This document shows, one piece after another, positions 1 to 64,000 of a stretch of DNA of 64,000 bases. Numbering within the stretch: the first letter of the stretch is position 1; each line of letters starts with the position of its first letter. The notes beneath the pieces are model-generated. The model saw nothing but the letters and a program-made list of their open reading frames with translations, made no database searches and was not told the DNA's origin. Both the position numbers and the translations under genes were made by a program. This stretch comes from Actinomycetota bacterium (GTDB lineage: Bacteria > Actinomycetota > Coriobacteriia > Anaerosomatales > UBA912): assembly GCA_023488435.1 (NCBI GenBank), contig JAMDCK010000059.1:9910-73909 (forward strand), written 5' to 3'.

Positions 1-1
1 T

Positions 2-247
2 CTAGCAGGCACCACCGGAAGCGTCGGTCAAGGCGCCTCCCTGCTGTTCGTCTACTCACTTGGCTTGGGAGTGCCATTCGTGGCAATCTCGCTATTGCTG
101 GGGAAGGTGGGCTCCTCTGTCAGTTGGTTGAGTCGACACGGCGCTACCATCAACAGGGTATCCGGGATACTCCTTATCGCGGTCGGACTACTCATGGTCT
201 CGGGTCGGCTTGGTTCAGTCACCGGCTGGCTGACGGCTCTGTTGTGA
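2..247 (+). CDS. ccdA: Cytochrome c biogenesis / thiol-disulfide transporter CcdA (DsbD family), C-terminal fragment; the 5' end lies outside the window
   Basis: The frame is open from the window edge. The translation ...LAGTTGSVGQGASLLFVYSLGLGVPFVAISLLLGK...GILLIAVGLLMVSG is the hydrophobic C-terminal part typical of CcdA. The ORF track lists only the internal-start version 65..247. Confidence 0.6.
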   Translation, partial: LAGTTGSVGQGASLLFVYSLGLGVPFVAISLLLGKVGSSVSWLSRHGATINRVSGILLIAVGLLMVSGRLGSVTGWLTALL

Positions 248-293
248 TCTCGGAGATCGCGTACGCTTCTTGGTGGTAGCTCATCTGTACTAA

Positions 294-3200
294 GTGTACG
301 ATGTTACAGACCTACCAAGTTGTGATTGGGGCTTCGGGATGACCCGAAAGAAGAGGAATGAGTCACTAGCATCCAATCTAGCGCTGCTACTCTTCATGGT
401 GACATCGCTTTCCTTGGTTCTAGTCTCTGTCACCGCGATAGCCGGTGTGGTGGACTTAGCTACCCGACAGGCCAGCGCTCGTCAGATAGCATATCAACAG
501 GCACTTATTGCAGAGATGCATGCAAGAATCGAAGCCGCCCAGGGAGTTGTTTCCCGCGTGTCCACGATTATCGAGGGCGGCGGTGTGGGGCAGGTCAACC
601 GAGTGGCACTCGCCATGCAGTTCGATGCGGGAATCGAATTCGTGGATACGCTCATCGTTGCGGACATCGAAGGCCGTGTACTTAGCGCCCACCCCACCTT
701 CAAGGCACCTAGGTCAGTTGCTGCGGCTCCTTACTTTCCCGAGACCGACCTTGAGGGAATCGGATTTCACTTCGATTCGGCCACAAACTCCCTTTGGATT
801 TCCCGACTGGTCGACGTCGGTCCCGAGCAATTGGTGTTGATGGCGAGGGTTCGAACCGCATTCATCCAACGTCTCGTTGACGAGTTTTCCGCAGCCGAGG
901 AGGGTAGAGTGGCGCTTCTGCTCGATCCCGAGACAGGAGCTTATGTCGCAGCACCACCAGCTTTCGATCTTTCTGCCGATGAACTTATGCTCGAGCCTGG
1001 TGACACACAGGGCACCGGATCAGTCAGTGGGATTTCATCCTCGTTAGGGCACCTGGTTGGCCACTATGCACTGGTGTCCGGCTACGATGGCATAGGGTGG
1101 ACTGTGATAGTCATGGAGCCGCAAGGCGACATCTTGTATGAGACGTGGCAGGCACTTGCTCCGGCGACGATGATGCTTCTGCTGGCTGGCCTGGTATCGA
1201 CCCTTGCCTCGTTTGTTTTCCTCCGAAGGCAGGTTTCCCCAATCAGGGCCCTTGAGGTAAGGGCTCGCCAAGCAGTTATCGGTGCACATGTGGCTTACAT
1301 CGACTCGGACCGCAAGGACGAGCTCGGGAGCATGGCGGATGCCTTCGATGCCATGGCCGCCAGGGTCAATTCACTGAATCATCTTGGACAGCTCTTGGCA
1401 TCATCCGCTAACCTCGATCAAGTCCTAGACGCCATCCTGACCGCACTGAGGGACATTGTTCGCAGCGAGAGTGTGGCTGTGTTCTTGTTGGATGACTCCA
1501 AGTCCCAAGTGGCAAAGGTCGTCAGTGTTGGCGTTGATCTGCCAGAGCCATCAACCATGATCGTCAGCGAGGCAGCATGGCTGACCAAAGTCATCGAGGC
1601 TGATCGACCTGTATCGTTCATACAGGGACACAATGCTCAGAGCGACGGTCAGGCAAGGGAGTCATCCGAATCAGAATTCCCAGCTGGCATGGCGGCACCC
1701 CTGAAGGTGGGTGCAGACATCATGGGTGTCGTGGTCGCATTCGAAACTGGCGAAAGGGAGTTCACAGATGCAGAGATTGAGATATTCAGAACGTTTACAG
1801 CCCATGCTTCGGTAGCGGTACATAACTCGCGTCTCTTCGAGAATGAGATCCAACTTCGGCAAGAAGCTGAGAGTCTTAGGGAGATTGCCGCCTTGCTTAC
1901 AAGCCCCAGGGCATTCGATGAATCCTATCGCCGCGTCACCAATATCTTGGCCCAGATGTTCGACGCCGATGATGCACACTTCGTTATTGTTGATCGCGGA
2001 AAGTACGGGCTCCCTGTCGCCAATCAAGCGGAGATAAACGGTCGCTTGAATCAGGTATGGGAGAGCGCGAACCGATCCTCCAGCGAGCCACTCATAATCC
2101 TCGATCGTGGTCAGGATACTCAGCATGACGAGCTATTCGTTGAGATAGGAGCGGAGCGCATAGCATTTCTAGGGGTATTGCGGGGAGATGCCTTCGTTGC
2201 CTTCGTCGCCCTGAAGTATGACAGGTGGAGGGATCTCTCCGGTGCACGCGTCGCAGTACGCGCATCAGCCCTGTCCAGCCAGCTTTCTTTGGTCCTTGAC
2301 AACGCCTACTATTTCGCCGAAGCCACCACTCATTCAGACAACCTTGAGACGATTTTCCGTATATCTCAAGTGGTAGGTTCTTCACTACAACCCAATGTCG
2401 TGCTGAATCGGGTACTAGATGTAGTCCAGAAGATTTTCGGTGCAGATGCGGTTGCACTACTCAAGCACGATGATTTCCGTCAATCGATAAGCACGGTCAT
2501 GGCGCGAGGATCGGTTTCTGCTCAGCTTCTCCGGTACGAACGACGTGCCGACGAGGGATTATTGGGAGCGGTCTTCAGTAGAGGGCTTCCGATTAGAACA
2601 GGTTACCTCACTGAGTGCGAAGAAGAAGAGACCGCCTGGCTGGGCCTAGACCTCGAATCTCTTCTCGCCGCCCCCTTGATCGCTCGTGGACGAACGGTGG
2701 GTGTACTGGCGATCTTCTCGGCAAGAGTGGATGCTTTTAGTGAGGACGACATGGAGCTACTCTCGACCTTCGCATCCCAGGCGGCATTAGCAATTGATAC
2801 AGCGAACATGTATGGCCGCGAACACCATGTAGCCACCGTTTTGAAGGCCAGTATCTTGCCGGATGTCTTGCCGGAATTCGAAGAAGTCGAAGCTGACAGC
2901 CTGTACCTTCCTGCCGGTAAAGATTCAGATATCGGTGGTGATTACTATGACTTGATGAAGGACCCTGAGGGCCGCATAGTGATCGTCATCGGCGATGTGT
3001 GTGGAAAGGGCGTCGAGGCCGCCACGAAGACCTCGATGATCAAATACTCCGCCAGAGCGCTGATTGCCGCAGGGCTCTCTCCGAGGGAGATTCTCGCGCA
3101 TCTCAACAGACTGATGATCGAGCCGGGCATCCACTGTGACATCGTTACCCTTTGGATCGGGAGGCTTGATCCCAAGAGTGGGTTGCTAGAGTACGCGAAT

Positions 3201-3539
3201 GGCGGTCATCCGCCTGCCCTGGTTTGGCGGGCGGCCGTGCGTAAATCCGAGCGTCTTTGTACGACGGGTCCACTACTTGGGGCCTTCCCGGATCCAGAGT
3301 ACGAGGAGCTATCAACAAAACTCGATCCAGGGGACTCGGTGCTGCTCTATACCGACGGTGTGACCGAATCCAGGAATGGGAATAGATTCTTTGGAGAAGG
3401 CCGGGTTAGAAGGGCTCTTTCCAAAGGTGACACCCCATCCGCTGTTATTGTGGCACTTGAATCCTCCCTGAGAACGTTTACACGTGGCGAACTAAGAGAT
3501 GATGCTGCGGCCGTAGTGGTCCGGCTGAGAGACGCTTGA
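294..3539 (+). CDS. Membrane sensor PP2C/SpoIIE-type serine phosphatase (RsbU-like) with extracytoplasmic domain, HAMP and multiple GAF domains
   Basis: 1081-aa ORF. It has an N-terminal TM (LALLLFMVTSLSLVLVSVTAIAGVV), a region of about 250 aa between two TMs, and a HAMP-like segment (DELGSMADAFDAMAARVNSL). These are followed by repeated GAF-like blocks and a C-terminal PP2C signature (GGDYYD ... GDVCGKG ... YTDGVTE). The start is uncertain (GTG 294 or ATG 339). Confidence 0.8.
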   Translation: MYDVTDLPSCDWGFGMTRKKRNESLASNLALLLFMVTSLSLVLVSVTAIAGVVDLATRQASARQIAYQQALIAEMHARIEAAQGVVSRVSTIIEGGGVGQVNRVALAMQFDAGIEFVDTLIVADIEGRVLSAHPTFKAPRSVAAAPYFPETDLEGIGFHFDSATNSLWISRLVDVGPEQLVLMARVRTAFIQRLVDEFSAAEEGRVALLLDPETGAYVAAPPAFDLSADELMLEPGDTQGTGSVSGISSSLGHLVGHYALVSGYDGIGWTVIVMEPQGDILYETWQALAPATMMLLLAGLVSTLASFVFLRRQVSPIRALEVRARQAVIGAHVAYIDSDRKDELGSMADAFDAMAARVNSLNHLGQLLASSANLDQVLDAILTALRDIVRSESVAVFLLDDSKSQVAKVVSVGVDLPEPSTMIVSEAAWLTKVIEADRPVSFIQGHNAQSDGQARESSESEFPAGMAAPLKVGADIMGVVVAFETGEREFTDAEIEIFRTFTAHASVAVHNSRLFENEIQLRQEAESLREIAALLTSPRAFDESYRRVTNILAQMFDADDAHFVIVDRGKYGLPVANQAEINGRLNQVWESANRSSSEPLIILDRGQDTQHDELFVEIGAERIAFLGVLRGDAFVAFVALKYDRWRDLSGARVAVRASALSSQLSLVLDNAYYFAEATTHSDNLETIFRISQVVGSSLQPNVVLNRVLDVVQKIFGADAVALLKHDDFRQSISTVMARGSVSAQLLRYERRADEGLLGAVFSRGLPIRTGYLTECEEEETAWLGLDLESLLAAPLIARGRTVGVLAIFSARVDAFSEDDMELLSTFASQAALAIDTANMYGREHHVATVLKASILPDVLPEFEEVEADSLYLPAGKDSDIGGDYYDLMKDPEGRIVIVIGDVCGKGVEAATKTSMIKYSARALIAAGLSPREILAHLNRLMIEPGIHCDIVTLWIGRLDPKSGLLEYANGGHPPALVWRAAVRKSERLCTTGPLLGAFPDPEYEELSTKLDPGDSVLLYTDGVTESRNGNRFFGEGRVRRALSKGDTPSAVIVALESSLRTFTRGELRDDAAAVVVRLRDA

Positions 3540-3547
3540 GAGGATCG

Positions 3548-4372
3548 ATGGGCCGACCAGACAGCCGGAAATCGGCGGACACGAAACCGAGCGAGCCCTT
3601 CTGGGTAGAGCGTTTCGATGACATCAGGGCGGCCACAGTCCGCATCACATGCGACATCGACATCTCCGTGGTTCCTCAGATGACCCAGTCGTTTGTCTCC
3701 CTTGTCGATACAGGGACATCGAATTTCGTTCTCGACCTATCAGAAGTTCAGTTCATTGATTCCTCGGCACTTGGGCTCCTTGTCTATTTGGACAGGATGC
3801 TGGCAGATCGGGAGGGGAGTGTAGTTCTCACAGGAGTGAATAAGAACGTCGGAAGAGTGCTCGATCTTTCGGGTATCTACAGCGGCGCGAAGACTCTCAC
3901 CAAAGCAAATAACGCCGAAAGAGTCTTAGAGTCGCTGGAGCCAGTTTCAAGTGCGTCGGATCCGCTTTGGGAAGAGCGACTCGATATGCCGGCCAAAACC
4001 GAGGCGCTGCCTGAAATCCGCAGCCGGATAGGTGCGATACTCGAGCCTTTGGAGCTTGCTGAAGATGTCCTTTTCGATATCAAGGTAGCTAGTGGTGAAG
4101 CCCTCGCAAATGCTGTGCGACATGGCTCGGCGGAGAATCACGAGCGCATTGGAATTGCGATCAGGGTGTACGAGGACAGGGTCGTCATCGAAGTTACTGA
4201 TGTTGGAGTCGGATTCGACGGCGCTGTTGAATTGAGTGATGACCTGTATTCGCCCGGGGGAAGGGGTATAATGTTTATGAATGCGCTGATGGATTCGGTG
4301 TCCTTCGCTCCCGGAGCCACCGGTGGAACCATGGTCACGCTTGAGAAACGGCGAACAATCAATGGAACTTGA
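3548..4372 (+). CDS. Fusion protein: STAS anti-sigma-factor antagonist domain plus RsbW/SpoIIAB-type serine kinase (HATPase) domain
   Basis: The N-terminal STAS domain has the conserved phospho-serine context (VQFIDSSALGLL). The C-terminal HATPase_c is of anti-sigma kinase type (EALANAVRHG ... GGRGIMFMNALMD ... GGTMVTLEK). The start is ATG 3548, or TTG 3536, which overlaps the stop of the upstream phosphatase gene. Confidence 0.75.
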   Translation: MGRPDSRKSADTKPSEPFWVERFDDIRAATVRITCDIDISVVPQMTQSFVSLVDTGTSNFVLDLSEVQFIDSSALGLLVYLDRMLADREGSVVLTGVNKNVGRVLDLSGIYSGAKTLTKANNAERVLESLEPVSSASDPLWEERLDMPAKTEALPEIRSRIGAILEPLELAEDVLFDIKVASGEALANAVRHGSAENHERIGIAIRVYEDRVVIEVTDVGVGFDGAVELSDDLYSPGGRGIMFMNALMDSVSFAPGATGGTMVTLEKRRTINGT

Positions 4373-4466
4373 TCGAGTCGTTGCAATCCTAGGTGCCGAT
4401 ACTTCCAAAATGGGGTATTACTAGGCTTATAGACATTCAACTCTACTACCGTTGGGGGCAGGAAAC

Positions 4467-5036
4467 ATGAGCGCGATTGATCTGATGGCACGCAGGCATT
4501 CGATAAGGGCTTACAGCTCGGACCCGGTTCCGGTCGAGTTGATTGAGAAGCTGATGGAGGCGGCATCCTTTGCGCCATCGGCTTTCAACAATCAACCCTG
4601 GCGGTACTATATCGCGACCGGAGAGAGCAGACGCAAGCTCGGTGAGATCATGGTCCAGGGAACCCATTTCTTGGAGGACTACCTACACGTCATCGGCCAT
4701 GAGATGAACGAGTGGGTTCTCAAGTGGTACAGCGAGCTCGGCCAGGCTCCGGTGGTCATTGCATGCACCTTGCCGGTGACAGACGATGAGCTCCAAACCC
4801 TGAACGGCTATCTGGCGGTCGGCTCCTCCATACAGAACATGCTTCTTGCCGCCACAGACCTAGGTCTCGGCTCTTGCTATCTTACCTTCTCCTACTGGGT
4901 CAGTGATGAGATTGCGAAGATGTTGGAAGTTCCCGAGGATCGCACAGTCGTTGCACTCATCGCACTGGGGTACCCCAAAGAGGATCCGGTAGCGCCCGCT
5001 AGGGAAATCGAATCGATTGCGATTTATCGCGATTGA
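4467..5036 (+). CDS. Nitroreductase-family flavoprotein
   Basis: Nitroreductase hallmarks are present (RRHSIRAY, SAFNNQPWRYY). Length is about 189 aa from ATG 4467. The ORF track start at 4452 is a non-ATG extension. Confidence 0.75.
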   Translation: MSAIDLMARRHSIRAYSSDPVPVELIEKLMEAASFAPSAFNNQPWRYYIATGESRRKLGEIMVQGTHFLEDYLHVIGHEMNEWVLKWYSELGQAPVVIACTLPVTDDELQTLNGYLAVGSSIQNMLLAATDLGLGSCYLTFSYWVSDEIAKMLEVPEDRTVVALIALGYPKEDPVAPAREIESIAIYRD

Positions 5037-5737
5037 TGAACTGTAGCGCGGTCTGTTTCGATGTCGGAAATACACTTCTCCGTCCGTTCCCTGGAGTAGC
5101 TTCTGTGTGCCACGAGGTAATCACAAGCATGGGACACTCCTGTGAGCTGGACGACATCGAAGCCATGATGCCCTTGGTCGACGCGCACTACGAGGATGCC
5201 TACTCTCGTGATGACAGCTTCTGGGCCGATGAAGCCGCAACCGTGGAGATATGGACCGGAATGTACTCGATGCTAGGGCGCCGGCTCGGCCTAGGGTCCG
5301 AGTCGGACGTTTTTGCCAAGAAAGTCTTTGATGAGTTTGGCCTCGAGGGCAGATGGGAGCCTTTCGAAGATGTACTCCCCGCTCTTGATAGACTTGCATC
5401 CCGTGGCGTGAGAATGGCAGTGATCTCCAATTGGGATTCGAGACTCGAAGGACTACTCCAGACCATGGGACTAACACGCTACTTCGAGACGGTCATTTCT
5501 TCTGCAGTCGTGGGGCTTTGTAAGCCGGATCCCCGCATCTTCGAGCTAGCATGCGATAGACTTGGGGTTGCGTCGAAGGAAGTCGCTCACGTTGGAGATC
5601 ATCATTATGCTGATGTGGTGGGAGCTTCTTCGGCCGGACTGCGCCCGGTGTTGATAGACCGCACTGGCACTCATCGTACGCAGTCTCGCATAACATCACT
5701 GGATTGTCTTGAGGCGCATTTGGGCGGATCGCCTTAG
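5036..5737 (+). CDS. HAD-superfamily hydrolase (subfamily IA, REG-2-like)
   Basis: Motif I is FDVGNTLL, motif II is VISNWD, and motif IV is VGDHHYADVVGA. The start overlaps the nitroreductase stop. Confidence 0.7.
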   Translation: MNCSAVCFDVGNTLLRPFPGVASVCHEVITSMGHSCELDDIEAMMPLVDAHYEDAYSRDDSFWADEAATVEIWTGMYSMLGRRLGLGSESDVFAKKVFDEFGLEGRWEPFEDVLPALDRLASRGVRMAVISNWDSRLEGLLQTMGLTRYFETVISSAVVGLCKPDPRIFELACDRLGVASKEVAHVGDHHYADVVGASSAGLRPVLIDRTGTHRTQSRITSLDCLEAHLGGSP

Positions 5738-5849
5738 CGCCTGCAAGGGAGTAGGCTATATCCGGTCATCAGCAGATACCGGACGCCGAAAACCTTCGGC
5801 AACCAAGCCGTGATTTTGCATCTGTCACTAGGTGAAGGAGTGTAGCTCG

Positions 5850-7340
5850 ATGGCGATAACTGATCTGCGTGAGTTCATTTCGTTGCTCGAGTCAAGGAAT
5901 CACTTGAAGCGCATTACCGCGGATGTCGATCCTTACCTCGAGATTGGTGAAATAGCAGATAGAGTCAGCAAAAGTGGGGGCCCTGGACTACTGTTCGAGA
6001 ACCCCGTGGATCGAAATAGCGGCACTCCCTACGACATGCCGGTGGCAATCAATCTTATGGGAAGCTATGAGCGAATGGCTTGGGCCTTGGGAGTCGATGC
6101 TCAGACCGGGTCATGGAGTGACCTCGATGCGAAGGCACGTGAGCTGATGGAGCTGATTCCCCTTGACATGCCTGGAGGTATGAAGGGAAAGCTCGATGCG
6201 GTCATGGGACTCAAGAGTCTTGCTACAGCCGGGGCTAAAGAAGTCAAGGCGAACAAGGCACCTGTCCAACAAGTGGTCATCCGGGGCGATGATGTCGACC
6301 TGAGGAGGCTCCCAGTACTCACGACTTGGCCTAACGATGGCGGGCCGTTCATCACGCTGCCGTTAGTGGTGACAAGCAATCTCAAGCACAGGATGAATCT
6401 AGGGATGTACCGCTTGCAGGTCTTCGACAAGAACACCACCGGACTTCACATTCACGAACACCATGATGGAGCAAAGAACCTCAAGGAGTGGGCTGATGCC
6501 GGACATTCGCGTGTACCTGTAGCAGCAGTCCTTGGCGGGGACCCAGTGACGATCTTCTCGGCGACCGCCCCTGTTCCCCCAATGATCGACGAATACCTGT
6601 TCTCCGGTATATTGCGCAAGGAGCCGGTCGAGGTAGTCAAGTGCGTCACCAACGATCTGCTTGTTCCCGCCCATGCTGAGATCGTTCTTGAGGGCTGGTG
6701 CGACCCAGCTGAAACTCGTTGGGAGGGCCCCTTTGGCGACCACACGGGGTACTATTCTCTCGCGGACTACTTCCCGGTCTTCCACGTCGAAGCGATTACG
6801 ATGCGCAAGGACGCCATCTACCCGACCACAATCGTCGGTAAGCCCCCGATGGAGGACTGCTACATGGCCAAGGCCACTGAGCGGATATTCCTTCCGGTAA
6901 TCCGCGCGATGCTGCCCGAGGTCATCGATTACGACCTGCCGCTGGAGGGCGTGTTTCATAACTGTGCGATCTTCAGGATCAAGAAGGAGTTTCCCGGCCA
7001 GGCGTTCCGAGTAATGAACTTTGCATGGTCCATGGGCCAGATGATGTTGACCAAGTATGTGATCGTCGTGGATGAGGACGTCGATTGCCATGATTACAGC
7101 GAGGTCGCCTGGCGATGCTTCAACAACGTGGACCCTGACAGGGATATCCTGATAAGCAAGGGTCCCCTGGATAAACTCGATCACGCCAGCAACTATGAGA
7201 GCTTCGGATTCAAGATGGGAATCGATGCGACGCGACCGTTGCCTGGCGAAGGCCATCTTCGCGAATGGCCGGAGTCCCTTAGGATGTCTCCCGAAGTGAA
7301 AGAGAGGGTCGACTCGATCTGGGATGACTTGGGCCTGTGA
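5850..7340 (+). CDS. ubiD: UbiD-family (prFMN-dependent) aromatic decarboxylase
   Basis: 496 aa with full-length UbiD-like sequence (ITADVDPYLEIGEIADR ... GPFGDHTGYY ...). An SD GAAGGAG lies upstream of ATG 5850. The gene is followed by overlapping ubiA-like and adjacent ubiX-like genes. Confidence 0.85.
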   Translation: MAITDLREFISLLESRNHLKRITADVDPYLEIGEIADRVSKSGGPGLLFENPVDRNSGTPYDMPVAINLMGSYERMAWALGVDAQTGSWSDLDAKARELMELIPLDMPGGMKGKLDAVMGLKSLATAGAKEVKANKAPVQQVVIRGDDVDLRRLPVLTTWPNDGGPFITLPLVVTSNLKHRMNLGMYRLQVFDKNTTGLHIHEHHDGAKNLKEWADAGHSRVPVAAVLGGDPVTIFSATAPVPPMIDEYLFSGILRKEPVEVVKCVTNDLLVPAHAEIVLEGWCDPAETRWEGPFGDHTGYYSLADYFPVFHVEAITMRKDAIYPTTIVGKPPMEDCYMAKATERIFLPVIRAMLPEVIDYDLPLEGVFHNCAIFRIKKEFPGQAFRVMNFAWSMGQMMLTKYVIVVDEDVDCHDYSEVAWRCFNNVDPDRDILISKGPLDKLDHASNYESFGFKMGIDATRPLPGEGHLREWPESLRMSPEVKERVDSIWDDLGL

Positions 7341-8203
7341 AATCAGCCCTGGCTAAAGCCCGGATCTTCCTTGAGTTGATCAAGTTCGAGCATTCCGTCT
7401 TCGCACTTCCGTACGCATATATAGGTGCGATATATGGTGCGGGTGCCTCTTGGCCTACTTTGGCACAGCTATTTTGGATAACCGTGGTGATGGTAAGTGC
7501 CAGAGCCTTTGCGTTTTTACTTAATCGCTTCGTTGACAGGCACATCGACGCTCGCAATCCTCGCACCGCCACCAGGGCCATTCCGGCTGGATCCATCGGC
7601 ACAAGGGAAGTTGTGCTTTTCGGGATTGTCGCGCTGGTGTTGTACTTTCTTGGCATATGGCAACTCGATCCGCTGGCTAGGATGCTTTGGCCGATTCCGC
7701 TCATCGCCTTCATCGTCTATCCGTACACCAAGCGATTCACGCCGCTCTGCCACTATTGGTTGGGTATGTGCCTCGGGCTGGCCCCTGTGGGCGGATGGGT
7801 TGCAGTGGGTGGGGATATCGCTGACCCTGCGCCTTGGGTCATAGGAGCCGCCGTGATGCTCTGGACTGCAGGATTCGACATCATCTATGCCACGCAGGAC
7901 GTCCAATGCGATCGCCGCGATGGTGTTCGCTCAATGCCAGCTGACCTCGGCATCGGACCCGCGCTGCTTCAGACTAGGATCGCACACGCTTCGACGGTCC
8001 TGCTTCTGGTTCTTGGCGGGATGCTGCTTGATGCGGGCGCTCCGTGGTATATCGGTGTTGCCGCTTCAGCTGCGCTACTCGCATACGAGAACAGTATCGT
8101 TACTGCCTCGGACCTCTCAAGAGTCGACGCAGCCTTCTTCACGGTCAACGGAGTGATTGCTATCCTTGTGGGCGTAGGAGCAATCGCGGACAGACTGCTT
8201 TGA
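7337..8203 (+). CDS. ubiA: UbiA-family aromatic polyprenyltransferase (4-hydroxybenzoate polyprenyltransferase-like / MqnP-like)
   Basis: Polytopic membrane protein with the Asp-rich prenyltransferase motif (NRFVDRHIDARNPRT) and a second motif (DIIYATQDVQCDRRDG). The GTG start overlaps the ubiD stop. Confidence 0.85.
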   Translation: MKSALAKARIFLELIKFEHSVFALPYAYIGAIYGAGASWPTLAQLFWITVVMVSARAFAFLLNRFVDRHIDARNPRTATRAIPAGSIGTREVVLFGIVALVLYFLGIWQLDPLARMLWPIPLIAFIVYPYTKRFTPLCHYWLGMCLGLAPVGGWVAVGGDIADPAPWVIGAAVMLWTAGFDIIYATQDVQCDRRDGVRSMPADLGIGPALLQTRIAHASTVLLLVLGGMLLDAGAPWYIGVAASAALLAYENSIVTASDLSRVDAAFFTVNGVIAILVGVGAIADRLL

Positions 8204-8213
8204 TTGGAGAATC

Positions 8214-8813
8214 ATGTCACGCTATACAGTGGTGATCACGGGAGCTTCTGGCTCCGTTTATGGCCTGCGACTGATAGAGCAGCTTTTGATTCGCGATAAC
8301 GAGGTTGCCGCTTGCTTCACCGATGCCGGACGCGATGTTTGCGCTTACGAGACGGGTTTCGATCTTCCAGAGAAAGAGGCAGCTAAGGCGATTTCGAGGT
8401 TTCTGGAGATTCCGGCCGAAGCGCATAAGCTGCGCTGCGTCTCTCCATCCGATCTGTTCGACCCGATAGCCAGTGGTTCCCATCGTGTCGACGGGATGGT
8501 GGTCTGTCCGGCTAGCATGGGTTTCGTATCCAAGGTCGCGAACGGCCTCTCAAGCGATCTGCCGTCAAGGGCGGCAGACGTCGCTCTAAAGGAGAGGACT
8601 CCTCTCATAGTGGTTCCGCGCGAGACCCCGCTTTCACTGGTTCACTTGAGGAATCTGACTGCTTTGGCCGAGGCGGGCGCGGTGGTGCTGCCCGCCATGC
8701 CGGGATTCTATCAGCGCCCTAGGACGCTGGATGATTCAGTCAACTTCGTGGTCGGAAAAGTACTTGACTCGCTAGGGATCGATCACGAACTCTTCTCTAG
8801 GTGGGGGGAGTAG
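8214..8813 (+). CDS. ubiX: UbiX-type flavin prenyltransferase
   Basis: 199 aa. It has the N-terminal flavoprotein motif VVITGASGSVYGLRLIEQLL and the internal motif MVVCPASMGFVSKVANGLSSDL. Confidence 0.85.
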   Translation: MSRYTVVITGASGSVYGLRLIEQLLIRDNEVAACFTDAGRDVCAYETGFDLPEKEAAKAISRFLEIPAEAHKLRCVSPSDLFDPIASGSHRVDGMVVCPASMGFVSKVANGLSSDLPSRAADVALKERTPLIVVPRETPLSLVHLRNLTALAEAGAVVLPAMPGFYQRPRTLDDSVNFVVGKVLDSLGIDHELFSRWGE

Positions 8814-10033
8814 GCGACGCTGCCTTCTCGGCGTTTGCCCGGCCTTTTGAGAACACTACGCAACGCCGAAAGGCTTGGGATCTTCCTTCGGGGGGTGTAG
8901 GCCGCGATAGTGGCCATGTAGTGATTCTCTAGGCGCTCCGCCTGACGTGCTATCGAGAAGGCCTCGACTGCTTCAGATGCGCTTTGCGCATACTGCCGAA
9001 GCATCGCTTCGTCCGCCAAGAGTGAATCGAAGGCAGCGGCAATGGACTCAGCGCGATGCGGGGTGATCAAGCCATTCACTTCATGGGTGACGAAGTCGCA
9101 AGTGGCTGGATCCCTGACCGCGATCACGGGTAACCCGGCTGCCATCGCTTCGGCAATCACCAAGCCCTGAGTCTCGGTGGTGGAGGCGAATGCGAATGCG
9201 TCTGCCAAGTGGTAGGCGGCAACCGAATCAGCCCCTTGCAGGTAGCCAGCGAAGGTAACCTGACTCTCTATCCCGAGCTCCCTCGACAGCGATTCCAGTT
9301 CACTGCGATACGGTCCGTCGCCGCATATGAGGAGACGGACCTTAGGCAGCCGAGTATGCCATAGTGCATGAAGAAGCAGTTCAACGTTCTTCTCCCGGCC
9401 CAATCGGCCCATGAACATCAGGATCTTTTCGTCGGCAGGAATGGCAAGTCTTTCCTTTATGGCAACCACTCTTGAAGGATCAGGATTTGCGTATCGGTCG
9501 ATGTCGACCCCTGTCGAAATGACCTCAATCCTGCGCCGAACCCCCCAGTCATATAGGTAGCCCTCGACTTTGCTTGACGGCGCAATTATGGAGTCGCAGG
9601 CATCACAGAACTCCCGAGAGAGCACCTCTGCTAGTTTGCGGGTAAGCCTGGTCTCCCAGATGTAGTGAACATATTCCGGGTAGAGAGTGTGATAGGTGTG
9701 GACGTATGGAACGCGGTGACGTCGGGCAACATTGAGGCCAAAGAGTCCGATGCTGAACGGATCGTGAGAATGCACGATGTCGAAGTCGACCTCATCCAAT
9801 ACGCGCAGCGCATCCATCGATATTGGAAGCGCCACGCGCATCTCTTTCTGGAACATGAAAGGAATCGAGGGAAAGCGGACTGTAACCTCGCCATCCTCAT
9901 GGTGGTCTGGGTCGGGCGCGAAGACGTAGACCTCGTGCCCACGTTGCTCGAGCGCCTCTTTGAACAGCCGAATGGAGTGGACCACGCCGTTGATCTGCGG
10001 AGTGTATGTATCAGTAAAGAACCCGATCTTCAT
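8783..10033 (-). CDS. GT4-family glycosyltransferase (diacylglycerol glycosyltransferase-like)
   Basis: From ATG 10033 the protein reads MKIGFFTDTYTPQINGVVHS..., a typical GT4 N-terminus. The C-terminal part has a GT1/GT4 motif region (ASTTETQGLVIAEAMAAGLPVIA). The track start at 10135 is an upstream extension. The 3' end overlaps ubiX convergently by 31 nt. Confidence 0.8.
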   Translation of the reverse strand: MKIGFFTDTYTPQINGVVHSIRLFKEALEQRGHEVYVFAPDPDHHEDGEVTVRFPSIPFMFQKEMRVALPISMDALRVLDEVDFDIVHSHDPFSIGLFGLNVARRHRVPYVHTYHTLYPEYVHYIWETRLTRKLAEVLSREFCDACDSIIAPSSKVEGYLYDWGVRRRIEVISTGVDIDRYANPDPSRVVAIKERLAIPADEKILMFMGRLGREKNVELLLHALWHTRLPKVRLLICGDGPYRSELESLSRELGIESQVTFAGYLQGADSVAAYHLADAFAFASTTETQGLVIAEAMAAGLPVIAVRDPATCDFVTHEVNGLITPHRAESIAAAFDSLLADEAMLRQYAQSASEAVEAFSIARQAERLENHYMATIAAYTPRRKIPSLSALRSVLKRPGKRREGSVAYSPHLEKSS

Positions 10034-10222
10034 GCGCCGAATAACTCCTCTACACTTCGGTAATCCAGTTGTTGAAAACGTGCAGCAAGCCGGTGCGTTC
10101 TGCCAAAGTGTAGCCGTGCTTGACGAATTGAGCAAAAGCGAGGATGATTCTGTTGGGTCTGTAGTCGCACGACAGTAATCGTAGTTGAATCGTAGCCATC
10201 GTCGTAGCAGGAGGTTGCAGAA

Positions 10223-10378
10223 ATGACCCTAGCCCAAGCGCGTAAGCGCTATCCGCTCGTTCCCACGGAGATCATCCGATGGGCCCTCGAGAACATCCCA
10301 GATTTGACCGACGTTGAACGTGGATTGTATCGACTCGAGCAGGCGAAACGCTTGCAGATCAAGTATTCGGGCTCATAG
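10223..10378 (+). CDS. Hypothetical small protein (51 aa)
   Basis: ATG 10223 is preceded by a perfect SD AGGAGG (10209..10214, 8-nt spacer). The translation is MTLAQARKRYPLVPTEIIRWALENIPDLTDVERGLYRLEQAKRLQIKYSGS. It is below the 60-aa cut-off of the ORF track and I recognise no family. Confidence 0.35.
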   Translation: MTLAQARKRYPLVPTEIIRWALENIPDLTDVERGLYRLEQAKRLQIKYSGS

Positions 10379-10466
10379 TCGGATCACACAACCCAACTAA
10401 CGTCTAGAGAATCCTCTCGCGCCGTTGGGTCGACCGCGTTCGAAACTCACCAAATGAGCGCTAGCA

Positions 10467-10540
10467 TGGAGGCGACGCCCGGATTCGAACCGGGGATAAG
10501 GGCTTTGCAGGCCCCTGCCTTACCACTTGGCCACGTCGCC
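10467..10540 (-). tRNA. tRNA-Cys (GCA)
   Basis: The reverse complement GGCGACGTGGCCAAGTGGTAAGGCAGGGGCCTGCAAAGCCCTTATCCCCGGTTCGAATCCGGGCGTCGCCTCCA folds as a cloverleaf. It has a 7-bp acceptor stem, anticodon loop CTGCAAA, T-loop TTCGAAT and an encoded CCA. Confidence 0.92.
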
Positions 10541-10605
10541 ATCTCTTGCTGCCAGAACCACTCCAGAAAGCCCGTGCGGGCACCATGAGCGGAAGTGAGA
10601 ATAAA

Positions 10606-10681
10606 TGGAGCGGACGACGGGATTCGAACCCGCGACCCCAACCTTGGCAAGGTTGTGCTCTACCAACTGAGCCACGTCCGC
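10606..10681 (-). tRNA. tRNA-Gly (GCC)
   Basis: The reverse complement GCGGACGTGGCTCAGTTGGTAGAGCACAACCTTGCCAAGGTTGGGGTCGCGGGTTCGAATCCCGTCGTCCGCTCCA folds as a cloverleaf with anticodon loop TTGCCAA and an encoded CCA. Confidence 0.92.
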
Positions 10682-10692
10682 ACGCGAAGGGT

Positions 10693-10722
10693 AGTGTAGC
10701 AAGGGGCTATCATGCCGTGCAA
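10693..10722 (-). promoter_or_regulatory. Candidate sigma-70-type promoter for the tRNA-Gly/tRNA-Cys transcript
   Basis: On the minus strand the sequence is TTGCAC (-35), an 18-nt spacer, then TACACT (-10). The -10 element ends about 11 nt upstream of the tRNA-Gly 5' end. Confidence 0.35.
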
Positions 10723-10813
10723 GTCCGTCCTTCGGGAAACTCCATGCAGATATCCTTTCCTGCCGAGAAAGGATTGATTGGAGAGCCGTCTGGATAGAAT
10801 TTCATGTTCCCTG

Positions 10814-10841
10814 TTGGCATTTTCAGCAAGATTGGTACAAT
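10814..10841 (+). promoter_or_regulatory. Candidate sigma-70-type promoter for tRNA-Val (and possibly the downstream mrp cluster)
   Basis: The sequence is TTGGCA (-35, 10814..10819), a 16-nt spacer, then TACAAT (-10, 10836..10841) preceded by TGG (extended -10-like). It lies about 48 nt upstream of the tRNA-Val 5' end. Confidence 0.45.
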
Positions 10842-10849
10842 GGCGTTCG

Positions 10850-10881
10850 TTCTAGTCGCTTTCTAGTAGCCTTCTAGTCGC
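10850..10881 (+). repeat. Three head-to-tail 11-bp repeats (TTCTAGTCGC t TTCTAGTAGC c TTCTAGTCGC)
   Basis: Read directly from the sequence. Copies lie at 10850..10859, 10861..10870 and 10872..10881, and each contains CTAG. They sit between the candidate -10 box and the tRNA-Val 5' end. Confidence 0.8.
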
Positions 10882-10888
10882 ACCGGAC

Positions 10889-10963
10889 GGGCGCTTAGCT
10901 CAGGGGGAGAGCGCTTCCTTGACACGGAAGAGGTCAGAGGTTCAAATCCTCTAGCGCCCACCA
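10889..10963 (+). tRNA. tRNA-Val (GAC)
   Basis: GGGCGCTTAGCTCAGGGGGAGAGCGCTTCCTTGACACGGAAGAGGTCAGAGGTTCAAATCCTCTAGCGCCCACCA folds as a cloverleaf with anticodon loop TTGACAC and an encoded CCA. Confidence 0.92.
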
Positions 10964-10990
10964 TCGCATCGGCTGAAAGGGTGAGGTAGC

Positions 10991-11086
10991 ATGCCAAAGA
11001 AGCTGATCAAGAAATCGATCGACAAGAAGCTGAAAAAGACGATAGCAAAGTTGCTCAAGAAGTATCTGAAGAAGTGGTCAGGCTAG
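10991..11086 (+). CDS. Lysine-rich amphipathic micro-protein (31 aa), hypothetical
   Basis: The ATG is preceded by GGGTGAGG. The translation is MPKKLIKKSIDKKLKKTIAKLLKKYLKKWSG (13 of 31 residues are Lys, with hydrophobic residues at helical periodicity). Its stop TAG overlaps a GTG (11086) in the mnhE frame as TAGTG, the same stop/start overlap seen between the hydrogenase small and large subunit genes. Confidence 0.4.
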   Translation: MPKKLIKKSIDKKLKKTIAKLLKKYLKKWSG

Positions 11087-11667
11087 TGAACTCCAGCGTG
11101 ACCTCTGTGTCCGGTGCAGCACCTTCGCGTCTGCGACTCGCTATAGGATTCGCTATATACTGCGTTGTGTTCGGTGCCATCTGGGTTGTTTTGACGAATG
11201 GCCACACCAGCTCATGGATGTTCGGTATTCCTTTCACTGCATTCGCAGCCCTGGTTTCCTCAGCAATGTCGCCGATTACTCGGCTGCCTATAAGGCCGCT
11301 GGCATTGATTCGATTCCTCGCCTACTTCCTACGCAACTCAGTCGTCGGTGGCGTTGATGTGGCCTTGCGGGCACTCCAGCCGAGCATGCCGCTGACCCCC
11401 GGGATCGTGGTCTGCAGTCTTCGGCTGCCAACTCCTACTACTCGTGCGCTTTTGGCATACACAGTGAGCTTGTTGCCGGGTACTTTGAGTTCCGGGCTGG
11501 AGGACGAGGTGATCGCCCTTCATGTTCTGGACACTGAGCAACCAGTTCTTGTGGAGATTAGGAGAATCGAGAATCTGATAGCGGACATCATGGGGATCGA
11601 GCTCCTAGAGCTTCCTGCTGTTCCCTCTGTTGAGAAAACATCCCAAGACGGTGACTTGAATGCCTGA
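11074..11667 (+). CDS. mnhE: Mrp/Mnh-type cation:proton antiporter subunit E
   Basis: MnhE-like sequence (FLAYFLRNSVVGGVDVALRAL ... LLAYTVSLLPGTLS ... IALHVLD). The start is GTG 11074 or GTG 11086. Confidence 0.75.
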   Translation: MVRLVNSSVTSVSGAAPSRLRLAIGFAIYCVVFGAIWVVLTNGHTSSWMFGIPFTAFAALVSSAMSPITRLPIRPLALIRFLAYFLRNSVVGGVDVALRALQPSMPLTPGIVVCSLRLPTPTTRALLAYTVSLLPGTLSSGLEDEVIALHVLDTEQPVLVEIRRIENLIADIMGIELLELPAVPSVEKTSQDGDLNA

Positions 11668-11950
11668 GGGCGTCTTTGTCGGATTCGCTATCGTCATATT
11701 CATTACCATGTTACTCGGGTTTATACGTGTCGAGAGGGGGCCAACTGCTGCCGATAGGATGCTCGCAGCGCAGCTGTTCGGCACAACCGGTGTAGCTTTG
11801 ATGTTGCTTCTGGCTGAGGCGTTTCAGGTTCCCGCACTTCGCGATGTCGCGCTCGTTTTAGCATTGTTGGCCGCCGTTACCGGGATTGCTTTTGTGAAGC
11901 GAGCTAATCAAATACAGGGCTCAGAGACACCCGGTGGGACCGTATCATGA
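11660..11950 (+). CDS. mnhF: Mrp/Mnh antiporter subunit F
   Basis: 96 aa with 3 TM. The motif RVERGPTAADRMLAAQLFGTTGVAL is typical of MnhF. It overlaps the mnhE stop. Confidence 0.8.
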   Translation: MPEGVFVGFAIVIFITMLLGFIRVERGPTAADRMLAAQLFGTTGVALMLLLAEAFQVPALRDVALVLALLAAVTGIAFVKRANQIQGSETPGGTVS

Positions 11951-12249
11951 GCTGGATGGACTTCCTCGTCATCGCGCTTCTAATTGTTTCGACTGCGTTT
12001 TTCATCGTTGGAACTATCGGTCTACTCAGGTTTCCCGATGTCTATTCCAGACTTCATGCATTGACTAAAGCCGACAACCTTGGTCTGGGAATTCTGATCT
12101 TGGCGCTGGCGCTCAATTCGGCCTCAGGACTGGTTTCCATACGTCTCATGCTCACATGGGTTTTGGTTCTGGTAGCCACTGCAACTACGAGCCATCTCAT
12201 TGCACGGGCCGCTCGTGAAAGTGGCGTTGATCCATGGGTGAAGCCATGA
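11947..12249 (+). CDS. mnhG: Mrp/Mnh antiporter subunit G
   Basis: 100 aa. The motif GTIGLLRFPDVYSRLHALTKADNLG is typical of MnhG. ATGA overlap with mnhF. Confidence 0.85.
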   Translation: MSWMDFLVIALLIVSTAFFIVGTIGLLRFPDVYSRLHALTKADNLGLGILILALALNSASGLVSIRLMLTWVLVLVATATTSHLIARAARESGVDPWVKP

Positions 12250-12545
12250 ATAGTCCAGTACTGTGGCTCGACATCCTAGTCGTTGTGATACTCATCCTCC
12301 TTTCCATTCGCATTTTCTCGGAGGCAAGTCTGTTCAAATCCGTCGTACTGTTCATCGCGCTTGGGCTGTTCGTCTCCTTCGCATGGGTCAAGCTGGCGGC
12401 ACCGGACGTTGCACTTGCGGAGGCCGCGTTAGGAGCGGGAATCACCGGAGCTCTCTTGCTTGACACTGTCGGACACCTGAGGGGTCGCAGTGTTCCATAC
12501 TCAAAGCATCAGAGTCCCGAAGACAGGACGTCGCAGAATGCCTGA
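12246..12545 (+). CDS. DUF4040-type small membrane subunit (MrpA C-terminal domain / MbhD-like)
   Basis: 99 aa from ATG 12246 (ATGA overlap with the mnhG stop). It has hydrophobic helices and the motif APDVALAEAALGAGITGALLL, characteristic of the DUF4040 module. Confidence 0.65.
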   Translation: MNSPVLWLDILVVVILILLSIRIFSEASLFKSVVLFIALGLFVSFAWVKLAAPDVALAEAALGAGITGALLLDTVGHLRGRSVPYSKHQSPEDRTSQNA

Positions 12546-13254
12546 CAACATCGAGCGTCCAACCAGGGCGCAGCACTTGATCGCCGTAGGGCTACTGGGG
12601 ACTGTGTTTCTCTTGCTTGCGCGAGCGGTATTGTCCATACCTATGGCCGAAACTGGGGTTTCTGCTGCAATTCAAGACAACATTGACGTCAGTGGTGTTA
12701 TCAATCCTGTCACTGCTGTCCTGTTGAACTTCCGGGCTTGGGACACTCTTTTGGAGATTGCAGTTTTGGTCCTGGCCATCATCGGAGTTCTTTCCCTCCA
12801 GCGCGATGGAGTTCTTGTGTCGGCTCGGATGGCTCCGAAGGCGGATCCGGTTCTTTCGCTACTCACCAGGATCCTCGTTCCGCTGATGATCCTGGTCGCG
12901 GGATACCTGCTGTGGGCGGGAGAGAAGGCTCCCGGCGGTGCTTTCCAGGCTGGGTCCATACTTGGAGCTGCAGGGGTTCTTATCAGTCTCTCGGGCCACG
13001 TCCGTCCCGGGTGGCTTTCTCCATTGATAGTGAAGGTGATCATCGCAGTCGGGTTCGTTGTTTTCCTAGTAGCCGCTGTAATCCCCATGTTCTTCGACAA
13101 GAACCTACTCGAGTACCCGCTCAATCTAGCCAAGACACTGATCATCGTCATTGAGACCTGGCTAACGCTATCGATTGGAATGATCTTGGTCACAATGTTC
13201 CTATCCTCAGCAGCTCCACTTAGGGATGAGTTCGATGGGAGCGATCCGCTGTGA
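12538..13254 (+). CDS. mnhB: Mrp/Mnh antiporter subunit B
   Basis: It carries the MnhB signature NPVTAVLLNFRAWDTLLEIAVLVLAIIGV. The start ATG 12538 overlaps the preceding gene by 8 nt. Confidence 0.8.
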   Translation: MPDNIERPTRAQHLIAVGLLGTVFLLLARAVLSIPMAETGVSAAIQDNIDVSGVINPVTAVLLNFRAWDTLLEIAVLVLAIIGVLSLQRDGVLVSARMAPKADPVLSLLTRILVPLMILVAGYLLWAGEKAPGGAFQAGSILGAAGVLISLSGHVRPGWLSPLIVKVIIAVGFVVFLVAAVIPMFFDKNLLEYPLNLAKTLIIVIETWLTLSIGMILVTMFLSSAAPLRDEFDGSDPL

Positions 13255-13562
13255 CTCAGATAGAGATATATCTTCTCGCCGGGGCTGCGATGTTCTGCAT
13301 TGGGCTCTACGGACTCGTCGTTCGGCCGCACCTGCTACACAAAGTGATGGGGCTGAACGTGATGGCAGTGGCAGTTTTCTTAGTGCTTATAGCGATTGCA
13401 CGCAGAGTTCCGGGGCCCACTCCCGACGCGCTTCCCCATGCGATGGTGTTGACCGGAATCGTCGTTTCCGTGGCGGCTACCGCGTACTCCCTCGCATTGA
13501 TCAAGCGAATATATACCGAGACAGGTGCCGTTACCTTGCGGGAGACAGATGACGATGTTTGA
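13251..13562 (+). CDS. mnhC: Mrp/Mnh antiporter subunit C (NuoK-like)
   Basis: 103 aa with 3 TM (LLAGAAMFCIGLYGLVVRPHLLHKVMGLNVM). GTGA overlap with mnhB. Confidence 0.85.
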   Translation: MTQIEIYLLAGAAMFCIGLYGLVVRPHLLHKVMGLNVMAVAVFLVLIAIARRVPGPTPDALPHAMVLTGIVVSVAATAYSLALIKRIYTETGAVTLRETDDDV

Positions 13563-15039
13563 TGTCATCCAGTCCCAATTGCCGGCCATCACCATAGCGG
13601 TATTGCTGTTCGCCGCCTCTGGAGCGTTCTTGGTTCGATTCGAAAGTGCAAGAGCGATAGCTCTGGTAGCCGCTATCTTGCAGCTCCTAATGGTTTCATG
13701 GATGACATGGATCGTTGTCGGTCAAGAGGCTGTATGGGTGTACACCGTCGGGGGATGGGGGGCACCGCTGGGAATCGACCTCACCATCGACGGCACGTCA
13801 GCGGTGATGATGCTTCTGACTGCCGTTGTGGGATGCGTGGTGACCATCTATTCGGCGGGCTACTTTCCGCCCAAAGATAGCTACCGACTTTTTTGGTCCC
13901 TGTGGTTGTTCTTGTGGGCCGCTATGTTCGCGCTTTTCGCATCCAATGATCTATTCAACTTGTATGTTTGCCTGGAGCTGCTGACGATTTCGGCAGTGGG
14001 ACTCGTAGCGATATCGGGTGAGAGGGCGGCTTTGTTCGCCGGCATGCGCTACATTCTTTCCGCACTGGCCGGATCTCTTATCTATCTGTTTGGTGTGGCC
14101 CTGGTGTATGCATCCACTGGCGTCCTTGATTTCGATCTTCTTGCCGCACAGGTCAGCGTCGATCCGACAACGCAGGCGGGTCTAGCTCTAATGGTCATAG
14201 GGCTCCTCCTGAAGACAGCTCTCTTCCCGATGCACTTTTGGCTCCCCCCCGCACATGCGAATGCGGTCGCGCCTGTTAGCGCGGTACTCTCAGCACTCGT
14301 TGTCAAAGGCTCCTTCTACATCATATTCAAGATCATGCACGTTTTTGTAGGACATGAAATGATTCCTGGCCTTGCCGAGGTTTTGGGAATTCTCGGAGTC
14401 TGCGCAATCATCTGGGGATCCGCGATGGCCCTGATGCAGAAGCGCTTGAAGATGTTGGTCGCCTATTCGACGGTTGCTCAGATCGGATACCTCTTTCTAT
14501 TGTTTCCGCTGGTGGCCGCTGCCGATGACGTTCAAACCGCTGTTCTTGCGGCCAGCGCAGGACTGTTTCACGCTGTGGCTCACGGACTGGCGAAAGGGGC
14601 TATGTTCCTGACGGCCGGGACCATAGTCAAAACATTGGGAAGTGATCACCTAGAGGATATGGCCGGACTTTCACGGTTCGCTCCGATACCGGCCTTCACT
14701 TTCGCCATTGCTGGAGTGTCGATGGTGGGACTTCCGCCATCCGGCGGTTTTGCGTCCAAGTGGTTGTATGTGACTTCGGCAATCGAAACCGGTGCATGGT
14801 GGTGGGCCGCCGCTGTGGTCGTGGGCGGACTATTGGCTGCTCTATACATATTCAAGGTCATCGCCTTGTTCATGGGGTCTGGCCAGCCGCCCGCCCAAGT
14901 CACTGTCTCCAACAGGACGATCACGGTTGCGCCCTTGGTTCTGGCCTTGATGTCGTTGGTGATTGGCGTTTTCGGTCAACCGATTCTGGATCTCCTGTAT
15001 CCGGCGGTTGAGTCTTTGGCTTCGGGGATGATGAGATGA
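13549..15039 (+). CDS. mnhD: Mrp/Mnh antiporter subunit D (NuoM/N-like antiporter module)
   Basis: Proton-antiporter core (LFPMHFWLPPAHANAVAPVSAVLSALVVKG; KMLVAYSTVAQIGYLF). The start is ATG 13549 or 13555 and overlaps the mnhC stop. Confidence 0.85.
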   Translation: MTMFDVIQSQLPAITIAVLLFAASGAFLVRFESARAIALVAAILQLLMVSWMTWIVVGQEAVWVYTVGGWGAPLGIDLTIDGTSAVMMLLTAVVGCVVTIYSAGYFPPKDSYRLFWSLWLFLWAAMFALFASNDLFNLYVCLELLTISAVGLVAISGERAALFAGMRYILSALAGSLIYLFGVALVYASTGVLDFDLLAAQVSVDPTTQAGLALMVIGLLLKTALFPMHFWLPPAHANAVAPVSAVLSALVVKGSFYIIFKIMHVFVGHEMIPGLAEVLGILGVCAIIWGSAMALMQKRLKMLVAYSTVAQIGYLFLLFPLVAAADDVQTAVLAASAGLFHAVAHGLAKGAMFLTAGTIVKTLGSDHLEDMAGLSRFAPIPAFTFAIAGVSMVGLPPSGGFASKWLYVTSAIETGAWWWAAAVVVGGLLAALYIFKVIALFMGSGQPPAQVTVSNRTITVAPLVLALMSLVIGVFGQPILDLLYPAVESLASGMMR

Positions 15040-18000
15040 GTCTTGTCCAAATCGCCTTACTGACAGCCGTTTTGGCTCCGTGGTTTTCTGCGGTCGTCAT
15101 CTTCTTGCTTGGTGAGAAGCGGCATCAAGCTCGCTTCGCCGTGGGCATCATAGGATCTGCTGTCACAACCGGGGCAGCCGGCTTTCTGGGAGTGCATCTT
15201 GCCCAAGGCGGTGCTGCCGCCACTCTTGGGGTCCCCCTTTTAGGGCTCACATTTGGATTGACCGTTGATCGACTTGGTGTCACATTCGCACTTCTAGCAG
15301 CCACCTTGTGGTTCGTAACGACTTTCTTTGCAACGGGCTACATGGCGCACCTGAAAGACAAGGCGCGATTCTTCGGATTCTTTGCGATATGCGTCGGCTC
15401 CGCGGTCGGCATCGCTTTTTCGTCGAACTTGTTGAGCCTCTTCATCTTCTATGAGGCGCTCACTCTGGCCACGTACCCGCTGGTTGCTCACAAGGGGTCG
15501 CAAGCGGCGATCAAGGGAGGCCGAACTTACCTAACGTACGCACTTACAGGCGGAGCAGTGCTTCTTGTAGGGGTTGTATGGCTTCATGCACTCGGCGGTG
15601 GAGCCTTCGTTTCCTCGGGCTCTATTCCCGAAGGGCTCTTAGGTACTCACTCGGTGCAGCTGACCGTGATCTTTGCGATGCTCATCGCCGGCTTCGGCGT
15701 CAAAGCTGCGTTGTTCCCAGCGCACGGGTGGCTCCCTGCCGCGATGGTGGCACCTGCTCCTGTCAGTGCTCTGTTGCATGCGGTTGCGGTGGTCAAGGCG
15801 GGCGTCTTCGGAATCGCCCGCGTGATCCTCGATGTCTTTGGAATCGAGGCAGCCTCGCTCCTCGGGGTGCTCGACCCACTGGCCTTGCTGGCAGGATTCA
15901 CCATCATCTACGCCTCGGTCAAGGCTCTCAAGCAGGACGACATCAAGAAGCGCCTCGCATATTCGACGATAGGACAACTCTCCTACATGGTGCTGGGGCT
16001 TGCCATAGGGACTCCGATTGCAATTGCGGCCGCACTTGCCCATCTCGTGCATCATGCGTTCCTCAAGATCACGATGTTCTTCACCGCTGGCGTACTGGCT
16101 GAGGAGGTCAAGATCACTCGAGTCAGCGAGATGGATGGAGTAGGCCGAAGGATGCCGTTGACCATGCTGGCGTTTTCACTTGCAGCATTGGGGATCATCG
16201 GAATTCCGCCCATCGCCGGCTTCGTCTCCAAGTGGGGACTGGGGCTCGGTGCGCTCGAAGACGGCCTTGTCTGGCCGCTGGCCGTGCTCGGCGTAAGTAG
16301 CGTGCTCAATGCCATATATCTGCTCCCAATGATCGGCCGCGCTTGGTTTGGTGCCCCCAAGCCTGAGTGGATGAACCTAGCCAAGCAAGGCTACAAGCGA
16401 TTTGAAGGGGAGCGGCTTCTCGTGTTGCCACTGCTCGTCACAGCTTGCCTTGGTGCCCTTATGGGCCCACTTGCTTTCCTGGAGCTCTCGCCGACTCGAT
16501 GGGCCTCCATGGTTTCAGACGCATCGAGCGTGATGTCTGTTCCGTGGCGAGCGGAGCCATTCCATCTGGACTTCACGGGGACCCTGTTCCTGGTCTTGGC
16601 TGGGGTAGTTTGGCTGGTGTCAGCGTTGTCCGCGTGGCGCGCCGAAGGTCACCACAAGTGGCGATTCCGAATATTTCTACTCATGGCAGCCAGCGGTTCG
16701 ATAGGCGTAGCCTTCGCTCATGATCCGGCCATGTTCTACACGTTCTATGCGATGATGGCGTTGTCGGCATATGGCTTGATCACACACTCGAACAGGGCCC
16801 AAAACCGCCGCGCAGGCCGAATTTACATGAGCTACACGGTATTCGGTGAGGCGCTTTTGCTTGCGGCGTTGATGATAGGGTCTTTCGGCACCGATACCTT
16901 CACAGCTGTACTAATCGATTCACTCTGGCGCGACATAGGCATTGGACTGCTGCTTGTAGCCTTCGGCATCAAGATAGGCGCAATCGGCGTTCATGCCTGG
17001 ATGCCGTCTGCTTACGATTCCGCCGCACCCGGAGTGGGTGCAGCGCTTGCGGGAGTGGCATCTTCGGCGGGGATCATTGGATTGGTCAGGTTCCTTCCGG
17101 GAGGCGTCATCGATCTTCCTGGTTGGGGTTCGGTGGCCATAGTCGCAGGTCTCATCGTTGCTATGTTTGCCGCCCTAGTGGGTTGCACACAGGTCAGACC
17201 CCGACGCGTCCTGGCCTATTCGAGCATGAGCCAGTTCGGCATCATGGCCGTCGGCATAGGGGCTGGCCTGGCTAGCTCTGAGGTTTGGCCTATCGCTGTC
17301 ACCGCGGTTGCGATCTATGTGGTTCATCATGGATTTGCGAAAGCCGCTCTTTTCGCTAGCGACGAGAGCGTAGCTCATGCAGCTACCAAGCGCTGGGCAC
17401 TGCCGATCATCGCATTTGCCGGACTGACTCTGGCGGGCATGCCGTTTACTAGCGGGGCCATTGCCAAATTGGCACTCAAGGACACTCTAGTGGCCCTTCC
17501 CGGTCAATGGGAGACATTCTTGGGTGTGATGCTCTCAGTGAGCGCAGTCGGCACAACCTTGTTGATGGCTAGATTCCTGCATCTTTCGTGGAAGGGGAGT
17601 TCAGACCAGGCAATTCGCTCAGACACACCTTCAGGGCTGGGCATCATCTCGATGGCGGTACTCGCGCTCTTCACGGGCATGTTCTTATGGATAATGCCTG
17701 ACCAAGTTATACAAGCTGCAGCCGAGAAAGCTCTCGGATTCTACGGAGCGGCAGACCTAGCGCTTCCGATCCTGATTGGCGTTGTAGCTTTCGCACTGGT
17801 TATGGCGTACTCCGTACGACGGACGGATATCCGATCGTTGGTACGCTTTCCGATTGTCGACCCTTGGGTAAGGTTGACAGAAATTGTCGATTCCTTCCTG
17901 CTGATCCGTAAACCCGAGGTCGCTGAAGCAAGGGCAGAGCCGGTAGACGACGGACCAATGACAGCGTTACACCGTGCAACTCTTGCAGAATCTTATCTTC

Positions 18001-18071
18001 TGAGTTGGCCCGTAGCTTCGATTCTAGTCGTCGGGCTACTGTTGCTGGCGTTGGTGCTCGCGCTTCTGTAA
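15036..18071 (+). CDS. Fused double antiporter-like subunit (two tandem MrpD/NuoL-M-N-type modules in one 1011-aa protein)
   Basis: The N-terminal half has a complete core (LFPAHGWLPAAMVAPAPVSALLHAVAVVKAG; KRLAYSTIGQLSYM). The C-terminal half (about aa 520 onward) has a second, more divergent core (GVHAWMPSAYDSAAPGVGAALAGV; RRVLAYSSMSQFG; VHHGFAKAALF). ATGA overlap with mnhD. Confidence 0.75.
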   Translation: MSLVQIALLTAVLAPWFSAVVIFLLGEKRHQARFAVGIIGSAVTTGAAGFLGVHLAQGGAAATLGVPLLGLTFGLTVDRLGVTFALLAATLWFVTTFFATGYMAHLKDKARFFGFFAICVGSAVGIAFSSNLLSLFIFYEALTLATYPLVAHKGSQAAIKGGRTYLTYALTGGAVLLVGVVWLHALGGGAFVSSGSIPEGLLGTHSVQLTVIFAMLIAGFGVKAALFPAHGWLPAAMVAPAPVSALLHAVAVVKAGVFGIARVILDVFGIEAASLLGVLDPLALLAGFTIIYASVKALKQDDIKKRLAYSTIGQLSYMVLGLAIGTPIAIAAALAHLVHHAFLKITMFFTAGVLAEEVKITRVSEMDGVGRRMPLTMLAFSLAALGIIGIPPIAGFVSKWGLGLGALEDGLVWPLAVLGVSSVLNAIYLLPMIGRAWFGAPKPEWMNLAKQGYKRFEGERLLVLPLLVTACLGALMGPLAFLELSPTRWASMVSDASSVMSVPWRAEPFHLDFTGTLFLVLAGVVWLVSALSAWRAEGHHKWRFRIFLLMAASGSIGVAFAHDPAMFYTFYAMMALSAYGLITHSNRAQNRRAGRIYMSYTVFGEALLLAALMIGSFGTDTFTAVLIDSLWRDIGIGLLLVAFGIKIGAIGVHAWMPSAYDSAAPGVGAALAGVASSAGIIGLVRFLPGGVIDLPGWGSVAIVAGLIVAMFAALVGCTQVRPRRVLAYSSMSQFGIMAVGIGAGLASSEVWPIAVTAVAIYVVHHGFAKAALFASDESVAHAATKRWALPIIAFAGLTLAGMPFTSGAIAKLALKDTLVALPGQWETFLGVMLSVSAVGTTLLMARFLHLSWKGSSDQAIRSDTPSGLGIISMAVLALFTGMFLWIMPDQVIQAAAEKALGFYGAADLALPILIGVVAFALVMAYSVRRTDIRSLVRFPIVDPWVRLTEIVDSFLLIRKPEVAEARAEPVDDGPMTALHRATLAESYLLSWPVASILVVGLLLLALVLALL

Positions 18072-18104
18072 CCATTCTGGCCGAGAGAGCTGAGCGGTAG
18101 GGAA

Positions 18105-19365
18105 TCAAACCTCTGACTTGCCGATCCTGTCCCTACCATCCTGTTTTGCCTGGTAGAGAGCCTGGTCCGCACGTTCGAGAAGGAATTCAGGCTCAGCGTC
18201 CGATTCAGCAATGGTGGCGACTCCAGCACTGGCGGTAGTCCGAAGCGGCGCTCCTTCATGCGTCAAGTGGTCCGACCTGAATGCGTGGAGAACCCTCTCG
18301 GCTAAAGACGATGCCGCTTCAAGGTCACTGTTTGGGGCAACAAGAAGGAATTCCTCACCGCCGATCCTGCCGAGGAGGTCGTAGGGTCGGATGACCGAGC
18401 TCGCCCTTTCGGCAAAGTGGCGCAGTACTCTATCTCCGACAAGATGCCCGTGAGTGTCGTTGACCGACTTGAAATGGTCTAGGTCGAACTCAACAATACT
18501 GAGATGACCTCCGGAGCGCTTGGATCGTTCGAATTCCTCGTTGAGCCTAGCCAGTGTCATTTGGCGATTCGCAAGGCCGGTCAACTGGTCAATCGTTGCA
18601 GCTCGCCGAAGGTCCTTGTTGACGGTTTGCAGCTCAGCCATCAACCGTCTCATCATTGTCCGCACAACAAGCAAGGTTGCCCCGGTGGTCGCTAGCCAGG
18701 CGAGAAGCAGCAACAACGTTAGATTCCGCAGTGTCAGCTGCAGCGGCTCGGCGGGCATAGCGATGCTGAAAGCGCCGATATATCGGCTGTTGCCCGTTTC
18801 AGTCGGCGGCGTAGTGTGACAATCAAGGCAGGATCGCTGTGCGGAAAGCGGGGTAACGAATCGGTACTCTTGGCCTGCCGCGGCACCGATCGACAAAAGA
18901 CTCGACCCACTCTTCACCACGATCGATGTCCTCCAGGGCTGTACTTTCCCATGCATCGGGGTAATTATCCGGATTTATCGGAGTGTTGCTGATCAGCCGG
19001 AACCGGACACTGTCGTTCCCGGTACTGAGGTCCGCTATCTCGCCTATCATGGTGTAAGGGTCTACGAGTACAAGAGCCTGGCCATCGACCGTTCGGGTCA
19101 CGTCGCTGATGCCTCGAGCCCTAAGGTAGCGACTTTCCTCTGAATCGTACCTCCCAGAAACCCATGCGCCCTTGTTTTCGCTGTTCCACTCGCGCACAGT
19201 CAGAACGAGATCCATATAGGTTTGCGCTTTGGCTCTTATAGATTCTAGATGGGCGTTACGTGCAAAGTGCCACACTCCGACATACAATAAGAGTGTCGAC
19301 ACAGTGATGAATACCACTAGGCGACGGTGGAATATCTTGAGATCACGGTCTTCTTCTCGCAGCAC
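18105..19365 (-). pseudogene. Heme-sensor (DUF3365-like, CXXCH) diguanylate cyclase (GGDEF) interrupted by a 1-nt frameshift
   Basis: ORF 18823..19365 carries a TM plus the first part of a DUF3365-like domain (...NPDNYPDAWESTALEDIDRGEEWVESFV). ORF 18105..18956 continues in another frame: GAAAGQEYRFVTPLSAQRSCLDCH, a TM, a coiled coil and GGDEF (RIGGEEF, with the I-site RPYD five residues upstream). The two frames overlap at 18823..18956, and the switch must lie at roughly 18860..18900. Confidence 0.6.
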
Positions 19366-19518
19366 AGGCGTCCTCGTTTGACGAAGTATACGTTTCTATA
19401 GACCATCCCGTATTGCCACACTGTCAGCATAGCAGGTCATGTGCCACTGTTGGTATGTGAGCAGCCCGTCCGGACCGTAGTCAGATAGTCAGTCCGCCTA
19501 TGTCGAAAGGGGTTGAAC

Positions 19519-19848
19519 ATGAAGAGCAACCGACTCTCTAATCTTTTGTTTGTGGGACTACTCCTAGCCTTCGCTCTATTTGCCGCAGGATGCGCCGCTC
19601 AAGAATCCGACGGACAAGGACAATCGACGGGTGGGGCGTATGCGCCTGATCCGATGCCTGAGGATCCGAACAGCCCCCAAGCTTTGACTGACCGGAGATG
19701 TTCGATGTGTCACTCTCTCGATCGGGTGTATGAGGCGGATTTCGATCGCGCCGGGTGGCAAGAGACCATGGAGAGGATGCAATCACTAGGACTGGTGGTC
19801 ACTGACGAAGAGTTCCAGGTCATATTGGACTTCCTGGCAGAGAGATAG
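19519..19848 (+). CDS. Small c-type cytochrome lipoprotein (single CXXCH)
   Basis: It has a signal peptide with lipobox (LFAAGC) and one heme-c motif (CSMCH). The mature protein is about 85 aa. The start ATG 19519 follows AAAGGGG. Confidence 0.6.
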   Translation: MKSNRLSNLLFVGLLLAFALFAAGCAAQESDGQGQSTGGAYAPDPMPEDPNSPQALTDRRCSMCHSLDRVYEADFDRAGWQETMERMQSLGLVVTDEEFQVILDFLAER

Positions 19849-19853
19849 CTACA

Positions 19854-20777
19854 TCAGGGCACCAGGAAATACTTGTCCGAAACAAGTAAAAGGGCGTTTT
19901 CAGGCAGCACGCGAGCTTCGAAGGGCGTGGAAGAGGCCAACAGTTCACCATCGAACTGAACGGGAAGCGCAGGGTCTGCTTCAATGCGGACATGCGACGC
20001 TACGTACGTTTCCACCCCCGCTGTTCGGTCTGCATGCTGACCTGTGGTCCGGTCTATGATTGCCGCCCAAACCGCAGGTATCAACTCGAAAGCGTTGCGA
20101 GTGCGCAGCACGATGACTTCGAATAGCCCATCTCGGGGGTCGCTGGCGTGGATGAGCGGAAGATCGAACTGCAGTCTGGCAACGTTTGCGACCAACACGG
20201 CGATCCCTTCGGTCTCAACGGTCTTGCCATCCAGGGTGAGCCGGAACTTGGAAATGGTAGGCATCAGATTTGCCAGCGCACCAACGAGGTATGCGGAAAC
20301 CCCGATGGAAGGCTTCAGCTCCTGAGCGGCTAGCATTATTGATGCATCGAAGCCTGCTCCTGCGGCAATCATGAAACCTTCCGTCCGTCTTTCGGGCGTT
20401 CCGACTTCTCCAACGGAAAGCTCGCAAATATCGATAGGGGTGGTTTCATTGCCAAGAGTGATGGCAGCCAACTCCCGCGGATCGTAGGGCATACGCAAAT
20501 TCATGGCGAGTAGATTTGCGGTTCCCGCTGGATACGCGAGTACTGGAGCTCCGGTCCCTCTCATTGCGTAGCAAACACCGGTCACCGTGCCGTCACCGCC
20601 GCAGGCGATGACCCGATCGAATTGGGAAGCATCCCTAGTCACTTCGCGTAGGGACGTGCCGCCGTGGAGATAACGAACCACGGTCTCGCTGCCAGACTTC
20701 CCAATCGCGCGGATGCACTCGTAGATACTTATGTCACTTTGTCCGGCGCGGTCGTTTATTATGCATAGTATGCGCAT
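19854..20777 (-). CDS. Diacylglycerol-kinase-family lipid kinase (YegS/DagK-like)
   Basis: 307 aa with the DAGK catalytic-domain motifs (MRILCIINDRAG ... IACGGDGTV ... PAGTANLLA). Confidence 0.8.
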   Translation of the reverse strand: MRILCIINDRAGQSDISIYECIRAIGKSGSETVVRYLHGGTSLREVTRDASQFDRVIACGGDGTVTGVCYAMRGTGAPVLAYPAGTANLLAMNLRMPYDPRELAAITLGNETTPIDICELSVGEVGTPERRTEGFMIAAGAGFDASIMLAAQELKPSIGVSAYLVGALANLMPTISKFRLTLDGKTVETEGIAVLVANVARLQFDLPLIHASDPRDGLFEVIVLRTRNAFELIPAVWAAIIDRTTGQHADRTAGVETYVASHVRIEADPALPVQFDGELLASSTPFEARVLPENALLLVSDKYFLVP

Positions 20778-20897
20778 CTGGTTCTCCGATCGCGGAGGCG
20801 TGCTTTGCTATTGCTCGTCAACCAACAGAACGATGGCGATGAAGGCTCATAGTGTGTCACCGTATCATGTTAGCCCAAACCTATCAGGGGAGTCAGT

Positions 20898-22085
20898 GTG
20901 TACATAGCAGACGCTCGAACGCTGGAAAACTTTTGTAGCCGATTGATCGGCGCCAAAGTACTAGCCATCGATACAGAATTCATGCGTGAGCGCACCTATT
21001 ACGCCAAGCTGTGTTTGATGCAGATAGCTGCAGAGGACGAGGTCGCCCTCGTCGATCCCTTCGTCGTAGATGACCTGAGCCCACTGGTTTCCTTACTGGC
21101 CGACCATCGGGTACAAAAGGTGGTTCACTCTGGCCAGCAGGACTTAGAGATACTCTTTCAGACAACCGGAGCCGTCACCAGACCGATATTCGATACGCAG
21201 GTTGCCGCGACCATCGTCGGCTTCGACAGCCAAATGAGCTACCAGAGCCTCGTCTCTCAGGTTCTTGGCGTCAACCTGGACAAGTCGAGTACTTATACCG
21301 ATTGGGCCCGACGACCCTTAAGTGACGCGCAAATCGAGTATGCACTCAATGATGTGAGATATCTTCCCCGTCTCTATTCAATGCTCCACGCTAAGCTGAC
21401 CTCTACAGGTCGCCTAGAATGGCTCTCGGCTGATTTTGAACGTTTGTCAGACCCCTCGGCTTTCACCGTCGATCCAGATTCGATGTGGCGGCGGGTCAAA
21501 CGCGCATCCTCCCTCAGCCGCAGGGCCCTTGGTGTCTTGCAGAAGGTGACGGCATGGCGAGAGGTTGAAGCTCAGCGCCGGGACATCCCCAGGCGGTGGC
21601 TGTTGGGAGACGAGACTCTGGTGGAGATTGCACGCCATGCCCCTCAAGATGCTCATGCACTGGACGAGATCAGGGGAGTGGACAGCAAGCTATCCAATAC
21701 TGCACGAGATGCACTTCTGGCGGCGGTCTCGGCGGGACTCCAGCTCCCAGACTCCGACTTGCCTTCGTTTCCTAAACGCCGAAAAACTCCAGCAGAGGCA
21801 GACGGCGTGGCAGACCTAATGGCTGCACTGATCCGGGTTCGCGCCAAACAGCATGGCGTAGCACAGCCGGTCCTGGCCACTCGTGAAGATATCGAATCCC
21901 TGGCTGCTGGCGGCCGAGATGGGTCCCCGTTGCTGGAAGGATGGCGGCGTCGTCTTGTGGGAGATGATCTGCTTCGCTTGCTAGAGGGGAAGCTGTCGCT
22001 ATCGGTTGTCGACGATAGGCTTTGCATGACGCGTACATACGAGGACGTCATTGGGGATATAGAGGATGGCACACATCTCGCTTGA
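20898..22085 (+). CDS. rnd: Ribonuclease D (DEDD 3'-5' exonuclease plus HRDC)
   Basis: DEDD motifs are present (LAIDTEF; HSGQQDLE; YALNDVRYL), followed by an HRDC-like region. GTG start. Confidence 0.8.
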   Translation: MYIADARTLENFCSRLIGAKVLAIDTEFMRERTYYAKLCLMQIAAEDEVALVDPFVVDDLSPLVSLLADHRVQKVVHSGQQDLEILFQTTGAVTRPIFDTQVAATIVGFDSQMSYQSLVSQVLGVNLDKSSTYTDWARRPLSDAQIEYALNDVRYLPRLYSMLHAKLTSTGRLEWLSADFERLSDPSAFTVDPDSMWRRVKRASSLSRRALGVLQKVTAWREVEAQRRDIPRRWLLGDETLVEIARHAPQDAHALDEIRGVDSKLSNTARDALLAAVSAGLQLPDSDLPSFPKRRKTPAEADGVADLMAALIRVRAKQHGVAQPVLATREDIESLAAGGRDGSPLLEGWRRRLVGDDLLRLLEGKLSLSVVDDRLCMTRTYEDVIGDIEDGTHLA

Positions 22086-22143
22086 TAGGCTGGAAATCGA
22101 TCAGACCGACAATACTTAGAGAATTCGGGAAAGGGCACTCCAG

Positions 22144-22806
22144 ATGAGTTGGATGTTACTGATGATCGTTGCTATAGCATTGGGTGGGCTTACTCAGCTA
22201 TGGGTGAAGCGATCCTTCAAGCGTTATAGCCAGGTTCCCTTGGCAACAGGTCAGACTGGTGCACAGGTAGCCAGACATATGCTCAATGCCGAGGGGCTCC
22301 ACAATGTGGCAATTGAACGTGTGGCCGGAGACCTCACCGATCACTACGATCCCCGTACAAAGGTCATTCGACTGTCGGCAGCCGTTCACGACGGAACCAC
22401 AGTCGCCGCAGCAGGTGTTGCCGCTCACGAGGCTGGTCATGCCGTTCAGGATGCGAGGGCGTTCGCTTTCGCTAGGATTCGCTCGGCACTCGTTCCAACC
22501 GCACAGCTAGGCTCTTCCTTGGCGATGCCTTTGGTGTTCGGCGGTATCATTCTCAACTTCGCAGACCTCATAATGTTGGGAGTGATCGTATTCGCGGCGG
22601 CAGTTCTATTCCAGTTGGTCACACTCCCCGTGGAGTTCGATGCCTCACGTAGGGCTTTGGTCGCCCTGTCCACAGGCAACATGCTACCAGCCGACCAGGT
22701 TAGCGGTGCTCGGACGGTGCTGACCGCAGCCGCGCTTACTTATCTAGCGGCAACATTAGTGGCAGTCCTTCAGCTTCTGTACTTCTTGAGCTTGGCCCGA
22801 CGCTAG
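22144..22806 (+). CDS. Membrane zinc metallopeptidase (Zn_peptidase_2 family)
   Basis: It has an N-terminal TM, the HEAGHAVQD zinc motif and C-terminal TMs. The length and layout are typical of this family. Confidence 0.75.
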   Translation: MSWMLLMIVAIALGGLTQLWVKRSFKRYSQVPLATGQTGAQVARHMLNAEGLHNVAIERVAGDLTDHYDPRTKVIRLSAAVHDGTTVAAAGVAAHEAGHAVQDARAFAFARIRSALVPTAQLGSSLAMPLVFGGIILNFADLIMLGVIVFAAAVLFQLVTLPVEFDASRRALVALSTGNMLPADQVSGARTVLTAAALTYLAATLVAVLQLLYFLSLARR

Positions 22807-22861
22807 GACAAGGCCGACAACTCGGGGCTCGTATGCGACAATACATTCGTCGGTTGACCTA

Positions 22862-24151
22862 GTGGGTCGTGTTCAGGGAGGGTCTGTGTCGCAGAGAGCG
22901 CCAGTGTCAGTCAGTGAGGCCCTGACGCAGGCGCGGCGTTCCCTGGAGGCCATTCGACTTCGGGTTATTGGAGAAGTCTCTGATCTCGCCGATAAGGCCG
23001 GCTATAAGGCGGTTTACTTCTCCATTCGTGACAAAGAGAGCACCATGCCGTGCTTGATGTGGTGCGACCCATACCGTGCATGCGGTATACAACTTCGCAG
23101 CGGAATGCTCGTGGTCCTCGATGGCAACTTTTCGGCGTATGTGCCAAAAGGGCGCCTTCAGTTCGTTGTTTCTCGAATCACGCCGGCTGGCGAAGGGGAG
23201 CTTCGGCTTAGGGTCGCTGAAAGAGCCAGGATGCTTCAGGCAGAGGGACTCATGGATCCCGCACGCAAGCGCCCCGTGCCGACCTTCCCAAAGAGGATCG
23301 CACTCGTCACGTCACCTCGAGGCAAGGCCGTCCACGATGTCATTCGCACCCTTCAAAGGCGCTATCCTGTCGCCGAACTCCTGATTGCCGGAATAAATGT
23401 CGAAGGGCCGCACGCGGTGACCTCGATCGTCACCGGTCTGACAGAGGCCATCCGATCCAAGCCTGACGTCATTCTTCTGGTTCGAGGCGGAGGGAGCTAC
23501 GAGGATTTGCTCCCATTCAGCGAAGAGGTCGTGGTCAGAGCGGTAGCTACATCTCCGGTGCCGATCGTTACTGGGATCGGACATGAGCCTGATACGTCGA
23601 TTGCAGACATGGTTGCAGATGTCTCGGCATCTACCCCTACAGCCGCGGCCGAGGCCGTCTCTCCGTCCACCGAGGAGATATCCCGCTTGATGCTGAAGAA
23701 GACCCGCATGCTGTCTAGGGCATTGACCCATGGCGTAGACCGCGCTGGGCACAGAGTACAGATGCTGAAGCAAAGGACGCCTTTCCGCGACCCCATGAGC
23801 CTGCTTGCGCACCACCTACTCAAAGCGGATTCGCTGCAAGCCAGCCTGGCCCAAGCCTTGCCGAGGGGACTCGAGGCCAAGGAGGCAGCGTTTCTCCGGG
23901 TCCAAGATAGACTGCTTCACGTTGGGGCATTCGTCACTATGATTCCAGCAAGCCGATTGGAGAGTGCGGTTGCTAGGTTGCATGACCTTTCGCCATTAGC
24001 TACCCTCGGAAGAGGATACTCCGTGTGTACATCATCGGCCACTGGTCGTCTTATACGTTCAGTCGAAGATGTCGACAGCGGACAAGAGGTTCTGGTACGA
24101 GTAACGGATGGTCAGATGAGATGTATGGTGGATGATGTCGAAAGGGCCTGA
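22862..24151 (+). CDS. xseA: Exodeoxyribonuclease VII large subunit
   Basis: 429 aa. It has an N-terminal OB-fold region (RLRVIGEVSDL...AVYFSIRDKES), a central catalytic region (IALVTSPRGKAVHDV ... RGGGSYEDL ... TGIGHEPD), and a TGATG overlap with xseB. Confidence 0.85.
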   Translation: MGRVQGGSVSQRAPVSVSEALTQARRSLEAIRLRVIGEVSDLADKAGYKAVYFSIRDKESTMPCLMWCDPYRACGIQLRSGMLVVLDGNFSAYVPKGRLQFVVSRITPAGEGELRLRVAERARMLQAEGLMDPARKRPVPTFPKRIALVTSPRGKAVHDVIRTLQRRYPVAELLIAGINVEGPHAVTSIVTGLTEAIRSKPDVILLVRGGGSYEDLLPFSEEVVVRAVATSPVPIVTGIGHEPDTSIADMVADVSASTPTAAAEAVSPSTEEISRLMLKKTRMLSRALTHGVDRAGHRVQMLKQRTPFRDPMSLLAHHLLKADSLQASLAQALPRGLEAKEAAFLRVQDRLLHVGAFVTMIPASRLESAVARLHDLSPLATLGRGYSVCTSSATGRLIRSVEDVDSGQEVLVRVTDGQMRCMVDDVERA

Positions 24152-24402
24152 TGTTGCAACCAAATGATGAAGTTCAGGGCTTGACCTTTGGTGAAGCAAT
24201 CAGCGAGATCGAAACAATAGTCGCCGCACTGGAGAGTGGTCGGCTCGAGCTCGAAGAAAGTTTAGAACGTTACGAGAGGGGGGTGGCTCTCGTGCGCTTC
24301 GTCCAGACAAGTCTCTCGCAGGCCCAACAACGCGTGACGATGCTTGTCGGAGAACTGGAGTCGGAAGCAGAGGGCGATTTGACTTCAGGCCCATCCGAGT
24401 AA
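24151..24402 (+). CDS. xseB: Exodeoxyribonuclease VII small subunit
   Basis: 83 aa. The helical-hairpin sequence (FGEAISEIETIVAALESGRLELEESLERYERGVAL) is typical of XseB. Confidence 0.85.
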   Translation: MLQPNDEVQGLTFGEAISEIETIVAALESGRLELEESLERYERGVALVRFVQTSLSQAQQRVTMLVGELESEAEGDLTSGPSE

Positions 24403-24456
24403 TATGTAGCCACTGCCACCATTATTCGCTGGTACGACTAGTCGAGGAGAGTAGCG

Positions 24457-24807
24457 ATGACAAACTGTGTATTTTGCATGATCGTCGACGGTGCCATTCC
24501 GTCCAATAAGATATATGAGGATGACGACGTCATCGCTTTTGACGATATCGCCCCTCAGGCACCTACGCACATCCTCGTAATTCCGAAGAAGCACTATGTC
24601 GATCTCAGTGACGATGTACCGCGGGAAGTGTTGTGCAACCTATTTTCGGTGGTCGCAATGGTTGCCAAGCATACAGGGATATCCGAGTCGGGATATCGGG
24701 TTATCATCAACAATGGCAGCGACGCCAATCAGACGGTGGGACATCTACATGCTCACGTCATGGGCGGTCGTAGAATGTCACACGGTATGGTGTGTTTCGA
24801 CGAATAG
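24457..24807 (+). CDS. HIT-family nucleotide hydrolase/transferase
   Basis: It carries CVFCMIV...IYEDDDVIAFDDIAPQAPTHILVIPKKH and the histidine triad HLHAHVMGG. Confidence 0.85.
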   Translation: MTNCVFCMIVDGAIPSNKIYEDDDVIAFDDIAPQAPTHILVIPKKHYVDLSDDVPREVLCNLFSVVAMVAKHTGISESGYRVIINNGSDANQTVGHLHAHVMGGRRMSHGMVCFDE

Positions 24808-24816
24808 CGTGATCGG

Positions 24817-26373
24817 GTGAGCTCAAAGGTACCTGTAACCATCGAACCTGCGAACATCGTGCTAAGCGTTGTTCCTGGGATTACCGTCGCAGAGGCGATC
24901 ATTGCCGCCAAACTTCCATTCGGGCTCCCATGCGGCGGGCGAGGGACCTGCGGTGGATGTGCGGTCAAGGTCATCACCGGCTCTCTGTCTCCACCAGACG
25001 TAGTAGAGCAGGCGAAGCTCGTTCGAGCCCCGCAGGGTATCCGCCTTGCCTGTCGTGCGCGCGTCACAGGTCCGGTGACTTTGCGTCTGCCTTTTGCGCC
25101 CCCGTCATCTCCACGTCCTCTAGCTCACGCACCTGAGGCGTTAGCATCGGTTCTCGCAGTCGATCTTGGAACAACCACCGTAAAGGTGGCTCTGGCATCC
25201 GCTGCTCCTGGAAGTCAGCACATCACGGCTGCAGTGCGTAACCGCCAATCACGGTACGGGGCCGATGTTTTGTCGCGACTTAGCGCAGCGAACGAGGGAC
25301 ACGCCGCCCAATTGCGACTTGATATACAACAGTCGGTTTCCGAGGCTTACCAGTCGCTTTCAGCAAGCGAAAACGGCCTAGCCGATAGGATCCACAGAGT
25401 GGTTGTCGTTGGCAATCCAGTGATGCTTTCGTTGTATTGCGGGCAGAAACCGTCCCACACTGGCTCAAGCCGACCTCCCCAGCCGCTGGTAACCAACAAA
25501 CAATCGGGGCCATCCGAGCTGGGGGTCCAGTGTAATCCCTTTGGTGATAAGGCTGAAACTATTTTCATTCCTGGCGTGGCAGGGCATGTAGGGGGAGACT
25601 TGTTGGCGGGGTTACTGATGTTGGGCCCGACTCTTTCGGAGCCTTTCATATATGTCGACATCGGAACCAACAGTGAAATTGCTGTGCACGACTCCTCACA
25701 CATTCACGTCGCATCGGTTCCGGCCGGCCCTGTGTTCGAAGGAGCGGGGATCTCAAGCGGTGGACCCTTCGGGCCCGGTGCGATCACTAAGGTCGGGCTG
25801 AAGGACGGCAGGATTGAAGTCGACGTCGAAGGTGATGGGGATCCGGACAGATTTTGCGGTTCGGGTCTTATCTCCCTGATCCTCGCTTTGCGGTCCTCCG
25901 GCCACATAGACGAATCCGGCCGAATGTGGGCCAGTGGGCCACTGCGCAGTCATTTCGCCGACGTCGATGGGCAGCCTGTTTTTTCGATTGCGCCCAGCGG
26001 GTTGGGCCCTTGGCTCACTCAATCTGATGTGCGCGCCTTCCAGACCGCCAAGGCTGCAATACTTGCCGCCATCCGCACAATGCTCAGTGCTGCCGACCAT
26101 AAACCCGATCGCTTGATTGTTTCAGGCACATTCGGTGGTGCAGTCTCGGCAGAAGAGCTCCGAGAGCTTGGAGTTGTCCCAGCCGACTTGCGTCAGGTGG
26201 ACGTCATCGCCGATGCGGCGCTCCTCGGAGCAGTGCGGATTGCGCAGGCTCCGCAGACGATTACTCGCCTTGATGCACTGCGGGCGTTGGCCCTGCACCA
26301 CGAACTACCACAGGCCGATGAGTTCACCGCTCAATACATCGCAGCGATGAAGCTGTCTCCGAGTACTGGATGA
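24817..26373 (+). CDS. Plant-type 2Fe-2S ferredoxin domain fused to an ASKHA ATPase domain (DUF4445 / RACo-like corrinoid reductive-activase family)
   Basis: The N-terminus has CGGRGTCGGC...LACRA (2Fe-2S motif). The remainder has ASKHA-like phosphate motifs (LAVDLGTTTVKVAL; YVDIGTNSEIAV; CGSGLISL). GTG start. Confidence 0.6.
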   Translation: MSSKVPVTIEPANIVLSVVPGITVAEAIIAAKLPFGLPCGGRGTCGGCAVKVITGSLSPPDVVEQAKLVRAPQGIRLACRARVTGPVTLRLPFAPPSSPRPLAHAPEALASVLAVDLGTTTVKVALASAAPGSQHITAAVRNRQSRYGADVLSRLSAANEGHAAQLRLDIQQSVSEAYQSLSASENGLADRIHRVVVVGNPVMLSLYCGQKPSHTGSSRPPQPLVTNKQSGPSELGVQCNPFGDKAETIFIPGVAGHVGGDLLAGLLMLGPTLSEPFIYVDIGTNSEIAVHDSSHIHVASVPAGPVFEGAGISSGGPFGPGAITKVGLKDGRIEVDVEGDGDPDRFCGSGLISLILALRSSGHIDESGRMWASGPLRSHFADVDGQPVFSIAPSGLGPWLTQSDVRAFQTAKAAILAAIRTMLSAADHKPDRLIVSGTFGGAVSAEELRELGVVPADLRQVDVIADAALLGAVRIAQAPQTITRLDALRALALHHELPQADEFTAQYIAAMKLSPSTG

Positions 26374-26433
26374 TGGAGCTGCCATGAAGTCATTACCGCA
26401 GATACGGTAATCCACCCTCTGCTCCTTAAACCG

Positions 26434-26461
26434 AAAACCCCGGCCTTCGGGCCAGGGTTTT
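26434..26461 (+). terminator. Rho-independent terminator-like hairpin after the ASKHA gene
   Basis: aaaaccc-cggcc-ttcg-ggcc-a-gggtttt forms an 11-bp GC-rich stem with one mismatch/bulge and a UUCG loop. The 3' arm ends in TTTT. Confidence 0.6.
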
Positions 26462-26855
26462 CATATTCCTTCCCCGTAGCTACCCCTGAGTCTCTCGCGG
26501 GTTACTGCAGGCTTGCCAGGTGGCCTGCATAACATTGCGCTGCCGGCCGCTATGCCCCGCTATTTTGCCGTCCGGATTCTCCAGAATCGGCACTTTGCTG
26601 GGAAGGGAAACTTCTGTAGCAAACGATAACACTATCTGCACGAGTTGTCACCATTGTTACAAGATAATCTTCCTTCAGATTTCCCGGTCACCGTCTACCG
26701 ATGATACATGCCGCCTGCCATACGCATGGATACTCGACCGGGGGTTTGCGGTAAGCTAGGCGATACGCATCGTTGTGGGCGGCCGGATACTCGGACGCAT
26801 GGATTCGCGCTTACCGATATCCGCCCACCGTAAGCCACTACATGGAGGAGGACAC

Positions 26856-28847
26856 ATGAGTGACAAATCAAGCTCGATTGAATCGATGATGAACGAGTTG
26901 CCAATCGTCGAACCCGCCGAATGGGTGCGCGCCAAAGCGCATCTGTCAAGCATGGATGAGTATCAGGCGATGTACGACCGGTCAGTCAATGATCCAGAAG
27001 GCTTTTGGGCCGACCAAGCCGAAGAATACCTTCACTGGCACAAGAAGTGGGACAAGGTTGTTGAGTGGGAGTTCGACACTCCCTCTGTGGAGTGGTTTGT
27101 CGGCGGCCAGACCAACGTCTCATACAACTGTATCGACCGTCATCTCACGACCGCTCGTCGCAATAAGACTGCCATCATCTGGGAGGCCGACGACGGCACG
27201 ACGGGCTCGTACTCCTATCAATCGCTCTATTTCAAGGTCTGCAAGTTCGCTAACGTTCTCAAGAAGCACGGTATCAAGAAGGGTGACAGGGTTGCCATCT
27301 ACCTGCCGATGATCCCTGAGCTCCCAGTTGTAATGCTGGCTTGTGCGCGTATCGGAGCCATCCACTCGGTCGTCTTCGGCGGATTTTCGGCGCAGGCCCT
27401 TCGTGATCGCATCCAGGATTGCGAGGCGAAGCTCCTAGTCACTGCAGATGAAGGTGTTCGGGGCGGAAGGGGAGTGGCCCTCAAGTCGATGGCAGATGAT
27501 GCTCTCGTTGAGTGCCCTTCGATCTCAAGTGTAATCGTAGTTCAGCGCACCGGTGCAGAAGTGCCGATGGTGGCAGGGCGCGATCACTGGTATCACGAGG
27601 AAGTCGATGCCGAGGACATCTCCCAGCATTGTGACATCGAGTGGGTAGACTCAGAGCATCCGCTGTTCATCCTCTATACGTCTGGCTCAACGGGCAAGCC
27701 TAAGGGCGTATTGCACACAACCGCCGGATACCTCCTCTATGCCACCATGACCTTCAAGTACACTTTCGACTACCATGATGAAGACATCTTCTTCTGCACA
27801 GCCGACATCGGCTGGGTCACGGGTCATAGCTATGTTGTCTATGGGCCACTGGCCCTTGGTGCCACCACCCTCATGTTCGAGGGCGTTCCTACCTATCCCG
27901 ACGCCGGACGTTTCTGGGAAATCGTCGAGAAGTATGGGGTCAACCAATTCTACACTGCACCTACCGCTATTCGTGCCTTGATGAAGCTCGGAGAAGAGTG
28001 GCCAGCCAAGTACGATTTATCGACCTTGCGGGTATTGGGGACAGTTGGAGAGCCGATCAACCCCGAAGCGTGGATGTGGTACTTCCGTAATGTGGGCGGG
28101 GAGCGGATTCCGATTGTGGACACCTATTGGCAGACAGAGACCGGTGGCCACATCATCACAAACCTGCCCGGTGCAACACCAATGAAGCCCGGTTCAGCCA
28201 CTAGGCCCTTCTTTGGAATTCAGCCGGTCGTTCTAAATGAGGACAAGACCGAGACACCAGTGGGCGAGGGCGGCAGATTGTGCATCAAGTACCCGTGGCC
28301 AGGGATGCTGCGCGGAACATGGGGCGACCCAGAGAATGCGCGCGTCAAGGAAGTCTACTTTTCCACGTTTCCTGGGAACTACTTCACTGGTGACGGAGCC
28401 CGCCAGGACGAGGACGGCTACTACTGGTTACTCGGCAGAGTCGATGATGTCATCAACGTCTCAGGACATCGGATGGGAACGGCCGAGGTCGAGAGCGCTC
28501 TGGTATCGCATCCGGCGGTTGCTGAAGCAGCCGTGGTTGGTTTCCCGCATGACATAAAGGGTGAGGCAATCTACGCCTACGTCATCTTGAAGGCGGGACA
28601 CGAATCCGGAGATGCGTTGATGAAAGATCTTGTTTCGCATGTTCGCAAGGAGATCGGTCCGATAGCTACTCCAGATCGCATACACTTCGTCCCTGAGCTG
28701 CCCAAGACCCGTTCCGGTAAGATCATGCGCCGGATTCTGCGTAAGATTGCGGCAGGCGAGACCGACATGCAGGTATTCGGTGACATATCGACACTGGCGG
28801 ATCCGTCGATTGTCCAGACCATTGTGGATACCCGACCCGGATCCTAG
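26856..28847 (+). CDS. acs: Acetyl-CoA synthetase (AMP-forming)
   Basis: 663 aa from ATG 26856, with the SD GGAGGAGG at 26844..26851. Motifs include [19 protein letters not shown] and the C-terminal [11 protein letters not shown]. The track start at 26775 is an upstream extension. Confidence 0.92.
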
Positions 28848-28873
28848 GTAACATCGCACATCGTGAGAAGGCG

Positions 28874-28915
28874 GCTCTCCCGTATCCTCGAGCCGGGGTA
28901 CGGGAGAGCTCTTTC
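28874..28915 (+). terminator. Rho-independent terminator candidate after acs
   Basis: An 11-bp perfect stem (gctctcccgta / tacgggagagc, 28874..28884 and 28899..28909) with a 14-nt loop, followed by tcttt. Confidence 0.55.
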
Positions 28916-28966
28916 GTGGTAGACTGATTTCCGATTTCGCTGTCATCATGAGAGGACACCCACCAG

Positions 28967-30043
28967 ATGCCCTACAACGACTTGTTCTTGCGCGCAGCCA
29001 GACTACAGCCTACCGAGCGAACCCCCGTTTGGATGATGAGACAGGCTGGGCGTTATATGCCCGAATATCGCGCTATCAGAGAAAAGCATGGCTTCTTGGA
29101 CATGTGTCGCAATCCCGAGCTGGCGGTAGAAATAACCCTTCAGCCGGTCGATCTTATCGGCGTGGACGCCGCTATATTGTTCTCAGACATTCTGGTTTCC
29201 TTCACTGGAATGGGGCTCGATCTTGAGTTCGCCAAAGGCGAGGGTCCGGTAATCCACAATCCAGTGCGGTCTTCGGCCGATGTCGATAAACTGATAGTCG
29301 CCGATCCGTATGAGGCCACTGGCTACGTGATGGAAGCCATCAAGATACTTAGGCATGAACTAGCCAACAAGGTGCCGCTTATTGGATTTGCGGGCGCGCC
29401 GTTCACATTGGCGAGCTATGCCATCGAGGGTCATGGCACCCGTGACTATGAATACACTAAGGCTCTCATGTGGGGGGATACCCCGGCATGGGATCGCCTG
29501 CTGACCAAGTTCGCTGATACCACAATTGCTTATCTCAACGCCCAGATAGACGCCGGCGCCCAGGTAGTCCAGCTCTTTGACAGCTGGGTCGGATACATCG
29601 CTCCGAGGGACTACCAGAGATACATCCTTCCATACACCACCCGTGTCATCAGTGAGGTGAAAGCCCACGGCGATGCCACCGTTGAGGGTGGGGTCCCGTT
29701 GATCCACTTCCCAAATGGTGCCACCTCCATGTTGGACCTCGCCATGCAGGCGGGTGGCGACGTCATCGGTATCGACTGGAGGCTCGACATGCGCACCGCA
29801 GTCAAGATGATCGATGCTCGCTTTGGGATTCAAGGCAACATCGACCCAGTCGCACTGTTCGCCCCCGAGGACATCCTCGAGTCCATGGTCGTTGAGATTC
29901 TGGAGGCTGTTGGAACTAGGCCGGGCCACATCTTCAACCTCGGACACGGTATCCACAAGACGAGCGATCCAGAGAAGGCGAAGGCTATGATCCAGATGGT
30001 TCACCATCATTCTGATCGCATACGGTCTCGATCGGCCGAGTAG
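28967..30043 (+). CDS. hemE: Uroporphyrinogen decarboxylase
   Basis: The N-terminus PVWMMRQAGRYMPEYR is the HemE signature. 358 aa. The stop overlaps the hemH start. Confidence 0.9.
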   Translation: MPYNDLFLRAARLQPTERTPVWMMRQAGRYMPEYRAIREKHGFLDMCRNPELAVEITLQPVDLIGVDAAILFSDILVSFTGMGLDLEFAKGEGPVIHNPVRSSADVDKLIVADPYEATGYVMEAIKILRHELANKVPLIGFAGAPFTLASYAIEGHGTRDYEYTKALMWGDTPAWDRLLTKFADTTIAYLNAQIDAGAQVVQLFDSWVGYIAPRDYQRYILPYTTRVISEVKAHGDATVEGGVPLIHFPNGATSMLDLAMQAGGDVIGIDWRLDMRTAVKMIDARFGIQGNIDPVALFAPEDILESMVVEILEAVGTRPGHIFNLGHGIHKTSDPEKAKAMIQMVHHHSDRIRSRSAE

Positions 30044-31041
30044 TGTCGACTGCCCAGACTTCCGAAGTCGGCGTGCTGCTCGTTGGATACGGGGGCCCGC
30101 GAAACTTGGACGCTGTAGAGGGATTCCTCGCAGCTGTCATGGCCCGGCCCCCTTCTGAGGAGCTAGTACATAGCGTCCGCAACAGGTATCTTGCTCTCGG
30201 AGGATCGTCCCCTCTGCTTCCTCTAGCCGAGGAGCTCGCTCATGCCCTGTCGGCAACCCTGGGCGATAAAGGATGGGATGTTCCTGTTCGAATCGGGTAC
30301 AGCTATTCTGATCCGTCTGTGGCGAACTCGATTCGAGAACTCTATGCTTCCGGTGTTCGAAGGTTGATTACGGTTCCTCTTTCGCCTTTTGAAGCTGAAA
30401 TCACCACAGTGACCTACAGAAAGATGGTCACTTCCGCAGTCAGTGGACTTCTCGACATGTCTGTCCTGGAAATTCCGTTGTTGGGCGGCCTGGAAGGCTT
30501 TCTTGATGCCCATGCAGCTCGACTCTCTTTAGTTCTTGAAGAGGTCGAAGGTGGGAGAGATGGAAGGACGCTGATTTTGTTCAGCGCACATAGCCTTCCA
30601 ATGGGCGAAGTGGCTGACTCAACCAGCATCGGCTATTTGGACGGGCTCAAGCTTGCCTGTGACGGAGTGGCAAGCCGCATATCGCTGCCTATTGGTGGCT
30701 CTGTAAACTTTGCTGGTCACCACTCCCATGGGTCAACCGAGGGCACCTATCCGTGGATGTTGGCATTTCAGTCGAAGGGACAGCGTCCAGGTCAATGGTT
30801 GGGACCCTCCGCTGAGGAGATCTCAAATGCTGCCCTTACGGATGACTACGACACAATCGTCGTGTGTCCGGTAGGCTTTGCGTTGGACAACATGGAGACT
30901 TTGTACGATCTGGATGTTGAACTTGCGGACCTCGTAATCAGTCGGAACGGGGAATTTGCTCGCTCTCCCGCACCGAACAGCGATCCGCTGCTGGTGTACG
31001 ACGTCGTCGATTGCATTATCGAGACCGTCGGTTCCTACTGA
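30043..31041 (+). CDS. hemH: Ferrochelatase (proto- or coproporphyrin ferrochelatase)
   Basis: 332 aa. It has VGVLLVGYGGP at the N-terminus and FSAHSLP, with a ferrochelatase-like layout. GTG start at 30043. Confidence 0.8.
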   Translation: MSTAQTSEVGVLLVGYGGPRNLDAVEGFLAAVMARPPSEELVHSVRNRYLALGGSSPLLPLAEELAHALSATLGDKGWDVPVRIGYSYSDPSVANSIRELYASGVRRLITVPLSPFEAEITTVTYRKMVTSAVSGLLDMSVLEIPLLGGLEGFLDAHAARLSLVLEEVEGGRDGRTLILFSAHSLPMGEVADSTSIGYLDGLKLACDGVASRISLPIGGSVNFAGHHSHGSTEGTYPWMLAFQSKGQRPGQWLGPSAEEISNAALTDDYDTIVVCPVGFALDNMETLYDLDVELADLVISRNGEFARSPAPNSDPLLVYDVVDCIIETVGSY

Positions 31042-32387
31042 CAAGCCTCGTGGCTGAGTCTCTGGCTCGAGCCGACTGCGTCGTCGACGAGGACTCTCTC
31101 TGTCGAAGAATCGGTCAGTAACATCTTGTCCTCCGGAGGGAGCCCCGCACGTGCTTTGTCACGTGCGTCATTGCTTGACGCAAGGGTTTCTCGCATCATC
31201 ACCATGAGCAGGTACCGCCCGGTTTCAGTCAGTGTGATCTCTTCGTCATCGTGTTTTGCGATGCCACCGGATACATGCATGAATGCTAGCTCCGGAGCTA
31301 GGCCTCGCTCAACCGGGATGCCAAAGTCCGCAAGAAAACGTTTCTTGTCCAGCCTCAGGCCGAACAGATCGGTCACAAAGCGATATCTCATGAGAGCTTT
31401 AGTGCCGTAGGGCCTTCCACGCTTGGCGACGGACATCCTGCCTGAGCGAATTGCCCGTGAGTATTCGGTTAATGAGAATGTATTGCTGTATATCGTCCCG
31501 CCAAGAAAGGAAAGGGCTCCAGATCCAATCCCAACATATTCCTCGTAGTCAACAATGTACTCGTCGATCATCGAGTTCGTGTCTTTCGAGTATGTCCATG
31601 CCGAAGTGGGAATGTACTGGTCCGATAGCTTGTCAGCAATAACTCGATAGTAATGAGCTTCTCTTTTGTAATCGATCCGACCCACGGCGCGGGCGAGCTC
31701 AAGGCGATTGAGTGGGGATGCCATGAGCGGGTAGAAGGTAGTCTGATTGGCACCGGTGGCCTTCAGTAGCTCGATGTCCTTGCTAAGGATTTCTTCAGTC
31801 TGGCTAGGAAAGTTGAACATCATGTCCACATTGAGCGAATTAAACTTGCCCGACACACCCGAGACCCTTTCCAGCAGAGTGTGTCCGTCTCCGTACTTCT
31901 CGAATCTGTCCATCTGCCTAAGTAGCTTCTCATCGAAACTCTGCACTCCAACGGAAAGGCGGTGGACTCGGCCGGCGAGTTCATCAACAAGCCTTTCATC
32001 TAGGTGATTTGGAGATGTCTCACAAGAAACCTCTTTGATGTCGAAAAGTGACCTGGCTAAATCGATGGTCTTCGTCAACTCATCAAGCATTACAGTCGGC
32101 GTTCCACCTCCGATATAGAGGGAGGGAAAGGAGTAGCCGAGTCCCGCTAGCATCCGCATCTCTTCACGAAGGTCCTTGAAGTATTCGCGACAACGTCGAT
32201 CGTCGAAGATAAAGCGGTTGAATGAACAGTAAAGGCAGAGTCTTTCGCAGAATGGAACGTGCAAGTAGAGAACATAACCCCTGTCTAGACCAGGTGGGGG
32301 GAGCAAGAGATCGTCAGAGGAGTCCTGGGATAGGTAACTACGGTTCAGTATTCGAAGTGCGGCGGTAACTAAACGCTCTGACAGCAT
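31035..32387 (-). CDS. HemN/HemZ-family radical SAM enzyme (oxygen-independent coproporphyrinogen oxidase-like)
   Basis: It has the radical SAM motif YLHVPFCERLCLYCSF (CxxxCxxC), GGGTP, and a HemN_C-like tail. 450 aa. It is convergent with hemH, overlapping by 7 nt. Confidence 0.7.
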   Translation of the reverse strand: MLSERLVTAALRILNRSYLSQDSSDDLLLPPPGLDRGYVLYLHVPFCERLCLYCSFNRFIFDDRRCREYFKDLREEMRMLAGLGYSFPSLYIGGGTPTVMLDELTKTIDLARSLFDIKEVSCETSPNHLDERLVDELAGRVHRLSVGVQSFDEKLLRQMDRFEKYGDGHTLLERVSGVSGKFNSLNVDMMFNFPSQTEEILSKDIELLKATGANQTTFYPLMASPLNRLELARAVGRIDYKREAHYYRVIADKLSDQYIPTSAWTYSKDTNSMIDEYIVDYEEYVGIGSGALSFLGGTIYSNTFSLTEYSRAIRSGRMSVAKRGRPYGTKALMRYRFVTDLFGLRLDKKRFLADFGIPVERGLAPELAFMHVSGGIAKHDDEEITLTETGRYLLMVMMRETLASSNDARDKARAGLPPEDKMLLTDSSTERVLVDDAVGSSQRLSHEACQ

Positions 32388-32427
32388 CGCTTCTCCAATG
32401 GCTGGATCGACCCACTATTCCGGCATG

Positions 32428-32465
32428 AAGACAGGGTCCCGCAAGGAAGTCCGGGACCCTGTCTT
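32428..32465 (-). terminator. Strong hairpin downstream of the hydrogenase operon (terminator candidate without U-tract)
   Basis: A 14-bp perfect stem (aagacagggtcccg / cgggaccctgtctt) with a 10-nt loop lies 31 nt downstream of the cytochrome b stop. No clear T-run follows on the minus strand. Confidence 0.45.
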
Positions 32466-32495
32466 GGTCAGCATAATCCTTCAAACAGTCATCGG

Positions 32496-33185
32496 CTAGT
32501 GGCTGTGGCCGCCGCCAATCACCTTTCCTGTCTCGGGGTCACACTGAAGACCGTCGCATTCCTTCCATGCAAAGATCAGCTTGGAGGGAGCGAACCCAGC
32601 GACGTTGGCAAGGTAGATATGGATAGCTGTGAAGATGATGAACACCCACATCATGAAGTAGTGGATGATCCGCATATTCATCGCGCCATTCACCAAGTTC
32701 AGGCCTGCTTCAAAGATGGCCCAATCCATGACCGGGGCGTAGATTGCAAAACCCGTGTAGGCCATGAGGTAGGTCAGGGGCACAGTCGCCAAGTAGGCGA
32801 TCTTCTGAAGGACGCCGTACTTGGCACCAATCGGCTTCTCCTTCTTCAGGAACAGGTAGTACTTCAACCACGGCAGCAACTGATGCCGATTCGCCTTCTG
32901 GGGTAGCCAGTTCTTGATGTCGGTGTCCTGGGTACGGGTACCGAGGGCACAAGAAGTCTTGACGAAGAACGCCGCTATGATCCTGAAGGTCAGGTTGATG
33001 ATCAGCACATACATGAAGAAGAAGTGAATGCCTCTAGCGAGACCCATCGCACCTGGCGCAGCGAACAGCGGATAGTGGATATAGAACCCCGACAGAGCGA
33101 GGAGGACCATAGCCACTGCATTGATCCAGTGTGTAACTACGAAGACCAGTGGATGTGCCTCACGATAGTGGGCGAGGTGCGCCAT
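32496..33185 (-). CDS. Ni/Fe-hydrogenase b-type cytochrome subunit
   Basis: 229 aa with 4 TM. The motif FVVTHWINAVAMVLLALSGFYIHYP and conserved His positions are typical of the HyaC/Ni_hydr_CYTB family. The start lies 1 nt after the readthrough stop of the large subunit. Confidence 0.8.
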   Translation of the reverse strand: MAHLAHYREAHPLVFVVTHWINAVAMVLLALSGFYIHYPLFAAPGAMGLARGIHFFFMYVLIINLTFRIIAAFFVKTSCALGTRTQDTDIKNWLPQKANRHQLLPWLKYYLFLKKEKPIGAKYGVLQKIAYLATVPLTYLMAYTGFAIYAPVMDWAIFEAGLNLVNGAMNMRIIHYFMMWVFIIFTAIHIYLANVAGFAPSKLIFAWKECDGLQCDPETGKVIGGGHSH

Positions 33186-33186
33186 C

Positions 33187-34830
33187 TTACTTCACCCCCA
33201 TCGGCTTGGTGTGGACTACTGCCTTCTTGCCAGTTTTTGGTTCAATCACGTGAACCGCACAACCCACTCAAGGGTCGAAGCTTCTGGCTACACGGACAAC
33301 ATTGAGGGGCCTTTCGATGTCAGCAACGGGAGTGCCGATCAAAGCTTCCTCCATAGGGCCACGTCGGCCAGCAGCATCGCGAGGAGCGCATGTCCATGTG
33401 GAGGGCGTGACTACGTTGTAGCGATCAACCTTGCGATTCTTCACAGTCATGTAGTGGGCAAGAGCACCCCGTGGTGCTTCCCACATTCCATAACCTTCAC
33501 CGTCAGTGATGTCATGAGGGGTGAACAGTTCCAGAGGACCCGCTTTGACCGCCGCAATGAGATCGTTTAAGAATTGCTCGGTGAGAGTTGCTGTGTGGGC
33601 TGTCTCGAGGTTACGAGCAGCCACTCGGCCCAGCAGAGAGACCAGAACCTCAGGCTTACCGGCGGCACCTAGCTTGGCAAGAGTGCTATCGATCAGATCC
33701 TGGACCGCCTCGTCGCCCTTTACGTAAGCAACGACCATTCTAGCTAGGGGACCGACCTCGGCAGGCAAGTCTTTGTACCGAACTGCCTTGCCCCAAGAGT
33801 ACTTGTCGTCGGTGTTGTACTCGGTGAACGCAGGGACGGTTTCTCCGACCTTCGGGTTAAGTCCAGAAGGGGAGGAGTACCATGCGTGCTCCGTGTACTC
33901 CTTGACGTTGTCGATATCCACTGTATCCAGGCCCAACGAGGCACCCTCGGAGAAGCCGGGTGGCATATAGCGATTATCGATCTCGAACGACGGGTCATCG
34001 AAGACTCCGAAGGAGAGAAAGTTGCCGCCTCCGCCACCGAACTTCAGTGCATCGAGGTAGAAAGGCGCGATTGCCAGGGTGTCTGGAATCATGGCCTCTC
34101 TCACAAAAGCGTTAACCTTCGCTAGGCGGAACTTTACGTCATCGAGCTTTTCTTCGGTCGGGACCCAAGAAGTACCACCATTAATGGAGCTCATGAAGTG
34201 GGGGAACTTTCCACCCATGACTGCGATGATAGTAGCCGCCTCGGCCTGCATCTCCAGAGCTTCGAGATAGTGCGCGACGCCGATCAGGTGAAGCTCGGCC
34301 GGCATATCAGCTGGGTACTCAGGATGTCCGAACCAGCCATTCGCGAAGATGGAAAGCTGTCCGCGCTCAACGAACGCCGACAGCCTCTTTGCGATGGCGC
34401 CAAAGTCTGCCACCCGAGTCCCGGCAGCATGTGCGAGTGCATAGGTGTCAGCGATGTTTGCCTGAAGCGCCTTTACTGGATCGACGTAATCGAGTGCAGC
34501 CAATGTGTAGAACCACAGAATGTGGCTATGGAGGTACTGTGCACCTTCCAGTATGTTACGAACGAGTCTAGCGCCTTCGGGAATCTGGACTCCCATTGCT
34601 GCCTCGGCTGACATGCTCGATGCGTGGCCGTGGGAGACGGGACACACCCCGCAGATCCGCTGGGAGATGAAGAACGCATCCTGTGGTGCTCTGTTCTTGA
34701 TGATTGCTTCCAATCCGCGGAAGAGAGAACCAGAAATCCAAGCGTCCTTTACAACGCCGCCATCGACTTCGACTTCGACTCGCATGTGACCCTCGATACG
34801 GGTCAATGGATCAATAACCGCGCGTGCCAC
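33187..34830 (-). CDS. [NiFeSe]-hydrogenase large subunit, with in-frame TGA (33268..33270) read as selenocysteine; 547 aa
   Basis: The N-terminal Ni motif RICGVCPVSH is present. The track ORF ends ...SFDP at TGA. Continuing in frame gives U-VGCAVH plus a 20-aa tail and then TAA (33187..33189), which is DP[U]xxCxxH plus a protease-cleaved extension. GTG start at 34830, overlapping the small-subunit stop as TAGTG. Confidence 0.8.
33239..33256 (-). promoter_or_regulatory. Candidate SECIS-like stem-loop downstream of the UGA
   Basis: The mRNA GGUUCA-CGUGAU-UGAACC forms a 6-bp stem with a 6-nt loop containing GU, starting 11 nt after the UGA. This is hand-folded only. Confidence 0.3.
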
Positions 34831-35996
34831 TATTTACCGCCTCCCTTCTTGCGATCGCATTCCTTCATCTCTTCGTATGGAGCGCCCTCGCCATCCATTC
34901 TTCCGGCTGCCTTCATGCCGAGTCCATGGGCAACCAGGGCAGCCGCAGCTGCGGCACCAACGATAACACCGGCTGTCGATGGTTGGATCCGCATATCGCC
35001 AATCTTGAGATCACGATGGCGCTTGAGGAACGGAGCATTCACATCTACCCAGTTACCACCGGCTTTAGGGCTGGTGATGCCGCAACCGATACACGGAGCT
35101 CCCGATTCGACGCACCATGAGGCCCTTCTGTTCCACCTAACGATGGGACAGTTGGTGAAGGTCTGCGGACCCTTGCATCCTACCGGGTACAGACAGTAAC
35201 CCAGCTCCTCTTCCTTGCTTCCGAACTCGTAGACGAACTGAGCGTTCTCGAAGTGGCCCCGTCGCGGACACAGATCGTGAATCGGGTGTCCAAAGATCAA
35301 TGAGGGGCGATTGAACGAGTCCATTTCAGGGAGTCGACCAAGAATCAATACATTGATGACGGTTGCAACAATCCATTCGGGGTTCACCGGACAGGTTGGC
35401 AGGTTAATCAGAGGAGTATCTATGCCAGCTTCGTCCAAGAACTGCTTCATTCCAATAGCATCAGCTGGATTTGGCTTGGCAGCGACGAATCCGCCGTCAA
35501 CTGCACAAGATCCAACGGCGACGATCGCTTCAGCGGCTTCGGCCTTCTTCTTCAGGCGATCGATTTGAGGCTCGCCGAATTCCCTTAGGGCGTTCCCGCC
35601 CTGGCCGCGCATGATAGAACCCTCATAGATCAAAATGAAGCCGATGTCGTTCTCGGCATCCTCCAGGGTATCGGCAACGATCCTCTCTAGGTCGTCACCC
35701 GAAGCCATATTGATGGTCATGTTCTTGAGGGAAAGGATATCAAGCACGATGGTCGCTATATCAGGCGTGTCTACCTGGGCAATAGCTACGGTACAACCTG
35801 TGCAGATTCCTCCATGGAGCCAGAGTGTCGGCTTCAACCGCGCACCCTTCTCTACAGCTGCGGCAATCTGGGGGATCATAGACTCAGACATTCCAAGAAT
35901 CGCAGCTACTGAGCCACAAAACTTGAGGAAATCGCGACGGGAGACTCCGTGGAATTCCAGTTGGGATCGGAGCGCGTCGTGGTCCTCATTTGCCAT
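34830..35996 (-). CDS. [NiFe(Se)]-hydrogenase small subunit, Tat-exported, with C-terminal membrane anchor
   Basis: It has the Tat motif SRRDFLKF and Fe-S cluster cysteines, including ...SWCVESGAPCIGC. A C-terminal hydrophobic helix is present. An SD AGGAGG lies 8 nt upstream of ATG 35996; the track start at 36005 lies inside that SD. Confidence 0.88.
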   Translation of the reverse strand: MANEDHDALRSQLEFHGVSRRDFLKFCGSVAAILGMSESMIPQIAAAVEKGARLKPTLWLHGGICTGCTVAIAQVDTPDIATIVLDILSLKNMTINMASGDDLERIVADTLEDAENDIGFILIYEGSIMRGQGGNALREFGEPQIDRLKKKAEAAEAIVAVGSCAVDGGFVAAKPNPADAIGMKQFLDEAGIDTPLINLPTCPVNPEWIVATVINVLILGRLPEMDSFNRPSLIFGHPIHDLCPRRGHFENAQFVYEFGSKEEELGYCLYPVGCKGPQTFTNCPIVRWNRRASWCVESGAPCIGCGITSPKAGGNWVDVNAPFLKRHRDLKIGDMRIQPSTAGVIVGAAAAAALVAHGLGMKAAGRMDGEGAPYEEMKECDRKKGGGK

Positions 35997-36117
35997 GCTA
36001 TACACCTCCTCGAATAATGCGTGAGTAGTGCCTTCACGTTTGTAGCTTGCGTGTTAGCGGACAAACAGCATCCACGCAAACCTGCGTACGAGGTGTTCTT
36101 ATGGGCGCCCCCCTTTC

Positions 36118-36131
36118 TTGAAGTCAATCAT
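36118..36131. promoter_or_regulatory. FNR/CRP-family box candidate in the divergent hydrogenase / DUF2249 intergenic region
   Basis: TTGAAgtcaATCAT compared with the consensus TTGAT-N4-ATCAA (8 of 10 half-site positions match). It lies 122 nt upstream of the small-subunit ATG, and a Crp/Fnr-family regulator gene is 1.2 kb away. Confidence 0.3.
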
Positions 36132-36321
36132 CGAGTCTCAAGCACCAGATTTTTCAAGCTCAAGACCTTTGTGAATGTATTCTATAGCACGACGGTTCTT
36201 CCTGCCACATCTAAGTTCTCACATGCAGTAAGCCTAATTTGGCCCACCAATATCAAGGAGTTTGTCGTCAGCCGGAGAATGTAGATTCAATTGCCGGTCA
36301 ATCGTCAAAGGGGTCCGGGAT

Positions 36322-36594
36322 ATGCGAACAGGCAGTCATCCTAGCAGCAGCAGCCTAGTGATCGACATAAGAGGATTCAGTCCTGGTCTGAGGAGACCCA
36401 TGGTCTTTACGATAATCGACCGCATGGTTCAACTCGGCAGCGAAGATAGTCTCGTTGTGATATGTGACCACGAACCGGCCGGCCTCGGCTATCAGCTTGA
36501 TCTTCGCAAAGAGTCACGCGGCATGTTCGAATACTACTACGACCAGCGGCTCGATGGTGCGTGGGTTGCACTCATCAGGAGGCGGAACAACTAA
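36322..36594 (+). CDS. DUF2249-domain protein
   Basis: About 90 aa from ATG 36322. The region VIDIRGFSPGLRRPMVFTIIDRMVQLGSEDSLVVICDHEPAGLGYQL has the DUF2249-type layout (SirA-like fold). Confidence 0.55.
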   Translation: MRTGSHPSSSSLVIDIRGFSPGLRRPMVFTIIDRMVQLGSEDSLVVICDHEPAGLGYQLDLRKESRGMFEYYYDQRLDGAWVALIRRRNN

Positions 36595-36600
36595 GCGCCG

Positions 36601-37305
36601 TCAGTCGCTTAGGCGTACAAGCAGTCTTTGGAGGTCGATGAGATCTCCGCGATAGTCCGCCACGGCCGAAGGCGAATCCCCAACGAAGAACGTCGTCATG
36701 CCGACATCCGCAGCGGCTAAGTCGAGGCGCGGGTCGTCTCCCACCATGATGCACTGTTGTGGTTCGACTCCCAGCATCTGAGCAGTTTGTATGAAGTATC
36801 CCGGGTGCGGCTTGCAGGCTTTCATGGTCTCGAAAGTGGTTATGAGATCCACCTGCTCGGGCGAGATTTGGGCCCAGTTCATTCGGTGTAAAACGGCGAT
36901 CCTCGGAAACATAGGGTTGGTTGCGATAGCCGTCCTCAGTGATAAGTCTCGCGCCAGCCTAACGACCTCAGGCGCCCCTTCCATCGGACCAGAATGCGCA
37001 ATCAATGTTGGGAATTCTTGAGCGTAGAAATCATCAAACGCCGACCAAATGTCTGCAAGGTCCAATCCCGATTCTTCGGCGAACACCCGCGTGAAGACTT
37101 CCTGATTGGTCTCACCATCGTGCGCCTTCATCATCGCAGCAGCAGCTGCGTGTATGGACGACAACAGCTGAGAGCGATGATCTGGACACTCGGTGACCCG
37201 AGCGATCACCGCCGACAAGCCTTCGAAGTACTGCGATATGAAGTTGTCGATATCGATGTCGAGCAAGGTTCCGTCAAGATCGAACAAAACTGCTTTCAGG
37301 TTCAC
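36601..37305 (-). CDS. HAD-superfamily hydrolase (subfamily IA)
   Basis: Motif I is VLFDLDGTLLD. The motif II and motif IV region includes IMVGDDPRLDLAAADVGM. Confidence 0.8.
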   Translation of the reverse strand: MNLKAVLFDLDGTLLDIDIDNFISQYFEGLSAVIARVTECPDHRSQLLSSIHAAAAAMMKAHDGETNQEVFTRVFAEESGLDLADIWSAFDDFYAQEFPTLIAHSGPMEGAPEVVRLARDLSLRTAIATNPMFPRIAVLHRMNWAQISPEQVDLITTFETMKACKPHPGYFIQTAQMLGVEPQQCIMVGDDPRLDLAAADVGMTTFFVGDSPSAVADYRGDLIDLQRLLVRLSD

Positions 37306-37378
37306 TGGGTCTCCTAGGCGTCAAGCCTCATTGGCTGCGAACAACCGATTTTCGGTGGTAATGTGTCTAAAGTCACAA

Positions 37379-38110
37379 ATGCACTCTGCCGATGAATCCA
37401 TCATGGACTCTACACTGCCACCCAATGATAACCGTATGCAGGACTCGTTGTTGCGGGGAGTTTCCGACTTTGCCCATCTGAGCGACTCACAGCTGGCAGA
37501 GTTCGCATCTCTAGGAACGTACGCGAGGCTCACCGAAGGCCAACGACTCCTTGAGGCCGTACCAATCGGATGCCAGGTCTACCTGATACTGTCTGGCAGC
37601 ATCAAGGTTTCGGTTGTTTCGAGTGGCAGCAAAGAGTTGGTTGTAGATTATTTGGATGCGCCCGTGTGCATCGGCGGGATGGATATTCTGCCTGATACGC
37701 ACGTTCCCTTTGCGTCTACTGCTCTGACCACTGTAGAGGTCCTCGTCTTCGAACGGTCGGCACTCGCCGATGCGGTAGGCGTTAATCCATATCTTGCCAC
37801 CCTCATGGCCGACTGCATGTCGAGCCTCTTAGCTCACACACTGGTGCTTCTCGATGACCTGGCGTTCAGTGACGCGACTCATCGAGTTATGCGAACCATG
37901 TTGAACATTGCAACGGCGAACTGTGAGACCAGAGGTATTCCGATCATCGAAGGAATAACGCATGCGGATATAGCGGCCCTGTCAGGCGTTTCGCGAGAAA
38001 CAGCAAGCAGAGTTGCCTCTGCGATGGCGAGGGACGGGATAGTAGCGACCAAGGGCAGGAAGATAATCGTCGACATCATTGCTTTGAGGGAGCGAATGGA
38101 GTCGAGGTAA
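37379..38110 (+). CDS. Crp/Fnr-family transcriptional regulator
   Basis: It has a cNMP-binding-like beta-roll (LLRGVSDFAHLSDSQLAEFAS...) and a C-terminal HTH (THADIAALSGVSRETASRVASAM). The start is uncertain (37361, 37379 or 37403). The track start at 37193 overlaps the divergent HAD gene. Confidence 0.75.
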   Translation: MHSADESIMDSTLPPNDNRMQDSLLRGVSDFAHLSDSQLAEFASLGTYARLTEGQRLLEAVPIGCQVYLILSGSIKVSVVSSGSKELVVDYLDAPVCIGGMDILPDTHVPFASTALTTVEVLVFERSALADAVGVNPYLATLMADCMSSLLAHTLVLLDDLAFSDATHRVMRTMLNIATANCETRGIPIIEGITHADIAALSGVSRETASRVASAMARDGIVATKGRKIIVDIIALRERMESR

Positions 38111-38206
38111 GGGGCACTGGTCGACACTTTTATTTCGGTAGCTTCAATTTTCAAGCTTTTGGGAAGATACTGGTTGTAGTTGCAGCGTACGCTGATAGGA
38201 GGATTG

Positions 38207-38434
38207 ATGCTGGAGTTCAGTGCAGAGAAGCTTGCCACCTTCGATGGCTTGGAGGGTCGACCTGCCTACGTGGCTTACGAAGGAGTCGTCTACGACGTGA
38301 GCGATAGTGAGATGTGGGCTGATGGGGAACACGTCGGCATGCATGCTGCCGGAAGGGATCTGACGGTGGAGCAGGAGGACGCCCCGCATGACGCATACAT
38401 CAAAGACTACCCTGTTGTGGGTCGCTTGATTTAG
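38207..38434 (+). CDS. Cytochrome b5-like heme/steroid-binding domain protein
   Basis: 75 aa from ATG 38207, with the SD AGGAGG upstream. The region LATFDGLEGRPAYVAYEGVVYDVSDSEMWADGEH is typical of small bacterial b5-like domain proteins. Confidence 0.6.
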   Translation: MLEFSAEKLATFDGLEGRPAYVAYEGVVYDVSDSEMWADGEHVGMHAAGRDLTVEQEDAPHDAYIKDYPVVGRLI

Positions 38435-38474
38435 GGCCCGATAGGTCCGACACGCCACAACTCTACATTATCGG

Positions 38475-39617
38475 CTAACGCTTCAAGAATCGGGCTACGA
38501 GTGCGGTATCCCGGGTCTGTGGCCGGAGGTCGAATGGAATCACCTCGGTGGGCATGAAGCCAATCTTAGTGATTTCTGGCGCAGATCGCCCGAAGCCATC
38601 ATGGTTTTCGGCGAACAAGAGCAAAGTGCTCGTCCCTAGTGCTGCCAGAGCCTTCCAATCCGAGGTGTTCAGGTTGACCCTATCTGCATGCACGATGATC
38701 GAGTCAATCCCAGGAACCTGTGGTAATGCTCGAGTGATGCTTCCAGGCATAGGAATCGCAGCTGATCTTGTTCGCGCGAGATTCGCAACCAGATCGTGAT
38801 ATGCGAATGCGAACGGCTCTGAAGCCGTTACGCTCTTGACCTGTTTGGCTAGGGGAATCGTGAAGAAGCCCACTCCGGGATACAGCTCCAAGACCCTGGA
38901 GCGATCCCCAAGCCACCCAAGATCAAGGACTCGCTCGATCATCGCCTCGGCAACCTTTGCGTTTGGCGGTATAGGTGACACTGCAGAGGCCTGCAATCGG
39001 TAGCCGGCCACTTGCGTAGTCCAGGGGGTCTTCGACACGAGGTCTTCAACAACCACGATGTCCTCATCGGCAGGAGTTCCTCTGAATATGACACGTTTCA
39101 ATCCCTTGCAGTCCGTAGCGGAGACCAATGTGGCGCTCGCTATCTGCCGAGGAAATGGGCCAGGATGGGTCCACAGCGACAGTTCGATAACCCCAGCGCT
39201 CGATGTCCTGATCCTTGCCATTTCTACCGCAAGGTCGTCACGGGCGTTCGATAAGTAGCGCAGGGCTCCCGAGATTGATTTGGGAAGCCCTTGGGCGTCT
39301 GCGGACAGAAGTTCGCAACGAACGATCGGCAGGACAGTGCTGAGGTCTTGGGAGGGCAGGCCCAGTGTGAACTGTGAGTCGCCGAGCGAAGAAATGAGGT
39401 CGAGCGATGTGAGGTAAGAGAATTCGTCAGGCGAGGGGACACACTCCTCGACCATGACTGGATCGACATGAAGAGTCCGGCTTATGAAACTTTTCGATTC
39501 ATTGGTCTTCAGGGTCAATTGTTGGGGATACTCAAAATGTTGTAGGGTGCAGACTCCACACTGCCCGAAATGCCTACATCGAGGGCGTTTCTGGCCAACA
39601 TCCGTGAATTGGTGCAT
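38475..39617 (-). CDS. RumA/TrmA-family SAM-dependent RNA (uracil-5-)methyltransferase-like protein
   Basis: It has an N-terminal Cys cluster (CRHFGQCGVCTLQH) like the RumA Fe-S motif. The C-terminal part has a class I MTase motif (VLELYPGVGFFTIPLA). Confidence 0.55.
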   Translation of the reverse strand: MHQFTDVGQKRPRCRHFGQCGVCTLQHFEYPQQLTLKTNESKSFISRTLHVDPVMVEECVPSPDEFSYLTSLDLISSLGDSQFTLGLPSQDLSTVLPIVRCELLSADAQGLPKSISGALRYLSNARDDLAVEMARIRTSSAGVIELSLWTHPGPFPRQIASATLVSATDCKGLKRVIFRGTPADEDIVVVEDLVSKTPWTTQVAGYRLQASAVSPIPPNAKVAEAMIERVLDLGWLGDRSRVLELYPGVGFFTIPLAKQVKSVTASEPFAFAYHDLVANLARTRSAAIPMPGSITRALPQVPGIDSIIVHADRVNLNTSDWKALAALGTSTLLLFAENHDGFGRSAPEITKIGFMPTEVIPFDLRPQTRDTALVARFLKR

Positions 39618-39821
39618 CCAACGATCTCCTTGACTGTGTCCATCAGGCTCACAATGCGCCTACTTCGGTGGCCAGAGTGTCACTTCCAGGCCATCTCAAT
39701 GAGCCGGGAATGATAATCTTGTTGAAACTGATACAGTTAACCATCTGATGACCCGATACCGATAGAGTCAGAGTACAGCAAACAAGACGAGTAACACCTC
39801 GGCGAAAGGGGAGCGGGATCA

Positions 39822-41528
39822 GTGGCCGATAAGATTCTGATAGTCCACGAGGACATAAAGCTGATTGAGGATATCAAAGCCGGATTGGCAACCTCTGGGG
39901 CAGCCCTTGAGGTTGTCTCCGTTCTGTCAGGGCCCAGAGCCTTGGGCATAGTTGAGGCACAGAGACCCAAGTGCGTGCTGATCGACGCCGAACTTGAGGG
40001 AATGGATGGATTCGCCCTTACCAAACAGATCAAGGGAAGCGCCTACGCCGAAGCGCCAGTCATCGTTGTCAGTAAGCAGAGCAGCGAAGCCTCGGCCCTG
40101 ATGGCCAGACAGGCCGGAGCATCGGCGCATATGAGTTCGCAGGGTTCTGTAGACATGATCGTCGCTCGAATTATTGCCCTTGCGGGGACCCCGGCGGCAG
40201 CCATGTCTAACAGCACATCTCCGTCAGTCGTGACTGGCACACCACTCCCTGCTGACACCCCCGCTGCTGCCCCACACTCTGCCCCGGCTACTCAGGTGCG
40301 TGAACCGGCCTCGCTGAGTCCAAGTCCGTCACCGGCTCCTTCGGCACAGCCTTCCGCTGTCCCTCCAGCGGTCTCGCCGATACAGCCGGCTCCCGAAAGG
40401 AGCCCCGCGCCGGCTCCCGCTCCATCGCCCACTACGACCGCATCCCAGCCTGCAACAGACATTCCTCACGTTGACGACTTACTACGCCTGATGCTGGAAA
40501 GAAACGGATCCGACCTGCATGTCACCGTTGGAAGCCCCCCTGGTATCCGCATGCGGGGCGAGATCGTGCCTGTGGAGAACAGTAGGCCGCTTACGCCAAA
40601 AGACGTCCAGGCAATGATATTGAGCCTGTTATCAGAGGAGCAACGCAAGAAGTTCGACATGGAGCTCGAACTGGACTTTGCTTACAGTATCCCTGGTGTT
40701 TCTCGATTCAGAACCAATGTGTTCCAGCAAAGAAACTCTATCGGTGCTGTCTTCAGGGTGATTCCGCTATCCATACCTTCACTTGAGGACCTTGCGCTTC
40801 CTAAGGTAGCCAAGTTCCTTGCCGAGCGGCCCCGGGGATTGGTGCTCGTCACCGGTCCAACGGGCTCCGGAAAATCGACCACGCTTGCGGCCATGATTGA
40901 TCATATCAACGCAACCAGGCCTCTACACATCATCACCATGGAGGACCCAATCGAGTTCATGCACCGCAACAAGAGAGCATACGTCAATCAGCGCGAAATC
41001 GGATCGGACAGCCACTCCTTTACCGCAGCACTGAAGCGAGTCCTCCGACAGGACCCTGATGTGATCCTTGTTGGTGAGATGCGAGACCTCGAGACAATCG
41101 CCGCAGCGATAACCGCTGCTGAGACCGGACACCTGGTCCTTGCCACGCTTCACACAACCGGTGGTCCTGAGACGATCGACCGCATTATCGACGTCTTCCC
41201 GCCACACCAGCAGCAACAGGTTCGTATGCAGCTGTCCAATACTCTTGAAGGCGTCCTGTCTCAGGTTCTGTTGAGGCACACCGATGGTCGCAGCAGGGTC
41301 ATGGCGATGGAGATCATGCTAGGAATCCCTGCGATCCGAAATCTGATCCGTGAGGGCAAGACCCACCAGATGGCCACCATCATCCAGGGTGGCGGAGCAA
41401 TGGGCATGCAGACTTTGGATCAGAACCTCAAGTCTTTGCTTCAAAGCGGGAAAATCACCTTCGAGGAGGCAGTGGGTAAAGCTCAGAACCCGCGTGAACT
41501 CGCAGCGATGGTCGGTCGCAAGTTGTAG
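39822..41528 (+). CDS. pilT: Response-regulator receiver domain fused through a Pro/Ala/Ser-rich linker to a PilT-type type IV pilus retraction ATPase
   Basis: The REC domain spans about aa 1-120 (ILIVHED...VLIDAELEGMDG...VIVVSKQ). A low-complexity linker of about 90 aa occupies 40182..40461. The PilT core has GSDLHV, Walker A GPTGSGKST, Walker B ILVGEMRD and the His box LATLHT. GTG start. Confidence 0.85.
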   Translation: MADKILIVHEDIKLIEDIKAGLATSGAALEVVSVLSGPRALGIVEAQRPKCVLIDAELEGMDGFALTKQIKGSAYAEAPVIVVSKQSSEASALMARQAGASAHMSSQGSVDMIVARIIALAGTPAAAMSNSTSPSVVTGTPLPADTPAAAPHSAPATQVREPASLSPSPSPAPSAQPSAVPPAVSPIQPAPERSPAPAPAPSPTTTASQPATDIPHVDDLLRLMLERNGSDLHVTVGSPPGIRMRGEIVPVENSRPLTPKDVQAMILSLLSEEQRKKFDMELELDFAYSIPGVSRFRTNVFQQRNSIGAVFRVIPLSIPSLEDLALPKVAKFLAERPRGLVLVTGPTGSGKSTTLAAMIDHINATRPLHIITMEDPIEFMHRNKRAYVNQREIGSDSHSFTAALKRVLRQDPDVILVGEMRDLETIAAAITAAETGHLVLATLHTTGGPETIDRIIDVFPPHQQQQVRMQLSNTLEGVLSQVLLRHTDGRSRVMAMEIMLGIPAIRNLIREGKTHQMATIIQGGGAMGMQTLDQNLKSLLQSGKITFEEAVGKAQNPRELAAMVGRKL

Positions 41529-41589
41529 GCAGAACCGACTGTCAGGGTATAACTGAACTAGGATCCCTTCGGCTAGAAAGCAGAGATAT

Positions 41590-42039
41590 ATGGACTTCGT
41601 GAAGGTAAGGTGGACCGATAAGAGGCAGTTCGTCGCCTGGGATTCTCCTGGACATACGGTGGTGATGGATGCCACTCAAGAATTTGGCGGCGAAGGTGCG
41701 GGAATGCGACCTCTGCAGGTCCTATTGGCGGGACTCGCCGGCTGCAGTGGGATGGATGTCATATCGATCCTCGAGAAAAAGCGCCAACAGGTTTCTGGGC
41801 TCGAAGTCCATGTCAACGCCCGTCAGCGTGAGGACGATTTTCCTCGGATATACGAGTGGGTCGAGTTGGAGTTCCGCGTCACCGGAATCGATGTCTCCGA
41901 GGAAGCCGTACGGCGTGCGATTGAGCTCTCGATGGAGAAGTACTGTTCGGTTTCTGGGATGTTAGGCCCGCAAGTCTCGCTGGAGACTCGCTTCACGGTG
42001 TTGGATGCGGCGGAGAGTCCCATAGACACCGATGGGTGA
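41590..42039 (+). CDS. OsmC/Ohr-family thiol peroxidase-like protein
   Basis: 149 aa with the two conserved Cys contexts (LAGLAGCSGMD and MEKYCSVSGML). Confidence 0.8.
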   Translation: MDFVKVRWTDKRQFVAWDSPGHTVVMDATQEFGGEGAGMRPLQVLLAGLAGCSGMDVISILEKKRQQVSGLEVHVNARQREDDFPRIYEWVELEFRVTGIDVSEEAVRRAIELSMEKYCSVSGMLGPQVSLETRFTVLDAAESPIDTDG

Positions 42040-42763
42040 GGATTCCTCGGGTATCGCATCTTACTCGGCGGTCCTGATCCCGGTACACAACGAGGCAGCA
42101 ACGTTAGCGTTTGTGCTCGATTCGGTTCGCGGTCACTTCGGGGGACCGGTTCTCGTCATAGACGACGGCTCCACGGATAGCACTTCCCAGATTCTTTCGT
42201 GCTTCGAATGGGTCGATGTCATCCGTCACTCAAATAACCTGGGATACGGCAAGGCTCTGGCTACTGCTTTTGCCTGGGCGGCCGAGAAGGGTCTCGACTC
42301 AGTGGTTACCATGGATTGCGACGGGCAACACGAGCCCGCACGAATTCCAGAGTTCTTAGCTGAGCTGTCCCAGGGTGCCGACATCATCTCTGGTAGCAGG
42401 TATCTACCCGAGAGCGTGGCAACTGGAGAGGCCCCCACAAGCAGGCAAGAGATCAATGCGAAGGTCACAGCAGTCATAAACGATCGGACGGGCTGGAGCC
42501 TCTCGGATGCATTTTGCGGATTCAAGGCCTACAGGATGGCCTCGATAGCGGGTGTCGAGTGGCAGGAGTCTGGGTACGGTTTCCCGCTCGAACTCTGGGC
42601 CCGAGCATATGCTAGACATCTCAGCGTACGAGAGATGCCTGTTGCGCGGATATACTGTGATCGCACCCGTAGCTTCGGCGCCGTCCTTGATAATCCAGAG
42701 GTCCGATACGACTATTACATGCGTGTGTGGAATGCGACGCTTTCAGAGGAGGGCATCCAGTGA
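42032..42763 (+). CDS. GT2-family glycosyltransferase (Dpm1 / polyprenol-phosphate glycosyltransferase-like catalytic domain, no TM)
   Basis: VLIPVHNEAATL ... VIDDGSTDST ... NLGYGKALATAF ... VTMDCDGQHEP ... ISGSRY is a GT-A/GT2 signature. The start overlaps the OsmC gene by 8 nt. Confidence 0.8.
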   Translation: MGEDSSGIASYSAVLIPVHNEAATLAFVLDSVRGHFGGPVLVIDDGSTDSTSQILSCFEWVDVIRHSNNLGYGKALATAFAWAAEKGLDSVVTMDCDGQHEPARIPEFLAELSQGADIISGSRYLPESVATGEAPTSRQEINAKVTAVINDRTGWSLSDAFCGFKAYRMASIAGVEWQESGYGFPLELWARAYARHLSVREMPVARIYCDRTRSFGAVLDNPEVRYDYYMRVWNATLSEEGIQ

Positions 42764-43440
42764 GAAGAGTGGTTTGCATCGGAGCGCATCCCGATGACGT
42801 TGAGATCGGATTGGGCGGAACGATCGCCAGACTGGTCCAAGCGGGGACAAGCGTGACGATTGTCGATCTGACCGACGGCGAGCCCACCCCCTTCGGCACG
42901 CGAGAGATTCGAGCACGAGAAGCGGCTGAGGCTGCGGCAGTCCTAGGGGCAGAGCGAGTGACACTGAGTCTTCCCAACCGAGAGTTGGCGGATACCCCCG
43001 AGGCGCGCCGTGAGCTCGCCGAAGTTCTGAGGGACACACGGCCCGATGCTCTCTTCATCCCATATCCCGAGGACGCGCATCCGGATCACATCGCTGCTTC
43101 GCAGATTGCTCTTGCAGCTCGTTTCTGGTCGAAGCTAACCAAGACTGACATGCGCGGAGAGCCGCACTATCCGGCACGGGTGTATCGGCACATGGCAGTC
43201 CATCTGAAGATCATCAGGCCGCCGTCCTTCGTTCACGACATCACCGAACACCTTGATGTGAAGATGCGCGCTGTACGCTGCTACCGATCCCAGTTCGAAT
43301 CCAATCCAGCGAACAGGCACCTCATCGATGCGATTGAGGCTTCAACTCGGATGTGGGGTGGCACCATCGGAGCCGTGGCTGGTGAGCCGATATTCGCGCT
43401 AGAGACCCTCGGTGTATCCGATCTGGGTGCCCTGATATAG
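42760..43440 (+). CDS. LmbE / PIG-L family N-acetylglucosaminyl deacetylase
   Basis: From GTG 42760 the protein reads VRRVVCIGAHPDDVEIGLGGT (the PIG-L zinc-site motif AHPDD), and HPDH occurs later. GTGA overlap with the GT2 stop, with the SD GAGGAGGG upstream. Confidence 0.85.
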   Translation: MRRVVCIGAHPDDVEIGLGGTIARLVQAGTSVTIVDLTDGEPTPFGTREIRAREAAEAAAVLGAERVTLSLPNRELADTPEARRELAEVLRDTRPDALFIPYPEDAHPDHIAASQIALAARFWSKLTKTDMRGEPHYPARVYRHMAVHLKIIRPPSFVHDITEHLDVKMRAVRCYRSQFESNPANRHLIDAIEASTRMWGGTIGAVAGEPIFALETLGVSDLGALI

Positions 43441-43452
43441 GGAGGGGCCTCC

Positions 43453-45045
43453 ATGAGTGAGCGTCAAAGTGTCCGCCCAGGCCATTCATCGCTCATTGTC
43501 GAGCCACCGGTGACCGAGTGGCCCACAATCGCCGCCGAGAACAGCCGACTCCTCGCAGACGGCGAATGTGTGGTTGCGGGTCAGCCCTTGGATCGCCTAC
43601 GCGCCCTCGCTCGCCGAGAAGCGTTGGACCTTGCGCGAGCCTTCACCGCGCGCGCCGGGCTACCATCCGTCGCAGCGCACCACGAAAATCCCGAGGGCCC
43701 CTTGGTCGTCACTGGTCACCAGCCGATCCTGTGCAGCACTGGGGTCTGGTCGAAGTACTTCGCCCTATCGCACTTTGCGAAGCGCACCGGCGGCACTGGC
43801 ATCGACTTGGTCATCGATTCGGACCGAGCCGGACCCATCGCTGTCGACGTCCCATCGTTAGGCGGGCGGCCGAGTATCGAATCCGTCGTCCTGTCACCTG
43901 GTAATCCAAATGGGTACTTCGCTGCGGTTCCAACTCCCGCCCATGTACAGGTCGAATCCTTCGGCGCTGAGGTTCTTTCGGCTCTGGGAGAGCTGCCGCA
44001 CTCGGAAGCCCGGTTGAACTTCGAGGCCTTCCTATCGGCGCTTATGATCGCTTTACCACTTGCCGAAAACCTTGCGGAGTTGATGTCATTCACGAGACGC
44101 CACTTTGAGACGTCGGCCGGACTGAACTATCTTCAGCTACCGGTGACCGCGCTCTCGGAGACGCTTTCCTTCAGGAGCTTCGCGGCTGACATACTCACCC
44201 GAGCGGACGAGTTCGCCGCGGTGTACAACCAAGAGCTCGCGGTATTTCGCGGCACTCACAAGGTTCGCTCCGCCGCACAGCCAGTACCCGATCTTCGGCG
44301 AGATGAGAATGGGGTAGAGCTGCCGTTTTGGCTTCTGGTGGGCGGGGTGCGCCAACGCACGTTCGTCCGCCGGAGCGGGGGAGCGATCGAGCTTTTCACA
44401 CAGGAGGAGGGCGGCGCCCACGTGATGCCCATCGCTACCGATGTGCTCAAACTCCAACTGGAGCACGTGAAACTTGTGCCCAAAGCCCTCATCATCACCA
44501 TGTACACTCGTCTCCTCCTTGCCGACATGTTCATCCACGGCACCGGCGGTGCTCGCTACGACTCAGTGACTAATGCGATCATTCGGCGATTCTACGGAGT
44601 GGATTCACCGCACTTTGCTGTGACCAGCGTCCCCGCACCCTCGCCTTTCGTCTGTGGCGAGCCAGAACTGGAACAGAAGATCTCCGCTGCCGAAGACCGT
44701 CTGAAGACGCTAACGCGCCGTCCCGAGAGAGCGCTGTCCGCCATGCTCCTCGACCCCGATCACGTACCCGGGACCGCCGCATTGGAGCTGGTCAGCCAGA
44801 AACTCCGCATGGTTAGTGAGATAGCGAAGCCAGGTGCCGACAAGGCTTTGCTCGGGGAACGTATCCGTCACATAAATGAGCTACTCCGGGCGTCATTGCA
44901 AGATGAGGTAACCGCAGTCGAAGATCAGCTGGCTGGTCTTCGCGCAAGAGCGACGAAGGCAGCAATCCTCAGTGACCGGCGCTATCCGTACTGCTTCTTT
45001 GATCCCCGCGAGTACTCGCGAATGTTCGATAGAGCCGTGTTATGA
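43453..45045 (+). CDS. Hypothetical 530-aa protein with distant BshC-like features (putative cysteine-adding / ligase-like enzyme)
   Basis: By eye, three blocks line up with my recollection of Bacillus BshC. These are VVTGHQPILCSTGVWSKYFALSHFAKR (cf. VVGGQQAGLLTGPLYTIHK...AK), IDLVIDSD (cf. VAGEDHD) and PKALIITMYTRLLLADMFIHGTGGARYD (cf. NVVTRPL...FIAGPGEINY). The length and C-terminal coiled-coil-like tail are also similar. Not verified by any search. Confidence 0.4.
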   Translation: MSERQSVRPGHSSLIVEPPVTEWPTIAAENSRLLADGECVVAGQPLDRLRALARREALDLARAFTARAGLPSVAAHHENPEGPLVVTGHQPILCSTGVWSKYFALSHFAKRTGGTGIDLVIDSDRAGPIAVDVPSLGGRPSIESVVLSPGNPNGYFAAVPTPAHVQVESFGAEVLSALGELPHSEARLNFEAFLSALMIALPLAENLAELMSFTRRHFETSAGLNYLQLPVTALSETLSFRSFAADILTRADEFAAVYNQELAVFRGTHKVRSAAQPVPDLRRDENGVELPFWLLVGGVRQRTFVRRSGGAIELFTQEEGGAHVMPIATDVLKLQLEHVKLVPKALIITMYTRLLLADMFIHGTGGARYDSVTNAIIRRFYGVDSPHFAVTSVPAPSPFVCGEPELEQKISAAEDRLKTLTRRPERALSAMLLDPDHVPGTAALELVSQKLRMVSEIAKPGADKALLGERIRHINELLRASLQDEVTAVEDQLAGLRARATKAAILSDRRYPYCFFDPREYSRMFDRAVL

Positions 45046-45088
45046 TACTTCCGATCTTGGTCCGGACTATTGAATGGAGCTGATGTAG

Positions 45089-45262
45089 ATGGCGCTACCC
45101 GTGGTTGATGCGAGCCTATGTACCTCCTGTGGTATCTGTGTCGATGATTGCCCGATGGGCTGCTATGACATGGACGCGGTTGCAGTTCTGGCCCGCGAGG
45201 ATGACTGTACAGAATGTGGAATCTGCGTCGACGCTTGCCCAGCAGGCGCAATCTCCATGTAG
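45089..45262 (+). CDS. 2x[4Fe-4S] ferredoxin (57 aa)
   Basis: MALPVVDASLCTSCGICVDDCPMGCYDMDAVAVLAREDDCTECGICVDACPAGAISM contains two CxxCxxCxxxCP motifs. It is below the ORF track cut-off. Confidence 0.8.
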   Translation: MALPVVDASLCTSCGICVDDCPMGCYDMDAVAVLAREDDCTECGICVDACPAGAISM

Positions 45263-45276
45263 TTGATATTTTAGGG

Positions 45277-46029
45277 TTAGCCTCGGGGGCCGGAGTCATC
45301 GTTCACGTAGAGCCTAGGTTCATTTCCGCTGAGCAGTCCGATGAACCGGCGATGATGTGCAGCGTAGACTACGGCCCCCATGCTAGCCGCAAAGACCCAG
45401 TCCGCCGAACCTAGGAGGAGAGCCGAGGCGGGCAGAGTCACTGCAGCAGCAACTTGGCCTGCCATCATGTAGCGCGTCACAGCGATAGTCAGTAAGCCCA
45501 CAACCAACACCAAGGCGAAGTAACGCCAGTCATAGGCGAGTAACGCGCCGCCGCCGGTCGCAAGCCCCTTGCCGGTACGCCCGAAACGCCGCTTGATGAG
45601 CGCGAACCAAAGCGAGTAGTTGTGGCCTAGCACCGATCCCGCAACAGCAAGCATCGGCAACGCCACCAGCCCAATCAAGGCCCAGACAACACCTTCCGAG
45701 ACACCCGGATTAATCGCCTCCATGTGCTGCGTCCATGGGGCGAAGAAAGAGCCTGTGCTTCCGGCAAGACTGATGGCCACCAGTTTGGCGAGAGCCACAG
45801 GAGCGAATCCCTTGAGCGCGTCTGAGATCATAGCGGCAGAGAACCACCCCCATGATCCGGTTGAGCGACGTACGTTCATCGCTCCGACGTTACCCGATCC
45901 CCGCTCTGAGACGTCTTGCCCTGTGACTCGACGGACGATGATATATGCGAACGGGATACTGCCGATCATGTAGGAGGCCACGAGTGTCAGCAATAGAATG
46001 AAAGGTAGCCAAGCCACGTAGTCGGTCAC
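45277..46029 (-). CDS. plsY: Glycerol-3-phosphate acyltransferase PlsY
   Basis: GSIPFAYIIVRRVTGQDVSERGSGNVGAMNVRR matches the PlsY motifs. It is a polytopic membrane protein, and at 250 aa it is longer than the usual 200 aa or so. Confidence 0.8.
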   Translation of the reverse strand: MTDYVAWLPFILLLTLVASYMIGSIPFAYIIVRRVTGQDVSERGSGNVGAMNVRRSTGSWGWFSAAMISDALKGFAPVALAKLVAISLAGSTGSFFAPWTQHMEAINPGVSEGVVWALIGLVALPMLAVAGSVLGHNYSLWFALIKRRFGRTGKGLATGGGALLAYDWRYFALVLVVGLLTIAVTRYMMAGQVAAAVTLPASALLLGSADWVFAASMGAVVYAAHHRRFIGLLSGNEPRLYVNDDSGPRG

Positions 46030-46919
46030 TCTACGCCTGCCAGGGGAACGATGTATTCAATCGCTGAAGGCAGCATGGTGATTGTGTAGCTGCGCCGCAA
46101 GAACACTTCGCCATCGATCTGAGCCGGCAAAGGCGTCGGGCTATCTATGACAATGGACTGATGCCGACTCATCGTCACGGGAGCCATCTTGGTGTGCTTG
46201 CCCACAACCACGAATGGTAGTCTGATCAGGGTCTGAAGAAGCGACAGAGGGGCGATGGTGCAGGTGTCGAAGAGGCCGTCATCGGGTATGGAGTCGGGCG
46301 TGATTGCAAAACCGCCGCCGTAAGTAGGACCGTTGGTCACGGCCATCAGGAGGATCTCGACTTCACTTGACTCCCGGGAATCCACAGTCAATGTGAACCG
46401 ATAACTTTTGAGTTGCTTGAAGAGGATGTAGACCAGCGATAATAGGTACAAGGGGAGGCCAGATAGGGGAGTAGTGGCCTTGAACTCGACGGCTTTTGCG
46501 GTCACCTCGGCATCCAGCCCTATCGCGAAGCTGTTGTTGAAGTACATGTCGTTACAGCGACCTAGATCGTATCGCCTGCGGACTCCGGAGCGTAGCACCA
46601 TGATTGCCGAAGTGAGCCCCTTGGGGATGCCTAGGGTACGACATGTGTCGTTACCTGAACCGATCGGAAGGATTCCCAGCGCCGGCCGTGTCGGCGCATC
46701 GATTTGCATGAGTCCATTGACGACCTCATGGACGGTACCGTCACCGCCTACTGCGACGACGATGTCGTGACCGGCGGCTTGTGCAGCGAGAGTCTTCGCG
46801 TGTCCGACTCCGGTGGTGAGTTGAACCGAAAAATCCTGATCGTGAAGCAGGCGCTCGATTACAGGCAGCAGTTTGAGACCCCTGCCATGATTGGCAGCTG
46901 GATTGAGTATGAGCAACAT
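46026..46919 (-). CDS. Diacylglycerol-kinase-family lipid kinase
   Basis: From ATG 46919 the protein reads MLLILNPAANHGRG. It also has VAVGGDGTVHEV and PIGSGND. Its stop overlaps the plsY start. Confidence 0.8.
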   Translation of the reverse strand: MLLILNPAANHGRGLKLLPVIERLLHDQDFSVQLTTGVGHAKTLAAQAAGHDIVVAVGGDGTVHEVVNGLMQIDAPTRPALGILPIGSGNDTCRTLGIPKGLTSAIMVLRSGVRRRYDLGRCNDMYFNNSFAIGLDAEVTAKAVEFKATTPLSGLPLYLLSLVYILFKQLKSYRFTLTVDSRESSEVEILLMAVTNGPTYGGGFAITPDSIPDDGLFDTCTIAPLSLLQTLIRLPFVVVGKHTKMAPVTMSRHQSIVIDSPTPLPAQIDGEVFLRRSYTITMLPSAIEYIVPLAGVE

Positions 46920-47045
46920 CCGGCCCGGATTCAAGCAGATGACTCCTGTGACTGCACCGACGAACTGACGGACACACCGCAACTAGAACGCACTCGATGA
47001 GTATGATACTCTGCGTGAGCGTTTCGCATCAATGAGCCCTCTTAG

Positions 47046-47121
47046 CTCAGCGGATAGAGCGTCTGCCTCCGGAGCAGAAGGCCGCAGGTTCGAGTCCTGC
47101 AGAGGGCACCATCGATTTCTC
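47046..47121 (+). tRNA. tRNA-Arg (CCG)
   Basis: GCCCTCTTAGCTCAGCGGATAGAGCGTCTGCCTCCGGAGCAGAAGGCCGCAGGTTCGAGTCCTGCAGAGGGCACCA folds as a cloverleaf with anticodon loop CTCCGGA and an encoded CCA. Confidence 0.92.
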
Positions 47122-47163
47122 ATTTCCTTTCGCGACCGGCCTTGTGCAGGCCCAGCTAGGTCG

Positions 47164-49233
47164 TCAGTGACCTTCCGCTCGCTCCTTGTTGTACTTCTCA
47201 ATGATCTTGGATGCGATCTCGTGTGGGACCTGCTCATACGTGTCGACGGTGATCGAATACTGACCCGTACCGCTGGTGATCGACCTCAGTGTCTGCGAGT
47301 AGTGGACGACCTCGGCGTATGGAGCCTGCGCCTTGATCGCTTGGTAGCCGGGCCTTGGGGAGTCCATTCCCAAGATTCTTCCTCGGATAGAAGAGATGTC
47401 GCCCATCACCGCCCCTGAATACTCGTCGGGTACGGTTATGGTCATTGTCGCGATGGGCTCGAGCAACACCATGTCGGCCTTCGCGGCGGCGGCCCGGAAT
47501 CCGATGCGAGCGGCTGTGCGAAACGCCATCTCGTTCGAGTCGACGCTGTGATAGCTGCCGTCGAAGACTGCCACTTTGACATCGACCACGGGGTATCCAG
47601 CGAGCACCCCTTCGGCCATCGTCGATTGGACGCCCTTATCTACGGCTGGTATGAACTGCCGAGGAATTCGCCCGCCGACGATTTCGTCGATGAATTCGTA
47701 GCCCCCGCCGGGGTTGGGCTCGAGCCTGAGCCAGCAGTCAGCGAACTGTCCGGAGCCGCCGGTCTGCTTCTTGTGGCGGCCTTGGGCCTGGGAGGTCTTG
47801 AGGATCGTCTCTCTGTAGGGCAATCTGAGGTCGGCTACCTCCGCGTCAACATGGTATCTGTCATGGAGTCGACAAAGCAGTACATCGATCGCGGTTGCGC
47901 CAAGAGAATACATCACTGTCTGATGGGTCTCCTCGTCCCTGACAAGTGTGAGCGACGGATCTTCATCCGCGACCGCTCTCAAAGCGGTGCCGAGTTTGTC
48001 TTCGTCGGCTTTGGTTTTGGCGACAAGTGCCACTGGATACAGTGGGTCGGGGAGAGGCAGCGGGTTGAAGGCGATCGTGCCGGATAGAGACAGAGTGTCG
48101 TTGGTCCTGGTGTCAGAGAGCTTGGCTAGAACCGCGACATCGCCTGCGAACGCCGCATCAACATCCACGGTTTCCTTGCCGGTCATCCTGAATACGTGGG
48201 CGACGCGCTCCTTCTTGCCGGTTCTCGAGTTCAGCAACTCCATTCCAGGGACCAGCTTGCCCGAGACGATTTTGAGCAAAGAGAGGCGCCCCACGTAAGG
48301 GTCGGAGAGTGACTTGAACACATGAGCGGTGACTTCACCGTCCGCGCAGATAGGGATCTGCGCACCATCGGAAGTGTGTAGTGGTCCGTGTGCGGTGGGC
48401 TTGGGGAAGAACGTGACGATCTCATCCATCAAGTCCTCTATGCCTTGGAGGGTGATTGCAGAACCGATGAAGACAGGGATGAATATGCCCTTTGCGATCG
48501 CCTTGTCCAGTAGGCTCTCCAGCTCCTGTTGCGAGAGACGATCCCCCTCGAGGTACTTCTCCATGAGTTCGTCATCGGCTTCGGCTACGAGCTCGCACAG
48601 TGTGTCGCGGGCTGCCTCAGCGGCCTCGATATATTCGGCGGGGATGTCGGTGACTTCCTCGGCTTCGGCGGAGTGATGGTAGGACTTCATCCTTATGATA
48701 TCGATGACCCCATAGAATTCAGCTGCATGACCAATGGGTATCTGAACAGGACCGACACGGTGGCCGAACTTGGTCCTGATAGCGTCCATTGCTGAATCGA
48801 AGTCTGCGTTCTCCTTGTCCAGGCGGTTGATGAAGACCGCTTTGGCGATTCCCATATCTTCGGCTATCTGCCAGAGACGTTCGGTCTGGACTTGTGGCCC
48901 GGCGACCGCATCAACTACGAACAATGCCATTTCGGCGGCTTCTATGCCGGCAATCGCATCTCCGATGAAGTCCGCGTATCCCGGCGTGTCTATCACATTG
49001 ATCTTGATGCCTTTGTGCACCAGTTGGGCAAGCGAAAGGTTGATGGAAATCTTACGTTTGATCTCTTCGGCTTCGAAATCGAGACATGAGTTGCCGTCCG
49101 AGACGCTACCCAGTCGCTTCGTGGTTCCTGCGAGATGAAGCATGGCTTCTGCAAGAGAAGTCTTTCCTGCCCCCCCATGGCCAAGCAAGACAACATTTCG
49201 GATCATGTCGGTGTCTACCGCTTTCAACTGCAT
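47164..49233 (-). CDS. Elongation factor G paralog (EF-G2-like translational GTPase)
   Basis: 689 aa from ATG 49233. Motifs are G1 GHGGAGKTS, G3 DTPGYADF (Tyr where canonical EF-G has His) and G4 NRLD. The EF-G domains II-V layout is present (e.g. GRHKKQTGGSGQF). Confidence 0.8.
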   Translation of the reverse strand: MQLKAVDTDMIRNVVLLGHGGAGKTSLAEAMLHLAGTTKRLGSVSDGNSCLDFEAEEIKRKISINLSLAQLVHKGIKINVIDTPGYADFIGDAIAGIEAAEMALFVVDAVAGPQVQTERLWQIAEDMGIAKAVFINRLDKENADFDSAMDAIRTKFGHRVGPVQIPIGHAAEFYGVIDIIRMKSYHHSAEAEEVTDIPAEYIEAAEAARDTLCELVAEADDELMEKYLEGDRLSQQELESLLDKAIAKGIFIPVFIGSAITLQGIEDLMDEIVTFFPKPTAHGPLHTSDGAQIPICADGEVTAHVFKSLSDPYVGRLSLLKIVSGKLVPGMELLNSRTGKKERVAHVFRMTGKETVDVDAAFAGDVAVLAKLSDTRTNDTLSLSGTIAFNPLPLPDPLYPVALVAKTKADEDKLGTALRAVADEDPSLTLVRDEETHQTVMYSLGATAIDVLLCRLHDRYHVDAEVADLRLPYRETILKTSQAQGRHKKQTGGSGQFADCWLRLEPNPGGGYEFIDEIVGGRIPRQFIPAVDKGVQSTMAEGVLAGYPVVDVKVAVFDGSYHSVDSNEMAFRTAARIGFRAAAAKADMVLLEPIATMTITVPDEYSGAVMGDISSIRGRILGMDSPRPGYQAIKAQAPYAEVVHYSQTLRSITSGTGQYSITVDTYEQVPHEIASKIIEKYNKERAEGH

Positions 49234-49424
49234 CTCCTCCTCAGAGCGTAGTGGCGGCAAGCACGCCTTCGGCGAGCTTGCGGTCGACCGAAAACCGAAC
49301 AAAATGCAGACAACGTCAGCATACTCCTTATCTGAACAGGTTCACACTGTTAGAATGGCTCAAGTCCCCGCCTAGGCGTGGCCAGTGGTGTGGTGTTGAG
49401 TCGTAAGACGAAATCGGAGCAGAC

Positions 49425-50081
49425 ATGAAGATGAATGCAAGGCGGATTCTACCGATCGCATTGACGATGGTGCTTGTAGCGATGGTTCTATTGCTTCAAG
49501 GTTGCGCAAGTGGTCCGACCGATTCAACCGACACATCAGCCAACCAGCAAGCCCAGACTCCGGCAGAGGAAGTCCCGACCCAAGTAGAGGAGACACCGTT
49601 GTTCACTCCAACGTACATTCCAAACGGCACAGAGATAGCCGTGATCACCACGGACAAGGGCGTCATCAGAATAGACCTGCACTCCGAGCATGCTCCAAAC
49701 CACGTCGCGTCCTTCATAGAGCTCGCCCAGAGTGGTTTTTATGACGGCACGAAGTTTCACAGGGTGGAACCCGGATTCGTGATTCAGGGAGGGGATCCGC
49801 TCTCCAGGACCGACGATCCCAGAGTCGGCACAGGTGGACCCGGCTACAGAGTGGCGGCGGAGTTCAATGAGCTGCCCCACCTTGACGGCACTTTGTCGAT
49901 GGCCAGGTCACAGGATGTTGATTCCGCTGGGTCCCAGTTCTTCATCTGCTTGGGCCCCCAATCGTTCCTCGACGGGCAGTATACGGTCTTTGGGCAGGTT
50001 ATCGAGGGTATGGAAGTCGTTCGTGCTATCACAAAGGGCGATGTCATGCGCTCCGTAGTCATCGAGAATGCCACCAAGTGA
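49425..50081 (+). CDS. Cyclophilin-type peptidyl-prolyl isomerase, lipoprotein
   Basis: It has a signal peptide with lipobox (LLLQGC) and the cyclophilin core FHRVEPGFVIQGGDP...MARS...GSQFFI. Confidence 0.85.
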   Translation: MKMNARRILPIALTMVLVAMVLLLQGCASGPTDSTDTSANQQAQTPAEEVPTQVEETPLFTPTYIPNGTEIAVITTDKGVIRIDLHSEHAPNHVASFIELAQSGFYDGTKFHRVEPGFVIQGGDPLSRTDDPRVGTGGPGYRVAAEFNELPHLDGTLSMARSQDVDSAGSQFFICLGPQSFLDGQYTVFGQVIEGMEVVRAITKGDVMRSVVIENATK

Positions 50082-51465
50082 ACTGGGAGCATCTGTGGAT
50101 GAAGTCCGCTACAACGAAGCGCTGAAGCACTATAACGAGAAGGACTACCGTGCGGCAGCCAAGGGATTCTTGGCCGCAGCAGGCAGAGGGATTGAAGGAA
50201 ATGGCCTCGCCTATCACATGGCAGGCAACTCGCTCCTTAAACTTCGCCGCTACACCGACGCCATTACAGTCTATGGCCATGCGCTGCGTGACGAGACCTA
50301 CATGAAGACCGGGGCTGTCCACGCTAATCTGGCCACGGCGCACTCTGCCCAAGGAGACTACCAGCAGGCTGTGACATGTTTCCGCGAGGCACTGGCGGAC
50401 GTTGGCTACACGCAGCAGTATCGGGCCCTCCAAGGAATGGCTGCCGCATTGTTGCAAATGGGCAAGGTTGAGGAGGCGGCAGTCTCTTATCGCCAGGCTG
50501 CCTTGGATGCCGATAATCCTGATCCAGGTAAGGCGCTCAACAACCTCGGCTTGTGCTTCATGGCGCTCGGTCGACCCGCTGATGCTGCAGAAGCATATAA
50601 GGCGGCACTAGGCTTCGACACTTACTCAAGCCGCGGCAAAGCGTTAGCAAATCTAGGAATGGCCTTCTCAGCGCTTGGTGAGCACAAAGACGCCCTCAAG
50701 TCGTTCGAAAAGGCCGTTGAGCTACACTCGTTCAAGCTGGGGCCTGCTGCGCTCGCTGCCATGGAGAACAGTAGAGCCGTCCTCGAAGAAGATGCGATCC
50801 CCAAGCGAGAGATAGTTGAGGGCTGGCGAACTGGTGAGCTCGATCCCGTGGCTGCCTCCGCTCAAGTCACGGGGCCCCTCGATGCGGCTGACCTACCCTC
50901 CCAAGCTGGTTCTGCACCCCTCGATTCACTACCGATCGTCGGCGATGAGGAGGATGGCGCCGAGACCGCCGAAGGCGACGTTTCGGCCTTTTTCGCTCGA
51001 ACAGACGAAGAGATGAAGTTGATGGACAGAGCGGAGTCGAAGCGCAAGCGAAATGAGAAGGCAGGTGAGAACGGACCTTGGCGAAGAGTGGTCACGATTG
51101 TCAGCATCATCGTTGTTGTCGCCGGACTTGCTGCAGCTCTCTACTTTGCTGGATATGGCTTTCCGACTCAGATAATGACGGTGGGTGGGATGTTGGAGGC
51201 TCACGCCGAGGGACTCCCTGTTGAAGGCTATTGGGTTGCGGTACCATCGGCTGATGTAGCTGAAGAGATGGCGAAGCTGCCTCCTATTCAGGGGCATACG
51301 ATCCAGGAGCTTGAACGCTCAGCCGCTCGGTCGTACGTCAAGATCACGGTCACTCCTCGGAGTGGGGAGCCCCTGAGGTACGAGATCACGATGCTCAGAG
51401 AGGGTGTCGGCTGGAGGGTCAGCGGTATCGCAAACAGGTGGAGTACCCCTGCTGATCGGCAGTAG
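50068..51465 (+). CDS. TPR-repeat protein with a single TM and a C-terminal domain of unknown function
   Basis: It has several TPR-like repeats in the N-terminal part (YNEALKHYNEKDYRAAAKGF...), an acidic linker, and a TM (VVTIVSIIVVVAGLAAALYFAGY). The start is uncertain (ATG 50068 or GTG 50095). Confidence 0.6.
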   Translation: MPPSELGASVDEVRYNEALKHYNEKDYRAAAKGFLAAAGRGIEGNGLAYHMAGNSLLKLRRYTDAITVYGHALRDETYMKTGAVHANLATAHSAQGDYQQAVTCFREALADVGYTQQYRALQGMAAALLQMGKVEEAAVSYRQAALDADNPDPGKALNNLGLCFMALGRPADAAEAYKAALGFDTYSSRGKALANLGMAFSALGEHKDALKSFEKAVELHSFKLGPAALAAMENSRAVLEEDAIPKREIVEGWRTGELDPVAASAQVTGPLDAADLPSQAGSAPLDSLPIVGDEEDGAETAEGDVSAFFARTDEEMKLMDRAESKRKRNEKAGENGPWRRVVTIVSIIVVVAGLAAALYFAGYGFPTQIMTVGGMLEAHAEGLPVEGYWVAVPSADVAEEMAKLPPIQGHTIQELERSAARSYVKITVTPRSGEPLRYEITMLREGVGWRVSGIANRWSTPADRQ

Positions 51466-51512
51466 GCCGCAGGCAGGTTTCGGACATAGTGGACTCACTG
51501 ACGAGAGGAGTA

Positions 51513-51929
51513 GTGTTGAACCAGAGGACATACATCATGATAAAGCCGGACGCTGTAGCGAGGGGTCTTATCGCCCCAATCATCCAGCGCTTTGAGAATA
51601 CAGGGCTCGTAATCGAGAGACTTGAGCTAGGCCGCCTCGAACTGGCTCAGGCCGAAGCGAACTACGAGGAGCATAAGGGCAAGTCATTCTATCCCGGCTT
51701 GATCGAGTACATCATGTCCGGCCCAGTTGTGAAGATGGTGTTGTCGGGACCTGATGCGGTAATGGTATGTCGTAAACTCATGGGCGCAACCAATCCTCGG
51801 GATGCAGCCCCTGGAACAATTCGCGGTGATTTCGGACTCGAAGTCGACGCAAACGTGGTTCACGGATCGGACTCACCTGAGGCCGCTGCGAGGGAGATCG
51901 ATATATTTTTCGCCGGAAGCTGTCGCTGA
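51513..51929 (+). CDS. ndk: Nucleoside diphosphate kinase
   Basis: RTYIMIKPDAVARGLI...NVVHGSDSPEAAAREI contains the NDK active-site His context. The SD GAGAGGAG lies upstream of the GTG/TTG at 51513/51516. The track start at 51489 is likely too far upstream. Confidence 0.88.
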   Translation: MLNQRTYIMIKPDAVARGLIAPIIQRFENTGLVIERLELGRLELAQAEANYEEHKGKSFYPGLIEYIMSGPVVKMVLSGPDAVMVCRKLMGATNPRDAAPGTIRGDFGLEVDANVVHGSDSPEAAAREIDIFFAGSCR

Positions 51930-52052
51930 TTGGGGCTACGATGTCGGAGGGGTTGCCAAACCGTTCTCTGATGCGTGCAGGAATTACCCCTGACCTGATA
52001 GAACCTTAGTGATTATCGGTATGGGCTGTCCTGATGATCGGGTAGGGTCATA

Positions 52053-53354
52053 ATGCGAAACAGAGGCTTCTTCGGCGGGATACACCCATCCAGTAAAAAG
52101 ACTGGGTCGCGGGAGTCGGGTATCAGGCGACCCGCTTTGCCCCCAAGACTCCACGTGCCCCTAAGTCAGCACGTTGGTGCCCAGGCGATCCCAGTGGTTT
52201 CCTCGGGAGATACCGTCCTACGCGGGCAGGTCATCGGCGAAGCCCAGGGTTCGATCTCTGCACCTGTGCACTCGCCTGTGGACGGCGAGGTCACAGGTGT
52301 GTATGACATGCGTCTGGTGTCAGGTGCACGAGGGGCGGTATGTGAGATCGCCCCACGTGCTGAGCAGGACTGGACATCCTTCGTCAGGATCGACCCTTCA
52401 GACGATGTCTCGGAGACGGTTCGCATGGCAGGGATAGTCGGTATGGGTGGCGGCGCGTTTCCATCGAGCGTCAAATTGCACCGCTCACATGGAAAGCCCA
52501 TCCACACAGTCATCGTCAACGGGTGCGAGTGCGAGCCCTACCTCACTTGCGATGATCGGCTGATGCGTGAATCGCCAGCTCGCATTTTGGCGGGGGCGCG
52601 GATACTGGGCAAGGCGATGGGTGCGCAGAGGGTCGTCATCGCCTTAGAGGACGACAAGCCCGAGGCTCGTGAGGCACTAGCGCAACATAATCAGCCCGAC
52701 GTCGAGATAATTGTCTTCCCCGCGAGGTACCCTCAGGGTGCGGAGAAGCAATTGATCTACTCGATCACCCGCGAAGAGGTTCCTCATGGCAGGCTACCTG
52801 CGTCGGTGGGCGTTTTGGTCCATAACGTTGGTACAGCCGCTGCGATTGCTGATGCGGTACAACTTGGGAAACCGTTAATCGAGCGCGTTGTAACCATTTC
52901 CGGTCAAGTCGCCAACCCGTCCAACTTCCTAGCCCTCGTCGGCACCCCCATAAGCCATCTACTTTCCGAAGCGGGCGGCTTGAGCGCGGGGGTCTGCCGC
53001 ATCATCGCTGGCGGCCCTATGACTGGGACTGCGGTGGCCGACCTTGATCTTCCGGTGGTCAAAGGAACATCCGGTCTAGTCGCGCTGACGCAGGCCGATC
53101 TTCCACCCGCGATTCATTCGGATCAACCATGCATCAGGTGCTCTAGGTGTGTCGATGCTTGTCCGATGCGTCTGCAGCCCTACGCCATCGGCATCCATGC
53201 CAACCGGGCAGACTGGGACGGGATCCAACGATTCGTGCCGTTGAGCTGCATCGAGTGCGGCTGCTGCGAGACGGTTTGTCCTACTCGAAGGCCTCTGATT
53301 CAGCTGATTCGGCGAGCCAAGCAGGTCTTGCTAGCCAAGGGAGTGGAAGCATGA
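52053..53354 (+). CDS. rnfC: Rnf electron-transport complex subunit C
   Basis: 433 aa. It has an RnfC-type N-terminal barrel, an NADH/FMN-binding region (GMGGGAFPS) and two 4Fe-4S motifs (CIRCSRCVDACP, CIECGCCETVCP). Confidence 0.9.
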   Translation: MRNRGFFGGIHPSSKKTGSRESGIRRPALPPRLHVPLSQHVGAQAIPVVSSGDTVLRGQVIGEAQGSISAPVHSPVDGEVTGVYDMRLVSGARGAVCEIAPRAEQDWTSFVRIDPSDDVSETVRMAGIVGMGGGAFPSSVKLHRSHGKPIHTVIVNGCECEPYLTCDDRLMRESPARILAGARILGKAMGAQRVVIALEDDKPEAREALAQHNQPDVEIIVFPARYPQGAEKQLIYSITREEVPHGRLPASVGVLVHNVGTAAAIADAVQLGKPLIERVVTISGQVANPSNFLALVGTPISHLLSEAGGLSAGVCRIIAGGPMTGTAVADLDLPVVKGTSGLVALTQADLPPAIHSDQPCIRCSRCVDACPMRLQPYAIGIHANRADWDGIQRFVPLSCIECGCCETVCPTRRPLIQLIRRAKQVLLAKGVEA

Positions 53355-54358
53355 GTGCCGATCCAGGTATTCGGACCTGGCACGTCGCTTCGTCTCCACA
53401 TGTCGCGCAAGCGGTTTCGTGTCCTAAGATCATGTTCATAGTCATTGCAACGCTTTTGCCGGTCACCATATGGGTTGTCATGAACATGGGGATGTTGGCA
53501 GTTGGTGTACTGGTTGCGTGTATAGCCTCTTCGGTTGGCAGTGAGGCGTTATGGAACTGGATTGCCCGAAAACCGCAGACTATCACGGACGGGAGCGCCC
53601 TACTCACAGGCTTGCTTCTGGCTCTGACGATGCCCCCACGTACCCCCCTCTGGATTGCCGTCGCGGGCGGTATCGTCGCAATCTGTCTTGGAAAGATGCT
53701 GTTCGGGGGCTTGGGGTGGAATCTGTTCAATCCTGCGCTGGTGGGCAAGGCGTTCGTCGCGATATCGTGGACCGGCGTCTTGTCTGAACAGACTGTGCCC
53801 GGGGGTTGGTATAGGGGTATCGACGTCCCTGCCCCTGAAGGTCATGACGCCATCACCGGCGCGACCAGACTCGCAATTGCGGCCGCCGACAAAGCCGCAT
53901 CAGGGGCCTATGGCTTCGAATCGAGTCAACACTACGCACCGCTTCTCTTTCGCAACCTTGAGGGCTCGCTTGGGGAGATATCGGCAGCCCTATTGATTTT
54001 AGGTGGCTTTGTCCTTATTGCCATGAGGATTATCGACTGGCGCATTCCAACGGGCTACATAGGAACGGCGGCGCTCTTGTCCTGGGTGCTCGGAGTCGAT
54101 CCGATATTCCATGTGTTGGCCGGAGGACTTCTCCTTGGAGCCTTCTTTATGGCCACAGACTATGTCACATCGCCGATGACCAAACTCGGACGATTACTCT
54201 TCGGATGCGGCTGTGGCCTGATCAATATAGTAGCCCGACTCTATGGTCCCGGGCCCGAAGCGACCACATGGGCGATACTCTTCATGAACGGCTTGGTCCC
54301 ACTCATTGACAGATTGACTGCCCCGCGCGTCTTCGGATGGAGGAAAAGGAATGGGTAG
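53351..54358 (+). CDS. rnfD: Rnf complex subunit D
   Basis: The start ATG 53351 overlaps the rnfC stop as ATGA. It is a polytopic membrane protein with the FMN-attachment context ITGATRL. The track start at 53147 lies inside rnfC. Confidence 0.88.
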   Translation: MSADPGIRTWHVASSPHVAQAVSCPKIMFIVIATLLPVTIWVVMNMGMLAVGVLVACIASSVGSEALWNWIARKPQTITDGSALLTGLLLALTMPPRTPLWIAVAGGIVAICLGKMLFGGLGWNLFNPALVGKAFVAISWTGVLSEQTVPGGWYRGIDVPAPEGHDAITGATRLAIAAADKAASGAYGFESSQHYAPLLFRNLEGSLGEISAALLILGGFVLIAMRIIDWRIPTGYIGTAALLSWVLGVDPIFHVLAGGLLLGAFFMATDYVTSPMTKLGRLLFGCGCGLINIVARLYGPGPEATTWAILFMNGLVPLIDRLTAPRVFGWRKRNG

Positions 54359-54959
54359 GGCACCTTCGACGCCCATAAGAATGGTAGCAACCGTTTTCAT
54401 CACCTGCCTGCTTTCCGCCACTGCTCTCGCTTTCACTTATGAGGCGACTAGGGACAGGATCGCAGCCCAGGAGCGAATCGCGGAACAGAGGGCCCTCTCA
54501 GCTGTACTCGCTTCTGGTGAGAGATTCGAGAGACTCGAGGACGACATCTTGGCTAAAGCCGAAGAACACGCAGACAAGACTCCGGTAACTGGGGCTTGGA
54601 GGGCGTATGGCGCCGATGACGCGTTCGTCGGGTTCGCCATTCGCTTGTCACCGAGAGGGTATGGTGGCCCCGTACATATGGTGGTAGGACTGGATAGAGA
54701 TGGGAAAGTCGCTGGCGTCAATATCGTTCAACATAGAGAAACACCGGGATTGGGGACCAAGATCATCACGGAGCAGTGGTTCGGAGAGCAGTTCATTGGT
54801 TGGAGTCCAGCAGAATTGTCGGCAGATCTCGATGCTTACGACACGATTACGGGGGCGACCAAGTCGGCGGATGCAGTCCGAGACGGCATCGTCGCTGCGA
54901 TCAATGTCTACGATGGCGTTTTGCAGGGAGTTGAAGATGAAGGGGGTGAAGGAAGATGA
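54351..54959 (+). CDS. rnfG: Rnf complex subunit G
   Basis: It has an N-terminal TM anchor, an FMN_bind domain (HRETPGLGTKI) and the covalent-FMN context TITGATKS. Confidence 0.88.
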   Translation: MGRAPSTPIRMVATVFITCLLSATALAFTYEATRDRIAAQERIAEQRALSAVLASGERFERLEDDILAKAEEHADKTPVTGAWRAYGADDAFVGFAIRLSPRGYGGPVHMVVGLDRDGKVAGVNIVQHRETPGLGTKIITEQWFGEQFIGWSPAELSADLDAYDTITGATKSADAVRDGIVAAINVYDGVLQGVEDEGGEGR

Positions 54960-55621
54960 GCGAATGGGTTGCGGTTTTCAGGCGCGGCCTCAGTTTGGAT
55001 AACCCCTTGGTCGTGTTGATGATCGGGCTATGTCCGACACTCGCAGTATCCACCAAACTTGACGGCACCTTCTTCTTGGCACTCAGCGTTATGTTCGTAC
55101 TTACTACTTCAAGTGTCCTGATTTCATTGATGCGAAGCGCCATTCCTGAATTGGTCCGAATCCCAGTCTTCATAGTGGTAATCGCCTCGTTCGTAACGAT
55201 AGTCGATCTGACCCTTCAGGCGTACCTTCCGGATATCTATCGGTTTCTCGGTGTTTGGATTCCCTTGATAGTAGTCAACTGTCTCATTCTTGGACGAGCA
55301 GAGGCCTTTGCGTACCATAATCCTCCAAAGCTCGCGCTGGCAGATGGTCTAGGGATGGGGCTGGGGTTCGCAGCGGCCATTCTCCTGCTTGCTGGGATAC
55401 GTGAGCTGGTGGGGAGCGGACAAATCGTTTTCATGGAGGCGACGTTGATCGAGCTTCCCGAGTGGTATCGTGCTCCAGGTGTGGTGATGTTGTTTCCGGG
55501 AGCGTTCATCGTTTTTGGGTTCATCATAGCCGGTATATCAGCCATCAATCGTAAGCTAAACTCGCGGACCACTCACCCTGTACCGTCGTGCACGATGTCC
55601 GAAGGCGGTGGAGCGAGATGA
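54956..55621 (+). CDS. rnfE: Rnf complex subunit E
   Basis: The RnfE/NqrD-like sequence is present (NPLVVLMIGLCPTLAVS ... IPLIVVNCLILGRAEAFA). Confidence 0.88.
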   Translation: MSEWVAVFRRGLSLDNPLVVLMIGLCPTLAVSTKLDGTFFLALSVMFVLTTSSVLISLMRSAIPELVRIPVFIVVIASFVTIVDLTLQAYLPDIYRFLGVWIPLIVVNCLILGRAEAFAYHNPPKLALADGLGMGLGFAAAILLLAGIRELVGSGQIVFMEATLIELPEWYRAPGVVMLFPGAFIVFGFIIAGISAINRKLNSRTTHPVPSCTMSEGGGAR

Positions 55622-56241
55622 CTGAGATGTTCACTCATTTCGCGTTACTCATTGTGGGCGGCGCACTGGTCAATAACATCCTTCTTACACGCTTTGTCGG
55701 TCTCTGTCCGTTTTTTGGTGTGTCTGGTTCGATGAAGGCTTCGGTTGGAATGGCCAGTGCGGTGATCTTCGTGATGATGCTCGCCTCGATCGCTACATGG
55801 ATCTTTTGGAACTGGCTTCTGGTTCCGCTGGGTGTTGGCAACTTTCTGTATATCCCAGTGTTCATCTTGGTGATTGCCTCGCTGGTTCAATTCGTTGAGC
55901 TCTATTTGAAGAAAACGATTCCTGCCCTACACAGGGCCCTGGGAATCTACCTTCCCCTCATAACCACTAACTGTGCTGTGCTTGCGACAGCCACAGAATC
56001 GGTGAGGCCCGGATTCTTCAAGATGAATATTGACTACACTTTCACCTTTCCCGAAACAGTGGTTTATACGTTTGGGGTAGCATTGGGTTTCGGGTTCGCT
56101 CTCATTTCCTTCGCCGCCCTACGTGAGCGGCTAGATGTTGCGCCAGTCCCGCTTTTCATGAAGGGGGCACCAATATCGTTCATTACCGCCGGCCTCCTAT
56201 CCTTCGGGTATGTGGGCTTGGCAGGACTTTTCGGCTTGTGA
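55618..56241 (+). CDS. rnfA: Rnf complex subunit A
   Basis: ATG 55618 overlaps the rnfE stop as ATGA. The RnfA/NqrE-like sequence is present (NNILLTRFVGLCPFFGVS ... LPLITTNCAVL). Confidence 0.88.
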   Translation: MTEMFTHFALLIVGGALVNNILLTRFVGLCPFFGVSGSMKASVGMASAVIFVMMLASIATWIFWNWLLVPLGVGNFLYIPVFILVIASLVQFVELYLKKTIPALHRALGIYLPLITTNCAVLATATESVRPGFFKMNIDYTFTFPETVVYTFGVALGFGFALISFAALRERLDVAPVPLFMKGAPISFITAGLLSFGYVGLAGLFGL

Positions 56242-57152
56242 TTGGGGCACCCGTGGACTACTCGCTCATACTGAAAGCGGCAGGCGCACTCAGTTTTGTA
56301 GGCCTACTGGCATCAGGAATGCTTGTGATTGCATCGAAGCGGTTTTCGGTAGAAGCGGATCCGCGGATTGAGAAGGTGCTTTCGGTATTGCCGGGGGCCA
56401 ACTGCGGCGCATGTGGAAATCCATCCTGTTTTCTCGCCGCCGAACAGGTTGTCGATTCAAAGGCGCCCATCACCTTGTGCACTGCTGGGGGTCAAGGGGT
56501 TGCTGACGCCCTAGCAAGCGCGCTTGGTGTCGAGAAATGTGAGGTCGCAGTGCAAGTCAGTGCACGCTCGTGTGGGGGAGGCACAAACGCGAAGCGCCGT
56601 TTTTCTTACGCTGGACTGTCTTCTTGTAACGCGGTTGTTCGTGTGGCTGGCGGAGACCTGCATTGTGTCTCGGGATGTCTTGGGCGTGGAGATTGTGTAA
56701 AGGCCTGCCCCTTCGATGCAATCGTACTCGATCATCGAGGACTTCCGGTCGTAGACCCCCAAAAGTGCACCGGTTGTGGAGTCTGCATTGCTGAGTGCCC
56801 CCGCTCGCATAGTGGTTTACTGAAGATGATGGACGCCGAAAACGCTGTAGTAATCAGATGCTGTGCTACGGACAATGTGCGGGAGAGAAAGGACCAATGC
56901 AGCAAGTGCTGCATTGGGTGTGGCAAGTGTGCGAAGGTCTGCACAACGAATGCAATCGAAGTTCGTCAGGGGTTGGCCGCTATTGACTATCGGCTGTGCA
57001 ACGGCTGCGAGGATTGCGTACAAGTGTGTCCTCGGAGGTGCATCGATCATGCGAACAGGAACTCGCCGACCGATTGGCTCATGTTCGATGGATTGGGACC
57101 GGTAGCTTCGGAAAGCTATGCGGATGGTCCCGGGAGCTCGATTCGATCATGA
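56238..57152 (+). CDS. rnfB: Rnf complex subunit B, extended polyferredoxin form (304 aa)
   Basis: It has an N-terminal TM and the RnfB-type cluster CGACGNPSC. Four ferredoxin-type motifs follow (CLGRGDCVKACP, CTGCGVCIAECP, CIGCGKCAKVC, CNGCEDCVQVCP). GTG start overlaps the rnfA stop. Confidence 0.85.
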   Translation: MIGAPVDYSLILKAAGALSFVGLLASGMLVIASKRFSVEADPRIEKVLSVLPGANCGACGNPSCFLAAEQVVDSKAPITLCTAGGQGVADALASALGVEKCEVAVQVSARSCGGGTNAKRRFSYAGLSSCNAVVRVAGGDLHCVSGCLGRGDCVKACPFDAIVLDHRGLPVVDPQKCTGCGVCIAECPRSHSGLLKMMDAENAVVIRCCATDNVRERKDQCSKCCIGCGKCAKVCTTNAIEVRQGLAAIDYRLCNGCEDCVQVCPRRCIDHANRNSPTDWLMFDGLGPVASESYADGPGSSIRS

Positions 57153-57514
57153 CGCGAGCCGATATGATGTTAATCATTTTGCTAGCTACTCTCACTGTTG
57201 TCTCAATTCCGATGACTCATGTTATGGCGGGTCAGATGTCCGGCGACGTCGTCGCACTGACATCGCCTTACGGCAATGATTCCCTTGAGCTTCCATGGGA
57301 CCCCGGTCGACGTGTCGATATCCAGGGAAGCATAGGCGCAGTTGTATTGGAGGCCACCGATGAGGGCATCAGGGTAGTGTCCTCAAGCTGTGGTGACCAA
57401 CTTTGCCTCGAAGTGGGCGTGCTGTCTGCCGCCAATCCAATCGTATGCGCCCCCAATGGTGTCGCCGCATTTCTCGTAGATTCGCAGGGTGGTTTTGATG
57501 CTGTCTCTCGGTAG
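57149..57514 (+). CDS. NusG domain II-like (DUF1312) membrane-anchored protein
   Basis: ATG 57149 overlaps the rnfB stop as ATGA. It has an N-terminal TM, then a beta-rich domain of about 95 aa with ...CGDQLCLEVG...IVCAPNGV, typical of this family. Confidence 0.5.
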   Translation: MTRADMMLIILLATLTVVSIPMTHVMAGQMSGDVVALTSPYGNDSLELPWDPGRRVDIQGSIGAVVLEATDEGIRVVSSSCGDQLCLEVGVLSAANPIVCAPNGVAAFLVDSQGGFDAVSR

Positions 57515-58085
57515 TCGACCCCACACCCTCGTAATGGCCGGTGCGCTCGTAGCGTTTGCCCTCTGTCTTGGGTTGGTTGAATCAACCGTGTTGCCATCCG
57601 CAGGAGTACCAGGATTTCGACTCGGTATCGCAAATGTGGCGATATTGTTGGCTTTTCCGTTGATCGGGCGGACCGGTGCGGGAATTGTGACTGTCGGGAA
57701 AATTCTGTTGGTCGCCATGGCCACTGGATCCGTTTTTGGCCCCGGACTTTACCTTGCTGCAGTAGGCGGTCTTGCGGCATATCTTTCGATGGCCGTCATG
57801 TGGTCACTGAATGATCGATTCTCGATAGTGGGCTGCTCCGTTGCTGGATCTGCCGCTCATGTACTGGGCCAACTGGGTGCTGTCGGACTTCTGATCGGCA
57901 ATCCCGTTGCCTTCATGTTTATGCCCTACTTGCTGGGAGCATCGTTAGCTACAGGTTTCATCACTGCTCTGATTGCTCGCTCTCTCCTAAGGCACATCCC
58001 CTCACAGGCAATGTCGGTAGATTTATCGCAAGGTAGGAGGATGTGGAGTGACGCTACGTTTGATTTGGGGAGAAGGATCGGCTGA
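57489..58085 (+). CDS. Gx-transporter family / heptaprenyl-diphosphate-synthase-component-I-like membrane protein
   Basis: It is a small polytopic membrane protein (5-6 TM) with the motif PGFRLGIANVAILLAF. It is usually found paired with the NusG-II-like gene. The start is uncertain (57489 or 57498). Confidence 0.5.
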   Translation: MVLMLSLGSRPHTLVMAGALVAFALCLGLVESTVLPSAGVPGFRLGIANVAILLAFPLIGRTGAGIVTVGKILLVAMATGSVFGPGLYLAAVGGLAAYLSMAVMWSLNDRFSIVGCSVAGSAAHVLGQLGAVGLLIGNPVAFMFMPYLLGASLATGFITALIARSLLRHIPSQAMSVDLSQGRRMWSDATFDLGRRIG

Positions 58086-58658
58086 GTCTCATCTGGTAGA
58101 GGGGTATCCAGGGGCGGTCAGCGACGCTGGACTGATTTCAGTGATGCTAGGGAGCACTGATCCCAATGTTGTCGACACATTGATTAGCGCATACCCTACA
58201 CCGGATTTACTCTGGCAGATATGTGCAGAAGACCTGACTTGCTTGCCGGGAATCGGACCTGCGAAGGCAGCAAGATTCTTGGCTTGCTTGGAAATGAGTC
58301 GCCGGACAGGGGCCTGGAGACAGGGAAACAAGCCAGTGATCTCGACCCCACGGGACGTCTTCGACTACTGCTGGCCGCTTCTTCGGGGTAGCGATCGTGA
58401 ACGATTCTGCACCTTGGCGCTGGGAACAAAGAACCATTTGCTCAAGATGCAGGAGGTTTCCGTCGGTAGTTTGAACGCATCCATCGTCCATCCAAGAGAG
58501 TTGTTCAAGTTCGCTGTGCGGGCTTCGGCTGCATCAATCGTAGTCGTACACAACCATCCAAGCGGAGACCCAACTCCCTCAGGCGCAGACATTCAACTGA
58601 CACATCGATTGACGAAGGCAGGCGATTTGCTAGGTATCGAGCTTCTTGACCATGTCAT

Positions 58659-60300
<1,642 letters not shown>

Positions 60301-60774
60301 AGGCCATAATCAACCACGTCAAGCGCACTTACAACGTGCTTATAGGGGAGAGAACAGCAGAAGAGATCAAGTTTGAGATCGGAAGCGCCTGGCCGATGCT
60401 TGAGGAGATCGATGTCGAGATTCGCGGTCGTGATCTTCTCACAGGTCTCCCAAAGAATGTCACCATGGAGTCAGAGGAGATCAGAGAGGCGCTGGAAGAA
60501 CCGGTTGTTGCGATCATAGATGCTGTCAAAGGCACTTTAGAGCGAACTCCTCCTGAGCTTGCCAGTGATCTCATGGAATACGGTATCGTCCTGACCGGCG
60601 GAGGCTCGTTACTAAAAGGCCTCGATGAGCGCCTTCGCAGCGAAACAGGTATGCCAGTTCATGTATCTGAAAACGCACTCACCAATGTTGTTGATGGATC
60701 GGCCATGGCACTTGAGGAGATAGACGCCCTCAAGAAGGTCTTGACCACCACACGTTAGGAAGCCAAGTCGGTCC

Positions 60775-61632
60775 GTGAAGATTTCCAGCACCAAGCCTAG
60801 AATCACCGACAAGGTTCTTATCGGTGGCCTTATCATCGCTTCCATGCTCATCACCTCTATCGATCATCGCGGCGGAGAAGAAAGCGCATTCGGATCGATT
60901 CGGCAAGGCGTCCAAGTTGTAGTTACTCCTATTGCGGCTGCCGGTAGCTGGATGTTCTCGCCCGTCCGGTCTGCTTCTCGATGGTTCTCTGGCCTAACCT
61001 CAAGGCCGGCGGACCTTGCGGCCCTGGAGGCACAGAACACCGCATTGCGCGCCCAGGTCGCCTTACTCGAGGAGGAGCGGAGGGAGAATCAACGTCTTAC
61101 ACGACTTTTGGAATTTGTTGCAAAAGAGGACCTGGATACGATTGGGGCCCGAATCATCGGAAGGCAGGTCAGTACTTGGGAAGCTGTGCTGACTATCGAT
61201 CGGGGTAGTGAAGATGGCCTGGAAGCAGGGATGCCTGTTCTGGCGCCCGAAGGTCTTCTCGGGCATGTATTCGAGGTCAATGACAGAAGCTCCCGGGTCC
61301 GCCTCATCACTGACCAGAAAAGTGGTGTTGCAGCGATCCTCCAGTCCACGCGGCAAGAGGGTATTGTCGCAGGGTCTACCGATGGACGACTCACAATGGA
61401 CTTTGTGAGTCTAGACACCACGGTCACTGCCGGTGAGCCCGTACTCACTTCTGGTATAGGCGGGATGTACCCGAAAGGTCTGCTGATTGGATCTGTAGGT
61501 GAGTTCGAAGTGAGGCGCGGAGACCTGTTCCAGTCGATTACAGTCGAGCCTTTGGTAGACGTTCGCGCCGTTGAGAATGTCGTCGTCTTGATGAGCCGGG
61601 GCGTTCCGATTCAAGAGGGGGCTGCCCAATGA
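60775..61632 (+). CDS. mreC: Rod-shape-determining protein MreC
   Basis: It has an N-terminal TM, a coiled coil (LEAQNTALRAQVALLEEERRENQRL) and a beta-barrel domain (GMPVLAPEGLLGHVFEV...SRVRLITD). Confidence 0.88.
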   Translation: MKISSTKPRITDKVLIGGLIIASMLITSIDHRGGEESAFGSIRQGVQVVVTPIAAAGSWMFSPVRSASRWFSGLTSRPADLAALEAQNTALRAQVALLEEERRENQRLTRLLEFVAKEDLDTIGARIIGRQVSTWEAVLTIDRGSEDGLEAGMPVLAPEGLLGHVFEVNDRSSRVRLITDQKSGVAAILQSTRQEGIVAGSTDGRLTMDFVSLDTTVTAGEPVLTSGIGGMYPKGLLIGSVGEFEVRRGDLFQSITVEPLVDVRAVENVVVLMSRGVPIQEGAAQ

Positions 61633-62144
61633 GTCAAAACGCCGGAACAGTCGGCGTGCTCGTAGTCGCTTTCCTCCTCCAGATCGCCATCGCTCCACAG
61701 CTGGGTATCTTCGGGATCGTTCCGAATATCGTTTTTGTCCTCATGGCGGCTATCGCTTTGCTTCGAGGGTCGCGACAAGGCGCCATCATCGGATTCACGT
61801 GCGGATTGATATTTGACTTTATCGGCAGCGGTCCGATTGGGGTGTCCGCGCTGTCATTCTGTGTTGCCGGTGCCATGGCTGGTGCTTTGCGGCATAATAC
61901 TTTTGCTGAAGGGTGGAAGCTGCCTGTAGTAATAGTTGCGGTCTCCAGTCTCGTCGCCGAGTTGCTCTATGCAGTCACCTTGCTCCTGCTCGGCGAGGGG
62001 ATTGCTTTCCTGCCAACTTTGACGGATGTCGTTCTGCCGACAGCGGCGTATAACGGGGCTATCGCTGTCGGCATATTTCCGATATTGGCCCACTTCTTGC
62101 GGCAGGATCGCACAGTGCAGACATTTCGCAGGATCGGAAGATGA
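61629..62144 (+). CDS. mreD: Rod-shape-determining protein MreD
   Basis: 171 aa with 5 TM. It lies immediately after mreC with an ATGA overlap. Confidence 0.75.
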   Translation: MSQNAGTVGVLVVAFLLQIAIAPQLGIFGIVPNIVFVLMAAIALLRGSRQGAIIGFTCGLIFDFIGSGPIGVSALSFCVAGAMAGALRHNTFAEGWKLPVVIVAVSSLVAELLYAVTLLLLGEGIAFLPTLTDVVLPTAAYNGAIAVGIFPILAHFLRQDRTVQTFRRIGR

Positions 62145-62228
62145 GCCGGGGGCGACACCTGGGCTTGATTGCGATGTCGTCATTGTGCGAGGCATTCGAC
62201 TACGACCGATTCTAGAGAGATCGACTTG

Positions 62229-64000
62229 ATGGCATATAGATTCAAGGATACCAGCGGACGACTGACGCTGTTCTCGGCGTTAATAGTCGCAATTGTGGTG
62301 GTACTCTCGCTTAGACTCTGGAGCTTGCAGGTTCTGTCGGGCGAGGAGTACGCGGCACGCGCTGAGAGCAATCGCATCAGAGAGATACCTATCGCTGCAC
62401 CTAGAGGCCGCATACTCGATCGTGACGGTAGGCCGCTCGTGACGAACCGCCCGTCGTTGGCGGTTGTCGGAAATCGTTCGATTCGGTCCGACGACGAGCT
62501 TTTGGCGTCCCTCTCAAGAGTGCTCGGTATCCCCGTCCAGGAGCTCAAGGATCGGGTTGAATCTGTTAGGGAAGCTCCATTGACACCCCGTGTCCTTGCA
62601 GTCGACGTAAGTCGGGAGACTGTGGCTTACCTGTCTGAGAACCAAGCCAGTTACCCCGGGGTTGACGTACAGGTGATTCCAGTCCGGGCCTATCCGGGTG
62701 GTGTACTTGCTGCACATGTGCTGGGGTATACCGGTGAGATCTCAGAAGAGCGACTCGCTGCTGCTCCTGAGGGCGAGTACGTTTTCGGAGATCTGGTTGG
62801 AAAGAGCGGCGCCGAATTCCAATTTGAGTCGGTGCTCCGTGGCGACAAGGGATACAGACGAGTAGAAGTCGATGCCTCTGGCCGGATCAGCACTGTACTC
62901 AAGGAAGTTCCGCCTGTACCGGGCCGTGATGTTGTCCTATCGCTTGATTTGGATGTCCAAAGAGCCGCCGAGGATGCGCTAGTGCGCGCGATGGAAGTGG
63001 CCAGGTCGGACGGCTACACCGCGGCTTCAGCCGCTTCTGCGGTGGTTCTCGACGTGGAGACGGGCGAGGTTGTGGCAATGGCAAGCCTGCCTTCCTACGA
63101 CCCAACCCTGTTCATTGGTGGCATATCTAAGGAGAATTGGCGCATGTTGACCGCTGAGGGTAGTGGATATCCCCTCACGAACCGAGCCTTGTCAGGGTTG
63201 TACCCACCAGCTTCGACGTTCAAGGTCATCACCGCAATGGCCGGCCTGGCTAATGAGGTAACCGATTACAGTCGACGGTACGTTTGCCAAGGAAGATGGA
63301 TTGGAATGGGTGAGCGGTGGCCCAAATTCTGTTGGGATCGCTCGGGGCATGGCGTGCGCACTCTTGCGGGAGGCATGATCGACAGCTGCAATGTGGTCTT
63401 CTACAACATCGGATATGAGTTTTACAAGCGCGATGACAACTCCCTCCAAGAGTATGCTCGCCAGTGGGGACTTGGTCAGCTCACGGGAATCAATCTTCCT
63501 GGTGAGGTTGCAGGCAGAATTCCTGACCCTGAATGGAAAGCCGAGATGAACCGGGACTTCCCAGAGTTCCAGACGTGGCTACCTGGAGAAGCGGTCGATC
63601 TCTCTATCGGACAGGGTGATGTCCTTGCCACCCCCTTGCAGATTGCATCGCTGTACGCCGGAATCGCAAATGGCGGGGTCGTGATGCGTCCAACCATACT
63701 CAGGGAAGTCCTCGATTCTCGCGGAGAGTCCGTTGTCCAAGGGGAGCAAGCAGTGGCCTTCGAGGCGAGCACATCCGACGTGCACCTGGAGAATCTATCT
63801 AGGATGCTACTGGATGTGACCGTTGAGGGAACCGCAAAAGGGGCTTTCCGAAACTTTCCCATTACTGTTGCGGGGAAGACCGGTACCGCGCAGGTTGCGA
63901 ACAAAGACAACTTCTCTTGGTTCGCTGCCTTTGCCCCCGCGGATCAACCGCGATATGCGCTTTCGATCGTGGTAGAGCAGGCCGGCGGTGGCGGTGCAAT
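62229..64000 (+). CDS. mrdA: Penicillin-binding protein 2 (elongasome transpeptidase), 3' end outside the window
   Basis: The frame is open from ATG 62229 to the window edge, so it is not in the ORF track. The sequence begins MAYRFKDTSGRLTLFSALIVAIVVVLSLRLWSLQVLSGEEYAARAESNRIREIPIAAPRGRILDRDG. It carries the active-site PASTFKV (SxxK) and a later KTGTA motif. Confidence 0.88.
   Translation, partial: MAYRFKDTSGRLTLFSALIVAIVVVLSLRLWSLQVLSGEEYAARAESNRIREIPIAAPRGRILDRDGRPLVTNRPSLAVVGNRSIRSDDELLASLSRVLGIPVQELKDRVESVREAPLTPRVLAVDVSRETVAYLSENQASYPGVDVQVIPVRAYPGGVLAAHVLGYTGEISEERLAAAPEGEYVFGDLVGKSGAEFQFESVLRGDKGYRRVEVDASGRISTVLKEVPPVPGRDVVLSLDLDVQRAAEDALVRAMEVARSDGYTAASAASAVVLDVETGEVVAMASLPSYDPTLFIGGISKENWRMLTAEGSGYPLTNRALSGLYPPASTFKVITAMAGLANEVTDYSRRYVCQGRWIGMGERWPKFCWDRSGHGVRTLAGGMIDSCNVVFYNIGYEFYKRDDNSLQEYARQWGLGQLTGINLPGEVAGRIPDPEWKAEMNRDFPEFQTWLPGEAVDLSIGQGDVLATPLQIASLYAGIANGGVVMRPTILREVLDSRGESVVQGEQAVAFEASTSDVHLENLSRMLLDVTVEGTAKGAFRNFPITVAGKTGTAQVANKDNFSWFAAFAPADQPRYALSIVVEQAGGGGA

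What the first reader, a model, noticed from the sequence alone, without database searches (positions are those of the whole stretch)
33187..34830. In-frame TGA in the hydrogenase large subunit is very likely selenocysteine: a [NiFeSe] hydrogenase truncated by the ORF track
The track ORF 33268..34830(-) ends ...VARSFDP at TGA (33268..33270). Reading on in the same frame gives U-VGCAVH-VIEPKTGKKAVVHTKPMGVK-TAA (stop 33187..33189). That restores the canonical C-terminal nickel-ligand motif DPCxxCxxH with its first Cys codon replaced by TGA. It also adds a 20-aa extension of the kind removed by the hydrogenase maturation endopeptidase. Without readthrough the protein would lack two of its four Ni ligands. 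The extended stop lies 1 nt before the cytochrome b start codon (33183..33185), so the operon packing only makes sense with readthrough. A small hairpin (ggttca/tgaacc, 33239..33256) begins 11 nt after the UGA, roughly where bacterial SECIS elements sit. Independently, the small subunit reads ...SWCVESGAPCIGC, where standard [NiFe] enzymes have Pro after the Trp. That predicts a [4Fe-4S] rather than [3Fe-4S] medial cluster, as in characterised [NiFeSe] enzymes. The combination with a membrane cytochrome b and a small-subunit C-terminal anchor is not the classic soluble Desulfovibrio Hys arrangement.
Basis: partly seen in the sequence, partly recalled or inferred. Interest (0 to 1): 0.8.

Follow-up and report, generated by a model that had tools for sequence, protein, structure and literature searches.

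The report
Selenocysteine hydrogenase in uncultured Coriobacteriia
The apparent stop codon inside this hydrogen-oxidising enzyme gene almost certainly encodes selenocysteine, so this is a selenium-containing [NiFeSe] hydrogenase of a membrane-bound type, from a bacterial group (Coriobacteriia) where such enzymes have not been described and are routinely annotated as truncated.

Summary

- **The codon.** The large-subunit gene (33187-34830, minus strand) has an in-frame TGA at 33268-33270. It sits where [NiFe] hydrogenases carry the first Cys of DPCxxCxxH and where Desulfovibrio [NiFeSe] carries Sec489.
- **Conservation.** 68 related Coriobacteriia loci keep TGA there, followed by xGCxV(H/Q), about 20 further codons and a real stop. 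Cytochrome b starts 0-5 nt after that stop.
- **SECIS.** A hairpin 11 nt after the UGA pairs in 95% of cells, with GC/CG compensatory swaps. It is degraded in the 8 relatives that have TGC/TGT.
- **Not an error.** Seventeen contigs from several sequencing runs encode the identical truncated product, and all six whose DNA I read carry the TGA. TGA is otherwise the commonest stop in the window.
- **What it is.** It is not a HysAB-type enzyme. It groups with the Coriobacteria-type (HydDB group 1i) membrane-bound hydrogenases, with a Tat signal, a small-subunit anchor and cytochrome b.
- **Novelty.** HydDB lists [NiFeSe] variants only for groups 1a, 3a and 3c.

Two caveats apply. The small subunit's medial-cluster Cys also occurs in Cys-type relatives, so it is not independent evidence for Sec. 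No Sec machinery lies in the window, and I could not link any to this genome.

The parts
34830..36005 (-). Hydrogenase small subunit gene (391-aa ORF from GTG; gene callers start at the ATG, giving 388 aa). Its TAG stop overlaps the large-subunit GTG start by 1 nt.
   Evidence: Pfam PF01058 and PF14720. Best PDB match is 1h2a_S at 2.6e-67. Overlap shown.
35919..35942 (-). Twin-arginine (Tat) signal motif SRRDFLKF, small-subunit residues 22-29.
   Evidence: Translation; aligns to the SRRDFLKF of 1h2a_S; coordinates.
35082..35120 (-). Medial Fe-S cluster motif SWCVESGAPCIGC. Cys298 replaces the Pro of [3Fe-4S] enzymes, which predicts a 4-Cys [4Fe-4S] medial cluster.
   Evidence: Alignment to NWPVDAGHPCIGC of 1h2a_S. 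The same W-C occurs in 68 Sec-type and all 8 Cys-type loci where the motif was found.
34914..34979 (-). C-terminal hydrophobic membrane-anchor helix of the small subunit (residues 343-364).
   Evidence: Sequence. Alignment to E. coli Hyd-1 and R. eutropha MBH small subunits extends to query residue 362.
33187..34830 (-). Complete large-subunit gene: a 547-codon precursor including the Sec codon, ending at TAA.
   Evidence: Translation; PF00374 at E 1.7e-152; PDB hits align through query residue 527 or beyond.
34630..34659 (-). N-terminal Ni-Fe ligand motif RICGVCPVSH (Cys60, Cys63).
   Evidence: Translation; coordinates; aligned to RTCGVCTYTH of 1h2a_L.
33268..33270 (-). In-frame UGA = selenocysteine codon 521. 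This is the terminal Ni-ligand position, the first Cys of DPCxxCxxH, and corresponds to Sec489 of DvH HysA.
   Evidence: TGA at this codon in 68 related loci against TGC/TGT in 8. The HysA-type P0261 ends at ...AFDP, aligned to 2wpn_B residue 488. The 17 contigs carrying the identical 520-aa product imply the same stop, and TGA was read in all 6 fetched.
33239..33256 (-). SECIS-like hairpin GGUUCA-CGUGAU-UGAACC, 11 nt 3' of the UGA. It is embedded in the codons for A-V-H-V-I-E-P. A weaker lower stem extends it to about 33220-33267.
   Evidence: MFE fold. Across 66 distinct sequences, 95% of cells pair against 84% in shuffles and at most 56% in slid controls. Two pairs show GC/CG/AU compensatory changes in 39 cells. 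Synonymous third positions are nearly invariant. Only 57% of cells pair in Cys-type loci.
33250..33276 (-). C-terminal Ni-ligand motif DP-U-VG-C-AV-H (residues 519-527).
   Evidence: Translation; aligns to DPCIACGVH of 1h2a_L and 1frf_L.
33190..33249 (-). 20-codon C-terminal extension (VIEPKTGKKAVVHTKPMGVK). By analogy it is removed after His527 by a maturation endopeptidase.
   Evidence: Translation. The extension is conserved at 19-24 aa in the related loci. HycI-family protease genes lie downstream in 50 Sec-type loci but not in the window. Cleavage itself is inferred.
33187..33189 (-). True stop codon (TAA) of the large subunit, 1 nt before the cytochrome b ATG.
   Evidence: The same 0-5 nt junction occurs in every related locus where it could be measured, Sec-type and Cys-type alike.
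32496..33185 (-). Cytochrome b subunit (229 aa), the membrane and quinone-reducing partner.
   Evidence: Pfam PF01292 Ni_hydr_CYTB at 4.7e-24.
31035..32387 (-). Radical-SAM gene of the coproporphyrinogen III oxidase family (HemN/HemW-like). It is a conserved downstream neighbour and a probable operon member.
   Evidence: NCBIfam NF006385 at 2.2e-143. The same gene follows cytochrome b in about 45 Sec-type loci. Its role is inferred only.

Best explanation
The operon on the minus strand encodes a Tat-exported, membrane-anchored, cytochrome b-linked H2-uptake hydrogenase. Its order is small subunit, large subunit, cytochrome b, then probably a HemN/HemW-like radical-SAM gene. The large subunit is a selenoprotein.

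Proposed mechanism, with shown and inferred steps marked:

1. During translation, the hairpin 11 nt downstream of UGA-521 acts as a bacterial SECIS. It recruits SelB-GTP-Sec-tRNA(Sec), so Sec is inserted instead of terminating. (The hairpin and its conservation are shown. SelB recruitment and Sec insertion are inferred.)
2. The ribosome reads 26 more codons to the TAA, which abuts the cytochrome b start. (Shown.)
3. The 547-aa precursor binds Ni-Fe through Cys60, Cys63, Sec521 and Cys524. (Ligand positions are shown by alignment. Metal binding is inferred.)
4. An endopeptidase encoded elsewhere in the genome removes the 20-residue tail after His527. (Inferred.)
5. The dimer is exported via the small subunit's RR signal. 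It passes electrons from H2 through three Fe-S clusters to haem b and then menaquinone. The medial cluster is predicted to be [4Fe-4S]. (Inferred from homology.)

Phylogenetically this is a Sec-containing branch of the Coriobacteria-type (HydDB group 1i) enzymes, not a HysAB-type group 1a [NiFeSe] enzyme.
For: - **Family and position.** PF00374, PF01058/PF14720 and PF01292 match the three genes. The UGA aligns with the first Cys of DPCxxCxxH in solved [NiFe] structures and with Sec489 of 2wpn_B.
- **Conserved truncation point.** 112 of the 120 closest proteins end at FDP.
- **Conserved codon and frame.** 68 loci from species-representative Coriobacteriia genomes have TGA plus xGCxV[H/Q] plus an extension; 8 have TGC/TGT. 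The 20 downstream codons contain no stops in 66 distinct sequences, and third-position diversity exceeds first and second.
- **Operon packing.** Cytochrome b starts 0-5 nt after the extended stop everywhere it could be measured.
- **Hairpin.** 95% of cells pair. There are 39 doubly compensated cells, and no shuffle of 500 reaches the observed percentage paired or covariation score. Slid controls collapse. The synonymous positions T27, T36 and A39 are nearly fixed. In Cys-type loci only 57% of cells pair.
- **Not an artefact.** The identical product occurs on 17 contigs from different runs, with TGA read in all 6 fetched.
- **Normal genetic code.** TGA is the ordinary stop of 20 of 32 Pfam-supported genes in the window.
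- **Sec decoding in the class.** selD genes with their own in-frame UGA occur in L076 and L077, and a selD-selB cluster occurs on a Coriobacteriales contig.
- **Lineage.** The Sec clade has 99% bootstrap support and is nested with Cys-type Coriobacteriia (100% together with P0242). Cultured Anaerosomatales enzymes were classified as group 1i (PMC9686372).
- **Context.** Menaquinone and haem biosynthesis genes lie in the window.
Against: - No selA, selB, selC or selD lies in the 64-kb window. Three attempts to place Sec machinery on a contig shared with a Sec-type hydrogenase failed.
- The hairpin alone is not thermodynamically exceptional (z = -1.15). No Rfam family matches it.
- No maturation protease gene lies in the window.
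- Sec incorporation, cleavage of the tail, the cluster types and the quinone acceptor are all inferred from homology.
- The deep branch separating this lineage from HysA has only 60% NJ bootstrap support.
Confidence: 0.92

Rival explanations
1. The TGA is a genuine stop. The gene is a pseudogene, or it encodes a truncated 520-aa protein lacking two Ni ligands, and the downstream 26 codons are non-coding spacer.
For: Gene callers and NCBI annotate 505-530 aa products ending at FDP. TGA is the usual stop in this window.
Against: The spacer keeps its frame, its CxxH ligand motif and its length in 68 loci at 57-93% protein identity. It contains no stops and shows a coding-type substitution pattern. 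Cytochrome b is coupled to the extended stop, not to the TGA. A protein without two Ni ligands could not bind the cofactor (established [NiFe] biochemistry).
Confidence: 0.02
2. The TGA is a sequencing or assembly error of TGC/TGT, and the enzyme is an ordinary [NiFe] hydrogenase.
For: A single-base difference would suffice. Cys-type orthologues exist in Eggerthellaceae and in some Anaerosomatales.
Against: Seventeen contigs from several sequencing runs encode the identical 520-aa product, and TGA was read in all 6 loci fetched. The same TGA occurs in 68 other genomes. The hairpin co-occurs only with TGA.
Confidence: 0.01
3. The UGA is read through, but not as Sec. Near-cognate Trp or Cys insertion, or a suppressor tRNA, is stimulated by the hairpin, giving a Cys- or Trp-containing enzyme.
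For: Sec machinery was not found in the window and could not be linked to the genome. RNA structures 3' of stop codons can stimulate readthrough (general knowledge).
Against: - The hairpin has the spacing of bacterial SECIS elements: 11 nt from the UGA, with 17 nt between the UGA and the apical loop. Its loop also contains G/U (compared from memory with the fdhF and bSECISearch models).
- The position is exactly the one occupied by Sec in all known [NiFeSe] enzymes.
- Trp cannot ligate Ni.
- If Cys were wanted, a one-base change would give it efficiently, as in sister lineages.
- The class Coriobacteriia does decode Sec.
Confidence: 0.04
4. Split gene: the 26-residue C-terminal peptide is translated separately from the GTG that directly follows the TGA in this window, and it assembles with the 520-aa chain.
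For: In the window the codon after the TGA is GTG, a possible start codon.
Against: In most relatives the next codon is ATC, ATT, CTC, CTG or GTA rather than a usual start. No conserved ribosome-binding site was seen. No precedent is known to me.
Confidence: 0.01

Closest known systems
Periplasmic [NiFeSe] hydrogenase HysAB of Desulfovibrio vulgaris Hildenborough and Desulfomicrobium baculatum (HydDB group 1a; PDB 2wpn, 1cc1)
   Same: Sec is encoded by an in-frame UGA at the same Ni-ligand position (Sec489/Sec492). The medial cluster has four Cys ligands. The enzyme is Tat-exported and has a C-terminal extension after the His.
   Different: - It is not a close relative: 345-364 bits in two stretches, against 444 bits for a standard [NiFe] enzyme. 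The two fall in different parts of the tree.
- The large subunit has standard length (527 aa mature, against about 490).
- It has a small-subunit TM anchor and a cytochrome b subunit, rather than a soluble or lipoprotein dimer that reduces cytochrome c3.
- The host is an actinobacterium, not a sulfate reducer.
HydDB group 1i 'Coriobacteria-type' [NiFe] hydrogenases (Eggerthellaceae; Anaerosoma tenue and Parvivirga hydrogeniphila, PMC9686372)
   Same: The taxonomic class and the small-large-cytochrome b gene order match. The small subunit has the same W-C medial motif. The two lineages group in one clade with 100% support.
   Different: - The described members are treated as Cys-type [NiFe]. 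HydDB lists no [NiFeSe] variant for group 1i, and the Anaerosomatales paper does not mention Sec.
- Here the first C-terminal Cys is Sec, with a SECIS.
- A radical-SAM gene follows cytochrome b.
- The window has no protease gene in the cluster.
Standard periplasmic [NiFe] hydrogenase of D. vulgaris Miyazaki F and D. fructosovorans (PDB 1h2a, 1frf; group 1b)
   Same: These are the best-scoring solved structures for both subunits (444 and 230 bits). They align end to end, including GVHVIEP after the ligand motif in 1frf.
   Different: They have Cys rather than Sec, Pro rather than Cys at the medial cluster ([3Fe-4S]), and no cytochrome b or anchor.
E. coli Hyd-1 C576U engineered variant (Evans et al. 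2021, PMC8020662)
   Same: It is a membrane-bound, cytochrome b-linked uptake hydrogenase carrying Sec at the position used by native [NiFeSe] enzymes.
   Different: That enzyme is engineered, group 1d and O2-tolerant, with a 6-Cys proximal cluster. The enzyme here is natural, and its proximal-cluster region reads CTGC, which is the standard form.
Methanococcus Vhu and Fru [NiFeSe] hydrogenases (groups 3c and 3a)
   Same: Sec occupies the homologous Ni-ligand position. Cys-type counterparts exist in related lineages.
   Different: They are cytoplasmic and cofactor-coupled, belong to archaea with 3'-UTR SECIS elements, and are only distantly related (about 100 bits, N-terminal region only).
E. 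coli fdhF-type bacterial SECIS
   Same: The hairpin lies immediately 3' of the UGA within the coding sequence, with about 11 nt of spacing and G/U in the apical loop (my knowledge of the fdhF element; spacing measured).
   Different: The sequence differs, and no bulged U is evident in the window's copy. No Rfam model matches. SelB binding is untested.

Membership tests
[NiFeSe] hydrogenase (functional class) | In-frame UGA at the position of the first Cys of the C-terminal DPCxxCxxH Ni-ligand motif | tested here: met
   DP-TGA-VGCAVH. It aligns to DPCIACGVH of 1h2a and 1frf. HysA-type P0261 ends at FDP, which is 2wpn_B residue 488, so Sec489 follows.
[NiFeSe] hydrogenase (functional class) | Bacterial SECIS stem-loop directly downstream of the UGA | tested here: met
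   A hairpin 11 nt after the UGA pairs in 95% of cells across 66 sequences, with two pairs showing compensatory changes. It is degraded in Cys-type loci. The single-sequence fold is not significant.
[NiFeSe] hydrogenase (functional class) | Sec-decoding machinery (selA, selB, selC, selD) in the same genome | not testable with these tools
   None lies in the 64-kb window. Linking by shared contig failed. The class does possess it: selD with a UGA in L076 and L077, and a selD-selB cluster in L087.
[NiFeSe] hydrogenase (functional class) | Selenium actually present in the mature enzyme | not testable with these tools
   This needs 75Se labelling, ICP-MS or peptide mass spectrometry.
[NiFeSe] hydrogenase (functional class) | Medial cluster with four Cys ligands ([4Fe-4S] instead of [3Fe-4S]) | tested here: met
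   SWC aligns against NWP of 1h2a_S. This is not discriminating, because all 8 Cys-type relatives also have W-C.
HysAB-type periplasmic [NiFeSe] (HydDB group 1a) | Closest sequence relationship to HysA/HysB | tested here: not met
   The large subunit scores 345-364 bits to 2wpn and 5jsu against 444 bits to 1h2a. The small subunit scores 136-154 against 230 bits. The two occupy separate tree positions.
HysAB-type periplasmic [NiFeSe] (HydDB group 1a) | Two-subunit enzyme without cytochrome b or a small-subunit TM anchor | tested here: not met
   The cytochrome b gene abuts the large subunit, and the small subunit has a C-terminal hydrophobic helix.
HydDB group 1i, Coriobacteria-type | Encoded by Coriobacteriia | tested here: met
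   Named homologues and loci are Coriobacteriia, Anaerosomatales or Actinomycetota MAGs. The closest is UBA912 at 93%.
HydDB group 1i, Coriobacteria-type | Gene cluster of small subunit, large subunit and cytochrome b (plus protease) | tested here: met
   Small subunit, large subunit and cytochrome b are present. The protease is absent from the window but lies downstream in 50 Sec-type relatives and in the Cys-type Eggerthellaceae loci.
HydDB group 1i, Coriobacteria-type | Phylogenetic clustering with known Coriobacteria-type large subunits | tested here: met
   In the NJ tree, Sec-type plus Cys-type Coriobacteriia (including Gordonibacter and Berryella) plus P0242 have 100% bootstrap support.
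HydDB group 1i, Coriobacteria-type | Assignment by the HydDB classifier | not testable with these tools
   The classifier is not available here. The group 1i assignment of cultured Anaerosomatales enzymes is taken from PMC9686372.

The most novel reading that the evidence does not exclude
A large and previously unrecognised clade of natural, membrane-bound, cytochrome b-linked and presumably menaquinone-reducing [NiFeSe] hydrogenases exists in environmental Coriobacteriia (OPB41/Anaerosomatales and relatives).

- It acquired Sec independently of the Desulfovibrio and methanogen [NiFeSe] enzymes.
- It is the majority form of the group 1i enzyme outside the gut.
- It has close Cys-type orthologues at about 60% identity, which form natural Sec/Cys pairs on one scaffold.
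Probability: 0.6. Interest if true: 0.65.

Novelty: new variant of a known kind. Interest (0 to 1): 0.55.

Why it matters
**Where natural [NiFeSe] enzymes are thought to occur.** They are prized for high H2-production activity and fast recovery from O2. They are described as a small subgroup from sulfate reducers and methanogens (PMC8020662). HydDB lists them only in groups 1a, 3a and 3c.

**What this adds.** It adds a fourth lineage with a different architecture: a respiratory, membrane-anchored trimer with cytochrome b. The lineage sits in Actinomycetota and is present in about 66 species-level genomes.

**A testable question.** Cys-type orthologues exist on the same scaffold, so the lineage offers natural Sec/Cys pairs. 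The question 'what difference does selenium make?' has so far been approached by engineering Sec into E. coli Hyd-1.

**Annotation.** Most database entries for this family are truncated at the Sec codon (112 of the 120 closest). Surveys of hydrogenases and of selenoproteomes therefore both miscount them.

**Ecology.** It implies a selenium requirement for H2-driven respiration in subsurface OPB41-type bacteria.

Tried and rejected
- **Rfam.** Neither the gathering threshold on the whole window nor E-value up to 10 on 33150-33330 gave a SECIS family match. This is uninformative, because bacterial SECIS elements are gene-specific.
- **Single-sequence folding.** The fold of 33220-33270 gave z = -1.15, not significant. 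I replaced it with comparative analysis.
- **tRNA-Sec.** ARAGORN found only Cys, Gly, Val and Arg tRNAs in the window and none in L001-L060.
- **Sec genes in the window.** Pfam and NCBIfam scans of about 50 ORFs found none.
- **Other selenoprotein genes in the window.** A scan for in-frame TGAs with long flanks gave 143 candidates. All but the hydrogenase lay in spurious frames, or in the upstream extension of the OsmC gene.
- **Linking Sec machinery to a Sec-type hydrogenase genome by shared contig length.**
  - A SelD search gave no contig match.
  - A SelB search with a Coriobacteriales query from L087 gave no match.
- **Medial-cluster Cys as independent support for Sec.** Rejected, because Cys-type relatives have it too.
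- **Split-gene idea** (GTG after the TGA). Rejected, because that codon is not conserved as a start.
- **Alternative genetic code.** Rejected, because TGA ends 20 of 32 genes.
- **Literature.** Searches combining NiFeSe, selenocysteine or selenoprotein with Coriobacteri*, OPB41 or Actino* found no description of this enzyme. The library lacks most subscription journals.
Full report
**1. The observation**

On the minus strand, 34830-33271 translates to a 520-residue protein that matches Pfam PF00374, the nickel-dependent hydrogenase large subunit, at E 1.7e-152. It ends ...VARSFDP at TGA 33270-33268. Reading on in frame gives VGCAVH, then VIEPKTGKKAVVHTKPMGVK, then TAA at 33189-33187. The ATG of a PF01292 cytochrome b gene follows one base later, at 33185.

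Upstream, and overlapping the large-subunit GTG by one base, lies the small subunit (PF01058 and PF14720). It carries a twin-arginine motif SRRDFLKF, a C-terminal hydrophobic helix and the motif SWCVESGAPCIGC. The hairpin GGUUCA-CGUGAU-UGAACC sits at 33256-33239, 11 nt after the UGA.

The Ni ligands are Cys60 and Cys63 (RICGVCPVSH), codon 521 (UGA) and Cys524.

**2. Is the TGA real and conserved?**

- The identical 520-aa product is called on 17 contigs from several sequencing runs. All six loci whose DNA I read carry the TGA, and five of them match the window exactly from the last FDP codons through the TAA.
- Of the 120 closest proteins in the 5.8-billion-sequence collection, 112 end at ...FDP. 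The other 8 continue as DPCxxCxxH plus a tail.
- The species-representative genome collection gave 80 loci. Of these, 68 have TGA at this codon, followed by xGCxV(H/Q), 19-24 further codons and a real stop.
- Eight loci have TGC or TGT. They come from Eggerthellaceae MAGs, Gordonibacter sp. and Berryella wangjianweii.
- The 20 codons after the TGA contain no stop in 66 distinct sequences. Third-position diversity exceeds that of the first and second positions.
- Cytochrome b begins 0-5 nt after the extended stop in every locus where this could be measured, whether Sec-type or Cys-type.
- TGA is the ordinary stop of 20 of 32 Pfam-supported genes in the window, so the genome does not reassign UGA globally.

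A pseudogene, a sequencing error and a genuine stop are therefore excluded for practical purposes.

**3. The hairpin**

By itself the window's hairpin is unremarkable: -13.2 kcal/mol, z = -1.15. No Rfam family matches it. The comparative evidence is strong.

- In a gapless, codon-registered alignment of 66 distinct TGA-type sequences, the 7-bp stem pairs in 95% of cells. Shuffles give 84%, and controls slid by 1-3 columns give at most 56%.
- Two base pairs switch between G-C, C-G and A-U in 39 cells. No shuffle of 500 reaches the observed percentage paired or covariation score.
- Some of these swaps change the protein in a coordinated way. Ala...Pro (GCG...CCG) alternates with Gly...Arg (GGC...CGC).
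- The synonymous third positions inside the stem (T27, T36, A39) are nearly invariant, while flanking third positions vary freely.
- In the eight Cys-codon relatives only 57% of these cells pair.

A hairpin that begins 11 nt after the UGA, with a G/U-containing apical loop 17 nt downstream, is what I know of bacterial SECIS elements such as fdhF. That comparison is from memory and was not tested here.

**4. Position of the Sec**

Solved [NiFe] structures align through DPCIACGVH to the window's DP-U-VGCAVH. A HysA-type representative, P0261, scores 760 bits to D. vulgaris Hildenborough [NiFeSe] 2wpn_B. It ends at ...AFDP, aligned to residue 488. The next residue is Sec489 of that enzyme. The window's UGA is therefore at exactly the position used by characterised [NiFeSe] hydrogenases.

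**5. What kind of hydrogenase**

The best solved matches for both subunits are standard Desulfovibrio [NiFe] enzymes. 1h2a scores 444 bits for the large subunit and 230 bits for the small one. The HysAB [NiFeSe] enzymes score 334-364 and 136-154 bits.

I built a neighbour-joining tree of 89 large subunits, all trimmed at the DP motif.

- The Sec-type Coriobacteriia form one clade with 99% bootstrap support.
- That clade is nested with Cys-type Coriobacteriia and a Coriobacteriaceae representative (100%).
- Its next neighbours are a Nitrospirota Cys-type cluster and a further Sec/Cys pair (P0244 and P0286).
- 2wpn and P0261 lie elsewhere, among Cys-type representatives. The deep split between the two regions has only 60% support.

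[quoted passage not shown] It lists [NiFeSe] variants only for groups 1a, 3a and 3c (PMC5037454). The description of the first cultured OPB41/Anaerosomatales strains assigns their large-small-cytochrome b-protease cluster to group 1i and does not mention selenocysteine (PMC9686372). [quoted passage not shown] I found no paper describing this enzyme, but the library omits most subscription journals.

**6. The small-subunit argument**

The Cys after Trp does replace the Pro of [3Fe-4S] enzymes, so a four-Cys medial cluster is predicted. However, all eight Cys-type relatives have the same W-C. It is a trait of the lineage, not a correlate of Sec. The proximal-cluster region reads CTGC, the standard form rather than the O2-tolerant six-Cys form.

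**7. Mechanism**

Shown:
- the gene order;
- the recoding signal and its conservation;
- the ligand motif;
- the Tat motif, the anchor and cytochrome b;
- menaquinone-biosynthesis genes (MqnP-like, UbiD/UbiX type) and haem-biosynthesis genes (hemE, hemH) in the same window.

Inferred:
- SelB-dependent Sec insertion;
- Hyp-dependent cofactor assembly;
- removal of the 20-residue tail after His527 by a HycI/HybD-family protease;
- Tat export;
- electron transfer from H2 to menaquinone.

The protease is encoded downstream in 50 Sec-type relatives but nowhere in this window.

**8. What could not be done**

No sel gene or tRNA-Sec lies in the window. I showed that the class decodes Sec. selD genes with their own in-frame UGA (SKGG-U-AAK) lie beside the Cys-type hydrogenase operons of Gordonibacter and Berryella. 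A Coriobacteriales contig carries a selD-selB cluster. Searches with SelD, with SelB and with a SelB profile over metagenomes did not return a contig shared with a Sec-type hydrogenase.

Long-term conservation of UGA plus SECIS plus frame across about 66 species is hard to explain without functional Sec decoding. That remains an inference.

**9. Verdict**

It is a known kind of thing, a [NiFeSe] hydrogenase, in a new setting:
- a different lineage (group 1i-like);
- a different architecture (membrane-bound, cytochrome b-linked);
- a different phylum;
- widespread and systematically mis-annotated as truncated.

I rate it a new variant of a known kind, with moderate interest.

Noticed in passing
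window 31035-32387 (-); L004-L060, about 8.4-10.0 kb: A radical-SAM gene of the coproporphyrinogen III oxidase family (NF006385; HemN/HemW-like) directly follows cytochrome b in the window. The same gene does so in about 45 Sec-type loci, at 57-72% identity, usually with the maturation protease after it. It is absent from the Cys-type Eggerthellaceae loci. It may be a haem chaperone for the cytochrome b subunit; that is speculation.
   Followed up: partly
window 58659-59479 and 59480-60300: There is an exact 821-bp tandem duplication covering the end of radC and the 5' part of mreB. It produces a truncated mreB copy (58885-59601) ahead of the full gene (59706-60758). At 100% identity it is either an assembly artefact or a very recent duplication.
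   Followed up: partly
L076 10732-11805 (-); L077 12111-13190 (-): selD genes with their own in-frame TGA at the active-site position (SKGG-U-AAKWGPG) lie 3-5 kb from the Cys-type hydrogenase operons of Gordonibacter sp. and Berryella wangjianweii. These Sec-decoding organisms nevertheless use Cys in the hydrogenase.
   Followed up: partly
L028, L034, L041, L050 (codon 7 of the C-terminal motif): In four Sec-type loci the terminal His of DPUxxCxxH is replaced by Gln (U-xGCGVQ). This is the residue after which the maturation protease normally cuts. A few unrelated Cys-type representatives (P0269, P0271, P0351) also have ...CAVQ.
   Followed up: no
L028, L029, L031, L032, L034, L041, L042, L046, L048, L050, L055-L059, L061, L063: In about 20 Sec-type loci the large-subunit gene also ends with TGA. 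The same mRNA therefore uses UGA once as Sec (with the hairpin) and, 25-30 codons later, as the real stop.
   Followed up: no
P0244 (representative protein, 524 aa, JGI metagenome): A further standard-length large subunit ends at ...HTFDP, so it is presumably Sec-type. It is 44% identical to the window protein and groups with the Cys-type P0286, outside both the Coriobacteriia and HysA clades. It may be another unrecognised [NiFeSe] lineage. Its organism is unknown.
   Followed up: partly
L076 7564-7626: The TGT-type Gordonibacter locus retains 5 of the 7 stem pairs (CGGTTCACGTAAGCGAGCCA, local MFE -10.5 kcal/mol). This could be a remnant SECIS left by a Sec-to-Cys conversion.
   Followed up: no
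window 33271-34830 and database entries P0001-P0120: Public annotation, including NCBI MAG records such as MCL4553625.1, names these proteins 'nickel-dependent hydrogenase large subunit' at 505-530 aa with no Sec flag. 112 of the 120 closest entries are truncated at the Sec codon.
   Followed up: yes
window 5832-8813 (+), 28967-31041 (+), 52053-57152 (+), 11074-18071 (+): The window also encodes several respiratory functions:
- late menaquinone-biosynthesis genes (SCO4490-type decarboxylase, MqnP-like prenyltransferase, UbiX);
- the haem genes hemE and hemH;
- an Rnf complex (rnfCDGEAB-like);
- an Mrp-type antiporter.
This is consistent with an anaerobic respiratory lifestyle that uses quinone and haem b.
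   Followed up: partly

What the first reader, a model, noticed from the sequence alone, without database searches (positions are those of the whole stretch)
41590..45262. Tightly coupled OsmC / GT2 / LmbE deacetylase / BshC-like / ferredoxin operon: candidate non-canonical low-molecular-weight thiol (or GlcN-conjugate) pathway
Five genes are packed with overlaps or very short gaps. OsmC and GT2 overlap by 8 nt, GT2 and the deacetylase share a GTGA overlap, the next gene follows after 12 nt, and the ferredoxin gene follows after 43 nt. The middle three genes reproduce the chemical logic of bacillithiol and mycothiol synthesis. That logic is a glycosyltransferase that installs GlcNAc, an LmbE/PIG-L family deacetylase (AHPDD motif seen), and then a large enzyme of about 530 aa. 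Three sequence blocks, the length and the coiled-coil tail of that enzyme resemble, by eye, the cysteine-adding enzyme BshC. Known pathways use GT4 enzymes (BshA/MshA), whereas here the transferase is a soluble Dpm1-like GT2, so the acceptor and product may differ from BSH or MSH. The flanking OsmC/Ohr-type thiol peroxidase and a small 2x[4Fe-4S] ferredoxin fit a thiol-redox function. An alternative reading is a polyprenol-phosphate-GlcNAc to GlcN envelope-glycolipid route, analogous to the PIG-A/PIG-L steps of GPI synthesis, with the 530-aa protein of unknown role. Either way I do not recognise this combination as a described system.
Basis: inference. Interest (0 to 1): 0.7.

Follow-up and report, generated by a model that had tools for sequence, protein, structure and literature searches.

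The report
Unrecognised bacillithiol-like pathway, widespread in bacteria
A tightly linked set of genes (a sugar transferase, a sugar deacetylase and a very distant, unannotated relative of the bacillithiol enzyme BshC) is conserved across several bacterial phyla, including ones with no known protective thiol, and probably makes an undescribed cysteine-glucosamine-type metabolite.

Summary
Five co-directional genes sit at the stated coordinates with the stated overlaps and gaps.

The 530-aa protein matches no Pfam or NCBIfam model, including BshC. Two independent high-confidence AlphaFold models (window protein and a 29%-identical planctomycete homologue) both have B. subtilis BshC (4WBD) as top structural match (E 2.6e-14 and 1.5e-12, full length). 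Unfiltered HMM searches give weak colinear hits to real BshC sequences.

The deacetylase passes the BshB1 equivalog cutoff. However, it lacks BshB's predicted malate-contacting Arg109 in all 47 module copies examined.

The GT2 is a soluble Dpm1/PpgS-like enzyme with a remodelled acceptor site.

The family is large (at least 590 reference genomes, at least 1,364 clusters, all "hypothetical"). The orthologous GT2 lies directly upstream in 75 of 81 testable loci. The deacetylase lies between them in 47 of 53 non-planctomycete loci. OsmC and ferredoxin accompany the module only in the Coriobacteriia clade.

Best reading: a non-canonical BSH/MSH-type pathway giving an aminoacyl (probably cysteinyl)-GlcN conjugate with a different aglycone or linkage. 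The product is untested.

The parts
41590..42039 (+). OsmC-family protein (149 aa). It is an accessory gene, linked to the module only in the Coriobacteriia clade.
   Evidence: PF02566 1.2e-18. Best NCBIfam match is the YhfA-like PRK10738 at 101.7 bits, below its 138-bit cutoff; Ohr and OsmC subfamily models score only about 17 bits. Cys52 and Cys119 are present in the sequence. It overlaps GT2 by 8 nt. It is present upstream in 24 of 25 Coriobacteriia-clade loci and in 0 of 62 others.
42032..42763 (+). Soluble GT2 glycosyltransferase (243 aa) of the Dpm1/PpgS/ArnC type. Predicted first step: transfer of a HexNAc to an anionic acceptor.
   Evidence: PF00535 7.7e-25. Best NCBIfam matches are PpgS (83.9 bits, cutoff 370) and Dol-P-hexose transferase. 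Best PDB sequence matches are PfDPMS 5MLZ at 1.5e-11 and ArnC at about 1e-9. No transmembrane-grade hydrophobic segment. R123 and R138 align with PfDPMS Arg117 and Arg131; N142 replaces Ser135, and Asn occupies that position in 64 of 64 module GT2s read. An ortholog lies directly upstream of the 530-aa gene in 75 of 87 loci.
42760..43440 (+). LmbE/PIG-L zinc deacetylase (226 aa), BshB1-like. Predicted second step: removal of the N-acetyl group to free the sugar 2-amine.
   Evidence: PF02585 4.1e-29. TIGR04001 BshB1 scores 186.4 bits against a 182.5 cutoff. Best PDB matches are TT1542 1.8e-37, BshB1 6P2T 5e-37 and BC1534 2IXD 4e-33. H10, D13, H110 and R51 align with the BshB zinc ligands and Arg53. 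BshB Arg109 is Ala106 here and is never Arg in 47 module copies. GTG start with SD sequence and GTGA overlap.
43453..45045 (+). 530-aa protein of an unannotated family with the BshC fold (class-I-aaRS-like Rossmann core plus C-terminal long helices). Predicted third step: ligation of an amino acid, probably cysteine, to the freed amine.
   Evidence: No Pfam or NCBIfam hit. AF2 pLDDT 93.2, pTM 0.91. Foldseek top hit 4WBD BshC at E 2.6e-14, TM 0.55, 580 columns, followed by class I LysRS. This was replicated with a planctomycete homologue, E 1.5e-12. Unfiltered HMM hits to real BshC: E 1.7e-5 for X 56-241 against BshC 58-253, and 1.2e-3 for the C-terminal parts. Invariant residues include G88, H89, Q90, K101, D122, D124, R266, H362, G363, G365, G366, Y369 and R509.
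45089..45262 (+). 57-aa 2x[4Fe-4S] ferredoxin. It is an accessory gene, linked to the module only in the Coriobacteriia clade.
   Evidence: Fer4 family hits with two CxxCxxCxxxCP motifs. Present downstream in 24 of 25 Coriobacteriia-clade loci and 0 of 62 others.

Best explanation
The functional unit is GT2 -> LmbE deacetylase -> 530-aa BshC-fold enzyme. OsmC and ferredoxin are lineage-specific neighbours.

Step 1 (inferred): the soluble GT2, from a glycosyltransferase family that inverts the anomeric configuration, transfers a HexNAc, most likely GlcNAc from UDP-GlcNAc, to an anionic acceptor. Because GT2 enzymes invert, the product would be beta-linked, unlike the alpha-linked products of BshA and MshA.

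Step 2 (family assignment shown, substrate inferred): the BshB1-like zinc deacetylase removes the acetyl group and exposes the 2-amine.

Step 3 (fold shown, chemistry inferred): the BshC-fold enzyme acylates that amine with an amino acid, most likely cysteine. Its core is the class-I aminoacyl-tRNA-synthetase/HUP type that normally activates carboxylates.

The predicted product is a bacillithiol/mycothiol-type low-molecular-weight thiol, Cys-GlcN-aglycone. Its aglycone and/or linkage differ from bacillithiol. In some Planctomycetota a GNAT gene directly downstream may N-acetylate it, as MshD does in mycothiol synthesis.
For: Fold: BshC 4WBD is the top full-length PDB match for two independent high-confidence models.

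Weak colinear sequence signal to genuine BshC:
- hmmsearch --max gives E 1.7e-5 for the N-terminal half and 1.2e-3 for the C-terminal part.
- hhalign gives 238 colinear columns at E 0.028, pairing GHQ with GQQ, K101 with K105, and D122-x-D124 with D134-H-D136.

Deacetylase: it passes the BshB1 equivalog cutoff here and in other phyla. Its closest solved relatives are true BshBs.

Gene linkage:
- GT2 directly upstream in 75 of 81 testable loci.
- Deacetylase in between in 47 of 53 non-planctomycete loci spanning Coriobacteriia, Armatimonadota, Nitrospinota, Nitrospirae, Firmicutes MAGs and others.

Location: all three proteins lack membrane segments, and no flippase or GT-C gene recurs nearby.

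Possible fourth step: an Eis-type GNAT lies immediately downstream in 9 planctomycete loci, and a small GNAT in L005.

Against: - No BshC HMM matches, and profile-profile probability is below 2%. Any inference of shared substrate therefore rests on fold and gene context.
- BshC's own reaction has never been reconstituted (PMC5790435), so 'works like BshC' is itself incompletely defined.
- The amino acid added is unknown.
- Planctomycetota loci have no adjacent deacetylase (0 of 34).
- The GT2's closest relatives are all polyprenyl-phosphate transferases.
- OsmC and ferredoxin linkage is confined to one clade.
- The absence of canonical thiol pathways in the same genomes was not tested.
Confidence: 0.5

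Rival explanations
1. Lipid-linked envelope route. The GT2 makes polyprenyl-phosphate-HexNAc at the inner face of the membrane. The LmbE enzyme deacetylates it to polyprenyl-P-HexN. The 530-aa enzyme modifies (aminoacylates) this lipid-linked sugar or has another role. The sugar is later flipped and transferred to an envelope polymer. This would be analogous to PpgS, ArnC/ArnD or PIG-A/PIG-L logic.
For: - The closest sequence relatives of the GT2 are PpgS, Dol-P-hexose transferase, AglJ, ArnC and PfDPMS.
- Two of the three PfDPMS acceptor-phosphate ligands are conserved, as R123 and R138.
- PfDPMS lacking its transmembrane domain still binds membrane and is active (PMC5526996). Missing TM helices therefore do not exclude a lipid acceptor.
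Against: - Scores are far below every polyprenyl-phosphate glycosyltransferase equivalog cutoff (84 against 370 bits).
- The Ser135 equivalent is Asn in all 64 module GT2s read, and the A-loop RxxGxSK is replaced by R[ST]FGxxL.
- No GT-C, flippase or small membrane partner recurs in 87 loci.
- In L006 a separate paralogous GT2 sits next to a weakly PMT_2-like protein (E 0.0097, below cutoff), while the module GT2 pairs with the BshC-fold protein.
- The deacetylase is BshB1-like, and BshB1 acts on a soluble substrate.
Confidence: 0.2
2. The three-step chemistry is the same, but the product is not a thiol. The BshC-fold enzyme ligates a different amino acid or carboxylate to GlcN-aglycone. The product would be a compatible solute, cofactor precursor, signalling molecule or other GlcN conjugate.
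For: - Nothing in the sequence identifies cysteine as the substrate.
- The family has no invariant cysteine or CysRS/MshC-type zinc-site pattern among its invariant residues.
- Divergence from BshC is extreme, at 11-13% identity.
- Thiol-related neighbours (OsmC) are clade-specific.
Against: - The only characterised member of this fold family is genetically required for adding cysteine to GlcN-malate (PMC5790435).
- The module occurs in lineages lacking any predicted thiol pathway (PMC6282198).
- The downstream GNAT in Planctomycetota parallels MshD.
Confidence: 0.2
3. The module makes ordinary bacillithiol. The GT2 is simply a non-orthologous replacement of BshA, and the 530-aa protein is a highly divergent BshC.
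For: The deacetylases pass the BshB1 equivalog cutoff at 186-210 bits against 182.5. The zinc ligands and Arg53 are conserved.
Against: - BshB Arg109, predicted to contact GlcNAc-malate (PMC4101496), is Ala, Thr or Ser in all 47 module deacetylases.
- GT2 enzymes invert configuration (established knowledge of the CAZy family). They would give the beta anomer, not the alpha-linked GlcNAc-malate made by the GT4 BshA.
- The acceptor site retains phosphate-type ligands.
Confidence: 0.07

Closest known systems
Bacillithiol biosynthesis (BshA GT4, BshB1/B2 LmbE deacetylase, BshC)
   Same: It has the same three-step logic: glycosyltransferase, LmbE deacetylase, then a roughly 530-aa BshC-fold enzyme. 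The deacetylase passes the BshB1 model. The third enzyme shares BshC's fold, length and helical C-terminal region, and colinear motifs.
   Different: The glycosyltransferase is a GT2 (inverting, Dpm1/PpgS-like), not a retaining GT4. The third enzyme matches no BshC HMM and is 11-13% identical. It has H89 where BshC has Q91, and H362 where BshC has A349. The deacetylase lacks BshB's Arg109. In canonical systems bshC is usually unlinked to bshA and bshB (PMC5790435), whereas here the genes are translationally coupled.
Mycothiol biosynthesis (MshA GT4, MshB, MshC, MshD)
   Same: GlcNAc transfer, LmbE deacetylation, then cysteine ligation by a class-I-aaRS-fold enzyme. A GNAT lies downstream in some Planctomycetota, as MshD acts last in mycothiol synthesis (the MshD role is from general knowledge).
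   Different: The MshB and Mca models score far below cutoff (44.5 against 224 bits). The ligase is BshC-like; MshC and CysRS do not appear among the top 50 fold matches. The GT is GT2, not GT4.
Polyprenyl-phosphate HexNAc/HexN routes (PpgS/Rv3631, ArnC-ArnD, DPMS; PIG-A/PIG-L in GPI synthesis)
   Same: The GT2 catalytic domain is closest to these enzymes. A deacetylase acts on the GT product.
   Different: There is no membrane anchor, no partner membrane protein, no GT-C and no flippase nearby. The acceptor site is remodelled. The deacetylase is BshB1-type rather than ArnD/YdjC-type (the latter from general knowledge). The third enzyme has no counterpart in those routes.
Class I aminoacyl-tRNA synthetases (class I LysRS, TyrRS, TrpRS, GluRS) and the HUP superfamily
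   Same: Second-tier fold matches: 1IRX class I LysRS at E 2.8e-7 and 7.7e-7. A strand followed by 'TGHQP' occupies the position of the HIGH signature (DSSP; the positional equivalence is inference).
   Different: There is no HIGH or KMSKS signature, no anticodon-binding domain match and no aaRS HMM hit.

Membership tests
BshC (PF10079 / PF24850 / TIGR03998) | Sequence match to the family HMMs above threshold | tested here: not met
   No Pfam or NCBIfam hit at E<=0.1 for the window protein. None of 40 family members hits PF10079 at E<=1. A family profile searched against PDB does not find 4WBD. hhalign against BshC alignments gives probability 0.4-1.8%. A BshC HMM finds nothing in the window or the loci.
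BshC (PF10079 / PF24850 / TIGR03998) | BshC architecture: Rossmann core with CP insertions plus a C-terminal helical coiled-coil region, about 540 aa | tested here: met
   4WBD is the top Foldseek hit over the full length for two independent models (E 2.6e-14 with TM 0.55; E 1.5e-12 with TM 0.49). Long C-terminal helices at 406-506. The architecture description comes from PMC4360819.
BshC (PF10079 / PF24850 / TIGR03998) | Conserved BshC motifs (GGQQAG...YxxxK; EDHD; TRPLMQE; FIAGPGExxYW; QERxWN) | tested here: inconclusive
   Positional counterparts exist: TGHQP...WxK, DxD, TRxLxxD, FIHGxGGxxYD and RxYPF. They align colinearly, but residues differ at key positions (H for Q, H for A, G for E), and the statistics are weak (E 0.028; 1.7e-5 among 142 targets).
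BshC (PF10079 / PF24850 / TIGR03998) | Required in vivo for adding cysteine to GlcN-malate | not testable with these tools
   Needs genetics and metabolite analysis. Even for BshC the reaction has not been reconstituted in vitro (PMC5790435).
BshB1 (TIGR04001) / LmbE-PIG-L superfamily | HMM score above the equivalog cutoff | tested here: met
   186.4 bits against a 182.5 cutoff. Module copies in L003 and L071 score 210.1 and 201.4. PF02585 4.1e-29.
BshB1 (TIGR04001) / LmbE-PIG-L superfamily | HxDD + H zinc site and catalytic Asp | tested here: met
   H10, D12, D13 and H110 align with BshB His12, Asp14, Asp15 and His113.
BshB1 (TIGR04001) / LmbE-PIG-L superfamily | Predicted GlcNAc-malate contacts Arg53 and Arg109 | tested here: not met
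   R51 aligns with Arg53 and is conserved. Arg109 corresponds to Ala106. That position is Ala in 45, Thr in 1 and Ser in 1 of 47 module deacetylases, and never Arg. All three solved BshBs have Arg there.
BshA / MshA (GT4 retaining glycosyltransferases) | GT4 (GT-B) domain | tested here: not met
   The transferase hits only GT2 (GT-A) models. No GT4 gene is adjacent in the window, and none recurs in the related loci.
Polyprenyl-phosphate glycosyltransferases (DPMS / PpgS / ArnC / GtrB) | GT2 catalytic domain with DxDxQH and family-level HMM match | tested here: inconclusive
   DCDGQH is present, and the best hits are PpgS, Dol-P-hexose transferase, ArnC and PfDPMS. All are far below the equivalog cutoffs (83.9 against 370; 39.8 against 529).
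Polyprenyl-phosphate glycosyltransferases (DPMS / PpgS / ArnC / GtrB) | Acceptor-phosphate ligands (PfDPMS Arg117, Arg131, Ser135) and A-loop RxxGxSK | tested here: inconclusive
   R123 and R138 are conserved. Ser135 is replaced by Asn142, and by Asn in 64 of 64 module GT2s read. The A-loop is R[ST]FGxxL.
Polyprenyl-phosphate glycosyltransferases (DPMS / PpgS / ArnC / GtrB) | Membrane association: TM helices, or a partnered membrane protein, GT-C or flippase | tested here: not met
   Maximum 19-residue hydropathy is 1.33. No recurrent membrane partner in 87 loci. Peripheral binding through amphipathic helices was not tested.
OsmC/Ohr thiol peroxidases | OsmC domain with two conserved cysteines; subfamily HMM match | tested here: inconclusive
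   PF02566 is met, and Cys52 and Cys119 are present. The Ohr, OsmC and SACOL1771 subfamily models score 14-18 bits against cutoffs of 86-166. The best match is the YhfA-like PRK10738, below its cutoff.

The most novel reading that the evidence does not exclude
The GT2-(LmbE)-BshC-fold module makes a previously undescribed low-molecular-weight thiol: a cysteinyl-glucosamine conjugate with a beta linkage and/or a non-malate, possibly phosphate-bearing, aglycone. This would be the missing cytoplasmic redox buffer of Planctomycetota (including anammox relatives), Nitrospinota, Armatimonadota and anaerobic Coriobacteriia. The 530-aa family is a sister family of BshC that keeps a 'GH' at the HIGH-motif position. 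It could therefore be the tractable enzyme that finally reveals how BshC-type ligases activate their substrate.
Probability: 0.35. Interest if true: 0.85.

Novelty: new variant of a known kind. Interest (0 to 1): 0.74.

Why it matters
Low-molecular-weight thiols such as glutathione, mycothiol and bacillithiol underpin redox homeostasis, detoxification and metal handling. Several major bacterial lineages, Planctomycetes explicitly among them, have no documented or predicted thiol (PMC6282198). The censuses that reached this conclusion used BLAST with BshA, BshB and BshC queries at E<=1e-20, which cannot detect this family.

The module gives a concrete set of two or three genes to test. It is present in at least 590 reference genomes.

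BshC's reaction has also resisted in vitro reconstitution since the enzyme was identified. A distant sister family with different active-site residues, always encoded next to its pathway partners, offers a new route to that problem.

There is an annotation consequence as well. Deacetylases of this module will be named 'BshB1' by automated pipelines in genomes that probably do not make bacillithiol.

Tried and rejected
- Pfam and NCBIfam scans of the 530-aa protein and of 40 family members: no BshC hit and nothing else meaningful, only coiled-coil noise.
- phmmer and family-profile searches against PDB sequences: only designed helical proteins and coiled coils at E>0.1.
- hhalign of the family against a single BshC, a 21-sequence BshC alignment and a 142-sequence BshC alignment: not significant. 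A forced global alignment was meaningless. The C-terminal local alignment picked FIHGTG against FIAGPG but was not significant.
- Neighbour-gene clustering across 87 loci for a universal fourth component (flippase, GT-C, disulfide reductase, cysteine metabolism): none found. Only clade-specific synteny appeared: Ccm genes in one group (with a thioredoxin-fold gene seen in L003), a GNAT in some Planctomycetota, and OsmC/Fdx in Coriobacteriia.
- The six loci with no GT2 upstream were checked for an alternative GT such as a GT4. Only unrelated genes were found.
- The 489-aa gene downstream in L088 is not the GNAT. It is a Cys-rich repeat protein.
- The promoter and terminator scan of the operon was uninformative.
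- No cultured carrier strain was identified. All named hits are MAGs or metagenome contigs.
- I considered that the adjacency might be chance or mere conserved synteny. I rejected this for GT2, LmbE and the 530-aa gene because the linkage spans phyla. I accepted it as possible for OsmC and ferredoxin.

Full report
OBSERVATION. OsmC and GT2 overlap by 8 nt. The deacetylase most plausibly starts at the GTG at 42760, which gives the GTGA overlap with the GT2 stop. A GAGGAGG Shine-Dalgarno sequence lies about 8 nt upstream of that GTG. An independent gene call on the same sequence in a public assembly also gives 226 aa with a 4-nt overlap. The other gaps are 12 nt and 43 nt. Pfam confirms OsmC (1.2e-18), GT2 (7.7e-25), PIG-L (4.1e-29) and a double Fer4 protein. 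The window comes from an Actinomycetota MAG (protein name 'M1617_08275'), and its closest relatives are annotated as Coriobacteriia. A NiFe hydrogenase and Rnf genes nearby suggest an anaerobe.

THE 530-aa PROTEIN. It has no hit in Pfam or NCBIfam, and none of 40 homologues hits the BshC model. Neither the sequence nor a family profile finds BshC among PDB sequences. The AlphaFold model built on a 40-sequence alignment is confident (pLDDT 93.2, pTM 0.91). Its best PDB match by a wide margin is B. subtilis BshC, 4WBD (E 2.6e-14, probability 1.0, TM 0.55, 580 aligned columns, 13% identity). Class I LysRS follows (2.8e-7), and then weak TyrRS, TrpRS and GluRS matches. I repeated the test with a planctomycete homologue only 29% identical to the window protein, using a separate 50-sequence alignment (pLDDT 93.7). 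The ranking was the same: 4WBD at 1.5e-12, then class I LysRS.

SEQUENCE-LEVEL COMPARISON WITH BshC. I verified the B. subtilis BshC sequence against 4WBD chain A and collected 150 diverse BshC representatives. Profile-profile comparison stays non-significant. With 117 family sequences against 142 BshC sequences it does produce a 238-column colinear alignment (X 53-318 against BshC 52-308, pairwise E 0.028). That alignment pairs TGHQP with GGQQAG, K101 with K105, and D122-x-D124 with D134-H-D136. With HMMER's filters off, the family HMM hits genuine BshC sequences:
- P0285 at E 1.7e-5 among 142 targets, X 56-241 against BshC 58-253.
- P0225 at 1.2e-3 over the C-terminal 100 residues, pairing 'ReYpfcLf' with 'ERVYSFFLY'.

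The protein is a very distant homologue of BshC and forms a separate, unannotated family. It is not a member of PF10079 or TIGR03998.

THE OTHER TWO CORE ENZYMES. The deacetylase scores 186.4 bits on the BshB1 equivalog model against a cutoff of 182.5. Module copies from other phyla score 201-210. Its nearest solved relatives are Thermus TT1542, B. subtilis BshB1 (6P2T) and B. cereus BC1534. The zinc ligands and Arg53 of BshB (PMC4101496) are conserved as H10, D13, H110 and R51. Arg109, the other predicted GlcNAc-malate contact, is Ala106 here. That position is Ala, Thr or Ser, and never Arg, in all 47 module deacetylases examined.

The GT2 is closest to PpgS, Dol-P-hexose transferases, AglJ, ArnC and PfDPMS, but scores far below their cutoffs. 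It has no transmembrane segment. Against PfDPMS (PMC5526996), it keeps two of the three acceptor-phosphate ligands (R123, R138). Ser135 is replaced by Asn142, and Asn occupies that position in 64 of 64 module GT2s read. The A-loop RxxGxSK is replaced by R[ST]FGxxL. I infer that the acceptor is still anionic but is probably not the usual polyprenyl phosphate.

DISTRIBUTION AND LINKAGE. The family is large. Every one is 'hypothetical' with no Pfam domain. Carriers include Coriobacteriia and other Actinomycetota MAGs, Armatimonadota, Nitrospinota, Nitrospirae, Firmicutes and Limnochordales MAGs, 'Fervidifonticultor', and many Planctomycetota (Pirellulaceae, Gemmata, Schlesneria, Rubripirellula, Brocadia). 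Across 87 loci:
- The orthologous GT2 (E<1e-40 to the window GT2) lies directly upstream on the same strand in 75. Six of the remaining 12 are truncated by contig ends.
- The deacetylase lies between GT2 and the 530-aa gene in 47 of 53 non-planctomycete loci and in 0 of 34 planctomycete loci.
- OsmC and ferredoxin flank the module in 24 of 25 Coriobacteriia-clade loci and nowhere else.

In that clade the wider neighbourhood (Crp, cytochrome b5-like, PilT-like ATPase, PlsY, DagK, EF-G-like) is also syntenic. OsmC and ferredoxin linkage therefore carries little weight. No flippase, GT-C or polyprenyl-related gene recurs. In L006 a paralogous GT2 sits beside a weakly PMT_2-like protein (E 0.0097, below cutoff) a few kb from the GT2 plus 530-aa pair, which illustrates the contrast. 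An Eis-type GNAT (Acetyltransf_9 + SCP2_2) lies immediately downstream of the 530-aa gene in nine planctomycete loci, and a small GNAT does so in L005. This resembles MshD as a last step, but that is an analogy only.

MECHANISM. What is shown:
- The three protein families and folds.
- Their translationally coupled arrangement.
- The cross-phylum conservation of the linkage.
- Module-wide active-site substitutions relative to BshB and DPMS.

What is inferred:
- The GT2 transfers GlcNAc from UDP-GlcNAc to an anionic small acceptor. Because CAZy family GT2 inverts configuration (established knowledge), the product would be beta-linked, unlike BshA and MshA products.
- The deacetylase frees the amine.
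- The BshC-fold enzyme forms an amide with an amino acid, most likely cysteine. Its HUP/class-I-aaRS-type core normally activates carboxylates.

The 'TGH' at the strand-to-helix junction occupies the position of the HIGH signature and keeps a His where BshC has Gln. This is inference from the DSSP pattern and the alignment. It suggests nucleotide-dependent activation may be more canonical here than in BshC. Overall I put about 0.5 on a BSH/MSH-type thiol with a different aglycone or linkage.

RIVALS.
- A polyprenyl-phosphate-linked glycolipid route (about 0.2). It is favoured by the GT2's relatives, and disfavoured by the remodelled acceptor site, the soluble BshB1-like partner and the lack of any membrane partner.
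- The same chemistry with a non-thiol product (about 0.2), because nothing identifies the amino acid.
- Ordinary bacillithiol made with a replacement GT (about 0.07). It is disfavoured by the Arg109 loss and the inverting GT.

COMPARISON WITH WHAT IS KNOWN. It works like BSH or MSH biosynthesis, but it is not a member of either pathway as currently defined. The GT is from a different family and fold class. The ligase fails every BshC HMM. The deacetylase passes the BshB1 model but fails one of its predicted substrate contacts. I found no description of the module in ten full-text searches. [quoted passage not shown] The 2025 census again relied on BLAST with BshA, BshB and BshC. Reviews stress that BshC's reaction is still not reconstituted.

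LIMITS. The following could not be done with these tools:
- Residue-level structural superposition, because no coordinates are returned.
- Whole-genome checks for canonical thiol genes in carrier genomes.
- Identification of a cultured carrier.
- Any chemistry.

VERDICT. I rate it a new variant of a known kind of pathway, built around a large unannotated sister family of BshC. Interest is high because it makes an open question, which thiol these phyla use, directly testable.

Noticed in passing
L040, L046, L052, L055, L060, L062, L064, L066, L086 (e.g. L046:7488-8924); L005:9756-10328: An Eis-type GNAT acetyltransferase (Acetyltransf_9 + SCP2_2, about 480 aa) lies immediately downstream of the BshC-fold gene in nine Planctomycetota loci, and a 190-aa GNAT does so in L005. 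It may be an MshD-like final N-acetylation step.
   Followed up: partly
L006:12843-15081: About 3 kb downstream of the GT2 plus BshC-fold pair there is a second, paralogous GT2 (E 2e-15 to the window GT2), followed by a 491-aa protein that matches PMT_2 (a GT-C family) only weakly, E 0.0097 and below the Pfam cutoff. If real, this is the classic polyprenyl-phosphate-sugar synthase plus GT-C pairing, side by side with the module.
   Followed up: partly
L088:11703-13172: On a 9.33-Mb planctomycete metagenome contig, the gene after the BshC-fold gene encodes a 489-aa protein with striking cysteine-rich repeats (KCACGSKD..., CCK/CCG runs). It has no Pfam or NCBIfam hit and is unrelated to the GNAT.
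   Followed up: partly
window 39822-41528 (+): Directly upstream of the operon is a PilT/T2SSE-type ATPase fused to an N-terminal response-regulator receiver through a long Pro/Ala/Ser-rich linker. The gene is syntenic with the module in the Coriobacteriia-clade loci examined with Pfam annotation (L001, L007, L089), and an ortholog cluster is present in 17 loci.
   Followed up: no
window 47036-47111 (+); L001:11868-17239: A tRNA-Arg(CCG) lies between the DagK-like gene and the EF-G-like gene. In the relative L001, the corresponding position carries a phage-type integrase and a run of small unannotated genes, which suggests an integrated element next to the module's neighbourhood.
   Followed up: no
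L003:9528-14982 and L029, L030, L034, L036, L037, L038, L041, L072: In L003 the module sits next to cytochrome c maturation genes (CcmF, CcmE, CcmH) and a thioredoxin-fold AhpC-TSA/Redoxin gene. CcmF-like and CcmE-like gene clusters also recur near the module in several other unclassified and Armatimonadota MAGs, and MerR/HTH_17 regulator genes recur upstream in six loci. This may be coincidental synteny.
   Followed up: no
window 42760-43440 and module deacetylases in L003, L071: These deacetylases pass NCBI's BshB1 equivalog cutoff and so may be auto-annotated as 'bacillithiol biosynthesis deacetylase BshB1'. No BshA- or BshC-type gene lies next to them in these loci. This is a possible systematic mis-annotation.
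   Followed up: partly
window 47164-49302 (-): A 712-aa EF-G-like GTPase paralogue lies downstream and is syntenic across the Coriobacteriia clade. Its ORF begins with TTG and has an N-terminal extension relative to the gene call in L089 (689 aa).
   Followed up: no
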